This document shows, in pieces, positions 1 through 47,273 of a DNA stretch of 47,273 nt (position 1 is its first letter; each line of letters begins with the position of its first letter). The DNA comes from Pseudomonas phage JB8. The stretch lies in the sequence record PQ473534.1; one strand, written 5' to 3'. The notes under the pieces are model-generated. The model ran no database searches and was not told the DNA's origin. It was given only the letters and a program-made list of their open reading frames with translations. A program made the position numbers and the translations under genes.

Positions 1-90
1 ATCCCCTAGTGTCCATCCATTGGCTACTCCAAAAGTTTTTATCCAAGTGTTCACTGTACCAGTAACCACGAGGCTAATACCTTGGGTAGT

Positions 91-120
91 AACCTTGAGG
101 GCTCTAACCTTGAGGGCTCT
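91..120. repeat. perfect tandem duplication of the 15-mer AACCTTGAGGGCTCT (2 copies) inside the non-coding end region
   Basis: Read directly: 91-105 is identical to 106-120. Related ACCTTGGG units occur at 78-90 and at 47245-47273. Confidence 0.8.
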
Positions 121-310
121 AATGGTTAGCACACAAGGTTTCTCCCTGGGCTACACCTGGAGTTGACCCTTTGGAGGGGCCACCCCCACGTTACACCATG
201 GGTTAGCACGCGGATAACCCTTGAGTACACCGGAGGGGAGAATTTGAACTTCAGGGTAACCAGAGGTAGACACTGGGAGAGACGCTGAGGGCTTACTTTA
301 GGTTACCCCC

Positions 311-340
311 TTGACAACACATCGGGATTTGGACTACAAT
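311..340 (+). promoter_or_regulatory. sigma70-like promoter: TTGACA (311-316), 18-nt spacer, TACAAT (335-340)
   Basis: Both hexamers are close to consensus. It sits ~115 nt upstream of the first plus-strand ORF. No phage RNAP gene is present, so host RNAP promoters are expected. Confidence 0.4.
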
Positions 341-454
341 ACCCTTATAAGCCTCTGGGGGAGCTTATTGTTGTAACTATAGGTGAGGACTCAGAGGTAG
401 ACTTACTGTAGTAGATAACCCTATATACACCTAAAGCTTATACAAGGACACACC

Positions 455-607
455 ATGAGTGAGACTGCGAAGCCATCAACCCAGCAAAAGAACAAGGAAA
501 AACCTAAGGCTCCCCGTAAGAGGGTTCCAAACACCTTCTTCGAAGTAGATACAGAAACAGGACTTGTGTACCTTAGGGAAGATTACCTAAAAGGGTTGAC
601 ACAATAA
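455..607 (+). CDS. small basic hypothetical protein (50 aa) MSETAKPSTQQKNKEKPKAPRKRVPNTFFEVDTETGLVYLREDYLKGLTQ; below the 60-aa cutoff of the ORF track
   Basis: ATG at 455 and TAA at 605-607, hand-translated. First ORF downstream of the 311-340 promoter. Lys/Pro-rich N-terminus. Confidence 0.25.
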   Translation: MSETAKPSTQQKNKEKPKAPRKRVPNTFFEVDTETGLVYLREDYLKGLTQ

Positions 608-647
608 GTCAATCTTGAGATAATGACCCTATACAGTAGGAGGCACC

Positions 648-1106
648 ATGAACGTCGTAAACATCAATGATGCCCCGAAGTCGAAACAAGAGAAGCTCGA
701 TGACTTCTGCCGACTGCTAGCCGATGGTAAATCCAAGCGTGACGCTTACGTTGGGGCTGGCTATGCGGAGCACTACGCTGAGGCTAACGCCCAGAAGTAC
801 TACAGGCAGAACGCCGAGTACATCAAAGGGTACATGGATGAGCACATTGGCTCTCATGTTCCCACAGCGCTGAAGGTTGTCCTGCAAATCCTCAACAACC
901 CGAATGAAAAGGGTGGTATTCGACTAAAGGCAGCCCAAGATATCCTGGATCGTGCTGGTCATAACGCGAAAACCAAGGTGGAGATCACCACCAAAGATAC
1001 CAAAGACATGACCACCGAGGAATTGAACAATGAGCTTCAGCGACTTCTTTCGGAAAACCCCCAGTTGGGCGCAATCCTTACTGGAATCAAGCCCGTGGAA
1101 GAGTGA
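648..1106 (+). CDS. terminase small subunit (putative)
   Basis: RBS AGGAGG 4 nt upstream of the ATG. 152 aa, first gene of the packaging/structural arm. The ...RDAYVGAGYAEHYAEANAQKYY... segment resembles the AGYS motif region of Terminase_2-type small subunits. The order TerS - lysis genes - TerL parallels T7 genes 18-19. Confidence 0.5.
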   Translation: MNVVNINDAPKSKQEKLDDFCRLLADGKSKRDAYVGAGYAEHYAEANAQKYYRQNAEYIKGYMDEHIGSHVPTALKVVLQILNNPNEKGGIRLKAAQDILDRAGHNAKTKVEITTKDTKDMTTEELNNELQRLLSENPQLGAILTGIKPVEE

Positions 1107-1119
1107 CAAAGAGCTTGTA

Positions 1120-1554
1120 ATGCTGCGGGAAGGGCTGGTCCTGAGGTGGTATTTGGACTCCCTTGGGAAGTGGACCGCAGGTTATGGTCATCTTCGCCAA
1201 CCTGGCGAGGAAAATTTGACGGTAACCCGCGAGTTGGCCGAAAGGTGGTTGGAACAGGACCTTTCTGAGGCCCGTTCTGCTGCACTAAAACAGGCCAAAA
1301 TGCTTCCCTTTACGACCAAACACCTTTTGGACGTGCTGGTGAGTGTAAACTTCCAATTAGGAACCAGTTGGTACAAGAAATTCCCTAAAACCTGGGGTTT
1401 GATGGTGAAAGGGGAGTTCTACGAAGCTGCCAATGAGGCCCAGCGCTCCACCTGGTACAAACAAACTCCAGTTCGGGTTCGAGATTTTCAGGCTGCCTTG
1501 AGAGATACTCAGGCTATCAAAGACAAACTTGAGGCAGAACAGAATGGCAATTGA
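1120..1554 (+). CDS. endolysin, T4-lysozyme-like glycoside hydrolase family 24
   Basis: MLREGLVLRWYLDSLGKWTAGYGH aligns with T4 lysozyme [26 protein letters not shown], with catalytic Glu, Asp and Thr all in register. Start moved to the internal ATG at 1120, just after the TerS stop. Confidence 0.8.
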   Translation: MLREGLVLRWYLDSLGKWTAGYGHLRQPGEENLTVTRELAERWLEQDLSEARSAALKQAKMLPFTTKHLLDVLVSVNFQLGTSWYKKFPKTWGLMVKGEFYEAANEAQRSTWYKQTPVRVRDFQAALRDTQAIKDKLEAEQNGN

Positions 1555-2551
1555 ACCCGCGCAGTTAATCTACGATAATGTGGATGACACCCTATACGCT
1601 ACCACTTCTGAGGGCCTGAAAGGCTTTGGTGGAGGTAGTGGGGGTATTCCTGAAGCACCAATCAATGGGAATAGATTCACCCGGAGCCTCACCACCTGGG
1701 TTCCTGACAATGAAATTGACAGGGCCAGTGGAAATACCCTGATCGTTAGCTGTAGTGAAATGAATTATGGCACCAAGTATTTCATCTGGGACTCTAACAC
1801 CCCAGGTAGCAAATCTCTTGGTATCTCCATGCCCTCTAGTGTAGTGACTGGTGCTCCTCAGGCATGGAGATTTGAGATCATCATCGCTGGTCCCAATGCC
1901 ATTGACGACCTCACTATTGGTGGTAGCTTTGGGTCCTATGGTGGACAAGTGACCGTCAGTATCGATGGTGAAAGGATGCCTGCTCCAGGGACTCTTCCGG
2001 GCAGTGCTCTTCGTTTTCACCAAAGGATTCGCAATACTGATCTATCAGGAGGGACTGGCTCCCCAAATCCACTGTCTGTGTTCCCATACCTTTGCTCCAT
2101 GATTACCGTCAGTGCCCTAAGGGACCCCAACGGTGACATGTTCGTAGGTGTCAAAGCTCCAGAGGATTTCTATATTGTACCGACGTTCACTCAAGATACC
2201 GTTGATGTGGATTGGGGACAAGTAGAGATTCTGTACAAGGATAAGACCCTTGAGTTGCTCGGCCCTATGGGATTCCCAACTGGTCCAAACTTGCCTGTTG
2301 GTCAGACAGTTATTGCGAACATCGATCCAGATAGTTCCTTCAGTAATTTGTCGTACCAGTTTGGTAGTCCTCAGTTTAGTGGGGATTTCCGAGTACCTGT
2401 GTATGTCACGGACGGTTCTTCGGGTATACACGAGGCTAGGCTCTTGTGTCAGAATAGCCAGTTGATCATCGAGACTGATACAATCATCAACGATGCAAAC
2501 GGTATTCAATTCTTCCATAGACTTCCCTGCACGATGTATACGCCAGTATGA
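1544..2551 (+). CDS. hypothetical protein (335 aa), Gly/Ser/Thr-rich, no TM segment; function unknown
   Basis: ORF with GAGG RBS 9 nt before the ATG at 1544. Lies between the lysozyme and the spanin-like gene. Confidence 0.5.
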   Translation: MAIEPAQLIYDNVDDTLYATTSEGLKGFGGGSGGIPEAPINGNRFTRSLTTWVPDNEIDRASGNTLIVSCSEMNYGTKYFIWDSNTPGSKSLGISMPSSVVTGAPQAWRFEIIIAGPNAIDDLTIGGSFGSYGGQVTVSIDGERMPAPGTLPGSALRFHQRIRNTDLSGGTGSPNPLSVFPYLCSMITVSALRDPNGDMFVGVKAPEDFYIVPTFTQDTVDVDWGQVEILYKDKTLELLGPMGFPTGPNLPVGQTVIANIDPDSSFSNLSYQFGSPQFSGDFRVPVYVTDGSSGIHEARLLCQNSQLIIETDTIINDANGIQFFHRLPCTMYTPV

Positions 2552-2988
2552 TGAAGATTATAGCTTTAGCCCTATGCTTGGGCTTAACCGGGTGTGCGAG
2601 TACCTTGGGGGCAATTGGCGCCCTCTCCTCCGCTGCTGTTCCCAAGGTATCCGCCTCTGCTCATATTGGTGACAACAAGACCAAGGTCGATAAGGCTGAG
2701 GCTCAGGTTGGAAGCAAGACTGAAACAAAATCGACGGTCAAGAAGGTAGAGGCCAAAAAGGCCACTGTAGACCAGTCAACCAAGAAGCAAGATAAAAAGA
2801 CAGAGATTGGAGAGGTCAAGGGTAATGTGTCGGTACAGCAAGGTCCCGATACGTTTACCCTCGTGGCTCTAGCTTCGGGCTGGCCGCTCTTTGTCTTGTT
2901 TCTGATTTGGGTCGCTCTGAGGAGAGTGCGTAATGTCCGAAACCGTCGAAGAGAGACTTCTGAAGACAATACAGGAGTTGCAGGATAG
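2548..2988 (+). CDS. lipoprotein with a C-terminal transmembrane helix (u-spanin-like architecture)
   Basis: N-terminal signal peptide with lipobox LTGC (Cys16). Lys-rich middle region. C-terminal TM FTLVALASGWPLFVLFLIWVAL followed by a basic tail. Overlaps the TerL start by 56 nt. Confidence 0.5.
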   Translation: MMKIIALALCLGLTGCASTLGAIGALSSAAVPKVSASAHIGDNKTKVDKAEAQVGSKTETKSTVKKVEAKKATVDQSTKKQDKKTEIGEVKGNVSVQQGPDTFTLVALASGWPLFVLFLIWVALRRVRNVRNRRRETSEDNTGVAG

Positions 2989-4384
2989 GCAGAAATACTG
3001 GAGAATGAAGTTCTACAACCCGTATGGTTGGCAAGAGAAGTTCATTAATGCGTCAGTAGACTCTGCACAACTCCTGGCTATGACTGGTAACCGGTGTGGG
3101 AAAACCTACACCGGGGGCTTTATCATGGCATGCCACCTAACTGGGTTGTATCCAGATTGGTGGGAAGGTCGAAGATTTGATCGTCCCATCCAGGCTTGGG
3201 CCGCAGGTATCTCAACAGATACTACCAGGGACATTCTCCAGTCAGAACTTCTGGGTCAGTGGAACGACCCAATGAAGTATGGCACTGGGATGATTCCTAA
3301 AGAGTTGATCGTTGAGGTTGTTAACAAGCCAGGTGTTCCTGGGGCATACCAAGCTGTTCTTGTTAAGCACATTAGTGGTGGTGTCTCTACCTTAGTCTTC
3401 AAGTCCTACGAAATGTCGCAAGACAAATTCATGGGTACTGCTATCGATGTTATCTGGCTGGATGAGGAGTGTCCGAAAGACATTTTCACCCAGTGTGTAA
3501 CTCGTACTGCAACTACCGGTGGTATCGTCTACCTGACATTTACACCAGAGTCTGGGTTAACTGAGCTGGTTAAGGACTTCATGTACGACCTGAAGCCTGG
3601 ACAGTTCATGATTCAAGCTTCCTGGGAAGATGCTCCACACTTGGACGACAAGGTTAAAGAGCAGCTTCTGTCTGTTTATAGCCCATCAGAGCGCGCAATG
3701 CGTTCTCAAGGTATTCCATCCCTGGGTACTGGTGTCGTGTTCCCTATCAAGGAAGAGAAGGTCGTTTGTGATCCAATCTCAATCCCTGAACACTGGCATC
3801 GGATCATAGGGATCGACCTTGGGTTTGACCACCCAAATGGTGTAGCCTGTATCGCGTGGGACAACGAAAGGGATGTCTACTACCTTTATGACGAGTATTC
3901 TGAGAAGGGAGAAACCCTACAGATGCACGCCAATGCTATCCGAGGAAAGGGTGGTGACAGGATCCCAGTGGTCGTTCCTCATGATGCATTTAAACACGAT
4001 GGTGCAACCTCAGGTAAGAAGTTCGTCGATCTGTACAAAGAGTTTGGTTTAGACATTGTGATGCAGCCGTTCAGCAACCCTCCAGGTCCTGATGGGAAAC
4101 CTGGTGGTAACTCTGTAGAGTATGGAGTTAACTACATGCTGAAGCTGATGGAGGAGGGACGGCTTAAAGTCTTCCCAACTTGCACAAAGTTCCTGCAAGA
4201 AATGAAAACCTATCACCGCAAAGATGGAAAGATCGTTGCTGTCGGTGATGACATGATTTCAGCAGCCAGGTACGGGATCATTATGATGCCCCGTTACGGT
4301 AGACCAGTAACCTACTCAAACAGCGGATATTACTACTCAAGTAATAAACCTTTGATCCCATCGTGGTATAATGGTGTTGTATAA
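2933..4384 (+). CDS. terminase large subunit
   Basis: GAGGAG RBS 8 nt upstream. 483 aa with Walker A TGNRCGKT and Walker B-like VIWLDEE. Sits immediately upstream of the portal. Confidence 0.85.
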   Translation: MSETVEERLLKTIQELQDRQKYWRMKFYNPYGWQEKFINASVDSAQLLAMTGNRCGKTYTGGFIMACHLTGLYPDWWEGRRFDRPIQAWAAGISTDTTRDILQSELLGQWNDPMKYGTGMIPKELIVEVVNKPGVPGAYQAVLVKHISGGVSTLVFKSYEMSQDKFMGTAIDVIWLDEECPKDIFTQCVTRTATTGGIVYLTFTPESGLTELVKDFMYDLKPGQFMIQASWEDAPHLDDKVKEQLLSVYSPSERAMRSQGIPSLGTGVVFPIKEEKVVCDPISIPEHWHRIIGIDLGFDHPNGVACIAWDNERDVYYLYDEYSEKGETLQMHANAIRGKGGDRIPVVVPHDAFKHDGATSGKKFVDLYKEFGLDIVMQPFSNPPGPDGKPGGNSVEYGVNYMLKLMEEGRLKVFPTCTKFLQEMKTYHRKDGKIVAVGDDMISAARYGIIMMPRYGRPVTYSNSGYYYSSNKPLIPSWYNGVV

Positions 4385-4402
4385 CACTGAAGGAGAAAGA
4401 AC

Positions 4403-6523
4403 TTGGCTAAGCGCTCCAAAATCAAACCTATGTCCGATGATGAGGTACTTAGCCAAGTCAACAACTGGCTGGCAGATGCCCTGGACTACAACAACACTGA
4501 GTTATCTCAACAACGTGCGGATGGTTTAAAATACTATCTGGGTGAGAAATTCGGTAACGAACAACCAGGTAAGTCCCAAATCGTTACCAGGGATATCGCT
4601 GAGACTATTGACGCTATCATGCCTAGTCTCATGAAGGTGTTCACCTCTGGTAAGTGTGTGGTCAAGTACGAACCTCAGAACGCTGATGACGTGCCTCTGG
4701 CCGAGCAAGAAACCGAATACGTTAACTATATCTTCACCCGTCGCAACCCTGGCTTCAAGATCATGCACGACTGGTTCCAGGACGCGCTGATGATGAAGAA
4801 TGGGGTTACTAAGGTTTATGTCGAAGAATGCAACTACCCGAAGTTTGATTACTTCACTGGGCTAACCCCAGAAATGGTAGTGGACATCCTTTCTGATCCA
4901 GACACTGAGCTACTCGCCCAGACTGAGAATGAGGATGGTACTGTCGATATCAAGATCAGCCGGATGCACAGAAAGCGTGAGATTAAAGTCTGCGCTATTC
5001 CTCCGGAAGAGTTTCTCATTGATCGTGATGCTCGAAGCATTGAGGACGCCCAGTTCGTTGCTCACCGTAGCAAACAGACCCGTAGCTGGCTGAAGAACTT
5101 GGGCGTAAGCGATGACATTCTGGACGAACTCCAGTATGACACCTTCGACCAGACTGAGACTTCCCCAGAAGCTCTCGCTCGTGATACCTGGGATGGCTCC
5201 GGTGATTCCGGCTACCAGGTTGGTCCAGAGGCTCCAGCCAATCGTAAGATTTGGGTTACCGAGTCGTACGTGAATCTCGACGTTGACGGCGATGGGTATG
5301 CTGAGCTTCGTCGGATTCTCCACGTCGACAACCATGTGTTGTTCAACGAAGAGGCATCCTGCAAGCCGTTTGCTGACTTGACTAGCCATCGTCTGGCTCA
5401 CAAGTTCTACGGTATGTCGATCTACGACCGCATTAAGGACATCCAAGAGATCCGCTCTACCCTTATGCGTAACGTACTCGATAACGTGTACCGTATGAAT
5501 AACGGTCGGTTCGCTGTGGTTGACGGTGCTGTTAACATTGATGACCTCATTACGAACAATACGGCTGGTATCGTTCGGATGAAGGCGCAAGGTTCTGTAC
5601 AGCCCCTGGATACCCCACAACTCTCCGGCGACGTGTACAACATGCTCGACCGTTTGGAGGCTGACCGTGCCAAGCGAACTGGTGTTTCTGATCGCACTCG
5701 GGGTCTCGATCCTGATACTCTACACTCTAACCAAGCTGCGATGAGTGTCAACCAGGTCATGACTGCTAGTGAACAGCAGATTGATCTGATTGCTCGCATG
5801 TTTGCAGAGACTGGTGTTAAGGACCTGTTCCAACTGATTCACGATTTCGCCATCAAGTACCAAGACCAAGAAGAGGTCTTTGAGCTTCGTGGCCAGTGGG
5901 TTAGCGTTAATCCTTCCAACTGGAGGGAACGCACCGATCTGACCGTATGTGTCGGAATCGGGAATATGAACAAGGACCAACAGTTGATGCACCTGATGCG
6001 CATGTGGGAAATGGCGCAAGCAGTTGTAGCAAATGGTGGATTGGGTATTCTCGTAGACACAAATAACCTGTATAATATACTTAAAGAGATCACTGAAAAC
6101 GCAGGTTATAAGGATGTCACGAAGTTCTGGCTAGATCCGAACACTCCGCAGTCCCAGCAAGCTCAACAGCAGAAAGCTGAAGCTGATGCCAAACCTGGTC
6201 CCGACGAGATTAAAGCTCAGGCTGATCTCATGCGGGCACAAGCTGAAGCTCAGTCTAAGCAAGCAGAAGCCGCTAAGGCCCAAGCTGAAATGCAGATCAA
6301 GCTTGCAGAAATGGAGGTCAAGAAACAAGAGACCACTATTAAGCTGCGTGAAATGGCACTCAAGGAAGCCGAGTTGGAGTTCGAACGCGAGAAGTTTGCG
6401 TGGGAACGTGCTCGTGACGAAGCTGAATATGAACTTGAGGATCGTCAACAACGGCAAGTGGCTATTGGTGATGGACAGGTTCCAGAAACCAAGAAGCCTC
6501 GCAAGAAGCCCAGTAATGAGTGA
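4403..6523 (+). CDS. portal protein
   Basis: 706 aa, directly after TerL. C-terminal ~130 aa form a Gln/Ala/Glu/Lys-rich coiled coil plus a basic tail, typical of podovirus portals. Confidence 0.75.
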   Translation: MAKRSKIKPMSDDEVLSQVNNWLADALDYNNTELSQQRADGLKYYLGEKFGNEQPGKSQIVTRDIAETIDAIMPSLMKVFTSGKCVVKYEPQNADDVPLAEQETEYVNYIFTRRNPGFKIMHDWFQDALMMKNGVTKVYVEECNYPKFDYFTGLTPEMVVDILSDPDTELLAQTENEDGTVDIKISRMHRKREIKVCAIPPEEFLIDRDARSIEDAQFVAHRSKQTRSWLKNLGVSDDILDELQYDTFDQTETSPEALARDTWDGSGDSGYQVGPEAPANRKIWVTESYVNLDVDGDGYAELRRILHVDNHVLFNEEASCKPFADLTSHRLAHKFYGMSIYDRIKDIQEIRSTLMRNVLDNVYRMNNGRFAVVDGAVNIDDLITNNTAGIVRMKAQGSVQPLDTPQLSGDVYNMLDRLEADRAKRTGVSDRTRGLDPDTLHSNQAAMSVNQVMTASEQQIDLIARMFAETGVKDLFQLIHDFAIKYQDQEEVFELRGQWVSVNPSNWRERTDLTVCVGIGNMNKDQQLMHLMRMWEMAQAVVANGGLGILVDTNNLYNILKEITENAGYKDVTKFWLDPNTPQSQQAQQQKAEADAKPGPDEIKAQADLMRAQAEAQSKQAEAAKAQAEMQIKLAEMEVKKQETTIKLREMALKEAELEFEREKFAWERARDEAEYELEDRQQRQVAIGDGQVPETKKPRKKPSNE

Positions 6524-6786
6524 ACCTAATGGCTGACGACGTAAAGATCGGATACTCCATGTATCTGACTGAACGTGTCGAAGAACTTCTCAGAGAAGGT
6601 ACTCTGAATGAGATCCTAGAGTTCATCAAACAGGACCTACAGAGGGAGTGGCTACAAACCGCTCCTTCTGATTCTGAGACACGAGAACTTATCTACCAAG
6701 AGATTCATGCGTTGAATCGTATTGACCTAAAGGTGCAATCTATTGTTGATCACCTTAGGTTTGCTAAGAAGCGAGGAGAGAGCTAA
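6520..6786 (+). CDS. hypothetical protein (88 aa; alternative ATG at 6529)
   Basis: ORF between portal and scaffold. The track start at 6520 is GTG. Confidence 0.4.
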   Translation: MNLMADDVKIGYSMYLTERVEELLREGTLNEILEFIKQDLQREWLQTAPSDSETRELIYQEIHALNRIDLKVQSIVDHLRFAKKRGES

Positions 6787-7808
6787 TGTTTGTATCTGCT
6801 GACGGTCAAGCGTTGACCGAATCTGCTGCTGCTGATCTTCTGGAAGGAATGATGGACGATCAGGGCAATCTTCCTACGGATGATAATTATGAAGAGCCTG
6901 AGGCGTCCGCTGAAGTGGACACCGAAGAGTCGGATGAAGAGCAACCGGAAGGTGAGCCCGAGGACTCTGGTGATAATGCGGAGGACGAGGATCAACCAGG
7001 TGAAACTGAGGAAGAGCCCGAGGAAGTACCTGAGGCTCCTGAGGATGAGCCTGAGGCTGACAAACTGTACGACATCGAAATCGACGGTGAAGTATACGAA
7101 GTCAACATGGAAGAACTCCAAGCTGGTTATCTCCGCAATGAGCAGCTTGTTAAGCGACAAACTGAACTCGAAAGCCAGTTCGCTGAGAAAGAGCGACAGC
7201 TCGAAGAGAAAGAGATCCAACTAACTCAAGAGTTAGACAATGTGATTGCTGGCCAGGCTGTTGAGCTTGCTCAGTATCAACGAGTTAACTGGGAACAGCT
7301 TAAAGCTGAAGACCCAGATCAGTATGCCGTTCTCCGTGCCCAATACTTCGATGCACAAGAGCGATTCCAGCAAAACCGTGAGCGTCAACGCCAGGTGTTG
7401 GAACTTCGTAATAAAGCCGAAGAATTGAAGCACCAAGCTTATCTTCGAACTCAAGGTGAGTTGGTTCGTAAGCTTGTCCCCGAGTTTGAGGATCCGGAGT
7501 TTCAAAAAACTCTTGTTGCATTTGGGGAAAAACTTGGTTATACTGAGAATGAAGTCAGGAGTATTTCTAATGCTCGGGACATTTATGTTCTAAACCAAGC
7601 AAGGTTATACGCCGAGACTCAGGCACGTCGCAAGGCTGCCGAAGAGAAGAAAGTGTCTAAGGAAGTGCCACCCGTCCTCAAACCGGGTGCTCCGAAGGCA
7701 ACAGGACAAGAGCAGAAACAAAAAGCGAAAGCTGCTGCACAACGGTTTGCTAAATCTCATTCGGCCCGTGATGCAGCCCAACTGTTCTTGGACTCTGGTG
7801 TTATCTAA
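6786..7808 (+). CDS. scaffolding protein (putative)
   Basis: Lies between portal and capsid. Extremely acidic N-terminal ~60 aa (EEPEASAEVDTEESDEEQPEGEPEDS...) followed by long coiled-coil segments. Confidence 0.6.
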   Translation: MFVSADGQALTESAAADLLEGMMDDQGNLPTDDNYEEPEASAEVDTEESDEEQPEGEPEDSGDNAEDEDQPGETEEEPEEVPEAPEDEPEADKLYDIEIDGEVYEVNMEELQAGYLRNEQLVKRQTELESQFAEKERQLEEKEIQLTQELDNVIAGQAVELAQYQRVNWEQLKAEDPDQYAVLRAQYFDAQERFQQNRERQRQVLELRNKAEELKHQAYLRTQGELVRKLVPEFEDPEFQKTLVAFGEKLGYTENEVRSISNARDIYVLNQARLYAETQARRKAAEEKKVSKEVPPVLKPGAPKATGQEQKQKAKAAAQRFAKSHSARDAAQLFLDSGVI

Positions 7809-7828
7809 AACCCAATTGAGGATACAAC

Positions 7829-8776
7829 ATGGCTACTCCTGCTAATGCCGTTAGCACTGTGCTCATCAAAGGTCAACGCGAAGACCTGATCGATGTTATC
7901 TACAATATCGATCCGTACGACACCCCGTTCATTCAAGCGACCGGTACTGGTACCGCTAAGGCCATTACCCACGAGTGGCAAACCGACGAGCTCCGTGCTC
8001 CGGCTGCCAACGCTCGAATCGAAGGTGAAGACGCTACCATCAAACCTGGTACTTTCACCACTGTCCTGAACAACATTTGCCAAATCTCGGACGAGACCCT
8101 GCAAGTGACCGGTACTGCGGATGCTGTTGATAAGGCAGGCCGTAAGACTGAACTTGCTTACCAGCTCGCCAAAAAAGGCAAAGAGCTGCGCATGGACATG
8201 GAGTACGGACTGGTTGGTGCTCCGCAGGCCAAAGTACAGCGCAACAACACCACTGCCGGTCAATACGGTAACATCTTTGCCTACTACAAAACCAACGGCT
8301 CCCTCGGTGCCACTGGTGTTGCTCCGGTAGGTGATGGTTCTGATACCGGTACTCCGGGTACTCCGCGTGCTCTGACTGAAGATCTCCTGCTGACTGCTTC
8401 TGAGAACATTTGGGTCAACGGTGGTAAGGCTAACACCATCCACTGCAACAGCACCCTGAAGAAGAAAATCAGCTCTGACTTCAAAGGTCGTGCAACCGAG
8501 ATCACCCTCGACAGCGCTGACAATCGCATCAGCCAAGCAGTTGACGTCTATGAGACCGACTTCGGTACTTACAAGATTGTCAAGAACCGTTGGTTCGCTG
8601 CTGACGCCCTGTTCATGTTCGACCCGTCGATGCACTCGATCTGCTACCTGCGTGCCTTCCGTCAGTATCCCCTGGCGAAGACCGGTGACAGCGAGAAGCG
8701 TCAACTGATCGTTGAGTACACCCTGCGTGTCAACAACGAGAAGTCGGGCGCTCTGATCCGCGATCTCACTGCGTAA
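7829..8776 (+). CDS. major capsid protein (putative)
   Basis: 315 aa ORF after the scaffold, followed immediately by a strong intrinsic terminator (typical for the most highly expressed late gene). Codon usage looks highly expressed. Confidence 0.65.
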   Translation: MATPANAVSTVLIKGQREDLIDVIYNIDPYDTPFIQATGTGTAKAITHEWQTDELRAPAANARIEGEDATIKPGTFTTVLNNICQISDETLQVTGTADAVDKAGRKTELAYQLAKKGKELRMDMEYGLVGAPQAKVQRNNTTAGQYGNIFAYYKTNGSLGATGVAPVGDGSDTGTPGTPRALTEDLLLTASENIWVNGGKANTIHCNSTLKKKISSDFKGRATEITLDSADNRISQAVDVYETDFGTYKIVKNRWFAADALFMFDPSMHSICYLRAFRQYPLAKTGDSEKRQLIVEYTLRVNNEKSGALIRDLTA

Positions 8777-8784
8777 GCCCATAA

Positions 8785-8813
8785 GGGGAGCCTTCGGGTT
8801 CCCCTTTTTTGTT
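8785..8813 (+). terminator. rho-independent terminator after the capsid gene
   Basis: GGGGAGCC-ttcg-GGTTCCCC hairpin followed by TTTTTTGTTTG. Confidence 0.75.
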
Positions 8814-8832
8814 TGTATTTGAGGAGATTTCA

Positions 8833-9180
8833 ATGGACGGTATTAAATCTACCTACCATTTTGATGAAGATACTGGCGCATTCACTCGCCAAGATACCCA
8901 GGATGTTCAAGCAATCCTTGATGCAAACGCAGAGGAGCGCCACTCTGGGGTTAATCAGAGGCGCAACAGCAACATGCGCAAAGTGGCCAGCATTCCCCTG
9001 GTGGTTGTTGAGTATCTTCGTACTCGACCCATGTCTGAAGGTGGCCCCATCGATCTGAATCTTATTGGAGTGGACCCTGATCATGCAGCCCGATTCGCTC
9101 GGTTCCTGAATGACAGAGATAACTATCGGTTCAGAACCTCGGAGGCGAATGTAGGAAATGGCAGTAACATCTTACTCTGA
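8833..9180 (+). CDS. hypothetical virion/head-tail protein (115 aa)
   Basis: GAGGAG RBS before the ATG at 8833. Position in the structural module. Confidence 0.45.
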   Translation: MDGIKSTYHFDEDTGAFTRQDTQDVQAILDANAEERHSGVNQRRNSNMRKVASIPLVVVEYLRTRPMSEGGPIDLNLIGVDPDHAARFARFLNDRDNYRFRTSEANVGNGSNILL

Positions 9181-9781
9181 ACTCCAGCAGTATATCCTGG
9201 ACGTCGCCGACCGAACGGATATTACTGCACCCTTGGTTGACAACTTCATCTTCCTCGCTGAGGCGCGCGCTAATCAGAAGCTGCGGGTTCCATCTATGGA
9301 AACCACGAAGATGATTTCAAGTGTCAACTCGCAACTTAAAATCCCATCGGACTTTCTTGCACTGCGCAGAATTACTAGTCCAGATGGGGACAAAGCTCAC
9401 ACTCTTCAATACGTTTCGTTTGATGACCTGATGACCATGCGTCATATGGTAGGTGGGAATCCTAATCCGGTGACGTTCTTTAGTCGCCAAGGACCATATT
9501 GGTATCTTGACCAGGACCTTCCTGATGGGACTAACTTCCTTACCTACTACTACAAGGTCATACCTCAACTTACTGGTCTCAACCAGGTGAACTGGCTGCT
9601 TGCCCTTTCTCCTGCTTCGTATATCTACGGTGCTTTGAAACACCTATACGAGTATGTGTTTGACCAGGATCGAGCAGCGTATTGGGAAGGTAAGTTCGAG
9701 CAAGAGCTTGATCTCATCCAGCAGATGTCCGACGCGGCTCAATACAGTGGAACCCTGCTGTCGGTAACGCCTAATCCCTAA
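9158..9781 (+). CDS. virion structural protein (207 aa), possible adaptor or tail tubular component
   Basis: ORF in the structural module. No recognisable motif. Confidence 0.45.
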   Translation: MAVTSYSELQQYILDVADRTDITAPLVDNFIFLAEARANQKLRVPSMETTKMISSVNSQLKIPSDFLALRRITSPDGDKAHTLQYVSFDDLMTMRHMVGGNPNPVTFFSRQGPYWYLDQDLPDGTNFLTYYYKVIPQLTGLNQVNWLLALSPASYIYGALKHLYEYVFDQDRAAYWEGKFEQELDLIQQMSDAAQYSGTLLSVTPNP

Positions 9782-9793
9782 GAGGTAACTGCT

Positions 9794-10849
9794 ATGTCCC
9801 ACGCGGGTTTCTATAGTGATCCGGTCCTGTCGAATAGCCAACTTGATGTGGACTTCGACTCTGGAACTACCGGGTCGATCGTCAAGCGACACCTCCAGGT
9901 CACTGTAGACCCGAGTGATGTCAGCGACCGAGTGGTTATCTCTCGGCGCGACGAATCTGTTTTTGTCTCTGAGAACAACCTGATCTCCGGTGGTGATCTT
10001 CGTTCTCATGACGACAAACTGACCCTATCCAGTTTTGGCTCGTTAATTAACGCTACGGCTCACTCTTCGAGGTTTAGTCTTGGCGGTAGTACGGTTGTAA
10101 CAACCCTTAATGGTTACACTGTAGCCCTTGAGGATATTGGTGTGACCAATACCGTGGATACACTCTACGGGTATAAGTTCGAGAACATGACTTCTGTTCC
10201 GAACCAATCCGGGATTGTAAAGAAGGTAGCCTTTGCTAACCTGGACCCGGAAGCTTCGATTGAGAACCATGGTTCTTACGAAGATGCGTTCGGTAACAAG
10301 ATGGCACCAGCCAACAGCCTTGGTTTAGTACCAGGAAGGTTGTATGGTCCTTTGTACTCGTCCAGTCAACATCTAGCTTTGCTGCAAGATAACTTGTATT
10401 TTGCCAGAGTGTACGTTCCGTACAACACCACGATTGATACTCTCCAAGTAAGAGTAACCGTTGCTGGTGCTTCTGGTGCTCAGATCCGGCTGGGGATCTA
10501 TAGGCTTCTCGATGGGAAGTTGTCTGGATCCATAGCTGATGGGATTACCTCTGCGGACACCGTTGGGGTCAAGACTGTAACTCTGAACACCGCCGTATCT
10601 TCTGGTAACTACATGTTGTGTGTTTCTTGTAGCGCCGGTTTGTCTATCATGGGTGGTACACCTACTGCTGACTCCTCGGTAGAGCTTGGAACCTCCAGCA
10701 TTCCTACCGATCAGTTCTATGCAGCTCCGGTATCTACCTTCTTGGCAGTTCCGTCTGTGTTCAACGACCCTTTGCCAAGTATCGATGACTATCCGGGAAT
10801 TGGAAACGGTTTCCCACTCCCCCTGATTTATTACACCGTAGGAGCATGA
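9794..10849 (+). CDS. virion structural / tail protein (351 aa)
   Basis: ORF in the structural module. Ser/Thr/Gly-rich, beta-like composition. Confidence 0.45.
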   Translation: MSHAGFYSDPVLSNSQLDVDFDSGTTGSIVKRHLQVTVDPSDVSDRVVISRRDESVFVSENNLISGGDLRSHDDKLTLSSFGSLINATAHSSRFSLGGSTVVTTLNGYTVALEDIGVTNTVDTLYGYKFENMTSVPNQSGIVKKVAFANLDPEASIENHGSYEDAFGNKMAPANSLGLVPGRLYGPLYSSSQHLALLQDNLYFARVYVPYNTTIDTLQVRVTVAGASGAQIRLGIYRLLDGKLSGSIADGITSADTVGVKTVTLNTAVSSGNYMLCVSCSAGLSIMGGTPTADSSVELGTSSIPTDQFYAAPVSTFLAVPSVFNDPLPSIDDYPGIGNGFPLPLIYYTVGA

Positions 10850-10850
10850 T

Positions 10851-11057
10851 ATGCCAGTAGTTATTCAATTCGTGGTCGGCCTCCTGGCATACATGTTCCC
10901 CTACGAGGTTCTGGCCAAGATTCTTGTGAAGATCGCGGAACGTATTGCCAAGGCAACCAAGTTTACTAACTTCGATGACGAAGTGGTCAACATCCTGAAA
11001 CAACGACTTGGGATGCCTGTTGAAGAGGTATCTAAGGATGAGTCCGATGCAAGTTAA
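10851..11057 (+). CDS. small single-TM membrane protein (68 aa), holin candidate
   Basis: Start overlaps the previous stop (TGAtATG). One hydrophobic helix, VVIQFVVGLLAYMFPY, then a charged C-terminus. Size and topology resemble the T7 gp17.5 holin. Confidence 0.4.
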   Translation: MPVVIQFVVGLLAYMFPYEVLAKILVKIAERIAKATKFTNFDDEVVNILKQRLGMPVEEVSKDESDAS

Positions 11058-11325
11058 TGACTGGCTGAAGAGCATCGTACCAAGCATCGTTGTTTCCATG
11101 ATCATCGGCGCTGGATCAACTTACGTTACGGTGTCTAACCAAGGGCAGCTCCTTGAACAACAAGGGGTACTCCTCAAGCAGACAAACGAGGCAGTGCAGA
11201 CCCTCTCTAGTACTGTAAGCGATCTAAAAAATACGGTGTCTATCTTTGGTGAACGGTACGTGACCCGTTCTGAACTCAAATCTGAACTGAAGGAATTGAA
11301 AGAGGAGATTAAGAATGGGTCTTGA
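11047..11325 (+). CDS. membrane-anchored coiled-coil protein (Rz/i-spanin-like architecture); start uncertain (11008/11038/11047)
   Basis: N-terminal TM SIVPSIVVSMIIGAGSTYVTV followed by a Gln/Leu/Glu-rich coiled coil. AAGGA RBS 8 nt before the ATG at 11047. Confidence 0.4.
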   Translation: MQVNDWLKSIVPSIVVSMIIGAGSTYVTVSNQGQLLEQQGVLLKQTNEAVQTLSSTVSDLKNTVSIFGERYVTRSELKSELKELKEEIKNGS

Positions 11326-11983
11326 GACAGCAACCTATATTAATGGGTTGGTGATTACGAACCCGGATGGTAATGATGGGAAGAGCCAAGGGGATGACCA
11401 CCTGAGGCTCGTTAAGAAGGTTCTCAAGAATACCTTCCCGAATATCACCGGAGCTGTTACCGCCACCCAAGACGACCTCAACAAGACCGCCATTGTAGGT
11501 AACTTCTGTTTCCCCGGAATGATCGTAGCTTGGTCTGGAGCCATTGGCTCTATCCCAGCGGGGTGGAAGATTTGCAATGGCATTGGGACTATCTCCACAG
11601 GGGCGCCCGTTCCTGATCTTCGAGGTAAGTTCCTGTGGGGGAGTGATGGTACTACACCCAACCCGATTGGTTTTGTGTCTGGTACGGCCAACATCAACCT
11701 CAGCGGTACGGTAAGTAACACTGCTCTGACTGTTGCCCAAATGCCGGCGCACAATCACATTCAAGGGTATGGTCGTAACCAAACCACTAGCGTAACCAGG
11801 TATGGTTTTGTTGAGACTGGGATCAGCACGGTAGAGGATGGATTTGGATTCCAGTCTATGTCCTTGGCCCCTCTTACCTCAACCACTGGTCAAGGTGAAC
11901 CGCACAACCACACGTTTACCGTGAATGCCCCCTTGGCGAATATGCCCCCGTTCTACACTGTGGCATATCTGATTAAGAACTAA
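11315..11983 (+). CDS. tail fiber protein with phage tail collar domain
   Basis: MIVAWSGAIGSIPAGWKICNG...PDLRGKF matches the tail-collar signature (W.G....IP.GW..C.G....PDLRGRF). Downstream MPAHNHIQGYG is also typical of this domain. Confidence 0.7.
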   Translation: MGLETATYINGLVITNPDGNDGKSQGDDHLRLVKKVLKNTFPNITGAVTATQDDLNKTAIVGNFCFPGMIVAWSGAIGSIPAGWKICNGIGTISTGAPVPDLRGKFLWGSDGTTPNPIGFVSGTANINLSGTVSNTALTVAQMPAHNHIQGYGRNQTTSVTRYGFVETGISTVEDGFGFQSMSLAPLTSTTGQGEPHNHTFTVNAPLANMPPFYTVAYLIKN

Positions 11984-11993
11984 GGAAACCCAT

Positions 11994-13535
11994 ATGGCTA
12001 ACCAGCGATTGGAACTTAAAAACCCAGTAGGCGTCAACAAAGCTCTGAACGCTGCCGATCTGCCTATGGATGTGTGGAGTGACGTACGGAACGTTCGATT
12101 CAAAGACGGGAAGTCGAGTAAAGCCCAAGGGTATGAACGGGTGTTCTCTTCTCTTCCTGCGGACGTTCTGTACCTTACTCCGTATCTGAACCAGAACACT
12201 CCATTCTGGATCGCATCCACCCCTACGAAGATTTATCGCACCGAGGGTGGTACACCTATCGATATCTCCAGGGCGGCCCCATACAATGCGGACGAGGATC
12301 ACTCTTGGGTGGGTGGGGTTCTCAACCAGGTTGTCTGCTTAACCAACGGCGTTGATATTCCCCAGGCCCTCCTGCCCAACGCAACCAACTTCCAGGACCT
12401 TCCGAACTGGCCCAACACACATAGGGCGAAGGTGATTCGTCCATACAAGAACTACCTCATTGCCCTCAACATAACCGCTAACTCTGTGGACCAAAACACT
12501 ACCGTTAAGTGGTCGTCCCCCGCTGACCCTGGCGAGGTCCCATTCACTTGGGATGTTAACGATCCAACGAGCGATGCAGGAGAAAACTTCCTCGCAGACA
12601 CTCCCGGAGCTATACTCGATGGGCGCAAGCTCAAAGACTCTTTCATCATCTACAAGGAAGACTCGGTATACTCCATGCGGTATATCGGTGGAACATTTGT
12701 GTTTCAGTTCCAGCAGCTCTTCGATGATATTGGTGTCTTGAGCCGTAACTGTGTGGCGGAATTCGACGCTAAGCATTTTGTCGTAGGGTTTGGTGATGTA
12801 TATGTCCATAATGGTGTCCAGAAGCAATCAATCATTGAAGGGGAAATGAAGGATTATCTGTTCAGCTCTATGAACCCTGAGGCTGTTCAAAGGACCTTCG
12901 TTGTTCCGGATTATGCTTCGTCTGAAATGTGGATTTGCTATAGCTCTTCTGCAAACGACACGAAGTACTGTGACAGGGCGATCATCTGGAATTGGCGTAA
13001 CAACAAGTGGACCATCCGGGATCTACCCCAAGTGTTCTATGGTACTTTCGGGATCGTTGATCCCCAAGACCCGGACAACTGGGATAGTGACCCTAACGCT
13101 TGGAACACGGATACTACCGTATGGGGTGACGCCAAGTACAACCCTGCCAAGATGAAGCTGGTGTTTACCAGCACACACAACGACAAGTGCTACCTGATCG
13201 GAGACACCTCACTGTTCGATGGGTCCTCTTTTGACTCCCGTCTAGAGAAGACTGACATCTACTTAGGTGATGATAAGAACATGAAGGTCGCCGTCTCGAT
13301 GACTCCCCACATGCAAGGAACCGGTGTGGCTCGAATCTCGATTGGTAGCGCTATGATTCAGAATGGACCAATCACCTGGAAAGGTCCGTATCTGTATAAC
13401 ATCGGGCAGCAACACAAGATCGACTTCCGTGTCCAGGGTAGATATCTTGCAGTTAAGTATGAGATTGATAGCTCGGGATCGTGGACCTTAAATGGGTTCA
13501 CCGTTGAGCTCGCCCCGAACGCCGGAGAAAAATAA
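11994..13535 (+). CDS. tail / virion structural protein (513 aa)
   Basis: Large ORF in the tail region. No decisive motif. Confidence 0.45.
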   Translation: MANQRLELKNPVGVNKALNAADLPMDVWSDVRNVRFKDGKSSKAQGYERVFSSLPADVLYLTPYLNQNTPFWIASTPTKIYRTEGGTPIDISRAAPYNADEDHSWVGGVLNQVVCLTNGVDIPQALLPNATNFQDLPNWPNTHRAKVIRPYKNYLIALNITANSVDQNTTVKWSSPADPGEVPFTWDVNDPTSDAGENFLADTPGAILDGRKLKDSFIIYKEDSVYSMRYIGGTFVFQFQQLFDDIGVLSRNCVAEFDAKHFVVGFGDVYVHNGVQKQSIIEGEMKDYLFSSMNPEAVQRTFVVPDYASSEMWICYSSSANDTKYCDRAIIWNWRNNKWTIRDLPQVFYGTFGIVDPQDPDNWDSDPNAWNTDTTVWGDAKYNPAKMKLVFTSTHNDKCYLIGDTSLFDGSSFDSRLEKTDIYLGDDKNMKVAVSMTPHMQGTGVARISIGSAMIQNGPITWKGPYLYNIGQQHKIDFRVQGRYLAVKYEIDSSGSWTLNGFTVELAPNAGEK

Positions 13536-14404
13536 TGGCGATCTACTCGATCCCTCTTGTTAATGGAACCACGGTGGTCTCTACTTCTCTACCTGAGGAT
13601 AGAGACCTTCCGTATCATCAGTTGGGGTTGACATTCACGTCAGCCCCGTTATCTGGACGGATGACTGTAGAATACCAGATGGAGGGTGATCCCACCTGGT
13701 TGAAGATTCCAGAAGCAAACCAACTCAAGCTTGTAGAGACTTCAACAGCGACTTTTTATGCTAGAGCAGTTTCATACAGATTCACCATAAGTGATGTTTC
13801 TGGTGGTTCAGGACTGAAAGTCGTTCTCAAAAACATGAAGGAGTGGCCTGGAGATTTAAACCCTTCTGGGTTGTATGTTGGACTTAGGGCTGTAACTCAG
13901 CAGAACTATACCGAGGCAAATGTTAAAAACGGTGTTCAATACGAAGCCTCCTCCCTTGTGTCTGCTCTTGCTGCTGGCTCATCTAGTAACGTAGTTTTCA
14001 CTACGGGTAATTTTCCTATCGTTGTTAAGGCGAGACAAGTAACATTCAATGGTACTAGTCTAAGAGCTAACGTATACAGAAGCCCGGTGTTTACAGGAGG
14101 CACCCCAGCTCCTTATTTCAACCTCAATGATATCAATCCAGTCACTGGCGGTGTTACAATATTAGTAGGAGCTACAATAACTAACCCAGGTGTCGAATTT
14201 GGCGCCCCCACATACATGCTAGGAAGCACTGGCGGGGTAGGGCAATCTGTTGTTAGTACCTTTACTGTAACCGGACAAGAAAGGGTTCTTAGGCCCAACA
14301 CAACCTACGTGCTTCAACTTACAAACACCTCAGCGGAAGCTCAAGACATTGTTTCCTACTTGTCTTGGTATGAGGGTGGGACGGATCTTCCGAGGAATAA
14401 CTAA
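13535..14404 (+). CDS. virion structural protein (289 aa)
   Basis: ORF. ATG overlaps the previous stop (TAATGG). Confidence 0.45.
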   Translation: MAIYSIPLVNGTTVVSTSLPEDRDLPYHQLGLTFTSAPLSGRMTVEYQMEGDPTWLKIPEANQLKLVETSTATFYARAVSYRFTISDVSGGSGLKVVLKNMKEWPGDLNPSGLYVGLRAVTQQNYTEANVKNGVQYEASSLVSALAAGSSSNVVFTTGNFPIVVKARQVTFNGTSLRANVYRSPVFTGGTPAPYFNLNDINPVTGGVTILVGATITNPGVEFGAPTYMLGSTGGVGQSVVSTFTVTGQERVLRPNTTYVLQLTNTSAEAQDIVSYLSWYEGGTDLPRNN

Positions 14405-15843
14405 TGACCCAGTATGCGCCAGCGATTCCACCTGTAGATCAGGACAACCTCCTGCCCTACCTTAACGACGAGTTTGTCAGGGTGGCCCAGTCTCTCAACA
14501 ACCTGGATGCTGGCCTGTGGACTATTAACTACGTTCTCCCATCTAAGTTGAAACCGGGGTTGGTGAAGTACTTCGATGGTACTAACGCTGACCCCCTTAT
14601 GACTGGAAAAGAGGGTATCTACTACTACGGGCTTGACAGCAACTGGCACTTCCTTGGAATCCCTGGAAGTGGCACCAGCGTTGTTAATTCTGTTAATGGT
14701 CAAACTGGGGATGTGGTTCTAGATTATTCGGACGTTGGTGCTGACCCTGCTGGTACTGCTGCCACTGCGATCACTAACCACGAGGCCGCATCTGATCCCC
14801 ACCCTCAGTATGCCCTAGAGGCTAACCTCGCCACTGTGGCAACCACAGGTGCCTTCTCGGACCTGGTTGGAGTTCCTACTCTGGTTCGGTCCGTGGTTGC
14901 CGGATCCAATGTTACAGTAGATAACACTGATCCTCTCAACCCGGTGGTCAGCGCTACGGTTCCTCCTAGTGGCGTGGAGTCGGTAGTAGCTGGGACCAAT
15001 ATTACTGTTGATAATACAGACCCAGCCAATCCAATAGTCAAATCTAGTCTGTTAACCAGAAGTCCAGGTGGTGTTGATCTACCTACTGAGTTTATCTGGT
15101 TTACAGGGAGTGGTTTGAACTATAGCTCTTTTGGTAACAGCGTAATCCTGACGGTGAATGCTGACGGTGTGTATAGGAGTTTCATTGATGGTTTGGAAAT
15201 GGAGTATGTAAGCAGCAGCTCCATTAAGGTTAAGACCGGCTCTGCTTGGATCTTGAACGGTGATTCCACTGTAAACCTAACCTCAGACGCAACTTTGAGC
15301 AGCTTGGCTCCAGCAGCCGGAACCTTTCTTCACATCTATGTGAACAAAGACATTTCCACTAACCTGCTGCTTGCTAGCTCTTCGACGCTGAGTCCCAACC
15401 CTCCGTACTTTGCCAATGCTAGGGCCCGATCCAACAACACTGGCTTCCGGTATGTAGGTAGCATTCTAGGTGGAACTGGCAGCGTGGTTCAACCATTCTA
15501 CCAGACGTACAACAAAATCTTCTACACCTTCAACAGTGGTGCCTCCCCCCTGAGGATTCTCAGTGGTGGGACGGCGACTACCTATACTAACGTCTCTACC
15601 TCGGCTGTTGCTCCTCTAACGGCTAAGGTCTTGGTTGCAAACGTTAGGAATAGTGGTACTGCCAACGCCTACCTAAGACCTACGATGGGAACCTGGTCGG
15701 CGGGTGTAGGGATGTTCACGTTGAGTGCTGGAGACGACAGAGAGGTACACATTCCTCTGGATGGAAACCAAACGATTGCCTACATGGTAGATGTGGGCGG
15801 TAGCTTAACCATCGACGTGATCGGCTATGAGTTCGCACGTTGA
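14404..15843 (+). CDS. tail fiber / tail spike protein (479 aa)
   Basis: Internal near-tandem protein repeats VVAGSNVTVDNTDPLNPVV / VVAGTNITVDNTDPANPIV. Ser/Thr/Gly/Asn-rich, beta-fibre-like composition. Confidence 0.55.
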   Translation: MTQYAPAIPPVDQDNLLPYLNDEFVRVAQSLNNLDAGLWTINYVLPSKLKPGLVKYFDGTNADPLMTGKEGIYYYGLDSNWHFLGIPGSGTSVVNSVNGQTGDVVLDYSDVGADPAGTAATAITNHEAASDPHPQYALEANLATVATTGAFSDLVGVPTLVRSVVAGSNVTVDNTDPLNPVVSATVPPSGVESVVAGTNITVDNTDPANPIVKSSLLTRSPGGVDLPTEFIWFTGSGLNYSSFGNSVILTVNADGVYRSFIDGLEMEYVSSSSIKVKTGSAWILNGDSTVNLTSDATLSSLAPAAGTFLHIYVNKDISTNLLLASSSTLSPNPPYFANARARSNNTGFRYVGSILGGTGSVVQPFYQTYNKIFYTFNSGASPLRILSGGTATTYTNVSTSAVAPLTAKVLVANVRNSGTANAYLRPTMGTWSAGVGMFTLSAGDDREVHIPLDGNQTIAYMVDVGGSLTIDVIGYEFAR

Positions 15844-15898
15844 CATACAGCCATTTTGTATGGTAAACTAAACTTATAGTGTCCGAGGGGAGATAATC

Positions 15899-16330
15899 AT
15901 GGTTTATCTATTGAACCCTAGTGCGATTGAGGGGTGGTGGCCCATGGTTGCTCCCCTCCTGGAGAAAGTCTGGCTCAAGACACCTACCGGTATCCACGAG
16001 ACCATTGAGGATTTAATCCAGGATCTTGCAGTAGGTTTGAGCTACTGCTTTGTCGATGAAGACAAGAGGTTCGCAGGTGTGTTCACTGTGAACGAAGGTC
16101 GTCATCAGAAATACCTTATGTTGTATACCGCCGGAGGTGAAGCCCCAGCGGGTGGTTGGGAGGAAGTTGATTCCTTCCTAGAACAGATGGCTGAGGTCTT
16201 CGGTTGCTCCTGCATCCAAGTCCAAGGTCGACTAGGGTGGAAAAGAGAACTTCAACCACTCGGGTATAACTTCGATTACGTCACTTTGACGAAGGAGGCT
16301 TCCCATGTCGGGCGGAAACAAGGGGAGTAA
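15899..16330 (+). CDS. hypothetical protein (143 aa)
   Basis: ORF after a 55-nt gap that contains a weak promoter-like TTGACA-N18-TAAACT. Confidence 0.45.
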   Translation: MVYLLNPSAIEGWWPMVAPLLEKVWLKTPTGIHETIEDLIQDLAVGLSYCFVDEDKRFAGVFTVNEGRHQKYLMLYTAGGEAPAGGWEEVDSFLEQMAEVFGCSCIQVQGRLGWKRELQPLGYNFDYVTLTKEASHVGRKQGE

Positions 16331-17165
16331 ATCTACTTCCACCAGCACCCCGCATCAACAAGCCCAATACAACAGACTGTTGGGGGCTGCTGATAAGTGG
16401 CTTAACACTGGTGGTTTCGATCCTGTCTATGCAGGCGGGATGGATACTGTAGCCGATCTCACCCCTGAACAACAGGCCGCTCTTGGCAGTAAAGCTGCTC
16501 TTGGTGGTGAGCTTGGTAGTATCTACGGCACCGGTGGTGTTGAATCCCTACAGAACTTCCTTGGTGGATATGATCCCAGCAAGACAGGTCTAAGCTCTGC
16601 AATTGATGCAGCTAACCAACGATTGGATTGGAACTACGGAACTACTGTTGCTCCTACCATCCGTCAAGGTGCGACTGGTGCAGGTCAGTATGGTTCCACT
16701 CGGCATGGTGTAGCCGAAGGTATCGCCCAAGCAAACCTTGGGACTGCCAAAGCCAATGCTGCTGCTGATCTAGCCTATCGTGACCAGCAAGCTTTCAACC
16801 AGAATCAGCTCTCTGCGTTGCAGAACCTGTCGGCTATCTCCAAGGGTCTTGGCTCTGGGACTGACATGCAGTACAACGCAGGCGCTCTCCAGCAGAAACA
16901 AAACCAGTTGGAGATCCAGGGTCAACTTGATAAGTGGGCCTATGAGAACAACGTGGACCTCAACACCCTCCTGGCATACAAACAACTGGTATCCGGGGAT
17001 ATGGGTGGAGTCACTACGTCTAAGACCTCTGGTGGAGGTGGTGGTGGCTTTGGTTCTGCATTGGGCGCTATTGGTGGTGCTGCCCTTGGTGGTATGTTTG
17101 GTGGAGTCGGTGGTGCTTCCTTTGGTAGCAGCCTCGGTGGTCAGGTGGGGGGCTTGCTGGGATGA
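16305..17165 (+). CDS. Gly-rich internal virion / ejection protein (286 aa)
   Basis: AGGAGG RBS. C-terminal GGGGGGFGSALGAIGGAALGGMFGGVGG glycine-zipper-like tail. Confidence 0.5.
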   Translation: MSGGNKGSKSTSTSTPHQQAQYNRLLGAADKWLNTGGFDPVYAGGMDTVADLTPEQQAALGSKAALGGELGSIYGTGGVESLQNFLGGYDPSKTGLSSAIDAANQRLDWNYGTTVAPTIRQGATGAGQYGSTRHGVAEGIAQANLGTAKANAAADLAYRDQQAFNQNQLSALQNLSAISKGLGSGTDMQYNAGALQQKQNQLEIQGQLDKWAYENNVDLNTLLAYKQLVSGDMGGVTTSKTSGGGGGGFGSALGAIGGAALGGMFGGVGGASFGSSLGGQVGGLLG

Positions 17166-17533
17166 TGAATATCCTTAACAAGCTCCTCTCTGCGGGCTCT
17201 ACTACCCAAGCGGTTCCCACAGACATGTCTCAGATTAAGGTCCCTCAACAACCTGTGGACCTTTCTTCTGTTCAGACTGCCGCAGGGTCTCAAGTATCCA
17301 TGCCCACTCAATCCAGCAACCCGCTTATGCAAGGGCTCATGAACGCCATGGTAGTCGGTGGGGTAAATGCCCTGGGTAATATGCATGGAAAGCCCCAACA
17401 GGCTACTCAAGCTACAATGTATCGTGGAGGAGGCGGCTACTCTGGTGATCAACCGAGTGCTGACCAATTCTCCAATGCCCGTATGAGCAACTTGCAGAAG
17501 TTCGCCAAGATGGGACTTATGAGTCAACAGTGA
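17162..17533 (+). CDS. hypothetical virion protein (123 aa)
   Basis: Start codon overlaps the previous stop (ATGATG). Gln/Ser/Met-rich. Confidence 0.4.
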   Translation: MMNILNKLLSAGSTTQAVPTDMSQIKVPQQPVDLSSVQTAAGSQVSMPTQSSNPLMQGLMNAMVVGGVNALGNMHGKPQQATQATMYRGGGGYSGDQPSADQFSNARMSNLQKFAKMGLMSQQ

Positions 17534-17541
17534 GGTGAGAC

Positions 17542-19098
17542 ATGGCTGGACTTTTTGATTGGGGCATGTGGATGGGTCCCAACCTGACTCCACAAGAGAG
17601 CAAGGCTCTGGCTACCGCCGGTAGTCGGGCACTAGCAAGTGGAGCTACAGGTGCAGTGACTGCCCCCCTCGAAGGGGAGTTCATTCCGAGGGGTAATCCT
17701 GTCCAGCCTGCTGGTCGTGTGGCTGGTCTGCTTGGGGTAGATGCCATCCCAGGTGAGCGCCCCCCGGTTACTACCCAAGCTGCTTCCGCAGGTGCTCGTG
17801 GAGCCGCAGGTGCAGCACCAGGTGGTAGCAACATCGTTCCTCGCAATATGCAACAAGTTGGTCCCGGCATGAAGGAAGTCTTCGGTGAGCGTGTACCGAA
17901 TGCTCGCCTTGCAGGACCAGCAGCATCTACCGTAGCAGAAGCCGCAGGTGCAGGTGGCCGTGGACTGTTGGGTAAAGCTCTTGGTGTCCTTGGTGGTCCT
18001 GTCACTGGTGTTATCGCAGGTGTCGCTGACCCAGGTGTTCTCGGTAATAGTGAGCTGACCCCGGAACAAATCGTTCAACTCTATCCTGAACGTGGTGGTC
18101 CTTCTGACAATGAGTTCACTGCTCGGAGGTTCTCCGGTGGTGGATCTGGTCGTGCAGGTGGTGGAGCCACCGGGTCTTGGGGTGATGAACCTCAGGCACC
18201 GTCTCCCGAGGTTGCCCAGGCAGCCGCCCAAGAGCGCGCACGACAAGTAGAAAGCACCCGCCAGGTGGTAGAGCAAGGGGCTAAGGATCAGCTCGCTGCT
18301 GGAGCTGTTAGTCGTCCTCAGTTGGCACAAGCTGTAGTTGAAGCCGATATCCAGCGCAGTGGTGAGAAGGTAACTCCAGACGAAATGAAGAAGCGAGTGG
18401 CTGAGGAATCAGTCGCCATGAAGAGTATGGATAACAACGAACTATCCAAATATGTCTCTTACGCTTTGATCGCTGGTGGTCTTCTGGCATCTGCCTTCGA
18501 CAAGAGTGGTGAGGCTGGTCGAGCTTTCGCTGGTAGCTTCAACGCTCAGTTGGATCGTCAGTCTAAGGAACGTCTTCTGAAGGCTCAACAAGACGCCCAG
18601 GCTGCCATCGCTGCTCGTAAGGATGAAACTACCCGTCGAGGCCAGGACATTACCCTCCTGGATGTTAAATCCAAAGTCCAAGATCGTACCGCAGGGCAAG
18701 AGATTGCTCGTGGTGGTCTACAGATCAAGGAGGCTTTGGCCGGTGGTCAACTCAGTCGGTGGGAAGCCCAGAGTGCTAACGATGCTGCTCGCTTGGCTGC
18801 ATACCGTGATCGTACGGCTGCACAAGCCGCCAAAGGCAACACCTCCAAGTTGAAGGTGCCTGAGCTGTCGACAAAAGATGCAACTGAATTGGTTTCGGCG
18901 TATAATGAAGCTAAGGGGTTGAATGTTGATAAACGCGCTGTGCCGGTTATTGCAGATCGTTACCGTGTGCTTCGTCAGCAGAACCCGGACCTGACTCCGG
19001 ATCAACTCATGGAAGCAACCATGCGTACCCTGAACCTGAACAAGGAAGATACCGCCTGGTATCAATCGGGTGATATGCGGGTAACCATCCCTAAGTGA
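17542..19098 (+). CDS. internal virion / ejection protein (518 aa), Ala/Gly-rich
   Basis: Large ORF with very high local GC driven by Ala/Gly content. Position before the largest virion protein. Confidence 0.5.
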   Translation: MAGLFDWGMWMGPNLTPQESKALATAGSRALASGATGAVTAPLEGEFIPRGNPVQPAGRVAGLLGVDAIPGERPPVTTQAASAGARGAAGAAPGGSNIVPRNMQQVGPGMKEVFGERVPNARLAGPAASTVAEAAGAGGRGLLGKALGVLGGPVTGVIAGVADPGVLGNSELTPEQIVQLYPERGGPSDNEFTARRFSGGGSGRAGGGATGSWGDEPQAPSPEVAQAAAQERARQVESTRQVVEQGAKDQLAAGAVSRPQLAQAVVEADIQRSGEKVTPDEMKKRVAEESVAMKSMDNNELSKYVSYALIAGGLLASAFDKSGEAGRAFAGSFNAQLDRQSKERLLKAQQDAQAAIAARKDETTRRGQDITLLDVKSKVQDRTAGQEIARGGLQIKEALAGGQLSRWEAQSANDAARLAAYRDRTAAQAAKGNTSKLKVPELSTKDATELVSAYNEAKGLNVDKRAVPVIADRYRVLRQQNPDLTPDQLMEATMRTLNLNKEDTAWYQSGDMRVTIPK

Positions 19099-19106
19099 GG
19101 TAACTA

Positions 19107-22100
19107 ATGGCTGAGGACATCAATTCCGTTCTTGCAGAACTTCGTGCAAGACAACCTGTAAGCGACGGGACTGGGGAGCCATCTGAGACCGACAAAGTTC
19201 TCGCTGAGATCAGAAACCGTGGGGCATCGGAGGGTTCTTTCTACGATGCTCCCGTGACCCAAGAGCCCATTGATCCTAACTCGGCTTCTGCTGCGTTGGG
19301 TCGTGGGCTCAGTGGTTTGAAGCAGGACCTTGGTGGTACGCTTGAGGCAATTGGTGAGGCTGCCGGCTCTGAGTATCTAGCTCAGGCTGGTGCCAACTAT
19401 CGTGCAGAACAACAAGCAGATGCTCAACGGTTTGGACAAGCAGACTATAATACCTATAAGAATGTAGACCCAAATGATCCTGAACAGATCGGTGCCTACA
19501 TTAAGGAAATGGGTCTGTCCAGCGTAGCGGGTCTTGGCACCGTTGGTGCTGGTGCTGTGGCTGGTGGCGCCGTAGGTTCCATCTTTCCTCTTGTCGGTAC
19601 TGCCGTAGGTGCAGGCATCGGTGCTGCTCTTGCAGGCATTGGTGTCAACATTGGTGATGTGCAGAACAAGATCAAAGAGATTGACCCAGAGACTAAAAGC
19701 CCTTGGGCTTCAATCCTCGTTGGTAGTGGTCTTGGTGTTCTTGACGCCGCAGGTGTAAAGTCCCTAGCTAAGCCTTTTGTTAAAGAGCTGGGTGAAGAGG
19801 CTGCCTTTGGTATCCTCAAACAGGCTGGAGTAATGCCAGCTATCGCTGCTCATGCCGTAAAAGGTGCAGCCGTCGAGGGTAGCACTAGCGCCGCTCAGAG
19901 TGCCATTGGCGATGTTACTGCTGCTTATGCTACTGACACTGACATCAACACTGAGAAGCTGGTAGAGAATGCCATCAACTCTGGTTTGGGTGGATCCATC
20001 ATTGGTGCCCCGGTTGGGGGAACCTTTGGTGGGGTCGGCCAGGCCATGAGGAACCAAAGGGCTCCTGGAACTGCGGCTCCTGGCGCTACATTCACCGAAG
20101 GCAGAACTGAACCTCTGAACCTCGCACAAAACATCTGGGCCACTCTTGGTGGCACAGCAACCGACGTACTTGAGCCTCTGGCCCGCGTATCGCCCAAAGC
20201 GAAGGAGTTCATTGATTCGTTCAAGCCTGATCTTACTGGTGAGACCGCTACTGGCCGTACCATCATTGAAGATCAAGCTCTGCGCGCTGGTGAATGGGCC
20301 ACGAACTTCGAGACGTTTGCCAATCAGTACGGCTCTGGCCGTAAGGCACGTCAACAGTTCTTCGATGACTTGGCTGACCCCAGTAACTTAGCCCAGAGAA
20401 CTCCTGAGCAGCAAGCAGCTATTACCGGTGCTCGTCAGCTTATGGATAACGTCTTGGATCAAGCCAAGGCTGCTGATCTTGAGGTTGGCACCATCCCGAA
20501 CTACATGCCCTTCTTTATTGACGGCAAGAAGATCACTCGTAACAAAGACGCTTTCATTGCTGATATTACTCCGTATTTCAAAGATAAGGCGTCTGCCACA
20601 AAGGCAGTAAACGAGTGGCTTATCGCAGACAAGAAGAGCCATGAAGCTGCTCCAGAGATTCAGAAGTTGGTTACTCAGGACCAGAATGGTAACTGGGTGA
20701 TGGCTTCCAATGTTCAAACCCCGTTGGGTCCTGACACCATGCGTTACCGCTTTGGTCAAGGGCAAACACCACCTGAGTTTGGACAACTGGAGAAGGCTCG
20801 TGCTTTTGGGAATGTACCTCAGGCTGTTCTCAACAAATATGCCAAAGAGCGTACTGTGACGCAGAAGGAGGCTGCTTTCCGGGACTACTTCGAGGGTGCG
20901 GCCCACCGTATCTCCTTTGCTGATCGTTTTGGTCCTAAGGGTGAAAGAGCTAACGCTCAGATAGCCATGGCCATTAAGGAAGCTCAGGACTCGGGACGTG
21001 AGGTTACTAAGGCTGAGGTAGACCGGATGTTCAACATTCTGGATGCCTACAATGGGACTTACAATCGGATTAAGAACCAGACGATTAAGAACATCCAGAG
21101 CACTGCTGGGGTTGTCCTTACTGCTGCTACTCTTCCGCTTGTAACCCTGTCGTCCATCGTTGAGATTGCTACCCCTGCTATCCGTGGGGATATCTCTTCG
21201 GCGATTGCTAGCCTGGTTCCAACCTTTGGTGAATTGGCCAAGAGTGCAGCTACAACTCTTATGCGGGGTTCCCACAAGACGGAGTTTGCTCAGGTTGCAT
21301 CTGAGGCTAACCTCTCGTTCGCTGCTTCGCAGAGTGTTGCTGCCGAACGCCTTGGTGCTACGATGTTCACCCGAGGTGCAGCCAAAGCTAACCGTGCCTT
21401 CTTCAAGGCGAATGGTCTAGCCTATTGGACTCACTTCATGACCACCTACGCTGCCAAGACAGCAGAGACGATCTACAATCGTAATCTATTTGCCCTGGCC
21501 AACGGGTTGGATGGTACGAGTGCCAAGGGTGCTAACTACCTGAACCAACTACGGTCGATGGGCGTAGACGTACGAAGCCAGAAGGAAGCCATGGCCCTGT
21601 GGAATCCTCAGACTCCTGCGGAGATCATGAAGTCCAGACAAGCCAAGGTTCTCGCTGTGCGTCGCTTCACCAGGACCGCAGTGCTGGAACCCAATGTGGC
21701 TGACACCCCGCTGTGGATGAACGATGGCCGTATGCAAATGGTTGCGATGCTTCACCGCTATCCGGCTGCATTTACCAACACGATTCTCCCGGCGTTGTTC
21801 CGCAAAGGGCTTCCGTCTTGGGCTGGTTCCAGGACTCTGGCTGGTGTTGGAGCCACCAACGCATTGTTCATTCTTGGGTTTATGGTTCTGACTGGCTACG
21901 CGCAAGACGAGCTGAAGATGATCCTGAAGACTGGAGATTTGAACTTTGATGACGAGAGGGATCCGGTAGAGCGCTTTGTGGATGTGATGAACACCACGGT
22001 GTCTCCGTTGCAGGTCAGCTACATCACTGACTTCTTCGCAGCACCTCGGTATGGAACCTCTGGTGTTGAGAGCGTGCTTGGTCCGGCAGTTGGTAAGGTA

Positions 22101-22238
22101 GGGGAAGGCGCGAAGACGATCTATGAATTCGCCCAGAATCCAGATGAAGGGAAAATTTGGAAGTATCTCTACAAGCTCACCCCTGTGGCGCCATTCAGGC
22201 CGGGACGAGAAGCTGCATCAGAACTGGATGTGTTCTAA
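19107..22238 (+). CDS. large internal virion / ejection protein (1043 aa)
   Basis: Largest ORF, last of the plus arm (T7 gp16-like position). Gly/Ala-rich N-terminal third. No lytic transglycosylase motif seen. Confidence 0.55.
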   Translation: MAEDINSVLAELRARQPVSDGTGEPSETDKVLAEIRNRGASEGSFYDAPVTQEPIDPNSASAALGRGLSGLKQDLGGTLEAIGEAAGSEYLAQAGANYRAEQQADAQRFGQADYNTYKNVDPNDPEQIGAYIKEMGLSSVAGLGTVGAGAVAGGAVGSIFPLVGTAVGAGIGAALAGIGVNIGDVQNKIKEIDPETKSPWASILVGSGLGVLDAAGVKSLAKPFVKELGEEAAFGILKQAGVMPAIAAHAVKGAAVEGSTSAAQSAIGDVTAAYATDTDINTEKLVENAINSGLGGSIIGAPVGGTFGGVGQAMRNQRAPGTAAPGATFTEGRTEPLNLAQNIWATLGGTATDVLEPLARVSPKAKEFIDSFKPDLTGETATGRTIIEDQALRAGEWATNFETFANQYGSGRKARQQFFDDLADPSNLAQRTPEQQAAITGARQLMDNVLDQAKAADLEVGTIPNYMPFFIDGKKITRNKDAFIADITPYFKDKASATKAVNEWLIADKKSHEAAPEIQKLVTQDQNGNWVMASNVQTPLGPDTMRYRFGQGQTPPEFGQLEKARAFGNVPQAVLNKYAKERTVTQKEAAFRDYFEGAAHRISFADRFGPKGERANAQIAMAIKEAQDSGREVTKAEVDRMFNILDAYNGTYNRIKNQTIKNIQSTAGVVLTAATLPLVTLSSIVEIATPAIRGDISSAIASLVPTFGELAKSAATTLMRGSHKTEFAQVASEANLSFAASQSVAAERLGATMFTRGAAKANRAFFKANGLAYWTHFMTTYAAKTAETIYNRNLFALANGLDGTSAKGANYLNQLRSMGVDVRSQKEAMALWNPQTPAEIMKSRQAKVLAVRRFTRTAVLEPNVADTPLWMNDGRMQMVAMLHRYPAAFTNTILPALFRKGLPSWAGSRTLAGVGATNALFILGFMVLTGYAQDELKMILKTGDLNFDDERDPVERFVDVMNTTVSPLQVSYITDFFAAPRYGTSGVESVLGPAVGKVGEGAKTIYEFAQNPDEGKIWKYLYKLTPVAPFRPGREAASELDVF

Positions 22239-22243
22239 AAGAT

Positions 22244-22278
22244 AGCCCCCTTGGAGAAATCCTTGGGGGCTTTTTTGT
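22244..22278. terminator. bidirectional intrinsic terminator where the two arms converge
   Basis: AGCCCCC ... GGGGGCT stem with an inner GGA-gaaa-TCC tetraloop. TTTTTT follows on the plus strand and a weaker TATCTTTT on the minus strand. The last minus-arm ORF ends at 22278. Confidence 0.65.
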
Positions 22279-22499
22279 TACCACGTAAAAGACTTACGTC
22301 TCCATTTAATCCTATCTTTCCATCCAAAAGCTATGTAGATGAAGTTTCTTTTGGAGGCACCCATCTCTTTACAATAGGGTTCGGAGAATTTGATGTAGGA
22401 GAATACAAGACCCCTTTCGCCACCTTCATTTAAGGAGATGTATACGCCGTGAGCCTCTGACGCGCCATTGCTGATCTTGATACACCAGAAGCCTTTCAT
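22278..22499 (-). CDS. hypothetical protein (73 aa)
   Basis: ATG overlaps the stop of the upstream gene (CTATGA). The ORF ends exactly at the terminator hairpin. Confidence 0.35.
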   Translation of the reverse strand: MKGFWCIKISNGASEAHGVYISLNEGGERGLVFSYIKFSEPYCKEMGASKRNFIYIAFGWKDRIKWRRKSFTW

Positions 22500-22699
22500 A
22501 GGGCAGCACCCCTATTCCCAGACCGAAGAACTTCTCCCCTGTTCCATGCGGCAGTTGGGATAATTCCCCCGGTTAGTGTTGCCGATTGAAACCTGTCGGA
22601 GATTACGTTCTTGATCTCTTGGATCTCTTCTTGGGTTAGGTAGGTCTTAGATCCAAGCATTCCCCAGAGGTAAGCCAGAGTTTCTCTATCGTTCATCAT
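22496..22699 (-). CDS. hypothetical protein (67 aa)
   Basis: ORF; ATGA overlap with the upstream 48-aa ORF. Confidence 0.45.
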   Translation of the reverse strand: MMNDRETLAYLWGMLGSKTYLTQEEIQEIKNVISDRFQSATLTGGIIPTAAWNRGEVLRSGNRGAAL

Positions 22700-22842
22700 T
22701 TCTTCCTCTTCACGCGATTCTTCTTGCTGATCTCTATGGCTGCAAGTTGATCCTGCGCCTTCTCTTTCGTAGCGTGGGAGCCCAGGGTTTTATCCCCAGA
22801 CTCCGTAGTGACTACGAACTTCTTGCCTCGTTTCTTAATCAT
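22696..22842 (-). CDS. small Lys-rich protein (48 aa) MIKKRGKKFVVTTESGDKTLGSHATKEKAQDQLAAIEISKKNRVKRKK; not in the ORF track
   Basis: Hand-translated. ATGA overlaps at both ends chain it to the neighbouring genes. Confidence 0.35.
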   Translation of the reverse strand: MIKKRGKKFVVTTESGDKTLGSHATKEKAQDQLAAIEISKKNRVKRKK

Positions 22843-23165
22843 ACAATCCCATTTCGATCCAGACATTCAATCATGGCTACGACTACGGCTGCGACTTGTA
22901 CCAGCTCTTCTCGGAAAGCTTGAGTGTTTCCCATAGCTGCCTGCTCATATGCCTCAAAGATTTCCTCATTGAGGATATGGCTCCAACGACCACGACCGTT
23001 AGCAAAGGCTTTATCACAAGCATCCCGATGCAGGTTTGCCATGTGAGTGTAAGCCTCTACGGGGTTGTTTTGATCCTGGCTGAGATACACAAAGGGGTGA
23101 TTTTGCTCACCCCATTTGGCATCCTGAGCTGCACGTTCAGTTTGGATATCGTCGTATACACTCAC
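22839..23165 (-). CDS. MazG-like all-alpha NTP pyrophosphohydrolase (tentative)
   Basis: 108 aa. ERAAQDAKWGEQ, then EEIFEAYEQ and REELVQVAAVVVAMIECLD acidic-helix motifs resemble MazG-type E..E / E..D metal sites. Confidence 0.4.
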   Translation of the reverse strand: MSVYDDIQTERAAQDAKWGEQNHPFVYLSQDQNNPVEAYTHMANLHRDACDKAFANGRGRWSHILNEEIFEAYEQAAMGNTQAFREELVQVAAVVVAMIECLDRNGIV

Positions 23166-23167
23166 TG

Positions 23168-23935
23168 TTATTCACCCAGCAGTCGCTTAACGCTGACCTG
23201 CTCCAAGTCGTAATTGCCGTTCTCAACCCCATGCATCATGATTACACCACGGTAGTGGTTGTTACCTTGGTAGCCCTTATACGGTTCATCATGAAGATAG
23301 CAAGCACCAGCAATCAAACCTTTGATTACCGAGCCATCAGAGAGATACTCTTCGGCGGTACGGAAGGTTTGCTCATGGCCTTGTACGAAGGAGCGCTTGA
23401 TCTTGTTGAGACGATACTCGGCGCTACCACCATAGGGTCGACCCGAGAGAGGATTATAGAAGTAGTGAGAGAACAAGACCCCCTCAATCTCTACAACCTC
23501 CAGGAAGTCATGAACGTTGAATGGATACCCTTCCAGCATGTCATCATAAGACACGAGGCCACGGAGTTCAGGGAATCGAGAGGCTCGTTCCTCATGATTA
23601 CCAATCAGGAACTCCTGGGTAGGGGCATACACTTTGTGCTTGGACGAACGTTGGCGTTGCTGTAGATCAAGGAGGGGAGCCTGGATTACATCCATAGCGA
23701 CTCGACCTGCCTCGATATCTGCGCGCACGGCACCACCATCGAAAGTCTTCTTGTTGATTTTGCCCATATCGTGGACGCTCAGGGACGCCATATCAAAATG
23801 GTCGCCGCCAAAGACCACAATATCAGGGCGCCACGATACGATCAGTTCTCCGATAGCTTGAGCCAGGGGGAGATTCTTCTCAAGGTTATCCGGTCGGATC
23901 TGCGTATCAGGCACATAGAGAATGTTAGAGGCCAT
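23168..23935 (-). CDS. calcineurin-like metallophosphoesterase
   Basis: VVFGGDHFD (GDxxD motif) and LIGNHEER (GNHE motif) in the canonical order. Confidence 0.7.
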   Translation of the reverse strand: MASNILYVPDTQIRPDNLEKNLPLAQAIGELIVSWRPDIVVFGGDHFDMASLSVHDMGKINKKTFDGGAVRADIEAGRVAMDVIQAPLLDLQQRQRSSKHKVYAPTQEFLIGNHEERASRFPELRGLVSYDDMLEGYPFNVHDFLEVVEIEGVLFSHYFYNPLSGRPYGGSAEYRLNKIKRSFVQGHEQTFRTAEEYLSDGSVIKGLIAGACYLHDEPYKGYQGNNHYRGVIMMHGVENGNYDLEQVSVKRLLGE

Positions 23936-24347
23936 TGATTAGTTCACCTATTGTGTTTTCATCGAACCAACGAAAGCCGTTCTTATCGCACCATTCGAGG
24001 TGACTCATCTTGGTGCCATCAGTGCGGCGAGCTTGGAAGTGCATTGGCTTTGCTGGGTTCTCAAACACGAAGACCAACTCCATGTGCTCGGGAAGAGCCT
24101 TTCGTACCCATAGGTACTTGGTGCAATCTTCTCGATCTTGGAAGTATCCTTTGCATTCGACAAGGACGTCTCCAACTCGGAAGTCAGGTTCGTATGTGTG
24201 CTCCCATACATAGGGCACCCGTGGGGGATGATGCTCTGCGGTGGCAAGGAGACCCTCGTGGAGTCGGCGCTCCAGCGTTGAGTCATACTTGGTTCCCTTC
24301 AGGCTTTCATCTTTAGGTCGAAAGTATCGGCCATGTTTTGCAACCAT
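23925..24347 (-). CDS. T7 endonuclease I (gp3)-like Holliday junction resolvase
   Basis: HTYEPDFRVGDVLVECKG...ELVFVFEN...HLEWCDKNGFRWFD aligns with T7 gp3 HTYTPDFLLPNGIFVETKG...IRIVFSSS...YGEFCEKHGIKFAD, with the PD-(D/E)xK core conserved. Confidence 0.75.
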   Translation of the reverse strand: MVAKHGRYFRPKDESLKGTKYDSTLERRLHEGLLATAEHHPPRVPYVWEHTYEPDFRVGDVLVECKGYFQDREDCTKYLWVRKALPEHMELVFVFENPAKPMHFQARRTDGTKMSHLEWCDKNGFRWFDENTIGELINGL

Positions 24348-25165
24348 TAAACCTCCGGATGAATAAGTCGATGTTCGTTAATAGAAGTATATCGGAGTAC
24401 AACAGGTTCGAAGTCTTGATCATTCATTTCGAAATCTTCACTGCGTATACTACTATACTTTCTTCGAAGCTTCTCTTGTCGATCCCTCCACCTGTTCCCA
24501 GATGTGGTTAATTTTCGAGCAGCATTATAACCATATCGCGTAGTCTCATAATCTGGTGTGGGTGTCCAGGCTTCAAGAAGAGAGTGAGGAACAACAATAC
24601 GATCTAATCCGAATATGCTAGTTTCCCACCTATCGGATAAGTTTGTATTAAGTTCTAACCCCATAAATATCATGGAGATTTCTGTATCAAAGCTTCGCAT
24701 AAGGTCTTCAAACCATTGTTCGCAACTTACAAATGGAATTAAAGACTTCATGATGTTAACTTGAACTTCATTCTCCCGATCGTACTCATACACAGCAGAG
24801 TTATTAATATCAGAATATGGACTGGTCGAAACCATATTTGTTTGAAACACAGTCCTCATATCACTGGTATTAATTAAACTCATGTTTGAGTTGGCTGGAA
24901 TCCAGAAGTCTAAATCTTTTGGCTCAGCACCTAAAAGGGTATCTCTGAGGAATCCTCCACCAAGTGTTACAGGACAACCGGCAGGAAGACCGGCAGTTAT
25001 CTTGCAAACCCACCTAAAAAGAGCAAACCTTAAGTAAGACAGCATGTGATGGTTGTATGGAACTGGGGTATTATCACCTAAAAGAATTCCATTATCTGAA
25101 ACCATTCGGAATGGCCGATGGGGGTTCCCATAAAGCCCTCGGAGTGACGAATAGTTGATCGCCAT
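24347..25165 (-). CDS. CCA-adding / polyA-polymerase-family nucleotidyltransferase (head domain only, 272 aa)
   Basis: VTLGGGFLRDTLLGAEPKDLDFWI matches the class-II tRNA nucleotidyltransferase motif GGAVRD.LLG....D.D. The gene is markedly AT-rich (~40% GC) against ~52% flanks. Confidence 0.6.
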   Translation of the reverse strand: MAINYSSLRGLYGNPHRPFRMVSDNGILLGDNTPVPYNHHMLSYLRFALFRWVCKITAGLPAGCPVTLGGGFLRDTLLGAEPKDLDFWIPANSNMSLINTSDMRTVFQTNMVSTSPYSDINNSAVYEYDRENEVQVNIMKSLIPFVSCEQWFEDLMRSFDTEISMIFMGLELNTNLSDRWETSIFGLDRIVVPHSLLEAWTPTPDYETTRYGYNAARKLTTSGNRWRDRQEKLRRKYSSIRSEDFEMNDQDFEPVVLRYTSINEHRLIHPEV

Positions 25166-25946
25166 CTTCTTTCACCTCTGCATCATCAAGAAGCCAAGCC
25201 AACCTTGCATTTTCAAGCAAGAGTTCATATCCACGTTCAGGACCAAGTTTCTTTGCGAAGACCCAATAGGTTGCCTCCCAAAGTTCTTCCTCACTGGAAC
25301 AACCATACAGTGCTGCCATCGCCCCTTGCGGTCCAACGCCAGGACAACCCTTGTAGTTGTCAATGTCGTCACCACAGATGACTTGGCCGTAGAAGAACTT
25401 CAAACCTTCACCTACGAGTTTGTATCCACCGCTTGGCCGAGGACGTGCTTCAATGGTGCCAAGAGCATCAACCTTATGCATAACGATCTCAGGTTGAGAT
25501 TCTCCGCACCTCCATGAGTATTGCCAACAAGGTACGATCCTTAGGTCTTTGTCCCTTGAGGCGATACAGGTTTCATCTGGCGCTTGCCTTGCGAATAGAG
25601 ACAGAACATCGTCCGCTTCTGCGCCATGTACCGTATAGGCACCGCACTCTTGTACAAGAATCTCACCGATTGTGGACCAGTGGTGTGGTTTTGATTCTGT
25701 ACGCTGGCCTTTATAAGGATGAGTTTTAGCGATGTCGTAACGGTAGTTGGACCCAGCAGATAGGAATACTTCATAACCAGTCGCGTCAGTCCTTCGGACA
25801 ATCGTTTCAATTCTCTTCTCCACCAGGTCTTCAACTCTGGATCTTTCCCAAGGCCGCAACACCTTTTGGCCGAAGTGAATATCCACACTGTTGGCTACAT
25901 TCCCCAGCTCATACCTGAGTACGTCTCCATCGATTAAAGTTCTCAC
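25092..25946 (-). CDS. 5'-3' exonuclease / flap endonuclease (T7 gp6-like)
   Basis: LIDGDVLRYE N-terminal motif, SRDKDL, and H3TH-like FFYGQVICGDDIDNYKGCPGVGPQGA. Confidence 0.75.
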   Translation of the reverse strand: MRTLIDGDVLRYELGNVANSVDIHFGQKVLRPWERSRVEDLVEKRIETIVRRTDATGYEVFLSAGSNYRYDIAKTHPYKGQRTESKPHHWSTIGEILVQECGAYTVHGAEADDVLSLFARQAPDETCIASRDKDLRIVPCWQYSWRCGESQPEIVMHKVDALGTIEARPRPSGGYKLVGEGLKFFYGQVICGDDIDNYKGCPGVGPQGAMAALYGCSSEEELWEATYWVFAKKLGPERGYELLLENARLAWLLDDAEVKEDGDQLFVTPRALWEPPSAIPNGFR

Positions 25947-26251
25947 TCATCGATTTCCTCTTTGGTTTCTGGTTTCTTCTCCAGCTCATGGAGGATATCA
26001 TTCCACTGTGTGGCAAGGGCTTGAGTACTTTCCCGATGGGCAAAGGTCGGGTGATCAAACATGATCTTAATTGAGGAGTTCTTGTAGCCCTCCCAATCGT
26101 AGTTAGGATCAGCTTGACGCTTAGCTTTATCCCAAGCGGCGGCATCCAATGTGCCGCCTGGGGTTTCAGCATCTGGATTCAACACCTCGATACCACGGAT
26201 GGTGTGATTACTCGGGACGGTCTTTGCGAAAGATGCTAGTAACTTTTCCAT
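25943..26251 (-). CDS. hypothetical protein (102 aa)
   Basis: ORF; start overlaps the upstream stop. Confidence 0.45.
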   Translation of the reverse strand: MEKLLASFAKTVPSNHTIRGIEVLNPDAETPGGTLDAAAWDKAKRQADPNYDWEGYKNSSIKIMFDHPTFAHRESTQALATQWNDILHELEKKPETKEEIDE

Positions 26252-26525
26252 TGTCTTCTCCTACAACCTGTTTGACTACCAGCTCATCGTATGCTTCTTG
26301 AAGAGCCGTAGCGGTTGTTACTGCAAGTGGGAGATTCTGAGCGCTAGACTCAACAGTCCCATAGAGTTTGTTAACGACCGAATATTCACCGAGATTCCGA
26401 TCCGTCTTTTCCCTGGCCAGTGTTCGCCAACCAGGTGGAGTTACAACCACCAGGTAGATAGGGGTTTCAAAGACCGTTTGGTTTTTATTCAGTTGGTCGA
26501 TCTTCCAGAACAGTTCTTCAACCAT
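26208..26525 (-). CDS. hypothetical protein (105 aa)
   Basis: ORF. Confidence 0.45.
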   Translation of the reverse strand: MVEELFWKIDQLNKNQTVFETPIYLVVVTPPGWRTLAREKTDRNLGEYSVVNKLYGTVESSAQNLPLAVTTATALQEAYDELVVKQVVGEDNGKVTSIFRKDRPE

Positions 26526-26910
26526 TCGCTTCCTCCTTGGGAATCATACTCAGGATTCCTTCGAGATCAGGTACGGCTGGCGGACGGTCATCGATCAGTT
26601 TCCCGCAAGCTTCGGCATCAAGGAGGATGCCAAGGCAGGCCATTGCGTGAGCCAGGTGTTTAACTTTCGAGTCTGATGCTACATCTTCGCCACCATCGTA
26701 AAACAAGTCGATGTGACGCTTGGCTGCTGCTACATAGACCGAGGCTGCAACTCCAGTTTCCCTCCAGTTGGCGGGACCATACTTGCGAGCACCATCGGCG
26801 AATGCCTTGGCCATGTAGATGGTAGCTACTGCCGGCACAAGTTGCATGGGGGCTTTTTTGGCCCCCTGCAAACTTTTAGGATTGCCGTCAGGGTATTTAG
26901 TCTCAACCAT
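26518..26910 (-). CDS. dATP/dGTP pyrophosphohydrolase N-terminal-like domain protein (130 aa), tentative
   Basis: Start trimmed to the ATG at 26910 (GGGAGAGG RBS) just after the SSB stop. ARKYGPANWRE...AAAKRHIDLFYDGGEDVASDSKVKHLAHAMACLGILLD matches the KYG..NW ... RH ... E.D.ESG..HLAH pattern I recall for PF04447-type domains. Confidence 0.45.
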   Translation of the reverse strand: MVETKYPDGNPKSLQGAKKAPMQLVPAVATIYMAKAFADGARKYGPANWRETGVAASVYVAAAKRHIDLFYDGGEDVASDSKVKHLAHAMACLGILLDAEACGKLIDDRPPAVPDLEGILSMIPKEEANG

Positions 26911-26923
26911 AACGGCCTCTCCC

Positions 26924-27541
26924 TTACCAGCGATCATCTTCGTCGTCGGAGTTATCTTCCACATCCGAGGAGTCGCTGTCGTCCTCAGAGTCTTCACCTT
27001 CGGCTTTCTCGTACTTGCGGACACCCGAGGTATAACCATCATCCACCTCGGCCCAATCGCCTGTACCACCCGTAGACCCACCAACGATCTCGTGGAATCG
27101 AATCGCACGGAGACGCAGGGTCAGGCCGCCGCCAAAGCCCTCGAAAGGTACAACCTCGACTTCGACTTCACCTTTAGAACCAGCGAAGGGAGCCGGTGCA
27201 TCTTCGGGGTACTCGACGGTCTTACCATCAACGATGTGGTACAGGCGAGGTTTGACCTCCGTAGTCTCGCCAGACTTCAACTTGATGATCGCATGTTGCT
27301 TGGTCTTGAATTTGATCTGTCCATCAACCTTTGTAGGTTTCAGGCGCGCCTTCTTCCCTTTGACGGTAGCCCGAGCATCAGACTCTACGCGGGCGCAGAA
27401 CTCCTTAGCTTGTTCGGGCGTCATCAAGATATCAGCTTTGTAATCACCCTCTTTGTTGAACTGGGTGTCCGGCTTACGCAGGTAGCAATATCCAAGTTCA
27501 ACTACAGGAGTGGTCACGATAAAACGGTCGGCTTTAGCCAT
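26924..27541 (-). CDS. single-stranded DNA-binding protein (T7 gp2.5-like)
   Basis: GAGGTG RBS before the ATG at 27541. ~205 aa with an extremely acidic C-terminal tail, EDSEDDSDSSDVEDNSDDEDDRW, ending in an aromatic residue as in gp2.5. Sits next to the DNA polymerase. Confidence 0.55.
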   Translation of the reverse strand: MAKADRFIVTTPVVELGYCYLRKPDTQFNKEGDYKADILMTPEQAKEFCARVESDARATVKGKKARLKPTKVDGQIKFKTKQHAIIKLKSGETTEVKPRLYHIVDGKTVEYPEDAPAPFAGSKGEVEVEVVPFEGFGGGLTLRLRAIRFHEIVGGSTGGTGDWAEVDDGYTSGVRKYEKAEGEDSEDDSDSSDVEDNSDDEDDRW

Positions 27542-27553
27542 GTGTCTCACCTC

Positions 27554-29185
27554 TTAGTGTGTATCACGCCAGTTTGCACCAGCGATTGAATCTGATGCGA
27601 GCGGGATGTTCATCCCAAGAATCTCACCTGCTTTCTTCACGCACATGTCCATGAGTTCTCGTACACGTTTCACATCCCTAGGATGGACATCATACTGCCC
27701 CTCGTCGTGCATGTCAATAACTTTCAACGCATCCAGTCCCTCCTCTTGGATCGCTTCGTCCAGAAGGATCATTGCGTACTTCATCACCGTGGCACCTGCT
27801 CCTTGCAATAGCAAGTTCAATGCTTTGTGGGTCATCGGTCTACCCTTGGCATCCTTGCGGAGCCAAAGCTTCCGACCATCCAACCCAATGACATACCCTT
27901 GCTCGCCGTCTTCTTTGATCCTTTCGATCAGCTCTTTCAACAAAGGTAGAGATTCAAAGAACCTGTCCTTAATCTCCTTACCTTGGGCTCTCCCTCCCCC
28001 AATGATAGAACCAATCTTCTCGTCACCCGCACCGTACAGAAACGCATAGATAAATGTCTTCGCCGCGTCTCGGTTAGGTAGCCCAGCCATCCGCTGGTTA
28101 TACGAGTGGATATCACCCTCAAGAATCTGCTGGGTGTATGCAGGATCGTTAATGAAGTGGGCCAACATGCGGAGTTCTAGGCCGGCGCCGTCATACCCGA
28201 TAAACACCCTACGACCAGCGGGGACCCATACCTTATGGACTTCGCCTTTGCTATTAGCATTGGTCCCAGGTAGAGGTTCCACCCCACTGTGGTAGAAGAT
28301 GTATCCTCTCGGATTGTCCTTCTGGTCGCAGAAACCCGAACAGAAGATGGAACGGCACTGTGCGCCAAATAGAACATACTTAGCGGCCTTCGGGATGTTC
28401 ACTACACCCTTGTGCCGCATACGCATTGTTGGTGTGCCAATGGTGATCGCTTGGGCCTCAATGCGCCCATCATCACGCACAAGCTCCAACACACCTTTGA
28501 GCAACGATCTCCGGTGTGCATAGGTAAGGCGCTGTTTCAAGAGCAGACCAATCTCACCACCCTCGAACTTCTGGAGTGATTCTTCAGTCAGCTTGGCACC
28601 AGATGGCACCTTCTTCTTCTTGACGAGAAACTCTTTGACTTGGCGCTTGGTCATCTTACCTGGTTCCAACCCAAGGATTCTCATCTTGAGTCGACCCAGG
28701 CTAGACTTCTTGAGCCCAGCCATGTAGTTCTCTAGCGCGGCATCCAGTTCCTTTTGGTTCAATGGACGTTTGACGCTGGAGTGCATCGTAATGTCTTTGA
28801 ACTTCCAGGTATCAGGAACCCATCCAAGGTCGGCCAAATACTCTTTGATCGCCTCGGTCTTACCCATATCGAAGGGACGCCAAGAGACCCCACAGAAAGG
28901 ACCGTCGACTTGAAACTCAATACGCTCTGCGGCGAACCACTTGAGAACGTTAGCTTTAAGTACACCGGCTTTCGTGTAAGGCTCTGTAGCTGTGCAGCCC
29001 TTCTCCAGCATAAGCGGCATTTGAGGTACGGCTTGACGGTCTAAGGCGTTGATCTTCTCGTTCAAGATGTGGATATAGAATCCAGCCTTGACCTTATCAA
29101 CACGTACCCCATTATTCGCTTGCACGCTGATGATGGAAGCAACGGCTGTTTCACACAGGAACGCCTGCTTCCATGGGTCTGTCAT
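27554..29185 (-). CDS. DNA polymerase, family A, polymerase-domain part (part II of a split gene)
   Basis: Motif A IGYDGAGLELRMLAH, motif B RDAAKTFIYAFLYGAG, motif C VIDMHDEGQYD. Confidence 0.85.
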   Translation of the reverse strand: MTDPWKQAFLCETAVASIISVQANNGVRVDKVKAGFYIHILNEKINALDRQAVPQMPLMLEKGCTATEPYTKAGVLKANVLKWFAAERIEFQVDGPFCGVSWRPFDMGKTEAIKEYLADLGWVPDTWKFKDITMHSSVKRPLNQKELDAALENYMAGLKKSSLGRLKMRILGLEPGKMTKRQVKEFLVKKKKVPSGAKLTEESLQKFEGGEIGLLLKQRLTYAHRRSLLKGVLELVRDDGRIEAQAITIGTPTMRMRHKGVVNIPKAAKYVLFGAQCRSIFCSGFCDQKDNPRGYIFYHSGVEPLPGTNANSKGEVHKVWVPAGRRVFIGYDGAGLELRMLAHFINDPAYTQQILEGDIHSYNQRMAGLPNRDAAKTFIYAFLYGAGDEKIGSIIGGGRAQGKEIKDRFFESLPLLKELIERIKEDGEQGYVIGLDGRKLWLRKDAKGRPMTHKALNLLLQGAGATVMKYAMILLDEAIQEEGLDALKVIDMHDEGQYDVHPRDVKRVRELMDMCVKKAGEILGMNIPLASDSIAGANWRDTH

Positions 29186-29376
29186 TGCTGCTCGTCACCT
29201 GCAACTACTACAATCTTGGTAACATCTGTGTAGAGAGATACGGGGTGCGTCTCATTGTAATCTCGGTCGGGGTTGAAGACTCGATTACTGAAGATAATAG
29301 CACCTTGGTCCCGATAAAAGGTGTAAGCTTCTACCTCTTCGGTCCTTCCGTTACTAAACGTTACTTGATATCTCAT
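29182..29376 (-). CDS. hypothetical protein (64 aa) inside the polymerase split
   Basis: ORF. Confidence 0.35.
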   Translation of the reverse strand: MRYQVTFSNGRTEEVEAYTFYRDQGAIIFSNRVFNPDRDYNETHPVSLYTDVTKIVVVAGDEQQ

Positions 29377-29612
29377 TTCTTTTCTCCTCGACCATGGCTT
29401 TCCAAGAATTGCTTGGCGATATCAATGTCCGCTTTTACCTTGTCGGTGTGACGCACATAGAGCGAACCAACCAGGTGAAGGACTCGCCCGTAAGCGTCTT
29501 CAAGTTTTGCCAGAAGTTTATTACCATCGGCGACACCATTTTCCAGAGCATCAAGCTGCCGCTGGACCTTTGCTATTCGAGTTGACATCTTCATTTTCGA
29601 AGGCCCTCTCAA
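29373..29612 (-). CDS. hypothetical coiled-coil protein (79 aa) inside the polymerase split
   Basis: ORF; overlaps the HAD gene's 3' end. Confidence 0.35.
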   Translation of the reverse strand: MRGPSKMKMSTRIAKVQRQLDALENGVADGNKLLAKLEDAYGRVLHLVGSLYVRHTDKVKADIDIAKQFLESHGRGEKK

Positions 29613-30039
29613 GAAGTTTAAGTTTGGAATACGCTGGGTTCAGAACTGCCCAGGTGGTTTCTATTCTTCCGTGCTCATTCTCACAGAGCATTTCGTCCTT
29701 GTCGTAATCCTTGGCATTCTCCACGAAACGTGGCTTGCGCTGCAAGGTAAACAGGACGCTGGCCGGATTGTCATCTATCCAAATGTCCGCCGGATAGCAA
29801 TCCCGTTTGGCTTGTCCAGAGCAATAGATGATGGGTAGTCGGAAGCCCCACTTAGCAAAGGTTTCCTCGACGTCATTCCACACATCATTCCTGCTCCATC
29901 CTGTTGCGTCCTGTTGGGGTGGAACCCTCCAGGTGACAATTGCAACTTCATGACCTGAGTCGAGGAATGCTTTAACCACATTGAGGAAAGCGTCGGTATC
30001 CTCACTCACGGTTCCATCCCAATCAAGACCGATCTTCAT
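29551..30039 (-). CDS. HAD-superfamily phosphatase-like protein
   Basis: N-terminal MKIGLDWDGTV carries the DxDGT HAD motif I. 162 aa. Confidence 0.5.
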   Translation of the reverse strand: MKIGLDWDGTVSEDTDAFLNVVKAFLDSGHEVAIVTWRVPPQQDATGWSRNDVWNDVEETFAKWGFRLPIIYCSGQAKRDCYPADIWIDDNPASVLFTLQRKPRFVENAKDYDKDEMLCENEHGRIETTWAVLNPAYSKLKLLERAFENEDVNSNSKGPAAA

Positions 30040-30339
30040 TTATTTCTTCCTTTTTCCTTTGGCTTTACGATCTCCCACACGCCCACCATCAGAAGCATTG
30101 GAAGAAAGAGAGCGGACACGCAGATTTGACAGATCGTTACTCCCACCGTCTTTAATACGATGTTCGTGGTCGACCACCTCGGTAGGACGCAGTTTTCGTC
30201 CAAGTTGTTTCTCTTTCTTTCGGCGCGCTCTATGTCTTTGAGCGTCTCCGCTATTGGACCCAACACCAGTCTCGCCGCGTCGGATAGCAAGTTCTCGTTC
30301 ACGTTTATAGTCCCGCTTACGCCGCTTCACTTTCGCCAT
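30040..30339 (-). CDS. HNH endonuclease (free-standing, homing-type)
   Basis: VVDHEHRIKDGGSNDLSNLRV is the classic HNH core. Start taken at the ATG at 30339 (MAKVKRRKR); the track start at 30366 is TTG. Confidence 0.65.
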   Translation of the reverse strand: MAKVKRRKRDYKRERELAIRRGETGVGSNSGDAQRHRARRKKEKQLGRKLRPTEVVDHEHRIKDGGSNDLSNLRVRSLSSNASDGGRVGDRKAKGKRKK

Positions 30340-30628
30340 CGGTTTTACCCTTCGGTTCGATTTCAATCTTGATGGGGGAGATCTTGATGAAGCCCCCGTT
30401 GTTCAGACCAGCTTGGACGATATCCTTGTAGAAACCACGGATATTCGCCTTCACCAAACCTAGAAGGAACTCTTCACCTTCCAGATTCTTGAGGTGAGAG
30501 ATCGCCGGATCGTCGTCGAACTCACCAGCTTTGATCTTCTGGAGTGTGTTCTCCAACTCGGCCTTGTCCTCCTCACGAAGAACAGCGGTCATGTTGAAGT
30601 TCATGTTGATTTTGAAAGATTGGCTCAT
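30317..30628 (-). CDS. hypothetical protein (103 aa) inside the polymerase split
   Basis: ORF with ATGA overlap onto the exonuclease-part stop. My hand count of the displayed line 30541-30628 disagrees by one nucleotide with the track frame, so the coordinates are taken from the track. Confidence 0.35.
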   Translation of the reverse strand: MSQSFKINMNFNMTAVLREEDKAELENTLQKIKAGEFDDDPAISHLKNLEGEEFLLGLVKANIRGFYKDIVQAGLNNGGFIKISPIKIEIEPKGKTDGESEAA

Positions 30629-31164
30629 TTTACTATCTCCAAGTCGCCTCGACGGATTGCCTCGGCTAGACGTTTCAGTTCTCTTGCATCTACTCCAAAC
30701 CAGTCAGCCCAACCTAGGCGATGCAAGAAGTAGAGGAACAAGACGGCGTTTACACGGACGTCCTGGGCGCAATACTCCAACATTTCCTTGGTGAATACGG
30801 ACCAGTCTGCTGTTTTACCGAAGGCATCCTTGTGGAACTTGAGGTAATAACCCCAGTACTCCAGAGAGTGGGCCTTCCGTTCCGGGTTTAGAAGTCGGCT
30901 AAGAACCAACGTATCAAAGCAAAAGCCAGGAAACTCAAACCCGAAGAGCTTCCTGAGTGCAAGTAGGTCGAACCCTTTAAAGTTATGTCCAACAACGCAG
31001 CACGAAGCCGCAAGCTGGTCCAGGTAACCCTGGATTTCATCTGGTCCATACCTATACTCCTTGAGTTCGAACGGATTGATATGTACCCCACAGTGCATCG
31101 TGGTGATCTTGTACAAGAGGTTGTTACCCTCAATGTCAGATACCAGAGTCCCATGCGGGTTCAT
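30625..31164 (-). CDS. DNA polymerase 3'-5' exonuclease-domain part (part I of the split gene)
   Basis: TLVSDIEGNNLLYKITTMHCGV aligns with the T7 gp5 N-terminus MIVSDIEANALLESVTKFHCGV (Exo I). HNFKGFDLLAL is Exo II-like and EYCAQDVRVNA is Exo III-like. Start placed at the ATG at 31164 (GGAG RBS). Confidence 0.7.
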   Translation of the reverse strand: MNPHGTLVSDIEGNNLLYKITTMHCGVHINPFELKEYRYGPDEIQGYLDQLAASCCVVGHNFKGFDLLALRKLFGFEFPGFCFDTLVLSRLLNPERKAHSLEYWGYYLKFHKDAFGKTADWSVFTKEMLEYCAQDVRVNAVLFLYFLHRLGWADWFGVDARELKRLAEAIRRGDLEIVK

Positions 31165-32851
31165 TGTCTTCTCCATCCATTGGAATGCCGGAGAAGTTCT
31201 CTTCAAGTCGTCCGGTGTCAGGATTGTAGATGGTGTTAATAAAGCCAGTTCTCCCATTCTCTCGGTCCTTTAGAACTCGGATCTTGCTGCAATGCTTCAA
31301 CTCTCCCTCTGCGTACAAGTTCCGTTCGAACCCAAGCATGACGTTAGACCAACGCTGCAAAGCCCTTGAACCAGTGAACTGAACAGGACGAACCTCTCCA
31401 CCCTCCTCGTGGCTTGGGCCACTGGCTGGGGGATTCAGGTGCGAGAACACAATGATTGTCACGTTTAGTTCATCCGCTAGGCCATGCGCCTCAGTGGCGA
31501 TACGAGCAATCTCAGTGTTTTGTTCGGTTGAGTTAAGGGTATTCACTAGGGTGGTTACGTTGTCCACGAAGAACAGCTTAACCCCCATGACCACAGCGAA
31601 GTACCTAATACATGCTGCTACGTTATCCCAATTGTTCTCACCTTTGTTCTTCCAGAGGTGGAGCATTCCTTCGAGATCATACTCAGCGATAATCTGCTGG
31701 AGCAAGTCCTCTTCCAGTTGGGAGTTTTTACCAATCGGGATTCCACTAAGGGCAGTCGCCAGGTTGGTTAGGGTTTTACCAATCCTCTCCTCCATGTGGA
31801 ACATGGCCACTGGGACCTTATGCACCTTGATGAAGTGAGAACTGATCGCATGGCTCAGAAGAGTCTTACCGATACCGGCGCCCCCTCCGATAGACCATAG
31901 CTCTCCCCAACGTAGCTCTATGAGCTGATTGAGCCCATCCCACGGAAGGGTGAAACCCAGTGGGGCTGACTCTCGTGCGTCTTTCAGTGCATCCTGCACC
32001 GTAGCTGCACCATCGGGAGACTTGACACGGGCTCCCCAAAGAAGTGTTCTAAACAACTCTTTGTTTCGCCCAGCCATCAACATGTCGTTCGCGTCCTTTA
32101 GGGTTGTACAAACCCCTTTCAGACTCGGCAACAAAGATCGACCGCGTTGGTATGACTCCATACCTGCTTGATCGTTGTCGTAGACGTAGATTATCTCGTT
32201 GAATTTAGACACAATGTCCTTATCAATAAGATATTGCAGGGTATCTACGATAGACCCGCTGCCCGAAGACAGCCCCAGACAGGCTGGGTGCATGTGGGTA
32301 AATCCTTCTTTGGCGAACTCTTTGAGCACCTTGTACCCACTCATGGCACTCAGTTCATCCTCGAAGATGAACAGCTTCTCTGTCCGAACGTTCTTGTTAT
32401 TTAGGGTGTCTATCCCAAAAGGTAATCCCTTAGGTCCTACTGAGTAAAACCCCTTTGGATCGACGACCCTAACGTTGTACCGGCAGATCGTACCATCTGC
32501 GCTGAAGCGGGGGTAGTAATGCTCGGTAATTGTTTGGCCATCACGAGTGGATAGACCAACGCGGACACCGTAATACTCGCACACCCAATCAGGTATGCGA
32601 CGAGAGTCCAACGTTCGGATCGGGTACTGCCCAATCTCTTCCAGACGTTCCTTAAGTTCATCTTTATCCCATTCCTTTTTCTTGTTAAGGTCGACCTTGG
32701 AGGCGTCCTTCTCGTAGTGTCCACATTTCGGGCACTTTGCGAAGTGCTCACCGTCCTCTCCCTCGAAGAGGATCAGGTGGTTGCCTTTAGAGTCTCGCCC
32801 CATGGATCTGCAATTAGGGCAGGGGGCGTCACCAATAATCTTCTTACTCAC
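31136..32851 (-). CDS. bifunctional primase-helicase (T7 gp4-like)
   Basis: N-terminal zinc finger CPNCRS...CPKCGH. TOPRIM motifs FEDELSAMS and VYDNDQAG. Helicase Walker A GGGAGIGKT. Confidence 0.85.
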   Translation of the reverse strand: MSKKIIGDAPCPNCRSMGRDSKGNHLILFEGEDGEHFAKCPKCGHYEKDASKVDLNKKKEWDKDELKERLEEIGQYPIRTLDSRRIPDWVCEYYGVRVGLSTRDGQTITEHYYPRFSADGTICRYNVRVVDPKGFYSVGPKGLPFGIDTLNNKNVRTEKLFIFEDELSAMSGYKVLKEFAKEGFTHMHPACLGLSSGSGSIVDTLQYLIDKDIVSKFNEIIYVYDNDQAGMESYQRGRSLLPSLKGVCTTLKDANDMLMAGRNKELFRTLLWGARVKSPDGAATVQDALKDARESAPLGFTLPWDGLNQLIELRWGELWSIGGGAGIGKTLLSHAISSHFIKVHKVPVAMFHMEERIGKTLTNLATALSGIPIGKNSQLEEDLLQQIIAEYDLEGMLHLWKNKGENNWDNVAACIRYFAVVMGVKLFFVDNVTTLVNTLNSTEQNTEIARIATEAHGLADELNVTIIVFSHLNPPASGPSHEEGGEVRPVQFTGSRALQRWSNVMLGFERNLYAEGELKHCSKIRVLKDRENGRTGFINTIYNPDTGRLEENFSGIPMDGEDNEPAWDSGI

Positions 32852-33091
32852 TTAGATCTTTTTCAGATCGGCTTTTTCGTACTTGGCTTCGAGGGCTGCC
32901 ATCTGAGCACGAACGGAGTCGATACGTTTTTGAAGGAGGGCTTTATAGCCATCGCCGTATTCGTCTTCGGTCTGCTTCTGGACCAGCAACATTTTGAGGG
33001 ACTTCTCACAAGCCTGGTATTGACTTGCGTCTCGGTATGTCTCCTTGGAGAAACCGAGTTTGTAGACATTTACGTCTTCTGGTAGGTTCAT
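32852..33091 (-). CDS. hypothetical protein (79 aa)
   Basis: ORF immediately upstream of the primase-helicase; GAGGTAACA RBS. Confidence 0.45.
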   Translation of the reverse strand: MNLPEDVNVYKLGFSKETYRDASQYQACEKSLKMLLVQKQTEDEYGDGYKALLQKRIDSVRAQMAALEAKYEKADLKKI

Positions 33092-33149
33092 TGTGTTACC
33101 TCTTTATGCCAAGACCCACAGCGCCAAAAGGCATACCTGCAAGAATGCC

Positions 33150-33178
33150 AGTATACCAATTGGCGGGACACATAGCAA
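33150..33178 (-). promoter_or_regulatory. sigma70-like promoter on the minus strand: TTGCTA (33178-33173), 17-nt spacer, TATACT (33155-33150)
   Basis: Read on the reverse complement. Lies between the GGCT-fold gene and the replication genes. Confidence 0.3.
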
Positions 33179-33183
33179 GCTTA

Positions 33184-33288
33184 TTAGCTCGCGCATTTGC
33201 GCAGAAGCTCTTGCAGCAACCTGGGGCACAGGATGCGGCTATGTGCAGAGTAGAGTTGTTTGATTGCCTCTTGTTTATCCTTTGTCAT
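33184..33288 (-). CDS. small ORF (34 aa) MTKDKQEAIKQLYSAHSRILCPRLLQELLRKCAS; not in the ORF track
   Basis: GAGGA RBS 8 nt before the ATG. Begins 11 nt after the GGCT-fold gene's stop and ends just before the promoter. Confidence 0.2.
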   Translation of the reverse strand: MTKDKQEAIKQLYSAHSRILCPRLLQELLRKCAS

Positions 33289-33299
33289 GACCTTTATCC

Positions 33300-33716
33300 T
33301 CAGTAGTAACGGTTGTTGTGACGACGAGAGAAGACGTAATCTACCCAGTCGCCATTTTCTACGACTTCTTGTGAACGGTTGCCACCGTACTCGCCACCAT
33401 CTTCGATGTGGTAGATCAGAGCGACCTGGCCGTCTTCGGTTTCGATCTCACTGCGGTTGTAAAAATTATCTTCATCCTCGCCCCGATAGCCCTCCAGGCT
33501 GTTGAGACGATCCAGGGTTTTATCATCTACTTCGTATACCTCAATCACAATCGGGCATACGGGTTCAGAGTTAAGTGCGACACGAGGAAACCCACCAAGG
33601 CTATACATCTTGTATGGCCGTTTGGTTCGAGTCCGACTGAGCATCACCGAACCATCCAGCAGACGATTATTACCCATACCATACCGCAGGGAACCATAGA
33701 CAGCTACTTTTGTCAT
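33300..33716 (-). CDS. gamma-glutamyl cyclotransferase / AIG2-fold protein
   Basis: Start at the ATG at 33716 (AAGGAG RBS). VAVYGSLRYGMGNNRLL is the YGSL motif, and a conserved Glu is present in LNSLEGYRGEDE. 138 aa. Confidence 0.65.
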   Translation of the reverse strand: MTKVAVYGSLRYGMGNNRLLDGSVMLSRTRTKRPYKMYSLGGFPRVALNSEPVCPIVIEVYEVDDKTLDRLNSLEGYRGEDEDNFYNRSEIETEDGQVALIYHIEDGGEYGGNRSQEVVENGDWVDYVFSRRHNNRYY

Positions 33717-33726
33717 CGTTTTCTCC

Positions 33727-34674
33727 TTAAGCGTCATAATCATCATCATCGAAATCATCGCTGTCGTCGTCGGCGACGTTCTCGTGAGCATAGTCAGGAA
33801 GTTTTACTTTGATCTCTTTGTTATCTTTCGAGACCAACCCCTGATGCGGTGGCTTTTTCCAACCCAAAGAGGCCAGTTCTCGCTGGGCCTCGTTGATGGC
33901 ATCTGCATAAAACTCGCAGGTTGTTCCCTCCAAACCTGGAGCAGTGTTCACTTCGAGAACAACGGAACCTTCGGCATGTTTGTCCATTTCGATCAGGTCA
34001 ACTGCGCCGAAGTCCAGACCGAGCGCCTTGATGGCCCCAACCGCAGCGTCTACTGTGACGTCTCGCGGCTTCTGGATGTTGGCTTCTTCGTGAGCGAACA
34101 CCCAACCACCGTCCAAGTTACGAACCAGGTTGGTATAGTTCTCGTTCTCTTGGAACCCACGGCGGCGGAGTTTCTGCTGGATGAAGATCCGTCGGGTTGA
34201 ACCAACGCCGAACACGTGGATTCGGTACTCCCGGCGCTTACCCTTCATCCCCATCGTGTAAAGGGGAGCATCGGGTAGGGTTGAGTTGGCACCTTCGATT
34301 ACTTCGATACCTTCCCCGGCAGAGGAACGCAGAAGTTTTCGAACATAGATTCGTTCCCCTTTGATCAGCCAATCACGAGCAACGTTGATATCGTTGGTGA
34401 ATTTGGGAATCGGAACCCCTGCTTCTTCCAAAGCCACGAAACACTTCAGCTTGTTCAGACAGGTATCCGAAGATTTATCGTTGAGGATAACTCGGCTGTG
34501 CTGAATCACTGAATTATCCAGTTCGAAACATCCCCACTTGATCGCCAGATCACGGCGATATGCGCCTACTGAGTTGCGCACTTTGAATACCCGGTGGTTC
34601 TTACTTACCAGGGAGTTTTTCAGATTGACTGCACCTTGGGAAGGACCATTGGTGACGATTCGGATAGTACTCAT
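33727..34674 (-). CDS. ATP-grasp ligase (RimK / glutathione-synthetase-like)
   Basis: 315 aa. C-terminal GLDFGAVDLIEMDKHAEGSVVLEVNTAPGLEG (the E.N metal-binding motif of ATP-grasp enzymes). Acidic C-terminal tail. Confidence 0.6.
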   Translation of the reverse strand: MSTIRIVTNGPSQGAVNLKNSLVSKNHRVFKVRNSVGAYRRDLAIKWGCFELDNSVIQHSRVILNDKSSDTCLNKLKCFVALEEAGVPIPKFTNDINVARDWLIKGERIYVRKLLRSSAGEGIEVIEGANSTLPDAPLYTMGMKGKRREYRIHVFGVGSTRRIFIQQKLRRRGFQENENYTNLVRNLDGGWVFAHEEANIQKPRDVTVDAAVGAIKALGLDFGAVDLIEMDKHAEGSVVLEVNTAPGLEGTTCEFYADAINEAQRELASLGWKKPPHQGLVSKDNKEIKVKLPDYAHENVADDDSDDFDDDDYDA

Positions 34675-34679
34675 TTCGT

Positions 34680-34922
34680 TTACCTCTTCTCGTTGAAATC
34701 ACTGGGCAAAGCTTCGGCTGCCTCGTGGATAATTCGTTGAATCAGAGTCGGGAACGGCAACTCAACATCAAATCCCCGCTCTTCCGACTCTTGTTTTTCA
34801 TGGTAGGCTCGGAGAATCCGAAGTTCATCGCAGGTCTTCTCGGTCATCGGAACCTTACGAACAACCACGATTTCACTATCAGGAATCCGGACTACGGTAG
34901 CTAGTACTTCTTTATTAGCCAT
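34680..34922 (-). CDS. hypothetical protein (80 aa)
   Basis: Start trimmed to the ATG at 34922 (AAGGA RBS), right after the amidotransferase gene's stop. Confidence 0.4.
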   Translation of the reverse strand: MANKEVLATVVRIPDSEIVVVRKVPMTEKTCDELRILRAYHEKQESEERGFDVELPFPTLIQRIIHEAAEALPSDFNEKR

Positions 34923-34926
34923 TGTT

Positions 34927-36534
34927 TTATTCCTTATTTTGATCCCCATGCTTGATGGCATAGGCAGCATCGATTTCCTCTACATACTGCACCATTTCTC
35001 GATGGCAGCGTTTGGAGCACGACAGATAGTTGTTGAGGCGAGCAACCTCTTCATCAACATGTTGGAGTAAGAACATGGTTCTCGGCGAACGGTTGGTCAA
35101 CCACTTACCACAATTGGCACAGCAGTTCTTGTTCTCCTCCATTACATCCCGCCACCGGGAGACAGGGTACTCTTCATTAGCAAGAACAATCATTGTCCCG
35201 GTTTTGTCGACATTGCGAGCCGCATTTTTATCGACTTGATTTTCCTTCTTTTTGATCTCAGCCTTACGGGCCTCGATTTGTGGCTCGGTCCAATAGGAGA
35301 AATAAGATCTTCCGGTGATCCTCTCCTTTTGGAGGGAGAACAGGCTCATTTGGTGTTTACCACCATCCGTGTTCGGGCAGATGATCTCTTCGATCGTATA
35401 GTCAGTTACATCCATGACCGACCCGATCTGTCCATACACGAACTTTCCAATGTCCTCTTCAGTGAGGGTGCTTGCTGTGCTGTTCTGGTGGCAATAGCAG
35501 TGGAACCGGTGGGGAATCCCCTCCATATCCATGTACTCGAACAGAGCAATCGGAATAGTTTTCCTTTCAGTATATCTGCTGATCGGCTCGATACTACCAA
35601 TGTATTTAACTTCCAAATACGAGTTAGTATCAGCAGTTGGAATAAACGTCTGGATGACCTTATCCTGACGTACCAACTCTGGAGACCTGGTGTACGTTGT
35701 CCGAGTTACTCCAGTATTACATGATCTGGAATAATTCCCCCAGTTGTCGTAACCGGACCCTCCATAGGAAATTACTGGAAAATCCGGCAGGGTCTTCCGT
35801 GCTAGACGTGGAAGAGGCATCGCTCGGGACTTGTCTTCGAATTCGAAAGACAGATGCGTTCCAACGGTCAGTTGGTAAATCTGCTGCACATCCACACCAT
35901 CCTCTTTTACGACTTCGAACTTGAGGCTTTTGTGCCGGTTAACCAACCAACGGAGCATTCCCATTTCGCTTGCCCACACCCAGCACCCGTTGGTGAGCTT
36001 GGCGATGGCCAAAGGACGCTCATCGTTACGGATGAAGTTGAGGGTGTTATCTTTTCGGCTGTACCACACCAGGGCAAAGGCTCCGTTCAGCTTCTCCAGG
36101 GTGTTATCCAAACCGTTCTTGTTCATGTGGTAGAAAATGTTTTCACTATCTACCGCAAAGTTCTTGTGATCCTCCAATAGAGACTGCTGACGCAGGCTGC
36201 CATTGTGAACACCGACGATATCCCCGCTGACAAACGGGTGGGCGTACTCATCCTTCGCCTTGTCTCCGGATGTTGCGAATCGGTTGTGTCCGATGTAGAT
36301 GTTGAAGTTGTGCTTCGGAAGAAACAGGTTATCCATCTGTTCTTTTAGCTCTAAGAACAACGGCGATGGAATGGCCTTCTTTTCAACCGTTAAGCTGTTG
36401 TCGAAGGTGTCAATGGCTGCTACGCCGGTGGCGTGAGCCCCACGAATTACATCATGGAGGAGCAGACTTTGAAAGAACTCTTTCATCTGCACAGACATTG
36501 GCCCTGGACTTGCTACGCCTACGATTCCACACAT
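34927..36534 (-). CDS. class-II glutamine amidotransferase / Ntn-hydrolase domain fused to a ~300-aa C-terminal region with a zinc ribbon
   Basis: Begins MCGIVGV (catalytic Cys2 after Met removal). RGAHATG and HNRFATSG follow, like HxRxAT in PurF/GlmS/AsnB. C-terminus carries CCANCGKW...CSKRCH. Confidence 0.7.
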   Translation of the reverse strand: MCGIVGVASPGPMSVQMKEFFQSLLLHDVIRGAHATGVAAIDTFDNSLTVEKKAIPSPLFLELKEQMDNLFLPKHNFNIYIGHNRFATSGDKAKDEYAHPFVSGDIVGVHNGSLRQQSLLEDHKNFAVDSENIFYHMNKNGLDNTLEKLNGAFALVWYSRKDNTLNFIRNDERPLAIAKLTNGCWVWASEMGMLRWLVNRHKSLKFEVVKEDGVDVQQIYQLTVGTHLSFEFEDKSRAMPLPRLARKTLPDFPVISYGGSGYDNWGNYSRSCNTGVTRTTYTRSPELVRQDKVIQTFIPTADTNSYLEVKYIGSIEPISRYTERKTIPIALFEYMDMEGIPHRFHCYCHQNSTASTLTEEDIGKFVYGQIGSVMDVTDYTIEEIICPNTDGGKHQMSLFSLQKERITGRSYFSYWTEPQIEARKAEIKKKENQVDKNAARNVDKTGTMIVLANEEYPVSRWRDVMEENKNCCANCGKWLTNRSPRTMFLLQHVDEEVARLNNYLSCSKRCHREMVQYVEEIDAAYAIKHGDQNKE

Positions 36535-36557
36535 TGGTTATTCTCCTCTATGATCCT

Positions 36558-38477
36558 TTATTGGGCGTAATAATATTTGACTGGTGACCCATCGATAGAG
36601 CTAGCCCACATGTTATCTCCTGTCATAGAGCGGGCTTCATCCAGTCGACTAGACAACACTGATCTATCTACCTGTGGATTCCCCCTATCCACTTCTCTGA
36701 AGAAAGAACCAATGCTTCTCATCTTTAGAGGTCGAGTTGGAGCAAACATCACTGGGTAATACATTTCTTTATTGTCGAAGAAACGAGAGAGTTCACAATA
36801 ATTTTTGAAGATGTGCATGTCTCCCCGGAATACATGGTTGGTTGGGTTAACCAGGGCCGCTCTGACAAGGATTATGGCATAACTTGTATGGCATGTTTGA
36901 GGAACAAACATGTTGAAACCATGCTCTTCAAGCCGTCTTTGCAACATCTCTCTGTTCTTAAGACGAACAGTAGACTGGGCTGCCCTCAACCACAACTGGG
37001 AGTTTACGATCGAATTGGAAGCGGAGTTGGAGACTCGGGTGTTAAAGATACAGGACACCAGGTTGTTTAAGCGCCTTTCTTTAGATTCGTCGTTTGCTCC
37101 AATAGGAATATAATTTTGCAACCACGCAAGCCTTGGAATTTTCGAATACTCCAAGTCGAACATAGCTTCTATAGCAGTTTGGACAACATCCAACCCATCT
37201 ATTGCTAATCTTGCAGATCCAGCGGCGATCTGAGCAATGGGGTTATATCGATGACCAATCTGGTGTTGTCCAGAGAGCCGGCCTATTTTCTGGAGGAAGT
37301 GTCCCAGGAATTTATCCGGAGCAGCGTGCCGATCCCTGACTTCTGTTAAACCATAGGCAATACCATCGCTGATAGACGTTAGCCTCCGGTCTCCATTGTT
37401 CATTCGACTCAGAGCCATCCTGAGATACTGTAGACCAGCGAACATCGGATCTTCGGAGGTTGGGATCAACGACGTACTTACGTCATGTGTTGAAGGCGCT
37501 TGGCGAGTTGATCCAGTAGCGGCTCTGCTGGCCTCTAATGCTGCTGATATTCGATCAAAAGTCATATTTCGTTCAACGATCTCTTCCCTTGGATCCCTTT
37601 GAGAAGAAGCCACACTCTGACCTTCCTGGTTGGATTTGAGCAGCAACCAGGCGTTTACCATAGCTCGCTCCAAGCGATCCACTTGGGCAGACAGCCCATC
37701 GGAGATACCGCCGGCGTATACCGAGGACTCCACACCAAGAGCGTTGATGTGGTTCAGCATGGCTTCTGCATCCCCTTCGAACTCCCGGACGAACTTCTTG
37801 ATCGCCAATAGCAGATTGGCCAACTTCAGGAATTCCTCCTTCGTGGTCAGTGCTCGGCTACCACGGAACTCGATGGTTCCCAACGCCCGGTTGTCATTTC
37901 GACCATCAGGAAACATGGGAAGGATGTTGAGAGCGGTATACTTGTTGCAATACCGATAGGTCTGACGCCAGGATTCGTAGGCTTGCTCCACGATCCGGGA
38001 GATCAGATTCTTGTGGAAAGGAACGCTCTCTGACACCGGAGTACAGAAGTTCGACGAGTACCGATAATCCCCACAGAAGGTGAACAGGATCGGCTCACAT
38101 GCAGTGTACGCCAGGATGAACTTCACCACCTGTGGGATGGTGAAATCACGCATGTTTACATGCATGTGGGTAGAACACCGAAAGGTGTCACTGAAGGGTA
38201 CTTCCTGCAAGAGGTTATGCATCCGAGTGAATGCATCCTCCAGTACTGCACCCCCGAGCCCACCATTGGTAATGAACTCGACCCCGCCATTGCGAAGGGA
38301 GCCATCCCTGGTAGTGGACCAGAGATTTCCCAACATGGACTCTGCCGTGCGAATGGAGGAACTGCCGAATCCCTCCAACTCCAGCTCTACTCCAACGGCG
38401 TCTGGAGCGACGAGGGAAGGGTGCGGATCGAATACGCCGAGCTGATCGAGTCCCAGTTGCTGGCCAACAGTTTGCAT
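36558..38477 (-). CDS. amidoligase (COOH-NH2 ligase, glutamine-synthetase fold, YbdK/GCS2-like) N-terminal domain fused to a ~330-aa uncharacterised C-terminal domain
   Basis: GVELELEG resembles YbdK GIELEMQ. TRDGSL and GVEFIT follow. CSTHMHVNM resembles YbdK QHVHVG. GGGAGA RBS. Confidence 0.6.
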   Translation of the reverse strand: MQTVGQQLGLDQLGVFDPHPSLVAPDAVGVELELEGFGSSSIRTAESMLGNLWSTTRDGSLRNGGVEFITNGGLGGAVLEDAFTRMHNLLQEVPFSDTFRCSTHMHVNMRDFTIPQVVKFILAYTACEPILFTFCGDYRYSSNFCTPVSESVPFHKNLISRIVEQAYESWRQTYRYCNKYTALNILPMFPDGRNDNRALGTIEFRGSRALTTKEEFLKLANLLLAIKKFVREFEGDAEAMLNHINALGVESSVYAGGISDGLSAQVDRLERAMVNAWLLLKSNQEGQSVASSQRDPREEIVERNMTFDRISAALEASRAATGSTRQAPSTHDVSTSLIPTSEDPMFAGLQYLRMALSRMNNGDRRLTSISDGIAYGLTEVRDRHAAPDKFLGHFLQKIGRLSGQHQIGHRYNPIAQIAAGSARLAIDGLDVVQTAIEAMFDLEYSKIPRLAWLQNYIPIGANDESKERRLNNLVSCIFNTRVSNSASNSIVNSQLWLRAAQSTVRLKNREMLQRRLEEHGFNMFVPQTCHTSYAIILVRAALVNPTNHVFRGDMHIFKNYCELSRFFDNKEMYYPVMFAPTRPLKMRSIGSFFREVDRGNPQVDRSVLSSRLDEARSMTGDNMWASSIDGSPVKYYYAQ

Positions 38478-39013
38478 ACGAATTCTCCCAGTTTCTCTTT
38501 TCCAGGAACGAGGATAAGGTTGCCTTCTGCATCTATGTTCGCAACCACATCTTGTTCGTAATAAATTTGGTTCTGATGGATGATCACATCAGGGTTAATT
38601 CGAGAGCTGTTCCCGTACCAGACCTGGCGAACAACTTCTCGATTGGTGACCTCTATGCCCCTGAAACTTTCAGGGGATGGGCTGTTCCAACGGACCAGCT
38701 CTTGGTTATATCCCTTACGCATTCGACGCTGTGGCGAACGCGAGAGGTAATACCAATGGCCGCCGGTACGAACCCACCCCAGCCGAGGTACTGTGACGTC
38801 GAGATCAGAGAAGTTGACATGGATGTCATCACTCCAATCACCGGACTCAGGCAAGGTGCGTATCCGAGCCATGGCGTGGTTACGCTGCTCCCCTTGGTAT
38901 ATCTCACAAACATACGCCGGCTTACCTTCGTAGGTAAGAACGCAGTTGTGATAATAGTTCCGAAGGTCGTTAACCAGGTCGAAGTTCTCGATTTGAACAT
39001 CTGCCCTTGGCAT
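38387..39013 (-). CDS. hypothetical protein (208 aa), overlaps the downstream amidoligase gene by ~90 nt
   Basis: ORF within the ligase island. No recognisable motif. Confidence 0.4.
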   Translation of the reverse strand: MPRADVQIENFDLVNDLRNYYHNCVLTYEGKPAYVCEIYQGEQRNHAMARIRTLPESGDWSDDIHVNFSDLDVTVPRLGWVRTGGHWYYLSRSPQRRMRKGYNQELVRWNSPSPESFRGIEVTNREVVRQVWYGNSSRINPDVIIHQNQIYYEQDVVANIDAEGNLILVPGKEKLGEFVCKLLASNWDSISSAYSIRTLPSSLQTPLE

Positions 39014-39014
39014 G

Positions 39015-39812
39015 TTACACCCCCAAATTAACCAGGAGTTTCAGCATTGCCTTGGCCTCGACACGGTTGTTCGTGTTGATGGCGTTCTGCACGTCTTCCA
39101 GGGGGATGATCGCCTTGAGTTCTTCCAGGCGCTCATGCTTACTGAAAGCGTTCTGGGCGCGCTTGTGGATCAGGCACACCAGCTCATCATCCCACACCCA
39201 ATAGTTGCTCAGGGTGCGGTACTCGATGCCATAGGGCTTGAACCGACCGGCGCCGGCACGACCATACAGTTCACGACGACGATCATCGGTGTCTTCCAGA
39301 AGAGACGGGAGACCGAGGACGTAATCACACATCTGGCCAACCCGAATCTGCACGTCACGGGTCACTTCAACCAGGTGGTCGAAACCGATGTGAACGTGAC
39401 CGCCCGCAGTGCGAAGGCACTCGTTGGTGGCCGACGGGCTGGGGTTCTCTTCGCCGGTCATGAAGTTGTAATCCGGGGTACAGCCGAACTCGAAAGCCTT
39501 AGGCGGGAACGTGGCCAGGACTTCCGGGTTGTAGATGTGGCTGCTTACGCCGGGAACCAGTCGCAAACCGTGTTGCAACAGGATATCTCGGCCCTGGGAA
39601 AGGACGGTGCGAAGCCGCTGGAGGAACACATCGGGGTCATCCGAGGGATCGACGTTGCACTCGAACAGAACGTTATCCTCCTGGATACCGCCGTCGAGGA
39701 CGAGGAGAGGGGCTTGCTTGCTGCCACCCAGCATGTCGATGCAGTGAACGATATTCGGGCCTTCGGCCACGAAAGCTTCCGGGTCGGTTCCGATCAATGC
39801 GCGTTGTACCAT
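39015..39812 (-). CDS. second, shorter amidoligase-like protein (YbdK/GCS2-like), tentative
   Basis: N-terminal IGTDPEAF (degenerate G.E.E) and TAGGHVHIGFDH, which resembles the YbdK GQHVHVG metal-site motif. Confidence 0.5.
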   Translation of the reverse strand: MVQRALIGTDPEAFVAEGPNIVHCIDMLGGSKQAPLLVLDGGIQEDNVLFECNVDPSDDPDVFLQRLRTVLSQGRDILLQHGLRLVPGVSSHIYNPEVLATFPPKAFEFGCTPDYNFMTGEENPSPSATNECLRTAGGHVHIGFDHLVEVTRDVQIRVGQMCDYVLGLPSLLEDTDDRRRELYGRAGAGRFKPYGIEYRTLSNYWVWDDELVCLIHKRAQNAFSKHERLEELKAIIPLEDVQNAINTNNRVEAKAMLKLLVNLGV

Positions 39813-39825
39813 TTTATTTCACCTC

Positions 39826-41100
39826 TTAGTGAATGACACTTTCGGACCAAGCCATGTAACCTTGAGAAGCTTGGGCCACGTTGTTGTTTCTCTGCGGATC
39901 CACAGGCTCACGAAGGTCTTTGAAGCCACCTTCAGATACCGGGTCTCTGATGACAGATTGCAGAACAGGAAGGATGCGTACGACTTTCAGAAGATACAGA
40001 TCTTCCAGCTTATTACGGTTTTGTGTAAACCACTGATTGGCATCCGAGTATTGAACCATCCGGTTGGCAGACAGTACCTGTTCAGCGGAATGGAAAATCG
40101 AATGGGCTCGGTGGAGAAGAGCCATCGTATCCCTTACTTGCTGAGTAACTGTCTGATTACGTTGCGCCGCCGCCGTCGCGACATTGCTTGCCAGGGTATG
40201 AGACTGTCCACCCTTGAGATATCTCCCCTCAACCAACATGGATTCAGTCCTCCGGAAGAATGGCTCCAAAGAGAACATCCCGTAACGGATACCCTGCAAT
40301 GCAACCATGTGGTTGGAGTACGACAGAATGTCGCTATCATCCCCATGGTTGAACATCCCGGAAAGATAGACTCCAGGATATCCGACCTTCATTGCCCCCT
40401 CGTAATCACAGAGAAGCTCCTGGAGGAAGTTCTCTGCCGGGGAGGAGTTATACGGACTGCGGGTGGGACAGGCGATTACCTGAGACACGTTTCGGAAAAC
40501 TTGCAGGTAAGAAACTGCCATCCCGGAACTTCGCTCCGAACCCACGAAATCCAACAAAGTGTGGTTGTAGCAGTGGTTCATAACCAAAGCTCTTAGGACC
40601 ACACTTGAATTCCGGGTGTTCCAACTGTTTGTAATTGAAAACACCTTCATGAGGTTTTTAATCTCCAGCTCGTTCGGAGTAAGAGCCCTTTTGGTTCTGA
40701 CGATATTACCAGTCCAGGGGCTTACCGTATCCGAAATGGCCTCCCTGCAAAGAAGACTTGCAATAACCCTGTTGGTGTGTAATGTCCGTGCGCCGGCGTT
40801 GGGATTGTTGAAGCCTTCCCAAGTCGGCACGTATGGACTGATCCATCCGATCCCTAGGCAGGACCAACCCGTCAGGGTTTGAGAATCCTGGGTTACGGTC
40901 ACTTGCGATGGGACAGGAAGATAGCCCCTGGCTGTAGAGTTGGGAACAGTAACCATAATGCTGCCACCTGCCCCAACAGGAGCAGAGAAAGCATTGGCCG
41001 TGTTGAACCCGTTGAAACAGATGAACTCACGGAGATCGAAGTAGTAATCCGTGAATGCCCCTTGGCTTGACGGGCGCTTGAACAGGACTGTCACATACAT
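39826..41100 (-). CDS. hypothetical protein (424 aa), first gene of the ligase island
   Basis: Large ORF preceded by a 216-nt intergenic region. Confidence 0.5.
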   Translation of the reverse strand: MYVTVLFKRPSSQGAFTDYYFDLREFICFNGFNTANAFSAPVGAGGSIMVTVPNSTARGYLPVPSQVTVTQDSQTLTGWSCLGIGWISPYVPTWEGFNNPNAGARTLHTNRVIASLLCREAISDTVSPWTGNIVRTKRALTPNELEIKNLMKVFSITNSWNTRNSSVVLRALVMNHCYNHTLLDFVGSERSSGMAVSYLQVFRNVSQVIACPTRSPYNSSPAENFLQELLCDYEGAMKVGYPGVYLSGMFNHGDDSDILSYSNHMVALQGIRYGMFSLEPFFRRTESMLVEGRYLKGGQSHTLASNVATAAAQRNQTVTQQVRDTMALLHRAHSIFHSAEQVLSANRMVQYSDANQWFTQNRNKLEDLYLLKVVRILPVLQSVIRDPVSEGGFKDLREPVDPQRNNNVAQASQGYMAWSESVIH

Positions 41101-41211
41101 TTTGTCATGCCTCTTGACACGTTGATGGTTGGCGTGCTACCCTAACCCTATAGGTGCCGCCGATAGGTTATACTCTTAGTGTTTACTCTATGTGTCCTAA
41201 CTATAAGAACA

Positions 41212-41319
41212 CTAAATAAACCTATAGAGCTGCTGGGACAGCAGATCGAAGACGTAAACCACGGCAGCAATACCTATGGCGAACGCCAACGTGAGCAGAA
41301 TCTCTTCGAGCTTACTCAT
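41212..41319 (-). CDS. hydrophobic micro-ORF (35 aa) MSKLEEILLTLAFAIGIAAVVYVFDLLSQQLYRFI; not in the ORF track
   Basis: GGGGTGG RBS 5 nt upstream. ATG overlaps the end of the secreted-protein gene. Single predicted TM helix. Confidence 0.2.
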   Translation of the reverse strand: MSKLEEILLTLAFAIGIAAVVYVFDLLSQQLYRFI

Positions 41320-41576
41320 ATTGCCACCCCGTGCTGCGTCAGACAGCGAAAATACCAACGCCGTACTATGACGGTTGCTTCTTGGTCCGTCTTCCCGTGG
41401 TATCGCAGAAAGGCGTACTCATTGGATGCAGCCTTGAGACAAGCCACCCGCTTGTAGTTAGCAGACGACTGCCAGTCAGGCTTAGCCGCATGGATGAAAG
41501 GTGTGGGTTCTACCCCGGCGGCGCACGCCAAGGAAGAAAACACCATGAGGACGCAAGACACGAGGATGTTTTTCAT
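41316..41576 (-). CDS. secreted/periplasmic small protein (86 aa) with a cleavable signal peptide
   Basis: MKNILVSCVLMVFSSLACAAGVEP has the n-h-c structure with AXA-like cleavage site ACA-AG. Contains two more Cys. Confidence 0.5.
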   Translation of the reverse strand: MKNILVSCVLMVFSSLACAAGVEPTPFIHAAKPDWQSSANYKRVACLKAASNEYAFLRYHGKTDQEATVIVRRWYFRCLTQHGVAI

Positions 41577-41585
41577 TTTACACCT

Positions 41586-41783
41586 CTAGCAACTGCCGTC
41601 GCAGGGGCGCCAGCCGCAGGTTGAACACGCAATCGGGCTCCAGTTACAACCACGGGCTGACTGATAGGAATGGCTCCCGTCTGCTTCTGTGGTTACAACG
41701 GCTTTCTCCCCGCAATCGGGGCATTCGCCGAAGGATTCACCATACTCTTCGCAGGCGGGTATTTCATATCCATCGCAACACAT
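41586..41783 (-). CDS. Cys-rich small protein (65 aa, 12 Cys), probable metal-binding
   Basis: Start at the ATG at 41783 (GGAGGTG RBS). MCCDGYEIPACEEYGESFGECPDCGEK...CSTCGWRPCDGSC. Confidence 0.45.
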   Translation of the reverse strand: MCCDGYEIPACEEYGESFGECPDCGEKAVVTTEADGSHSYQSARGCNWSPIACSTCGWRPCDGSC

Positions 41784-41784
41784 G

Positions 41785-42000
41785 TTACACCTCCACGCTG
41801 AAAGTGGTGAACCTCGGAACGGGGCGGTAGAATTCACTGAGGTCTTTCAGACTAACATTGATCGTGGCCCCATCCTTCAGGTCAACCAGGCGTGCATATG
41901 CTTCAGGTTTGTCCTCCCTGATGTAGATATGTAAAGACTTCTTGTGTTCATAGAAGAGGTGCTTCCCTTCTTCTTCTTTGTAATCGAAGATTCTGGCCAT
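41785..42000 (-). CDS. hypothetical protein (71 aa)
   Basis: ORF. Confidence 0.45.
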   Translation of the reverse strand: MARIFDYKEEEGKHLFYEHKKSLHIYIREDKPEAYARLVDLKDGATINVSLKDLSEFYRPVPRFTTFSVEV

Positions 42001-42031
42001 TTTGATCTACTCCTGGGTAACACCCCAGCCG

Positions 42032-42310
42032 TTAGGCCAGGGTGTGGGAGACGCAGGCTCCGTCGCGGCGACGATACCAGATACCGTTACCCTTACGGGA
42101 GGTAGTGCCGCAGGTTTCGGTGCCACCGGCAGCCATCTTGATCTGGACCAGGCCGGTGCCCTGCTGGCGAACGTTCGGGCCACGGGACGGGGCACCATAG
42201 GCTTTCTTCGGACGGCTGCGACGCGAGGCACCGTACTTGACGAGGAATTGGTCCTGGGTGAGCTGACGGAAGGGCTTGAACTCGTTGCGGGCGTCGTAAA
42301 TCTTAGTCAT
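42032..42310 (-). CDS. basic Gly/Arg-rich protein (92 aa) in a GC-rich islet
   Basis: Start at the ATG at 42310, overlapping the upstream ORF's stop. MTKIYDARNEFKPFRQLTQDQFLVKYGASRRSRPKKAYGAPSRGPNVRQQGTGL... Local GC ~60%. Confidence 0.45.
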   Translation of the reverse strand: MTKIYDARNEFKPFRQLTQDQFLVKYGASRRSRPKKAYGAPSRGPNVRQQGTGLVQIKMAAGGTETCGTTSRKGNGIWYRRRDGACVSHTLA

Positions 42311-42446
42311 TTTGAGTATCCTCTTGTTTGTTGATGCGCTCATTAATTTTGTCGATCCGGGTGCGGAGATCGTGGCGGCGTTTGGCCTCACGACGAGTGC
42401 GAGCGCGTTGTTCCTTACCCGGACGGGTCTTACTGGTTTTGAACAT
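42303..42446 (-). CDS. small basic helical ORF (47 aa) MFKTSKTRPGKEQRARTRREAKRRHDLRTRIDKINERINKQEDTQND; not in the ORF track, coordinates +/-1
   Basis: Hand-translated. Overlaps the start of the 92-aa gene (ATGAcTAA). Confidence 0.25.
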   Translation of the reverse strand: MFKTSKTRPGKEQRARTRREAKRRHDLRTRIDKINERINKQEDTQND

Positions 42447-42455
42447 TGCTTGTCC

Positions 42456-42656
42456 TTACAGACGGAACAGGAACATCAGGGGTTCGACCGATGCGAAGAA
42501 CATCATCAGGCTGAACAGCAGGTAGAGGACGACGAATGCGAGGTCATCTACCCAGGAGTGGTCCGTGTGGTTGCAGAACCACACGATGGCCACGTATTGC
42601 AGGGAAATGAAAGCCGCCAACACGGTCAGCAGCCAGGCGATAACAATAGGAAGCAT
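42456..42656 (-). CDS. small membrane protein (66 aa, two hydrophobic helices)
   Basis: MLPIVIAWLLTVLAAFISLQYVAIVWF...LAFVVLYLLFSLMMFFA. TAATG overlap with the upstream gene. Confidence 0.4.
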   Translation of the reverse strand: MLPIVIAWLLTVLAAFISLQYVAIVWFCNHTDHSWVDDLAFVVLYLLFSLMMFFASVEPLMFLFRL

Positions 42657-42835
42657 TACGCACCAGCCTTGCAGGCGGGGCAGCCGGCGTGAAGACCACA
42701 CTTGCGGGACTCGGGGCGGTTAACCACCAATTCCTTGTGGTTGCCGGTGTTCTTCGGGGTCTTGTTGCCATGGATCGGGCAGGCTACTGCGTAGAAGACC
42801 CGCGCCTTGCTTTTCTTTTTGGTTGCAACGGCCAT
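42656..42835 (-). CDS. zinc-ribbon-like small protein (59 aa)
   Basis: AGAGG RBS before the ATG at 42835. ...YAVACPIHGNK...CGLHAGCPACKAGA. Confidence 0.45.
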   Translation of the reverse strand: MAVATKKKSKARVFYAVACPIHGNKTPKNTGNHKELVVNRPESRKCGLHAGCPACKAGA

Positions 42836-42948
42836 TTGATTTACCTCTATGATTTGTACTATGACGTGGAAGGGATTGGCTACCCGGACGCCGTGCCTCC
42901 CGAAGGGCACGGGTTTCGGCCTAAGCCACTAGGCCATCATCAGCGGGC

Positions 42949-43275
42949 TTACTGATCTTCACCAACGAATTTGTAATATCTCACCCTGGCTTCTTCCAAC
43001 TCTTGATCGTATAACCCCTTAGCGAGTTCGCCAAAGTACCCACTCTCATCAATAGAGTAGACAACACCTTGCTTCTCATGTATCCGATCTTTAATCGTCT
43101 TTCCTAGCCACTGATAGGCGTGGTACTTAGCTGCATCCTTACTCTCGAACATAGCAGCGTAGGGCTTATACCAGAATTTTCCACCATCGTCGGAAGCTTC
43201 GATGATGTAAGTGCTCATGTAGTATGCCCGCACTCGAACACAAACGAGCTCCTTGCTCTTCTTAAAACCAAACAT
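42949..43275 (-). CDS. hypothetical protein (108 aa)
   Basis: GGAGGTG RBS before the ATG at 43275. Confidence 0.5.
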   Translation of the reverse strand: MFGFKKSKELVCVRVRAYYMSTYIIEASDDGGKFWYKPYAAMFESKDAAKYHAYQWLGKTIKDRIHEKQGVVYSIDESGYFGELAKGLYDQELEEARVRYYKFVGEDQ

Positions 43276-43289
43276 GATGCACCTCCGGG

Positions 43290-43418
43290 CTAACCGAGGA
43301 TAAGGTTGACAATTGCTACTTCCACCACAAGCTCGAAGAAACCGAACCAGGCAATCAAGAGAATCTCTTGTCTGTCCATCTTCCAACCATGGCGGATAAG
43401 ACCAGTGAGGATGAGCAT
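43290..43418 (-). CDS. small hydrophobic ORF (42 aa)
   Basis: MLILTGLIRHGWKMDRQEILLIAWFGFFELVVEVAIVNLILG. Confidence 0.25.
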   Translation of the reverse strand: MLILTGLIRHGWKMDRQEILLIAWFGFFELVVEVAIVNLILG

Positions 43419-43419
43419 G

Positions 43420-43665
43420 CTACACCCCCTTGAGGACGTAGGCATCAAAGGAATCCTCCTTATCCTCGGGGATTCCTTCAAGTTCGATATTCACATAGCG
43501 ACCATACTCCGCCCGAAGGTAATCAAGGAACTCACCCTTGACAGCCTCGGGATCGATAGCTCCACCAGCGCCAGCCATGTTGTAAAGAGACGACAAGTGG
43601 TATCGCCAAGGAACGTAGATGGTACCGTCCTCAAGGACGGAGATTTCAGTTTTTGATAGTCCCAT
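43420..43665 (-). CDS. hypothetical acidic protein (81 aa)
   Basis: ORF. Confidence 0.5.
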   Translation of the reverse strand: MGLSKTEISVLEDGTIYVPWRYHLSSLYNMAGAGGAIDPEAVKGEFLDYLRAEYGRYVNIELEGIPEDKEDSFDAYVLKGV

Positions 43666-43666
43666 G

Positions 43667-43921
43667 TTACACCTCCTCGATTGGGATGACCATGAGGTCG
43701 CCGAACATATCCTTGATCCTATTGGACGAGTCCTTCACGGCCACCTCGTAATTATTAATCATGGCCTTCGCCGAAGATAGGGTAGGGGTTTTGCACCAAG
43801 GGATACCCCCTTGATAGATGTAGCAAACATTCTGGTAAATGAATATCATATGCCTGCCAATCACTACTTTCTTTTTAAAGACCCCCACTGGCCCGTTGTT
43901 GCAACCTTTAGTCACGATCAT
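43667..43921 (-). CDS. hypothetical protein (84 aa)
   Basis: ORF. Confidence 0.5.
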   Translation of the reverse strand: MIVTKGCNNGPVGVFKKKVVIGRHMIFIYQNVCYIYQGGIPWCKTPTLSSAKAMINNYEVAVKDSSNRIKDMFGDLMVIPIEEV

Positions 43922-43922
43922 G

Positions 43923-44162
43923 TTACACCTCGTGACAAGTCAGCTCGGCAGTGACGGGGATTACCAATTGGCTGGCCGGCAGGACGATGATGTTACCAGA
44001 CCTGAGGTTGACCACGATAATGCCACTAGCATGGCCTTTGTACTCCAGGGTTATGCTCCCAAGTTCGCAGATCATGTAAACGTTGTTATCCAGATAGAAC
44101 GTGTCGGTCTGGTTGAGGGAGTCCAGTCGTTCCCTATTCCGAGGCAGGATCTCGATTTTCAT
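43923..44162 (-). CDS. hypothetical protein (79 aa; start at MKIEIL)
   Basis: ORF. Confidence 0.45.
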   Translation of the reverse strand: MKIEILPRNRERLDSLNQTDTFYLDNNVYMICELGSITLEYKGHASGIIVVNLRSGNIIVLPASQLVIPVTAELTCHEV

Positions 44163-44226
44163 ACCTTCCAATCCTTGCGTTTCTGCGCAATGTAGGGGCC
44201 AATGACGAAGACACATATGAGGGCGA

Positions 44227-44490
44227 TCATGAGTTGGCCTCCAGCTCAGATATCCTGACCAATAATTCCTCTACATCTTCCCAGGTAAGATACCCCAACA
44301 CGTCGTCTGTGATTGGGGTGTCGTAGTCGAGGTGCCAGTCATCACCGCTGAACCTGATAACCCCAAGTTCCCACAAACCTTGCGAGGAACCATAGGAATT
44401 ATTGTGTCTGATAACACTGGCCCCGAGGTTGTTGTCGAAACGATAGATTTTCTGGGTCCCACCTTGTATGCGGCGTTCTTCGATAAGCAT
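44227..44490 (-). CDS. hypothetical protein (87 aa)
   Basis: ORF. Confidence 0.5.
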   Translation of the reverse strand: MLIEERRIQGGTQKIYRFDNNLGASVIRHNNSYGSSQGLWELGVIRFSGDDWHLDYDTPITDDVLGYLTWEDVEELLVRISELEANS

Positions 44491-44498
44491 GGTTCACC

Positions 44499-44759
44499 TC
44501 AAACTTTCATCATGGCGTCAATGATTGCGTCAGTCTCTTCGACAACGCACCTGAATACGGCCTTTTCCGCATCGGGAAACCCACCTTCGTCAAACCACGA
44601 CAGCGGCCTTGCAATGACGAAGAATCGGGATACGTGTTTTCCGTCTTCTTGTTCAACGGAAAACTTGTAACTCGGCGTGGGATCAACGAGCGACCCCCTT
44701 TGCCAAGGGCCATCGACTGGCATATAGCCGGCCTTAATTATCGTCACGAACTTGGCCAT
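44499..44759 (-). CDS. hypothetical protein (86 aa)
   Basis: Start trimmed to the ATG at 44759 (GAGGGA RBS). Confidence 0.45.
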   Translation of the reverse strand: MAKFVTIIKAGYMPVDGPWQRGSLVDPTPSYKFSVEQEDGKHVSRFFVIARPLSWFDEGGFPDAEKAVFRCVVEETDAIIDAMMKV

Positions 44760-45042
44760 GGTGTCCCTCGCTGTCCTTTTTGGACACGTAATTGCGGATA
44801 TACCAATGGTTGAACAACATTTGAGCCCGGTCTGCCATAACAATCTGGGACACACCAAGCTGCACAACAAACCAGCCATCGTCGGCCAGTTCGTCGAAAG
44901 GCATGGCAGTGTCGCACGTCAGGCAATAGAGCAGGTGATGGCCCTGAGGTTTGAAATACAGGAAATTGGCCGTAGATTCCGGGTGATAGGAATAGAATCG
45001 GCCAGATTCCAACTGATGTTTGCTCAGGTTGTTACGCGGCAT
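44734..45042 (-). CDS. hypothetical protein (102 aa)
   Basis: Start at the ATG at 45042, overlapping the previous stop. Confidence 0.45.
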   Translation of the reverse strand: MPRNNLSKHQLESGRFYSYHPESTANFLYFKPQGHHLLYCLTCDTAMPFDELADDGWFVVQLGVSQIVMADRAQMLFNHWYIRNYVSKKDSEGHHGQVRDDN

Positions 45043-45235
45043 GATGAAACTCCCGGTTTTCAATGGCGACAACGATATTACCTTTTACAGGCACAACCGA
45101 GCCGTCCCATTGCAGTTTGTTGAACGTGTGAACGTGAATAACGGCCACCAAAAGAGCGCCGTTACTCGACCATGCACAATGATAGGCAACATCTTCGTCA
45201 CCGATACGGCAAACAGTCCCGGTTTTATCACACAT
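45032..45235 (-). CDS. hypothetical protein (67 aa)
   Basis: ATGTGA overlap with the upstream micro-ORF. Confidence 0.4.
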   Translation of the reverse strand: MCDKTGTVCRIGDEDVAYHCAWSSNGALLVAVIHVHTFNKLQWDGSVVPVKGNIVVAIENREFHHAA

Positions 45236-45344
45236 AAATTAACCCCTTGCCCCAAGGGCAATGCTCAGAGTCATGACCTATGCGCCCACACAAACAGCAA
45301 ACATCGGCGCGATTTTGTACTATGACGATTCTCAGGATACGCAT
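45228..45344 (-). CDS. micro-ORF (38 aa) MRILRIVIVQNRADVCCLCGRIGHDSEHCPWGKGLIYV; first ORF after the early control region
   Basis: AGAGGG RBS 7 nt before the ATG. Cys/His cluster. The upstream part of the track ORF was rejected because it spans a terminator hairpin. Confidence 0.25.
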   Translation of the reverse strand: MRILRIVIVQNRADVCCLCGRIGHDSEHCPWGKGLIYV

Positions 45345-45358
45345 GGCGTTACCCTCTA

Positions 45359-45376
45359 TGTTACAAATTTGTAACA
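45359..45376. promoter_or_regulatory. 18-bp perfect palindrome TGTTACAAATTTGTAACA: candidate operator for a dimeric DNA-binding protein
   Basis: Read directly; the reverse complement is identical. Lies 15 nt upstream of the first early micro-ORF, between a terminator and the early gene block. Unique in the window. Confidence 0.55.
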
Positions 45377-45409
45377 CTTTCCTTTTGTCGACACACTGCT
45401 CGGATGCAA

Positions 45410-45455
45410 TGTGCCCACAAAAAGAAAACCCCCACGGATTAACCGCAGGGGTTTT
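45410..45455 (-). terminator. rho-independent terminator (minus strand) after the 178-aa gene
   Basis: Minus strand: AAAACCCC-tgcggttaatccgt-GGGGGTTTT followed by CTTTTTGTGGG. Stem at plus 45425-45433 / 45448-45455. Confidence 0.6.
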
Positions 45456-45472
45456 CAACCACCGGCGCCGGG

Positions 45473-46009
45473 TTAGGCTGCCTTGGTTTCGACCGGCAGA
45501 GCGAGGATCGCCTGGAGACGATCATCTGCGGGCAGTTCGCCCTTTTCGGCCAGCTTGCGCAGCTTCGACTGCATGATGCTGATGAACTTGTCCGGGTTGA
45601 ACGCCTCGTCCGGCGACTTTTCGGGGACGAACTTGAACCACGGTTTCGACACGGCGGTTTCCATATCGGTTTTCTTGCTGCCGTCGAACAGCAACGGACG
45701 GTCGCCCTTCGTTTCCTTGTCCATGTTCACCTGTACCATGGACACGCCGAGGAAGAACGCCACCAGCGCGTTGCGCCGCATACCTTGCGGCATTGCCTTG
45801 TAGAGCTTGATCGCCAGGGAAACTTCCCGGTGCTTGTCGATGTGAGCGACGATGGAAAGGGCAGCCAGTTGGATATCCTTGTCCAGCTTCGCGCCCCGGT
45901 TGCCGATGGATTCGATAGCCTTTTCGATTGCCGGCTTGTCCATCAGTTTCGGGATGGCGGGAGATGCTGGGATAGCCGATGCAGCTTGTTTGTTTGCTTT
46001 GTTGACCAT
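45473..46009 (-). CDS. hypothetical protein (178 aa) in a GC-rich islet
   Basis: ORF with ~60% GC against a ~52% genome average. Followed by its own terminator. Confidence 0.55.
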   Translation of the reverse strand: MVNKANKQAASAIPASPAIPKLMDKPAIEKAIESIGNRGAKLDKDIQLAALSIVAHIDKHREVSLAIKLYKAMPQGMRRNALVAFFLGVSMVQVNMDKETKGDRPLLFDGSKKTDMETAVSKPWFKFVPEKSPDEAFNPDKFISIMQSKLRKLAEKGELPADDRLQAILALPVETKAA

Positions 46010-46034
46010 GATATTACCCTCTATTCACATTTGA

Positions 46035-46361
46035 TTAACGACGCTTGGTTTGCTTACCATTCGCCGGCTTGTTACCGGGTTCCCACATATCACCGAGGGA
46101 CCGGTCGTCGCGCCTTTGCCACAAGTGACTTTGATCCATCTTGCGGCTGAACTCGTGATGCACGCCGAACCTTTCGATATAGCTGGCTCGCCGTTGGGCG
46201 TAGTGGTATTGCGCCCTGATTCGGTCACACTTAACAACATTACCGTTGACGCGAATCTCAGATTCACCCAGCAAGCGCGCCTTGTCACCATTGCGGCGCA
46301 GCTTGTTACGCATGTTGCGCCTTGCTTGTTTAGCCAAATGGCGCTGTTGCTTACTGTCCAT
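46035..46361 (-). CDS. very basic Arg/Lys-rich protein (~108 aa), nucleic-acid-binding candidate; GC-rich
   Basis: Start placed at the ATG at 46361 (GGGGA RBS); the track ORF extends to 46385. MDSKQQRHLAKQARRNMRNKLRRNGDKARLL... Confidence 0.4.
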   Translation of the reverse strand: MDSKQQRHLAKQARRNMRNKLRRNGDKARLLGESEIRVNGNVVKCDRIRAQYHYAQRRASYIERFGVHHEFSRKMDQSHLWQRRDDRSLGDMWEPGNKPANGKQTKRR

Positions 46362-46385
46362 GGTTTCATCCCCATTAGGAATCAT

Positions 46386-47273
46386 CAGACGGGCTTGCTT
46401 TCTCCCGTTACCATGGTTTTGTGTGATAGCGTAGGCTGTTTCGGCGTGTCCTCCTATCTACTCGTGCCGGATCATCCGATCTGTCCCCAGCACCCCTCGA
46501 TAGGTATCTGCCTAACCTTGTCATTCGGTCAGCCTTCTATCTGCCTAGGTCCAGTCCTTTCGGCGTCCCCTAGGTTTGCCGTTAACGTTCGGTACTCACG
46601 CCAGCGATACAGGGGGCTTGTCAGGCCGCTGGTGATCCCCTACCGGATTAGCTCCCGGCAAAGCACCCGACTGTCGCGATACGGGCAAGCGCTACGCCAG
46701 TTCCCTCCGATCTGTACCGTTGCCCTTTGAGCTAAGCCCTTGGGGTCGTTACGAATCATTGGCTAGGGGGCTGACCCTAGGTGCCTCGATACGTCTGAGA
46801 CACACGGTCACTATACATGATCCATCGCCTTGCATAATACCGATTTGTTCTAAACCTAAGGCTTTCTATAACTACCCAATGTTCCCCCTTCACGATGATG
46901 AACCGGGCATGCGCGTTAGCATGAAACACTAGGTTACGTCTATAGGGTAGTAGACCATTGTGTTTACTACATGGTCCCTTCTTATAACCAATACCATTAT
47001 GTTTCACGGAATCTCGTGGAACCACCTCAAGCATAAGCCCCCTAGGATGCTCAAGGTTAAACGCTAGGTTAACCCTATGCCTAGCCATACCCTAAACCAA
47101 TCGTTGATTTGTAGTGCTATCTAGGGGCTTACAATTGGTTAGCATACTATCGATAGTAACCCTTGGATCACCCCTCTAGATCACCCTGGAAGTCTTGACC
47201 AGTGGGGCTTAACCCATGGTTGGGATGGGTAGCCTTGTGTACTAATACCTTGGGCACAAATACCTTGGGTGAT
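46386..47273. other. non-coding repeat-rich genome-end region (continues into 1-454)
   Basis: No convincing ORF; track ORFs here have odd composition. Contains many short direct repeats: CCTAGG/CCTAGGG, GGGGCTTAAC/GGGGCTTACA, GGTTAGCA, ATACCTTGGG x2 at 47245-47270. Confidence 0.5.

Follow-up and report, generated by a model that had tools for sequence, protein, structure and literature searches.

What does a compact block of amidoligase and hydrolase genes beside the replication genes of Pseudomonas phage JB8 make or modify in the infected cell?

Gene content of the block

A sequence-only reading had placed eight minus-strand genes at 33300–41100 of the window (the whole stretch of 47,273 nucleotides analysed, PQ473534.1), and all eight ORFs were found there, tightly packed, with gaps of 1–23 nt and a single 91-nt overlap (U208/L2) inside the block and intergenic gaps of 208 and 215 nt at its flanks. 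Transcription of the whole block runs towards the primase/helicase gene directly downstream (31136–32851; phrog_239, 2.5e-144), in keeping with the earlier statement that the island sits next to the primase-helicase. The longest-ORF starts were overcalled for two genes. Based on the gene calls on the sibling contig L005, a 97% identical comparison genome, their likely products are the 80-aa DUF7195 protein (34680–34922) and the 138-aa GGCT (33300–33716), the start of the latter at 33716 agreeing with the L005 call.

Three of the proteins are assigned as ligases. L1 (39015–39812, minus strand, like all features below) is a 265-aa phiEco32-type COOH-NH2 ligase (type 2), based on matches to PF14395 (4.5e-9, which passes the Pfam cut-off) and phrog_3815 (3e-96). 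It is 63–66% identical to its counterparts in Lyrsu01 and Bjorn and 41–45% identical to those in ECBP2 and 7-11, has the conserved motifs DPE, QEDNVL.E, RTAGGH.H.G and EYR.LSN, and belongs to a family that is essentially phage-restricted (5 loci in 185,579 species genomes versus 76 viral contigs). The 639-aa L2 consists of an Amidoligase_2 catalytic domain (residues 1–295; 37593–38477) and a C-terminal tail (residues 296–639; 36558–37592) that had no match in Pfam and ends in a small ferredoxin-like alpha/beta domain. The predicted model of the catalytic domain (pLDDT >90 for residues 1–290) has the glutamine-synthetase/glutamate-cysteine-ligase/PafA fold; its invariant residues include D58-G-S-L-R-N-G-x-E67, R100, H104, H106, E128 and E203-F-R205, and its relatives comprise 5242 representatives of 50%-identity clusters at E ≤ 1e-3. 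The third ligase, GRASP (33727–34674, 315 aa), is a RimK-family ATP-grasp protein that matches phrog_2599 (6e-74). Its NCBIfam matches (MptN 3e-10, RimK family 3e-9, LysX 6e-5, Ddl 0.06) are all under the curated cut-offs (40 bits versus 143–350), and in the PDB it matches alpha-L-glutamate ligase 7qys (0.015).

GAT (34927–36534, 535 aa) is a class-II (Ntn) glutamine-amidotransferase-like protein, with matches to GATase_6 (6e-16) and GATase_7 (3e-7) over about residues 1–235. Its Cys1, Arg (HNRFAT), Asn-Gly (VHNGS) and Asp (AVDSE) align to glutamine-binding residues of GlmS/PurF, every one of which is kept, including those that bind the alpha-amino and alpha-carboxyl groups, and in all 82 homologues the Cys codon comes right after the start codon. 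We rejected an ordinary PurF, GlmS or AsnB because the scores against the purF, glmS and asnB models (at most about 40 bits, with asnB about 16) are far under the cut-offs of about 270–420 and there is no cognate synthase domain. The C-terminal half of GAT had no Pfam match in five phages, and the zinc ribbon previously proposed at its Cys-rich end is just a CxxC...CxxxCH pattern with no significant profile match. GGCT is an AIG2/GGACT-type gamma-glutamyl(amine) cyclotransferase, based on its match to PF06094 GGACT (5e-16) and to no peptidase family; it also matches E. coli YtfP (1xhs, 6e-7), B. subtilis YkqA (1.6e-4) and human GGACT (0.34), and the motif YG[ST][LM] is present in 71 of 71 homologues.

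The domain calls of the sequence-only reading are supported by this profile and fold evidence: the N-terminal domain of the 639-aa protein has the GS/GCL fold, the 265-aa protein belongs to PF14395 and the 535-aa protein contains an Ntn amidotransferase domain. The motifs it quoted are also in the expected proteins (GHVHIGF in L1, GVELELE and STHMHVNM in L2, MCGIVGV and HNRFATSG in GAT, and YGSL in the product of the last gene). At the level of Pfam, PF14395, GATase_6/7 and GGACT were matched, but the PF12224 match of L2 and the ATP-grasp match are under the curated cut-offs. Catalytic motifs are kept across 71–88 homologues per family, which suggests that the cassette enzymes are active.

The remaining three proteins have no assigned enzymatic role. 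U424 (39826–41100, 424 aa), the first gene, had no match in Pfam, PHROG, NCBIfam, PADLOC or PDB sequences and has just 19 homologues among 5.8 billion clusters; the AlphaFold model of its unassigned fold has a pLDDT of 79 and a pTM of 0.82, and it has weak motifs in common with the same-position genes of ECBP2 and 7-11. U208 (38387–39013), an unannotated core protein of about 200 aa, matches phrog_11055 (5e-24) but gave no match in PDB and Pfam searches and no detectable fold relatives. It is strongly diverged (22% column identity), and its conserved elements are D16, P-x-L-G, Y-K-x-x-x-V-G and, as the main one, a basic R-x-x-[KR]-[KR]-G loop. We consider U208 a candidate partner, adaptor or substrate of the enzymes, although it could be an unrecognised enzyme or chaperone instead of a substrate. 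The DUF7195 protein (PF23825, 1.9e-19; no match in the PDB) has the conserved core VVTRKVPMT..TCDELR.IR...IPFPTLI and, going by its sequence pattern, is possibly a ribbon-helix-helix regulator; it is unlike carriers of the Pup or LysW type in lacking a conserved C-terminus. All eight proteins appear to be cytoplasmic, as none has a hydrophobic segment >1.6 (Kyte-Doolittle, 19-residue window).

A known phage cassette and its distribution

The block is almost certainly a divergent representative of a conserved phage cassette, the phiEco32/LUZ24-type amidoligase cassette, which is already annotated in many short-tailed phages and comprises three amide-bond ligases and two glutamine/gamma-glutamyl-cutting enzymes. 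Our census of 87 loci has a conserved core of six genes in one orientation and translationally packed: L1, U208 (80/87 loci by iterated HMM, always between L1 and L2), L2, GAT, the ATP-grasp gene (77/87) and the cyclotransferase. The gene for DUF7195, in the window inserted after GAT, is present at 28 of the loci, and U424 at six, all of the Bjorn/Lyrsu-like clade. The description as an eight-gene island makes the unit too large, the conserved core being of six genes. Gene order is identical in Lyrsu01, Bjorn, ECBP2, 7-11, UFV-P2 and about 70 independent IMG/VR viral contigs, an arrangement far beyond chance.

The island is thus less novel than had been implied, as the same cassette, order and position were already annotated in other phages; the link drawn to comparative-genomic work on amidoligases was right. 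In LUZ24-like phages the cassette has been annotated since at least 2014 (PMC3890496), and a seven-gene "peptidoglycan modification cassette" is common to RIO-1, phiEco32, 7-11, LUZ24, PaP3 and CW02 (PMC5498523; PMC11945000). Elsewhere the genes are labelled as nitrogen/gamma-glutamyl-cycle auxiliary genes (PMC10945688), so that published readings disagree between the cell wall and nitrogen metabolism. The earlier remark that such a phage system has no known activity or product holds across the literature searched, in which we found no experimental test of what the cassette makes or modifies.

The closest named relatives are Lyrsu01-03 (PP179323 and relatives) and Bjorn (NC_042103, Bjornvirus), whose 46–47 kb genomes carry all eight genes in unchanged order, with U424 and a long L2 tail, likewise upstream of the primase/helicase. 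There is no nucleotide-level match between them and the window; GAT identity is about 44–47% to Lyrsu01 and 40–46% to Bjorn, varying with the alignment, and U424 identity in this comparison is 31%. The window is a distinct lineage, otherwise seen just in Logan and metagenome contigs. The "putative peptidoglycan modification module" of phiEco32, LUZ24, 7-11 and RIO-1 has the same six-gene core order plus DUF7195, the same Pfam and PHROG families and a position beside replication genes. It differs in lacking U424 as such (one or two distantly similar genes are there), in its usually domain-only L2 of about 370–400 aa and in the C-terminal extensions of GAT and the ATP-grasp protein, the acidic tail of GRASP being confined to the window, L005 and the contig L012.

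The exchangeable tail of L2

Divergence between the window and L005 is concentrated in the L2 tail, which has 64% amino acid identity (dS 0.57, dN/dS 0.31), whereas the catalytic domain is identical at 295 of 295 residues (dS 0.049). This difference is a domain-level swap at the domain boundary, a detail new here, and the dN/dS of 0.31 indicates recombination under purifying selection, positive selection not being demonstrable. Mean pairwise identity among 43 clade members is 21% for the tail versus 60% for the catalytic domain, and the Bjorn tail is largely unalignable to that of the window, the match being limited to query residues 1–294. In most other clades L2 is only 305–400 aa; the 340-aa tail and U424 are specific to the Bjorn-like clade. 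Since both are missing from most clades, neither can be essential to the core mechanism.

Proposed chemistry and possible targets

We think it reasonably probable that the cassette carries out ATP-driven writing and trimming of gamma-glutamyl-type amides, which, for the cassette as a whole, we infer from distant family membership. The gamma-glutamyl theme is based on the L2 fold, the glutamine-binding residues of GAT, the PF06094 match and the glutamate-ligase relatives of the ATP-grasp protein. The reactions would take place in the host cytoplasm in early or mid-infection, the early timing being based on the fact that homologous genes of Pseudoalteromonas phage HP1 are "expressed immediately" (PMC7082346). 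L1, L2 and the ATP-grasp enzyme would each activate a carboxylate as an acyl-phosphate and join it to an amine, so that up to three amide bonds would form, at least one of them a gamma-glutamyl-amine, with the RimK-type enzyme probably adding glutamate to a terminal carboxylate. GAT, as a Cys1 Ntn enzyme, would bind a moiety with the free alpha-amino and alpha-carboxyl groups of glutamine and then either give ammonia to a ligase or hydrolyse a gamma-glutamyl amide, and the GGACT enzyme would free the amine, cyclising the gamma-glutamyl group to 5-oxoproline, so that a bond is written and then trimmed or erased.

The weakest step is the target. We tentatively favour a protein, in the form of a macromolecular amine, probably that of a lysine in either U208 or a host protein, with U208 and the swappable L2 tail serving as specificity elements. 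Supporting this suggestion are the facts that U208, with its basic loop as the main conserved element, is fast-evolving and non-enzymatic-looking, yet as universal as the enzymes, and that the L2 tail is swapped at a domain boundary between 97%-identical genomes. The explanation that combines the cassette, the write/trim chemistry and this favoured target is the best that we have overall, and we give it an even chance.

A soluble product is a rather unlikely alternative, in which a glutathione-like peptide, gamma-glutamyl-polyamine or other amine conjugate would be made or turned over, as a phage gamma-glutamyl cycle that diverts nitrogen, thiol or polyamine pools of the host or, in a variant, with gamma-glutamyl serving transiently as a protecting group, as happens in butirosin synthesis. 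Free gamma-glutamyl amines are substrates of GGACT enzymes, the enzymes have their counterparts in the Meister cycle (GCL-fold ligase, GshB/RimK-type ATP-grasp, Ntn hydrolase and cyclotransferase), GAT is predicted to bind a free glutamine-like moiety and L2 is annotated as "gamma-glutamylcysteine ligase-like" in some records. There is, however, no equivalog-level NCBIfam match to GshA, GshB, PuuA or ChaC; U208 together with swappable non-catalytic extensions would be unusual for a pure metabolite pathway, and we see no clear reason for a six-gene metabolic loop to be kept beside the replication genes by strictly lytic phages whose hosts differ widely. Indirect evidence comes from Phage-ZRK32, whose copies of these genes were read as nitrogen and amino-acid auxiliary genes and which, with NH4+ or NO3-, is reported to have stimulated growth of a Pseudomonas strain (PMC10945688).

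More doubtful is action on the cell wall, where the ligases would assemble an atypical peptide on precursors of peptidoglycan and the hydrolytic pair remodel stem peptides, altering the envelope after infection so that superinfecting phages are excluded or lysis is primed. Four papers credit this view to Iyer et al. 2009 and Hardies et al. 2013 (PMC10580990, PMC5498523, PMC11318856, PMC11945000), and the immediate-early expression in HP1 suits superinfection exclusion (PMC7082346), but in the literature searched the argument is by analogy, with no experiment found. Signal peptides and membrane segments are absent from all eight proteins, so that cytoplasmic UDP-MurNAc-peptide precursors would be needed. 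Gamma-D-glutamyl and amidated residues are indeed part of stem peptides; nevertheless, the block has no Mur-ligase domain, its ATP-grasp protein is RimK/MptN-like (1e-9 to 1e-10) and not Ddl-like (0.06), the sole "cell-wall" match is one sub-threshold choline-binding repeat in U208 (1/31 members), and hosts with different wall chemistry are also involved (among the phages, 14 Arthrobacter phage records and one Planctomycetes phage). The constant position immediately upstream of primase/helicase and polymerase would suit an amino-acid-derived hypermodification, on phage DNA or alternatively on a nucleotide or tRNA, as a shield against restriction or other defences aimed at nucleic acids. This is very improbable, given that genomic DNA of the cassette-bearing LUZ24-like phage U17 is susceptible to digestion with 11 of the 16 restriction enzymes used (PMC11945000) and that searches of the block (Pfam, PHROGs, NCBIfam) matched no family of base-exchange enzymes, hydroxymethylases, kinases or DNA transferases; the BASEL authors favour a dCTP deaminase and a nucleotidyltransferase instead.

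The proposed writing and trimming of amides has partial counterparts in known systems. Among named enzymes, the ATP-grasp protein is closest to the alpha-L-glutamate ligases RimK, LysX, MptN and CofF. Their substrates are proteins or cofactor tails, which they extend at a terminal carboxylate by glutamate or a related amino acid, but the cassette core encodes no acceptor of the S6 or LysW type whose acidic C-terminus is conserved. Butirosin BtrJ/BtrG and ergothioneine EgtA/EgtC follow a gamma-glutamyl "protecting-group" logic in which the added group is later taken off by BtrG, a GGCT-fold protein, or by EgtC, an Ntn hydrolase like the class-II amidotransferases. The likeness, an ATP-grasp or GCL-type adder with a GGCT-fold or Ntn remover, is at the family level only, and the cassette has no carrier protein, aminoglycoside or histidine-betaine genes. 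In actinobacterial pupylation, PafA/Dop, a ligase forming gamma-glutamyl-lysine isopeptide bonds is paired with a removing enzyme. The cassette likewise pairs bond-making with bond-removing enzymes; it differs in having no Pup-like tag, as the DUF7195 core is structured and its C-terminus not conserved, and in its erasers, which are an Ntn hydrolase and a cyclotransferase rather than a ligase paralogue.

Layout of the cassette and its conserved core

The amidoligase island recognized from the sequence alone is borne out by the ORF list as eight consecutive minus-strand genes (33300-41100), and each of the motifs quoted for it was found in the translated ORFs. In transcription order the genes encode U424 (424 aa, no assigned function), L1 (265 aa, a PF14395-type COOH-NH2 ligase), U208 (208 aa, no assigned function), L2 (639 aa, an Amidoligase_2 catalytic domain with a C-terminal tail), GAT (535 aa, a class-II/Ntn glutamine-amidotransferase-like protein), a DUF7195 protein, an ATP-grasp protein (315 aa) and a cyclotransferase. 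Spacing within the cassette is 1-23 nt, apart from the U208/L2 junction, where the two ORFs overlap in different frames by 91 nt (38387-38477) in the window and in a sibling contig alike, compared with just 4-28 nt at this junction in other phages. The longest-ORF starts were over-called for two genes; based on the sibling gene calls and homologue alignments, DUF7195 starts at 34922 (80 aa) and the cyclotransferase at 33716 (138 aa). A hydrophobic stretch fitting a signal peptide or membrane helix was present in none of the eight proteins, all of which are predicted to be cytoplasmic.

The cassette is flanked by intergenic gaps of 208 and 215 nt, and a scan of the block found fewer promoter-like and terminator-like sites within it than in shuffled sequence. 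Next downstream is the primase/helicase gene (31136-32851; phrog_239, 2.5e-144), and after it come genes for a split family-A DNA polymerase, exonuclease, nucleotidyltransferase, endonuclease and metallophosphoesterase, while upstream there are small ORFs only. The layout shows a set of enzymes predicted to be transcribed together, before the replication genes. In the 215-nt gap, which lies upstream of U424, there are two exact copies of CTATAGGKTTA (41143-41153 and 41217-41227), a sequence which, with one mismatch allowed, has four matches in the window versus 0.76 expected. They may represent a promoter or an operator, possibly one serving the DUF7195 protein.

To place the cassette among its relatives, the L1 family was scanned in bacterial, archaeal and viral collections, which returned five loci from 185,579 bacterial and archaeal species genomes (mostly phage-sized metagenome-bin contigs) and 76 IMG/VR contigs. 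An ORF and iterated-HMM census over 87 loci, the window included, identified L1 in all 87, the L2 catalytic domain in 83, the GAT N-domain in 82, the U208 family in 80, the ATP-grasp in 77, the cyclotransferase in 71, DUF7195 in 28 and U424 in six, with many of the absences being contig ends. The gene order L1-U208-L2-GAT-(DUF7195)-ATP-grasp-cyclotransferase is near-invariant, the catalytic motifs are kept, and minimal forms exist of L2 (about 305-310 aa), GAT (about 373-390 aa) and the ATP-grasp (about 254 aa). Based on this order and these minimal forms, we define the unit as a core of six genes; U424, the long C-terminal tail of L2 and the acidic ATP-grasp tail are ornaments found in the Bjorn-like clade. 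U208 is an overlooked universal member of the cassette and, of the two proteins with no assigned function, proved to matter more.

Assignment of the cassette proteins

L1 matched PF14395 ("phage phiEco32-like COOH.NH2 ligase type 2") at 4.5e-9, which exceeds the Pfam cut-off, and phrog_3815 at 3e-96. The Amidoligase_2 call made earlier on the 639-aa L2 holds through its match to PHROG amidoligase families (4e-49) and through homologues that carry PF12224, but its own PF12224 score (0.022) is sub-threshold in Pfam. AlphaFold modelling of L2 from 49 sequences gave very high confidence for residues 1-290, and the family shows no variation at the expected acidic, His and Arg positions. There was no NCBIfam match for either ligase, and the N-terminal extensions on fused amidoligase relatives contain no Pfam domain and hence provide no Rosetta-stone clue. 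We also considered a detectable homology between L1 and L2 and rejected it, as their hhalign comparison was not significant, though two His motifs line up.

U208 matches only PHROGs without a function, and no credible relative was found in the PDB or Pfam, relaxed thresholds included. Its family has 22% column identity, with the conserved elements being an Asp, P-x-L-G, a basic R-x-x-[KR]-[KR]-G loop and Y-K-x-x-x-V-G. PDB sequence searches with U424, L1, L2, U208 and DUF7195 returned nothing useful.

GAT matched GATase_6 (6e-16), and its alignment to GlmS and PurF paired Cys1, the Arg of HNRFAT, the Asn-Gly of VHNGS and the Asp of AVDSE. In enzymes of this type the aligned residues hold the alpha-carboxyl and alpha-amino groups of glutamine. 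The housekeeping enzymes PurF, GlmS and AsnB have the same Cys1 glutaminase domain and glutamine-binding Arg, Asn-Gly and Asp residues; however, GAT is without their cognate synthase domains (PRTase, SIS and Asn-synthetase, respectively) and without an equivalog-level score, having 40 bits to the purF model (cut-off 350), 36 to glmS (cut-off 418) and 16 to asnB (cut-off 267). Its C-terminal half (300 residues) gave no credible Pfam match in any of five phages, relaxed thresholds included. These low scores, along with the unmatched C-terminal half, indicate that GAT is not a stray housekeeping enzyme. GAT adjoins L2 in 82 loci of the census, and in 82/82 GAT homologues the Ntn Cys directly follows the start codon, which is non-ATG in 12. 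In those 12 the Cys is preceded by an Ile or Leu codon, implying the non-ATG starts. The deposited GAT starts in Bjorn (NC_042103; locus L002, 7001-7037) and ECBP2 (NC_018859; locus L003, about 6998-7031) are downstream of the catalytic Cys.

The ATP-grasp protein matched phrog_2599 at 6e-74. Its named NCBIfam relatives are, from weakest to best, LysX, RimK and MptN (up to 3e-10), with D-Ala-D-Ala ligase at 0.06. As it scored only 36.6 bits against TIGR00768 (cut-off 143) and 22 against LysX (cut-off 276), its kinship to RimK/LysX is at the superfamily level only. Its C-terminus (33727-33780) is extremely acidic: ADDDSDDFDDDDYDA. Similar tails are present only in the sibling contig and in one other locus (L012), and the ATP-grasp proteins of other clades have unrelated C-terminal extensions of 120-350 aa. 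A role for the acidic tail as a general self-substrate was ruled out, as it is confined to one clade (three loci).

The cyclotransferase matched PF06094 GGACT (5e-16) and aligns end to end with Escherichia coli YtfP (6e-7), YGSLR included. The 80-aa protein matched DUF7195 at 1.9e-19, and its non-conserved C-terminus ruled it out as a Pup- or LysW-like carrier. For U424, 5.8 billion clusters yielded just 19 homologues, and there was no match to profiles or PDB sequences. Its model is decent (pLDDT 79, pTM 0.82) but had no match by Foldseek, and profile-profile comparison of U424 with both ligase families gave none either, so that its candidacy as a third, degenerate glutamine-synthetase-fold ligase is unsupported.

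The sibling contig (Logan SRR27544729, 47,447 bp; locus L005) is 97.4% identical to the window across 16.7 kb, with 0-10 mismatches per 200 nt in nearly all bins other than those at 36558-37600, where mismatches peak at 35-53. This diverged stretch (10880-11917 in L005) encodes the C-terminal 340 aa of L2, with the boundary between the two domains as its breakpoint. In the catalytic domain the pair is identical (295/295 aa; dS 0.049, dN = 0, dN/dS not applicable), whereas the tails have 64% amino acid identity (dS 0.57, dN/dS 0.31). For the remaining seven cassette proteins, identity between window and sibling is 98.3% or more, and in five of the seven it is at least 98.7%. Among 43 clade members the mean pairwise identity is 60% for the catalytic domain versus 21% for the tail, for which Pfam searches at relaxed thresholds found nothing credible. 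The L2 tail has undergone recombinational module exchange at the domain boundary and is under purifying selection; the divergence does not demonstrate positive selection. The window and its sibling are thus a natural domain-swap pair of genomes, flagging the part of the cassette most likely to carry specificity. A second, small hot spot of divergence from the sibling lies in GAT (35200-35399), with 22 mismatches in one 200-nt bin; it is a 12-nt indel, by which L005 gains SQSQ, within the Lys/Glu-rich linker that precedes the Cys-rich end.

Relatives and possible role

No nucleotide-level relative of the cassette was found by megablast among 50,697 phage records, while tblastn of the same records gave 328 with the amidotransferase and 287 with the amidoligase. 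The closest by GAT are Pseudomonas phages Lyrsu01-03 (44% identity) and Bjorn (40%), in which the same eight genes are annotated in identical order before the primase/helicase. The core is also common to the phiEco32-like ECBP2 and Salmonella phage 7-11, and the cassette is also listed in the annotation table published in 2014 for the LUZ24-like phage UFV-P2 (PMC3890496). The window has every structural feature of the phiEco32/LUZ24-type cassette (PF14395 ligase, second amidoligase, GAT, ATP-grasp and cyclotransferase), in the same order and at the same place, preceding the primase/helicase of a lytic podophage-type genome. The sequence-only reading was right at the domain level, based on profile, model and alignment evidence; the novelty it implied did not hold, as the cassette is long annotated and widely conserved. 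For a specialist it is still the expected content of a Bjorn/LUZ24-type genome, to which the window adds a new diverged lineage, and our analyses add the definition of the six-gene core, the recognition that U208 is universal, and the swap of the L2 tail.

Published accounts differ in how they name these genes. They are a "peptidoglycan modification cassette" or "module" in RIO-1, phiEco32, 7-11, PA11, tf, LUZ24, PaP3 and CW02 (PMC10580990, PMC11318856, PMC5498523, PMC11945000), an idea that these papers trace to Iyer et al. (2009) and Hardies et al. (2013). In Phage-ZRK32 the gene set was described as nitrogen/gamma-glutamyl-cycle auxiliary genes (eLife; PMC10945688), and in Pseudoalteromonas phage HP1 homologous genes were "expressed immediately" (PMC7082346). 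The literature searched contained no biochemical or genetic test of cassette function, peptidoglycan included, and no report of a product, target or phenotype, and a search for bacteriophage amidoligases with glutamylation had no match. None of the eight proteins matched PADLOC models of anti-phage defence or candidate systems.

Family assignments show the cassette to encode putative members of three ATP-dependent carboxylate-amine ligase families and two predicted enzymes acting on glutamine or gamma-glutamyl amides, all with intact active-site motifs. From family chemistry, each ligase would form an amide bond via an acyl-phosphate, with the RimK-type ATP-grasp probably adding glutamate onto a terminal carboxylate. 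GAT would recognise a free glutamine-like head group and either feed ammonia to a ligase or hydrolyse a gamma-glutamyl amide, and the GGACT-type enzyme would convert a gamma-glutamyl-amine to the amine and 5-oxoproline. The coherent reading is of a cassette that would write and trim gamma-glutamyl-type amide bonds.

The weakest step is the acceptor. We lean, tentatively, to a macromolecular amine, probably a protein lysine, because U208 is universal, fast-evolving and non-enzyme-like and the L2 tail is swappable. The small tag of the Pup system, with its conserved C-terminal Gly-Gly-Gln/Glu, is absent (the DUF7195 C-terminus is not conserved, and the census found no further small conserved ORF in the core that could be a Pup-like tag), and, relative to RimK/LysX carrier systems, the ATP-grasp is below the family cut-off and no acceptor with a conserved acidic C-terminus was found in DUF7195 or U208. 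That the product is instead a soluble gamma-glutamyl metabolite or part of a protecting-group pathway is rather doubtful; the cassette has no equivalog-level GshA, GshB, GGT or ChaC and its ATP-grasp no GshB-model match, so that its resemblance to the glutathione/gamma-glutamyl cycle is one of fold and reaction class only.

Modification of cytoplasmic peptidoglycan precursors, the reading closest to the published name, we consider unlikely, as it is weakened by the lack of export signals, Mur-type domains and Ddl-type ATP-grasp affinity. The striking restriction resistance of Gordonclarkvirinae would suit hypermodification of nucleic acid, but LUZ24-like DNA proved sensitive to 11 of 16 restriction enzymes (PMC11945000), and the hydroxymethylase, 5-hmdU kinase, DpdA and amino-acid:DNA transferase of phage DNA hypermodification are absent by Pfam, PHROG and NCBIfam, making such a role very improbable.

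Returning to the macromolecular acceptor, we propose, speculatively, that the cassette might be a phage post-translational (or macromolecule-directed) glutamyl/peptide writer-eraser for host takeover or counter-defence, its target chosen by U208 and, in Bjorn-like phages, by the swappable C-terminal module of L2. If true, such a system would add a new class to the viral protein modifications of bacteria, conceptually akin to the ADP-ribosylation carried out by phages or to Legionella SidJ glutamylation. The cassette spans several podophage groups, among them genera proposed for therapy (LUZ24-like and Kuravirus), occupies 5-8 kb of 45-90 kb genomes and has been kept beside replication genes across very deep divergence; its function, once solved, could be assigned to hundreds of annotated genes.

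The surrounding genome

The family-A DNA polymerase of the window is split into exonuclease and polymerase subunits with several small ORFs between them (27554-29185 and 30625-31257), a likeness to LUZ24/Bjorn-type phages. The replication arm also encodes a MazG/dGTP-pyrophosphohydrolase-like protein (26518-27108), a metallophosphoesterase (23168-23935) and a nucleotidyltransferase (24347-25165; phrog_1614); the BASEL authors regarded a nucleotidyltransferase beside Gordonclarkvirinae replication genes as a possible clue to DNA modification. No tRNA genes were found in the window (1-47273), nor direct repeats of at least 30 nt, implying that the terminal redundancy was not captured. The plus-strand structural genes (about 650-22240) converge on the minus-strand early and replication genes (about 47000-23170).
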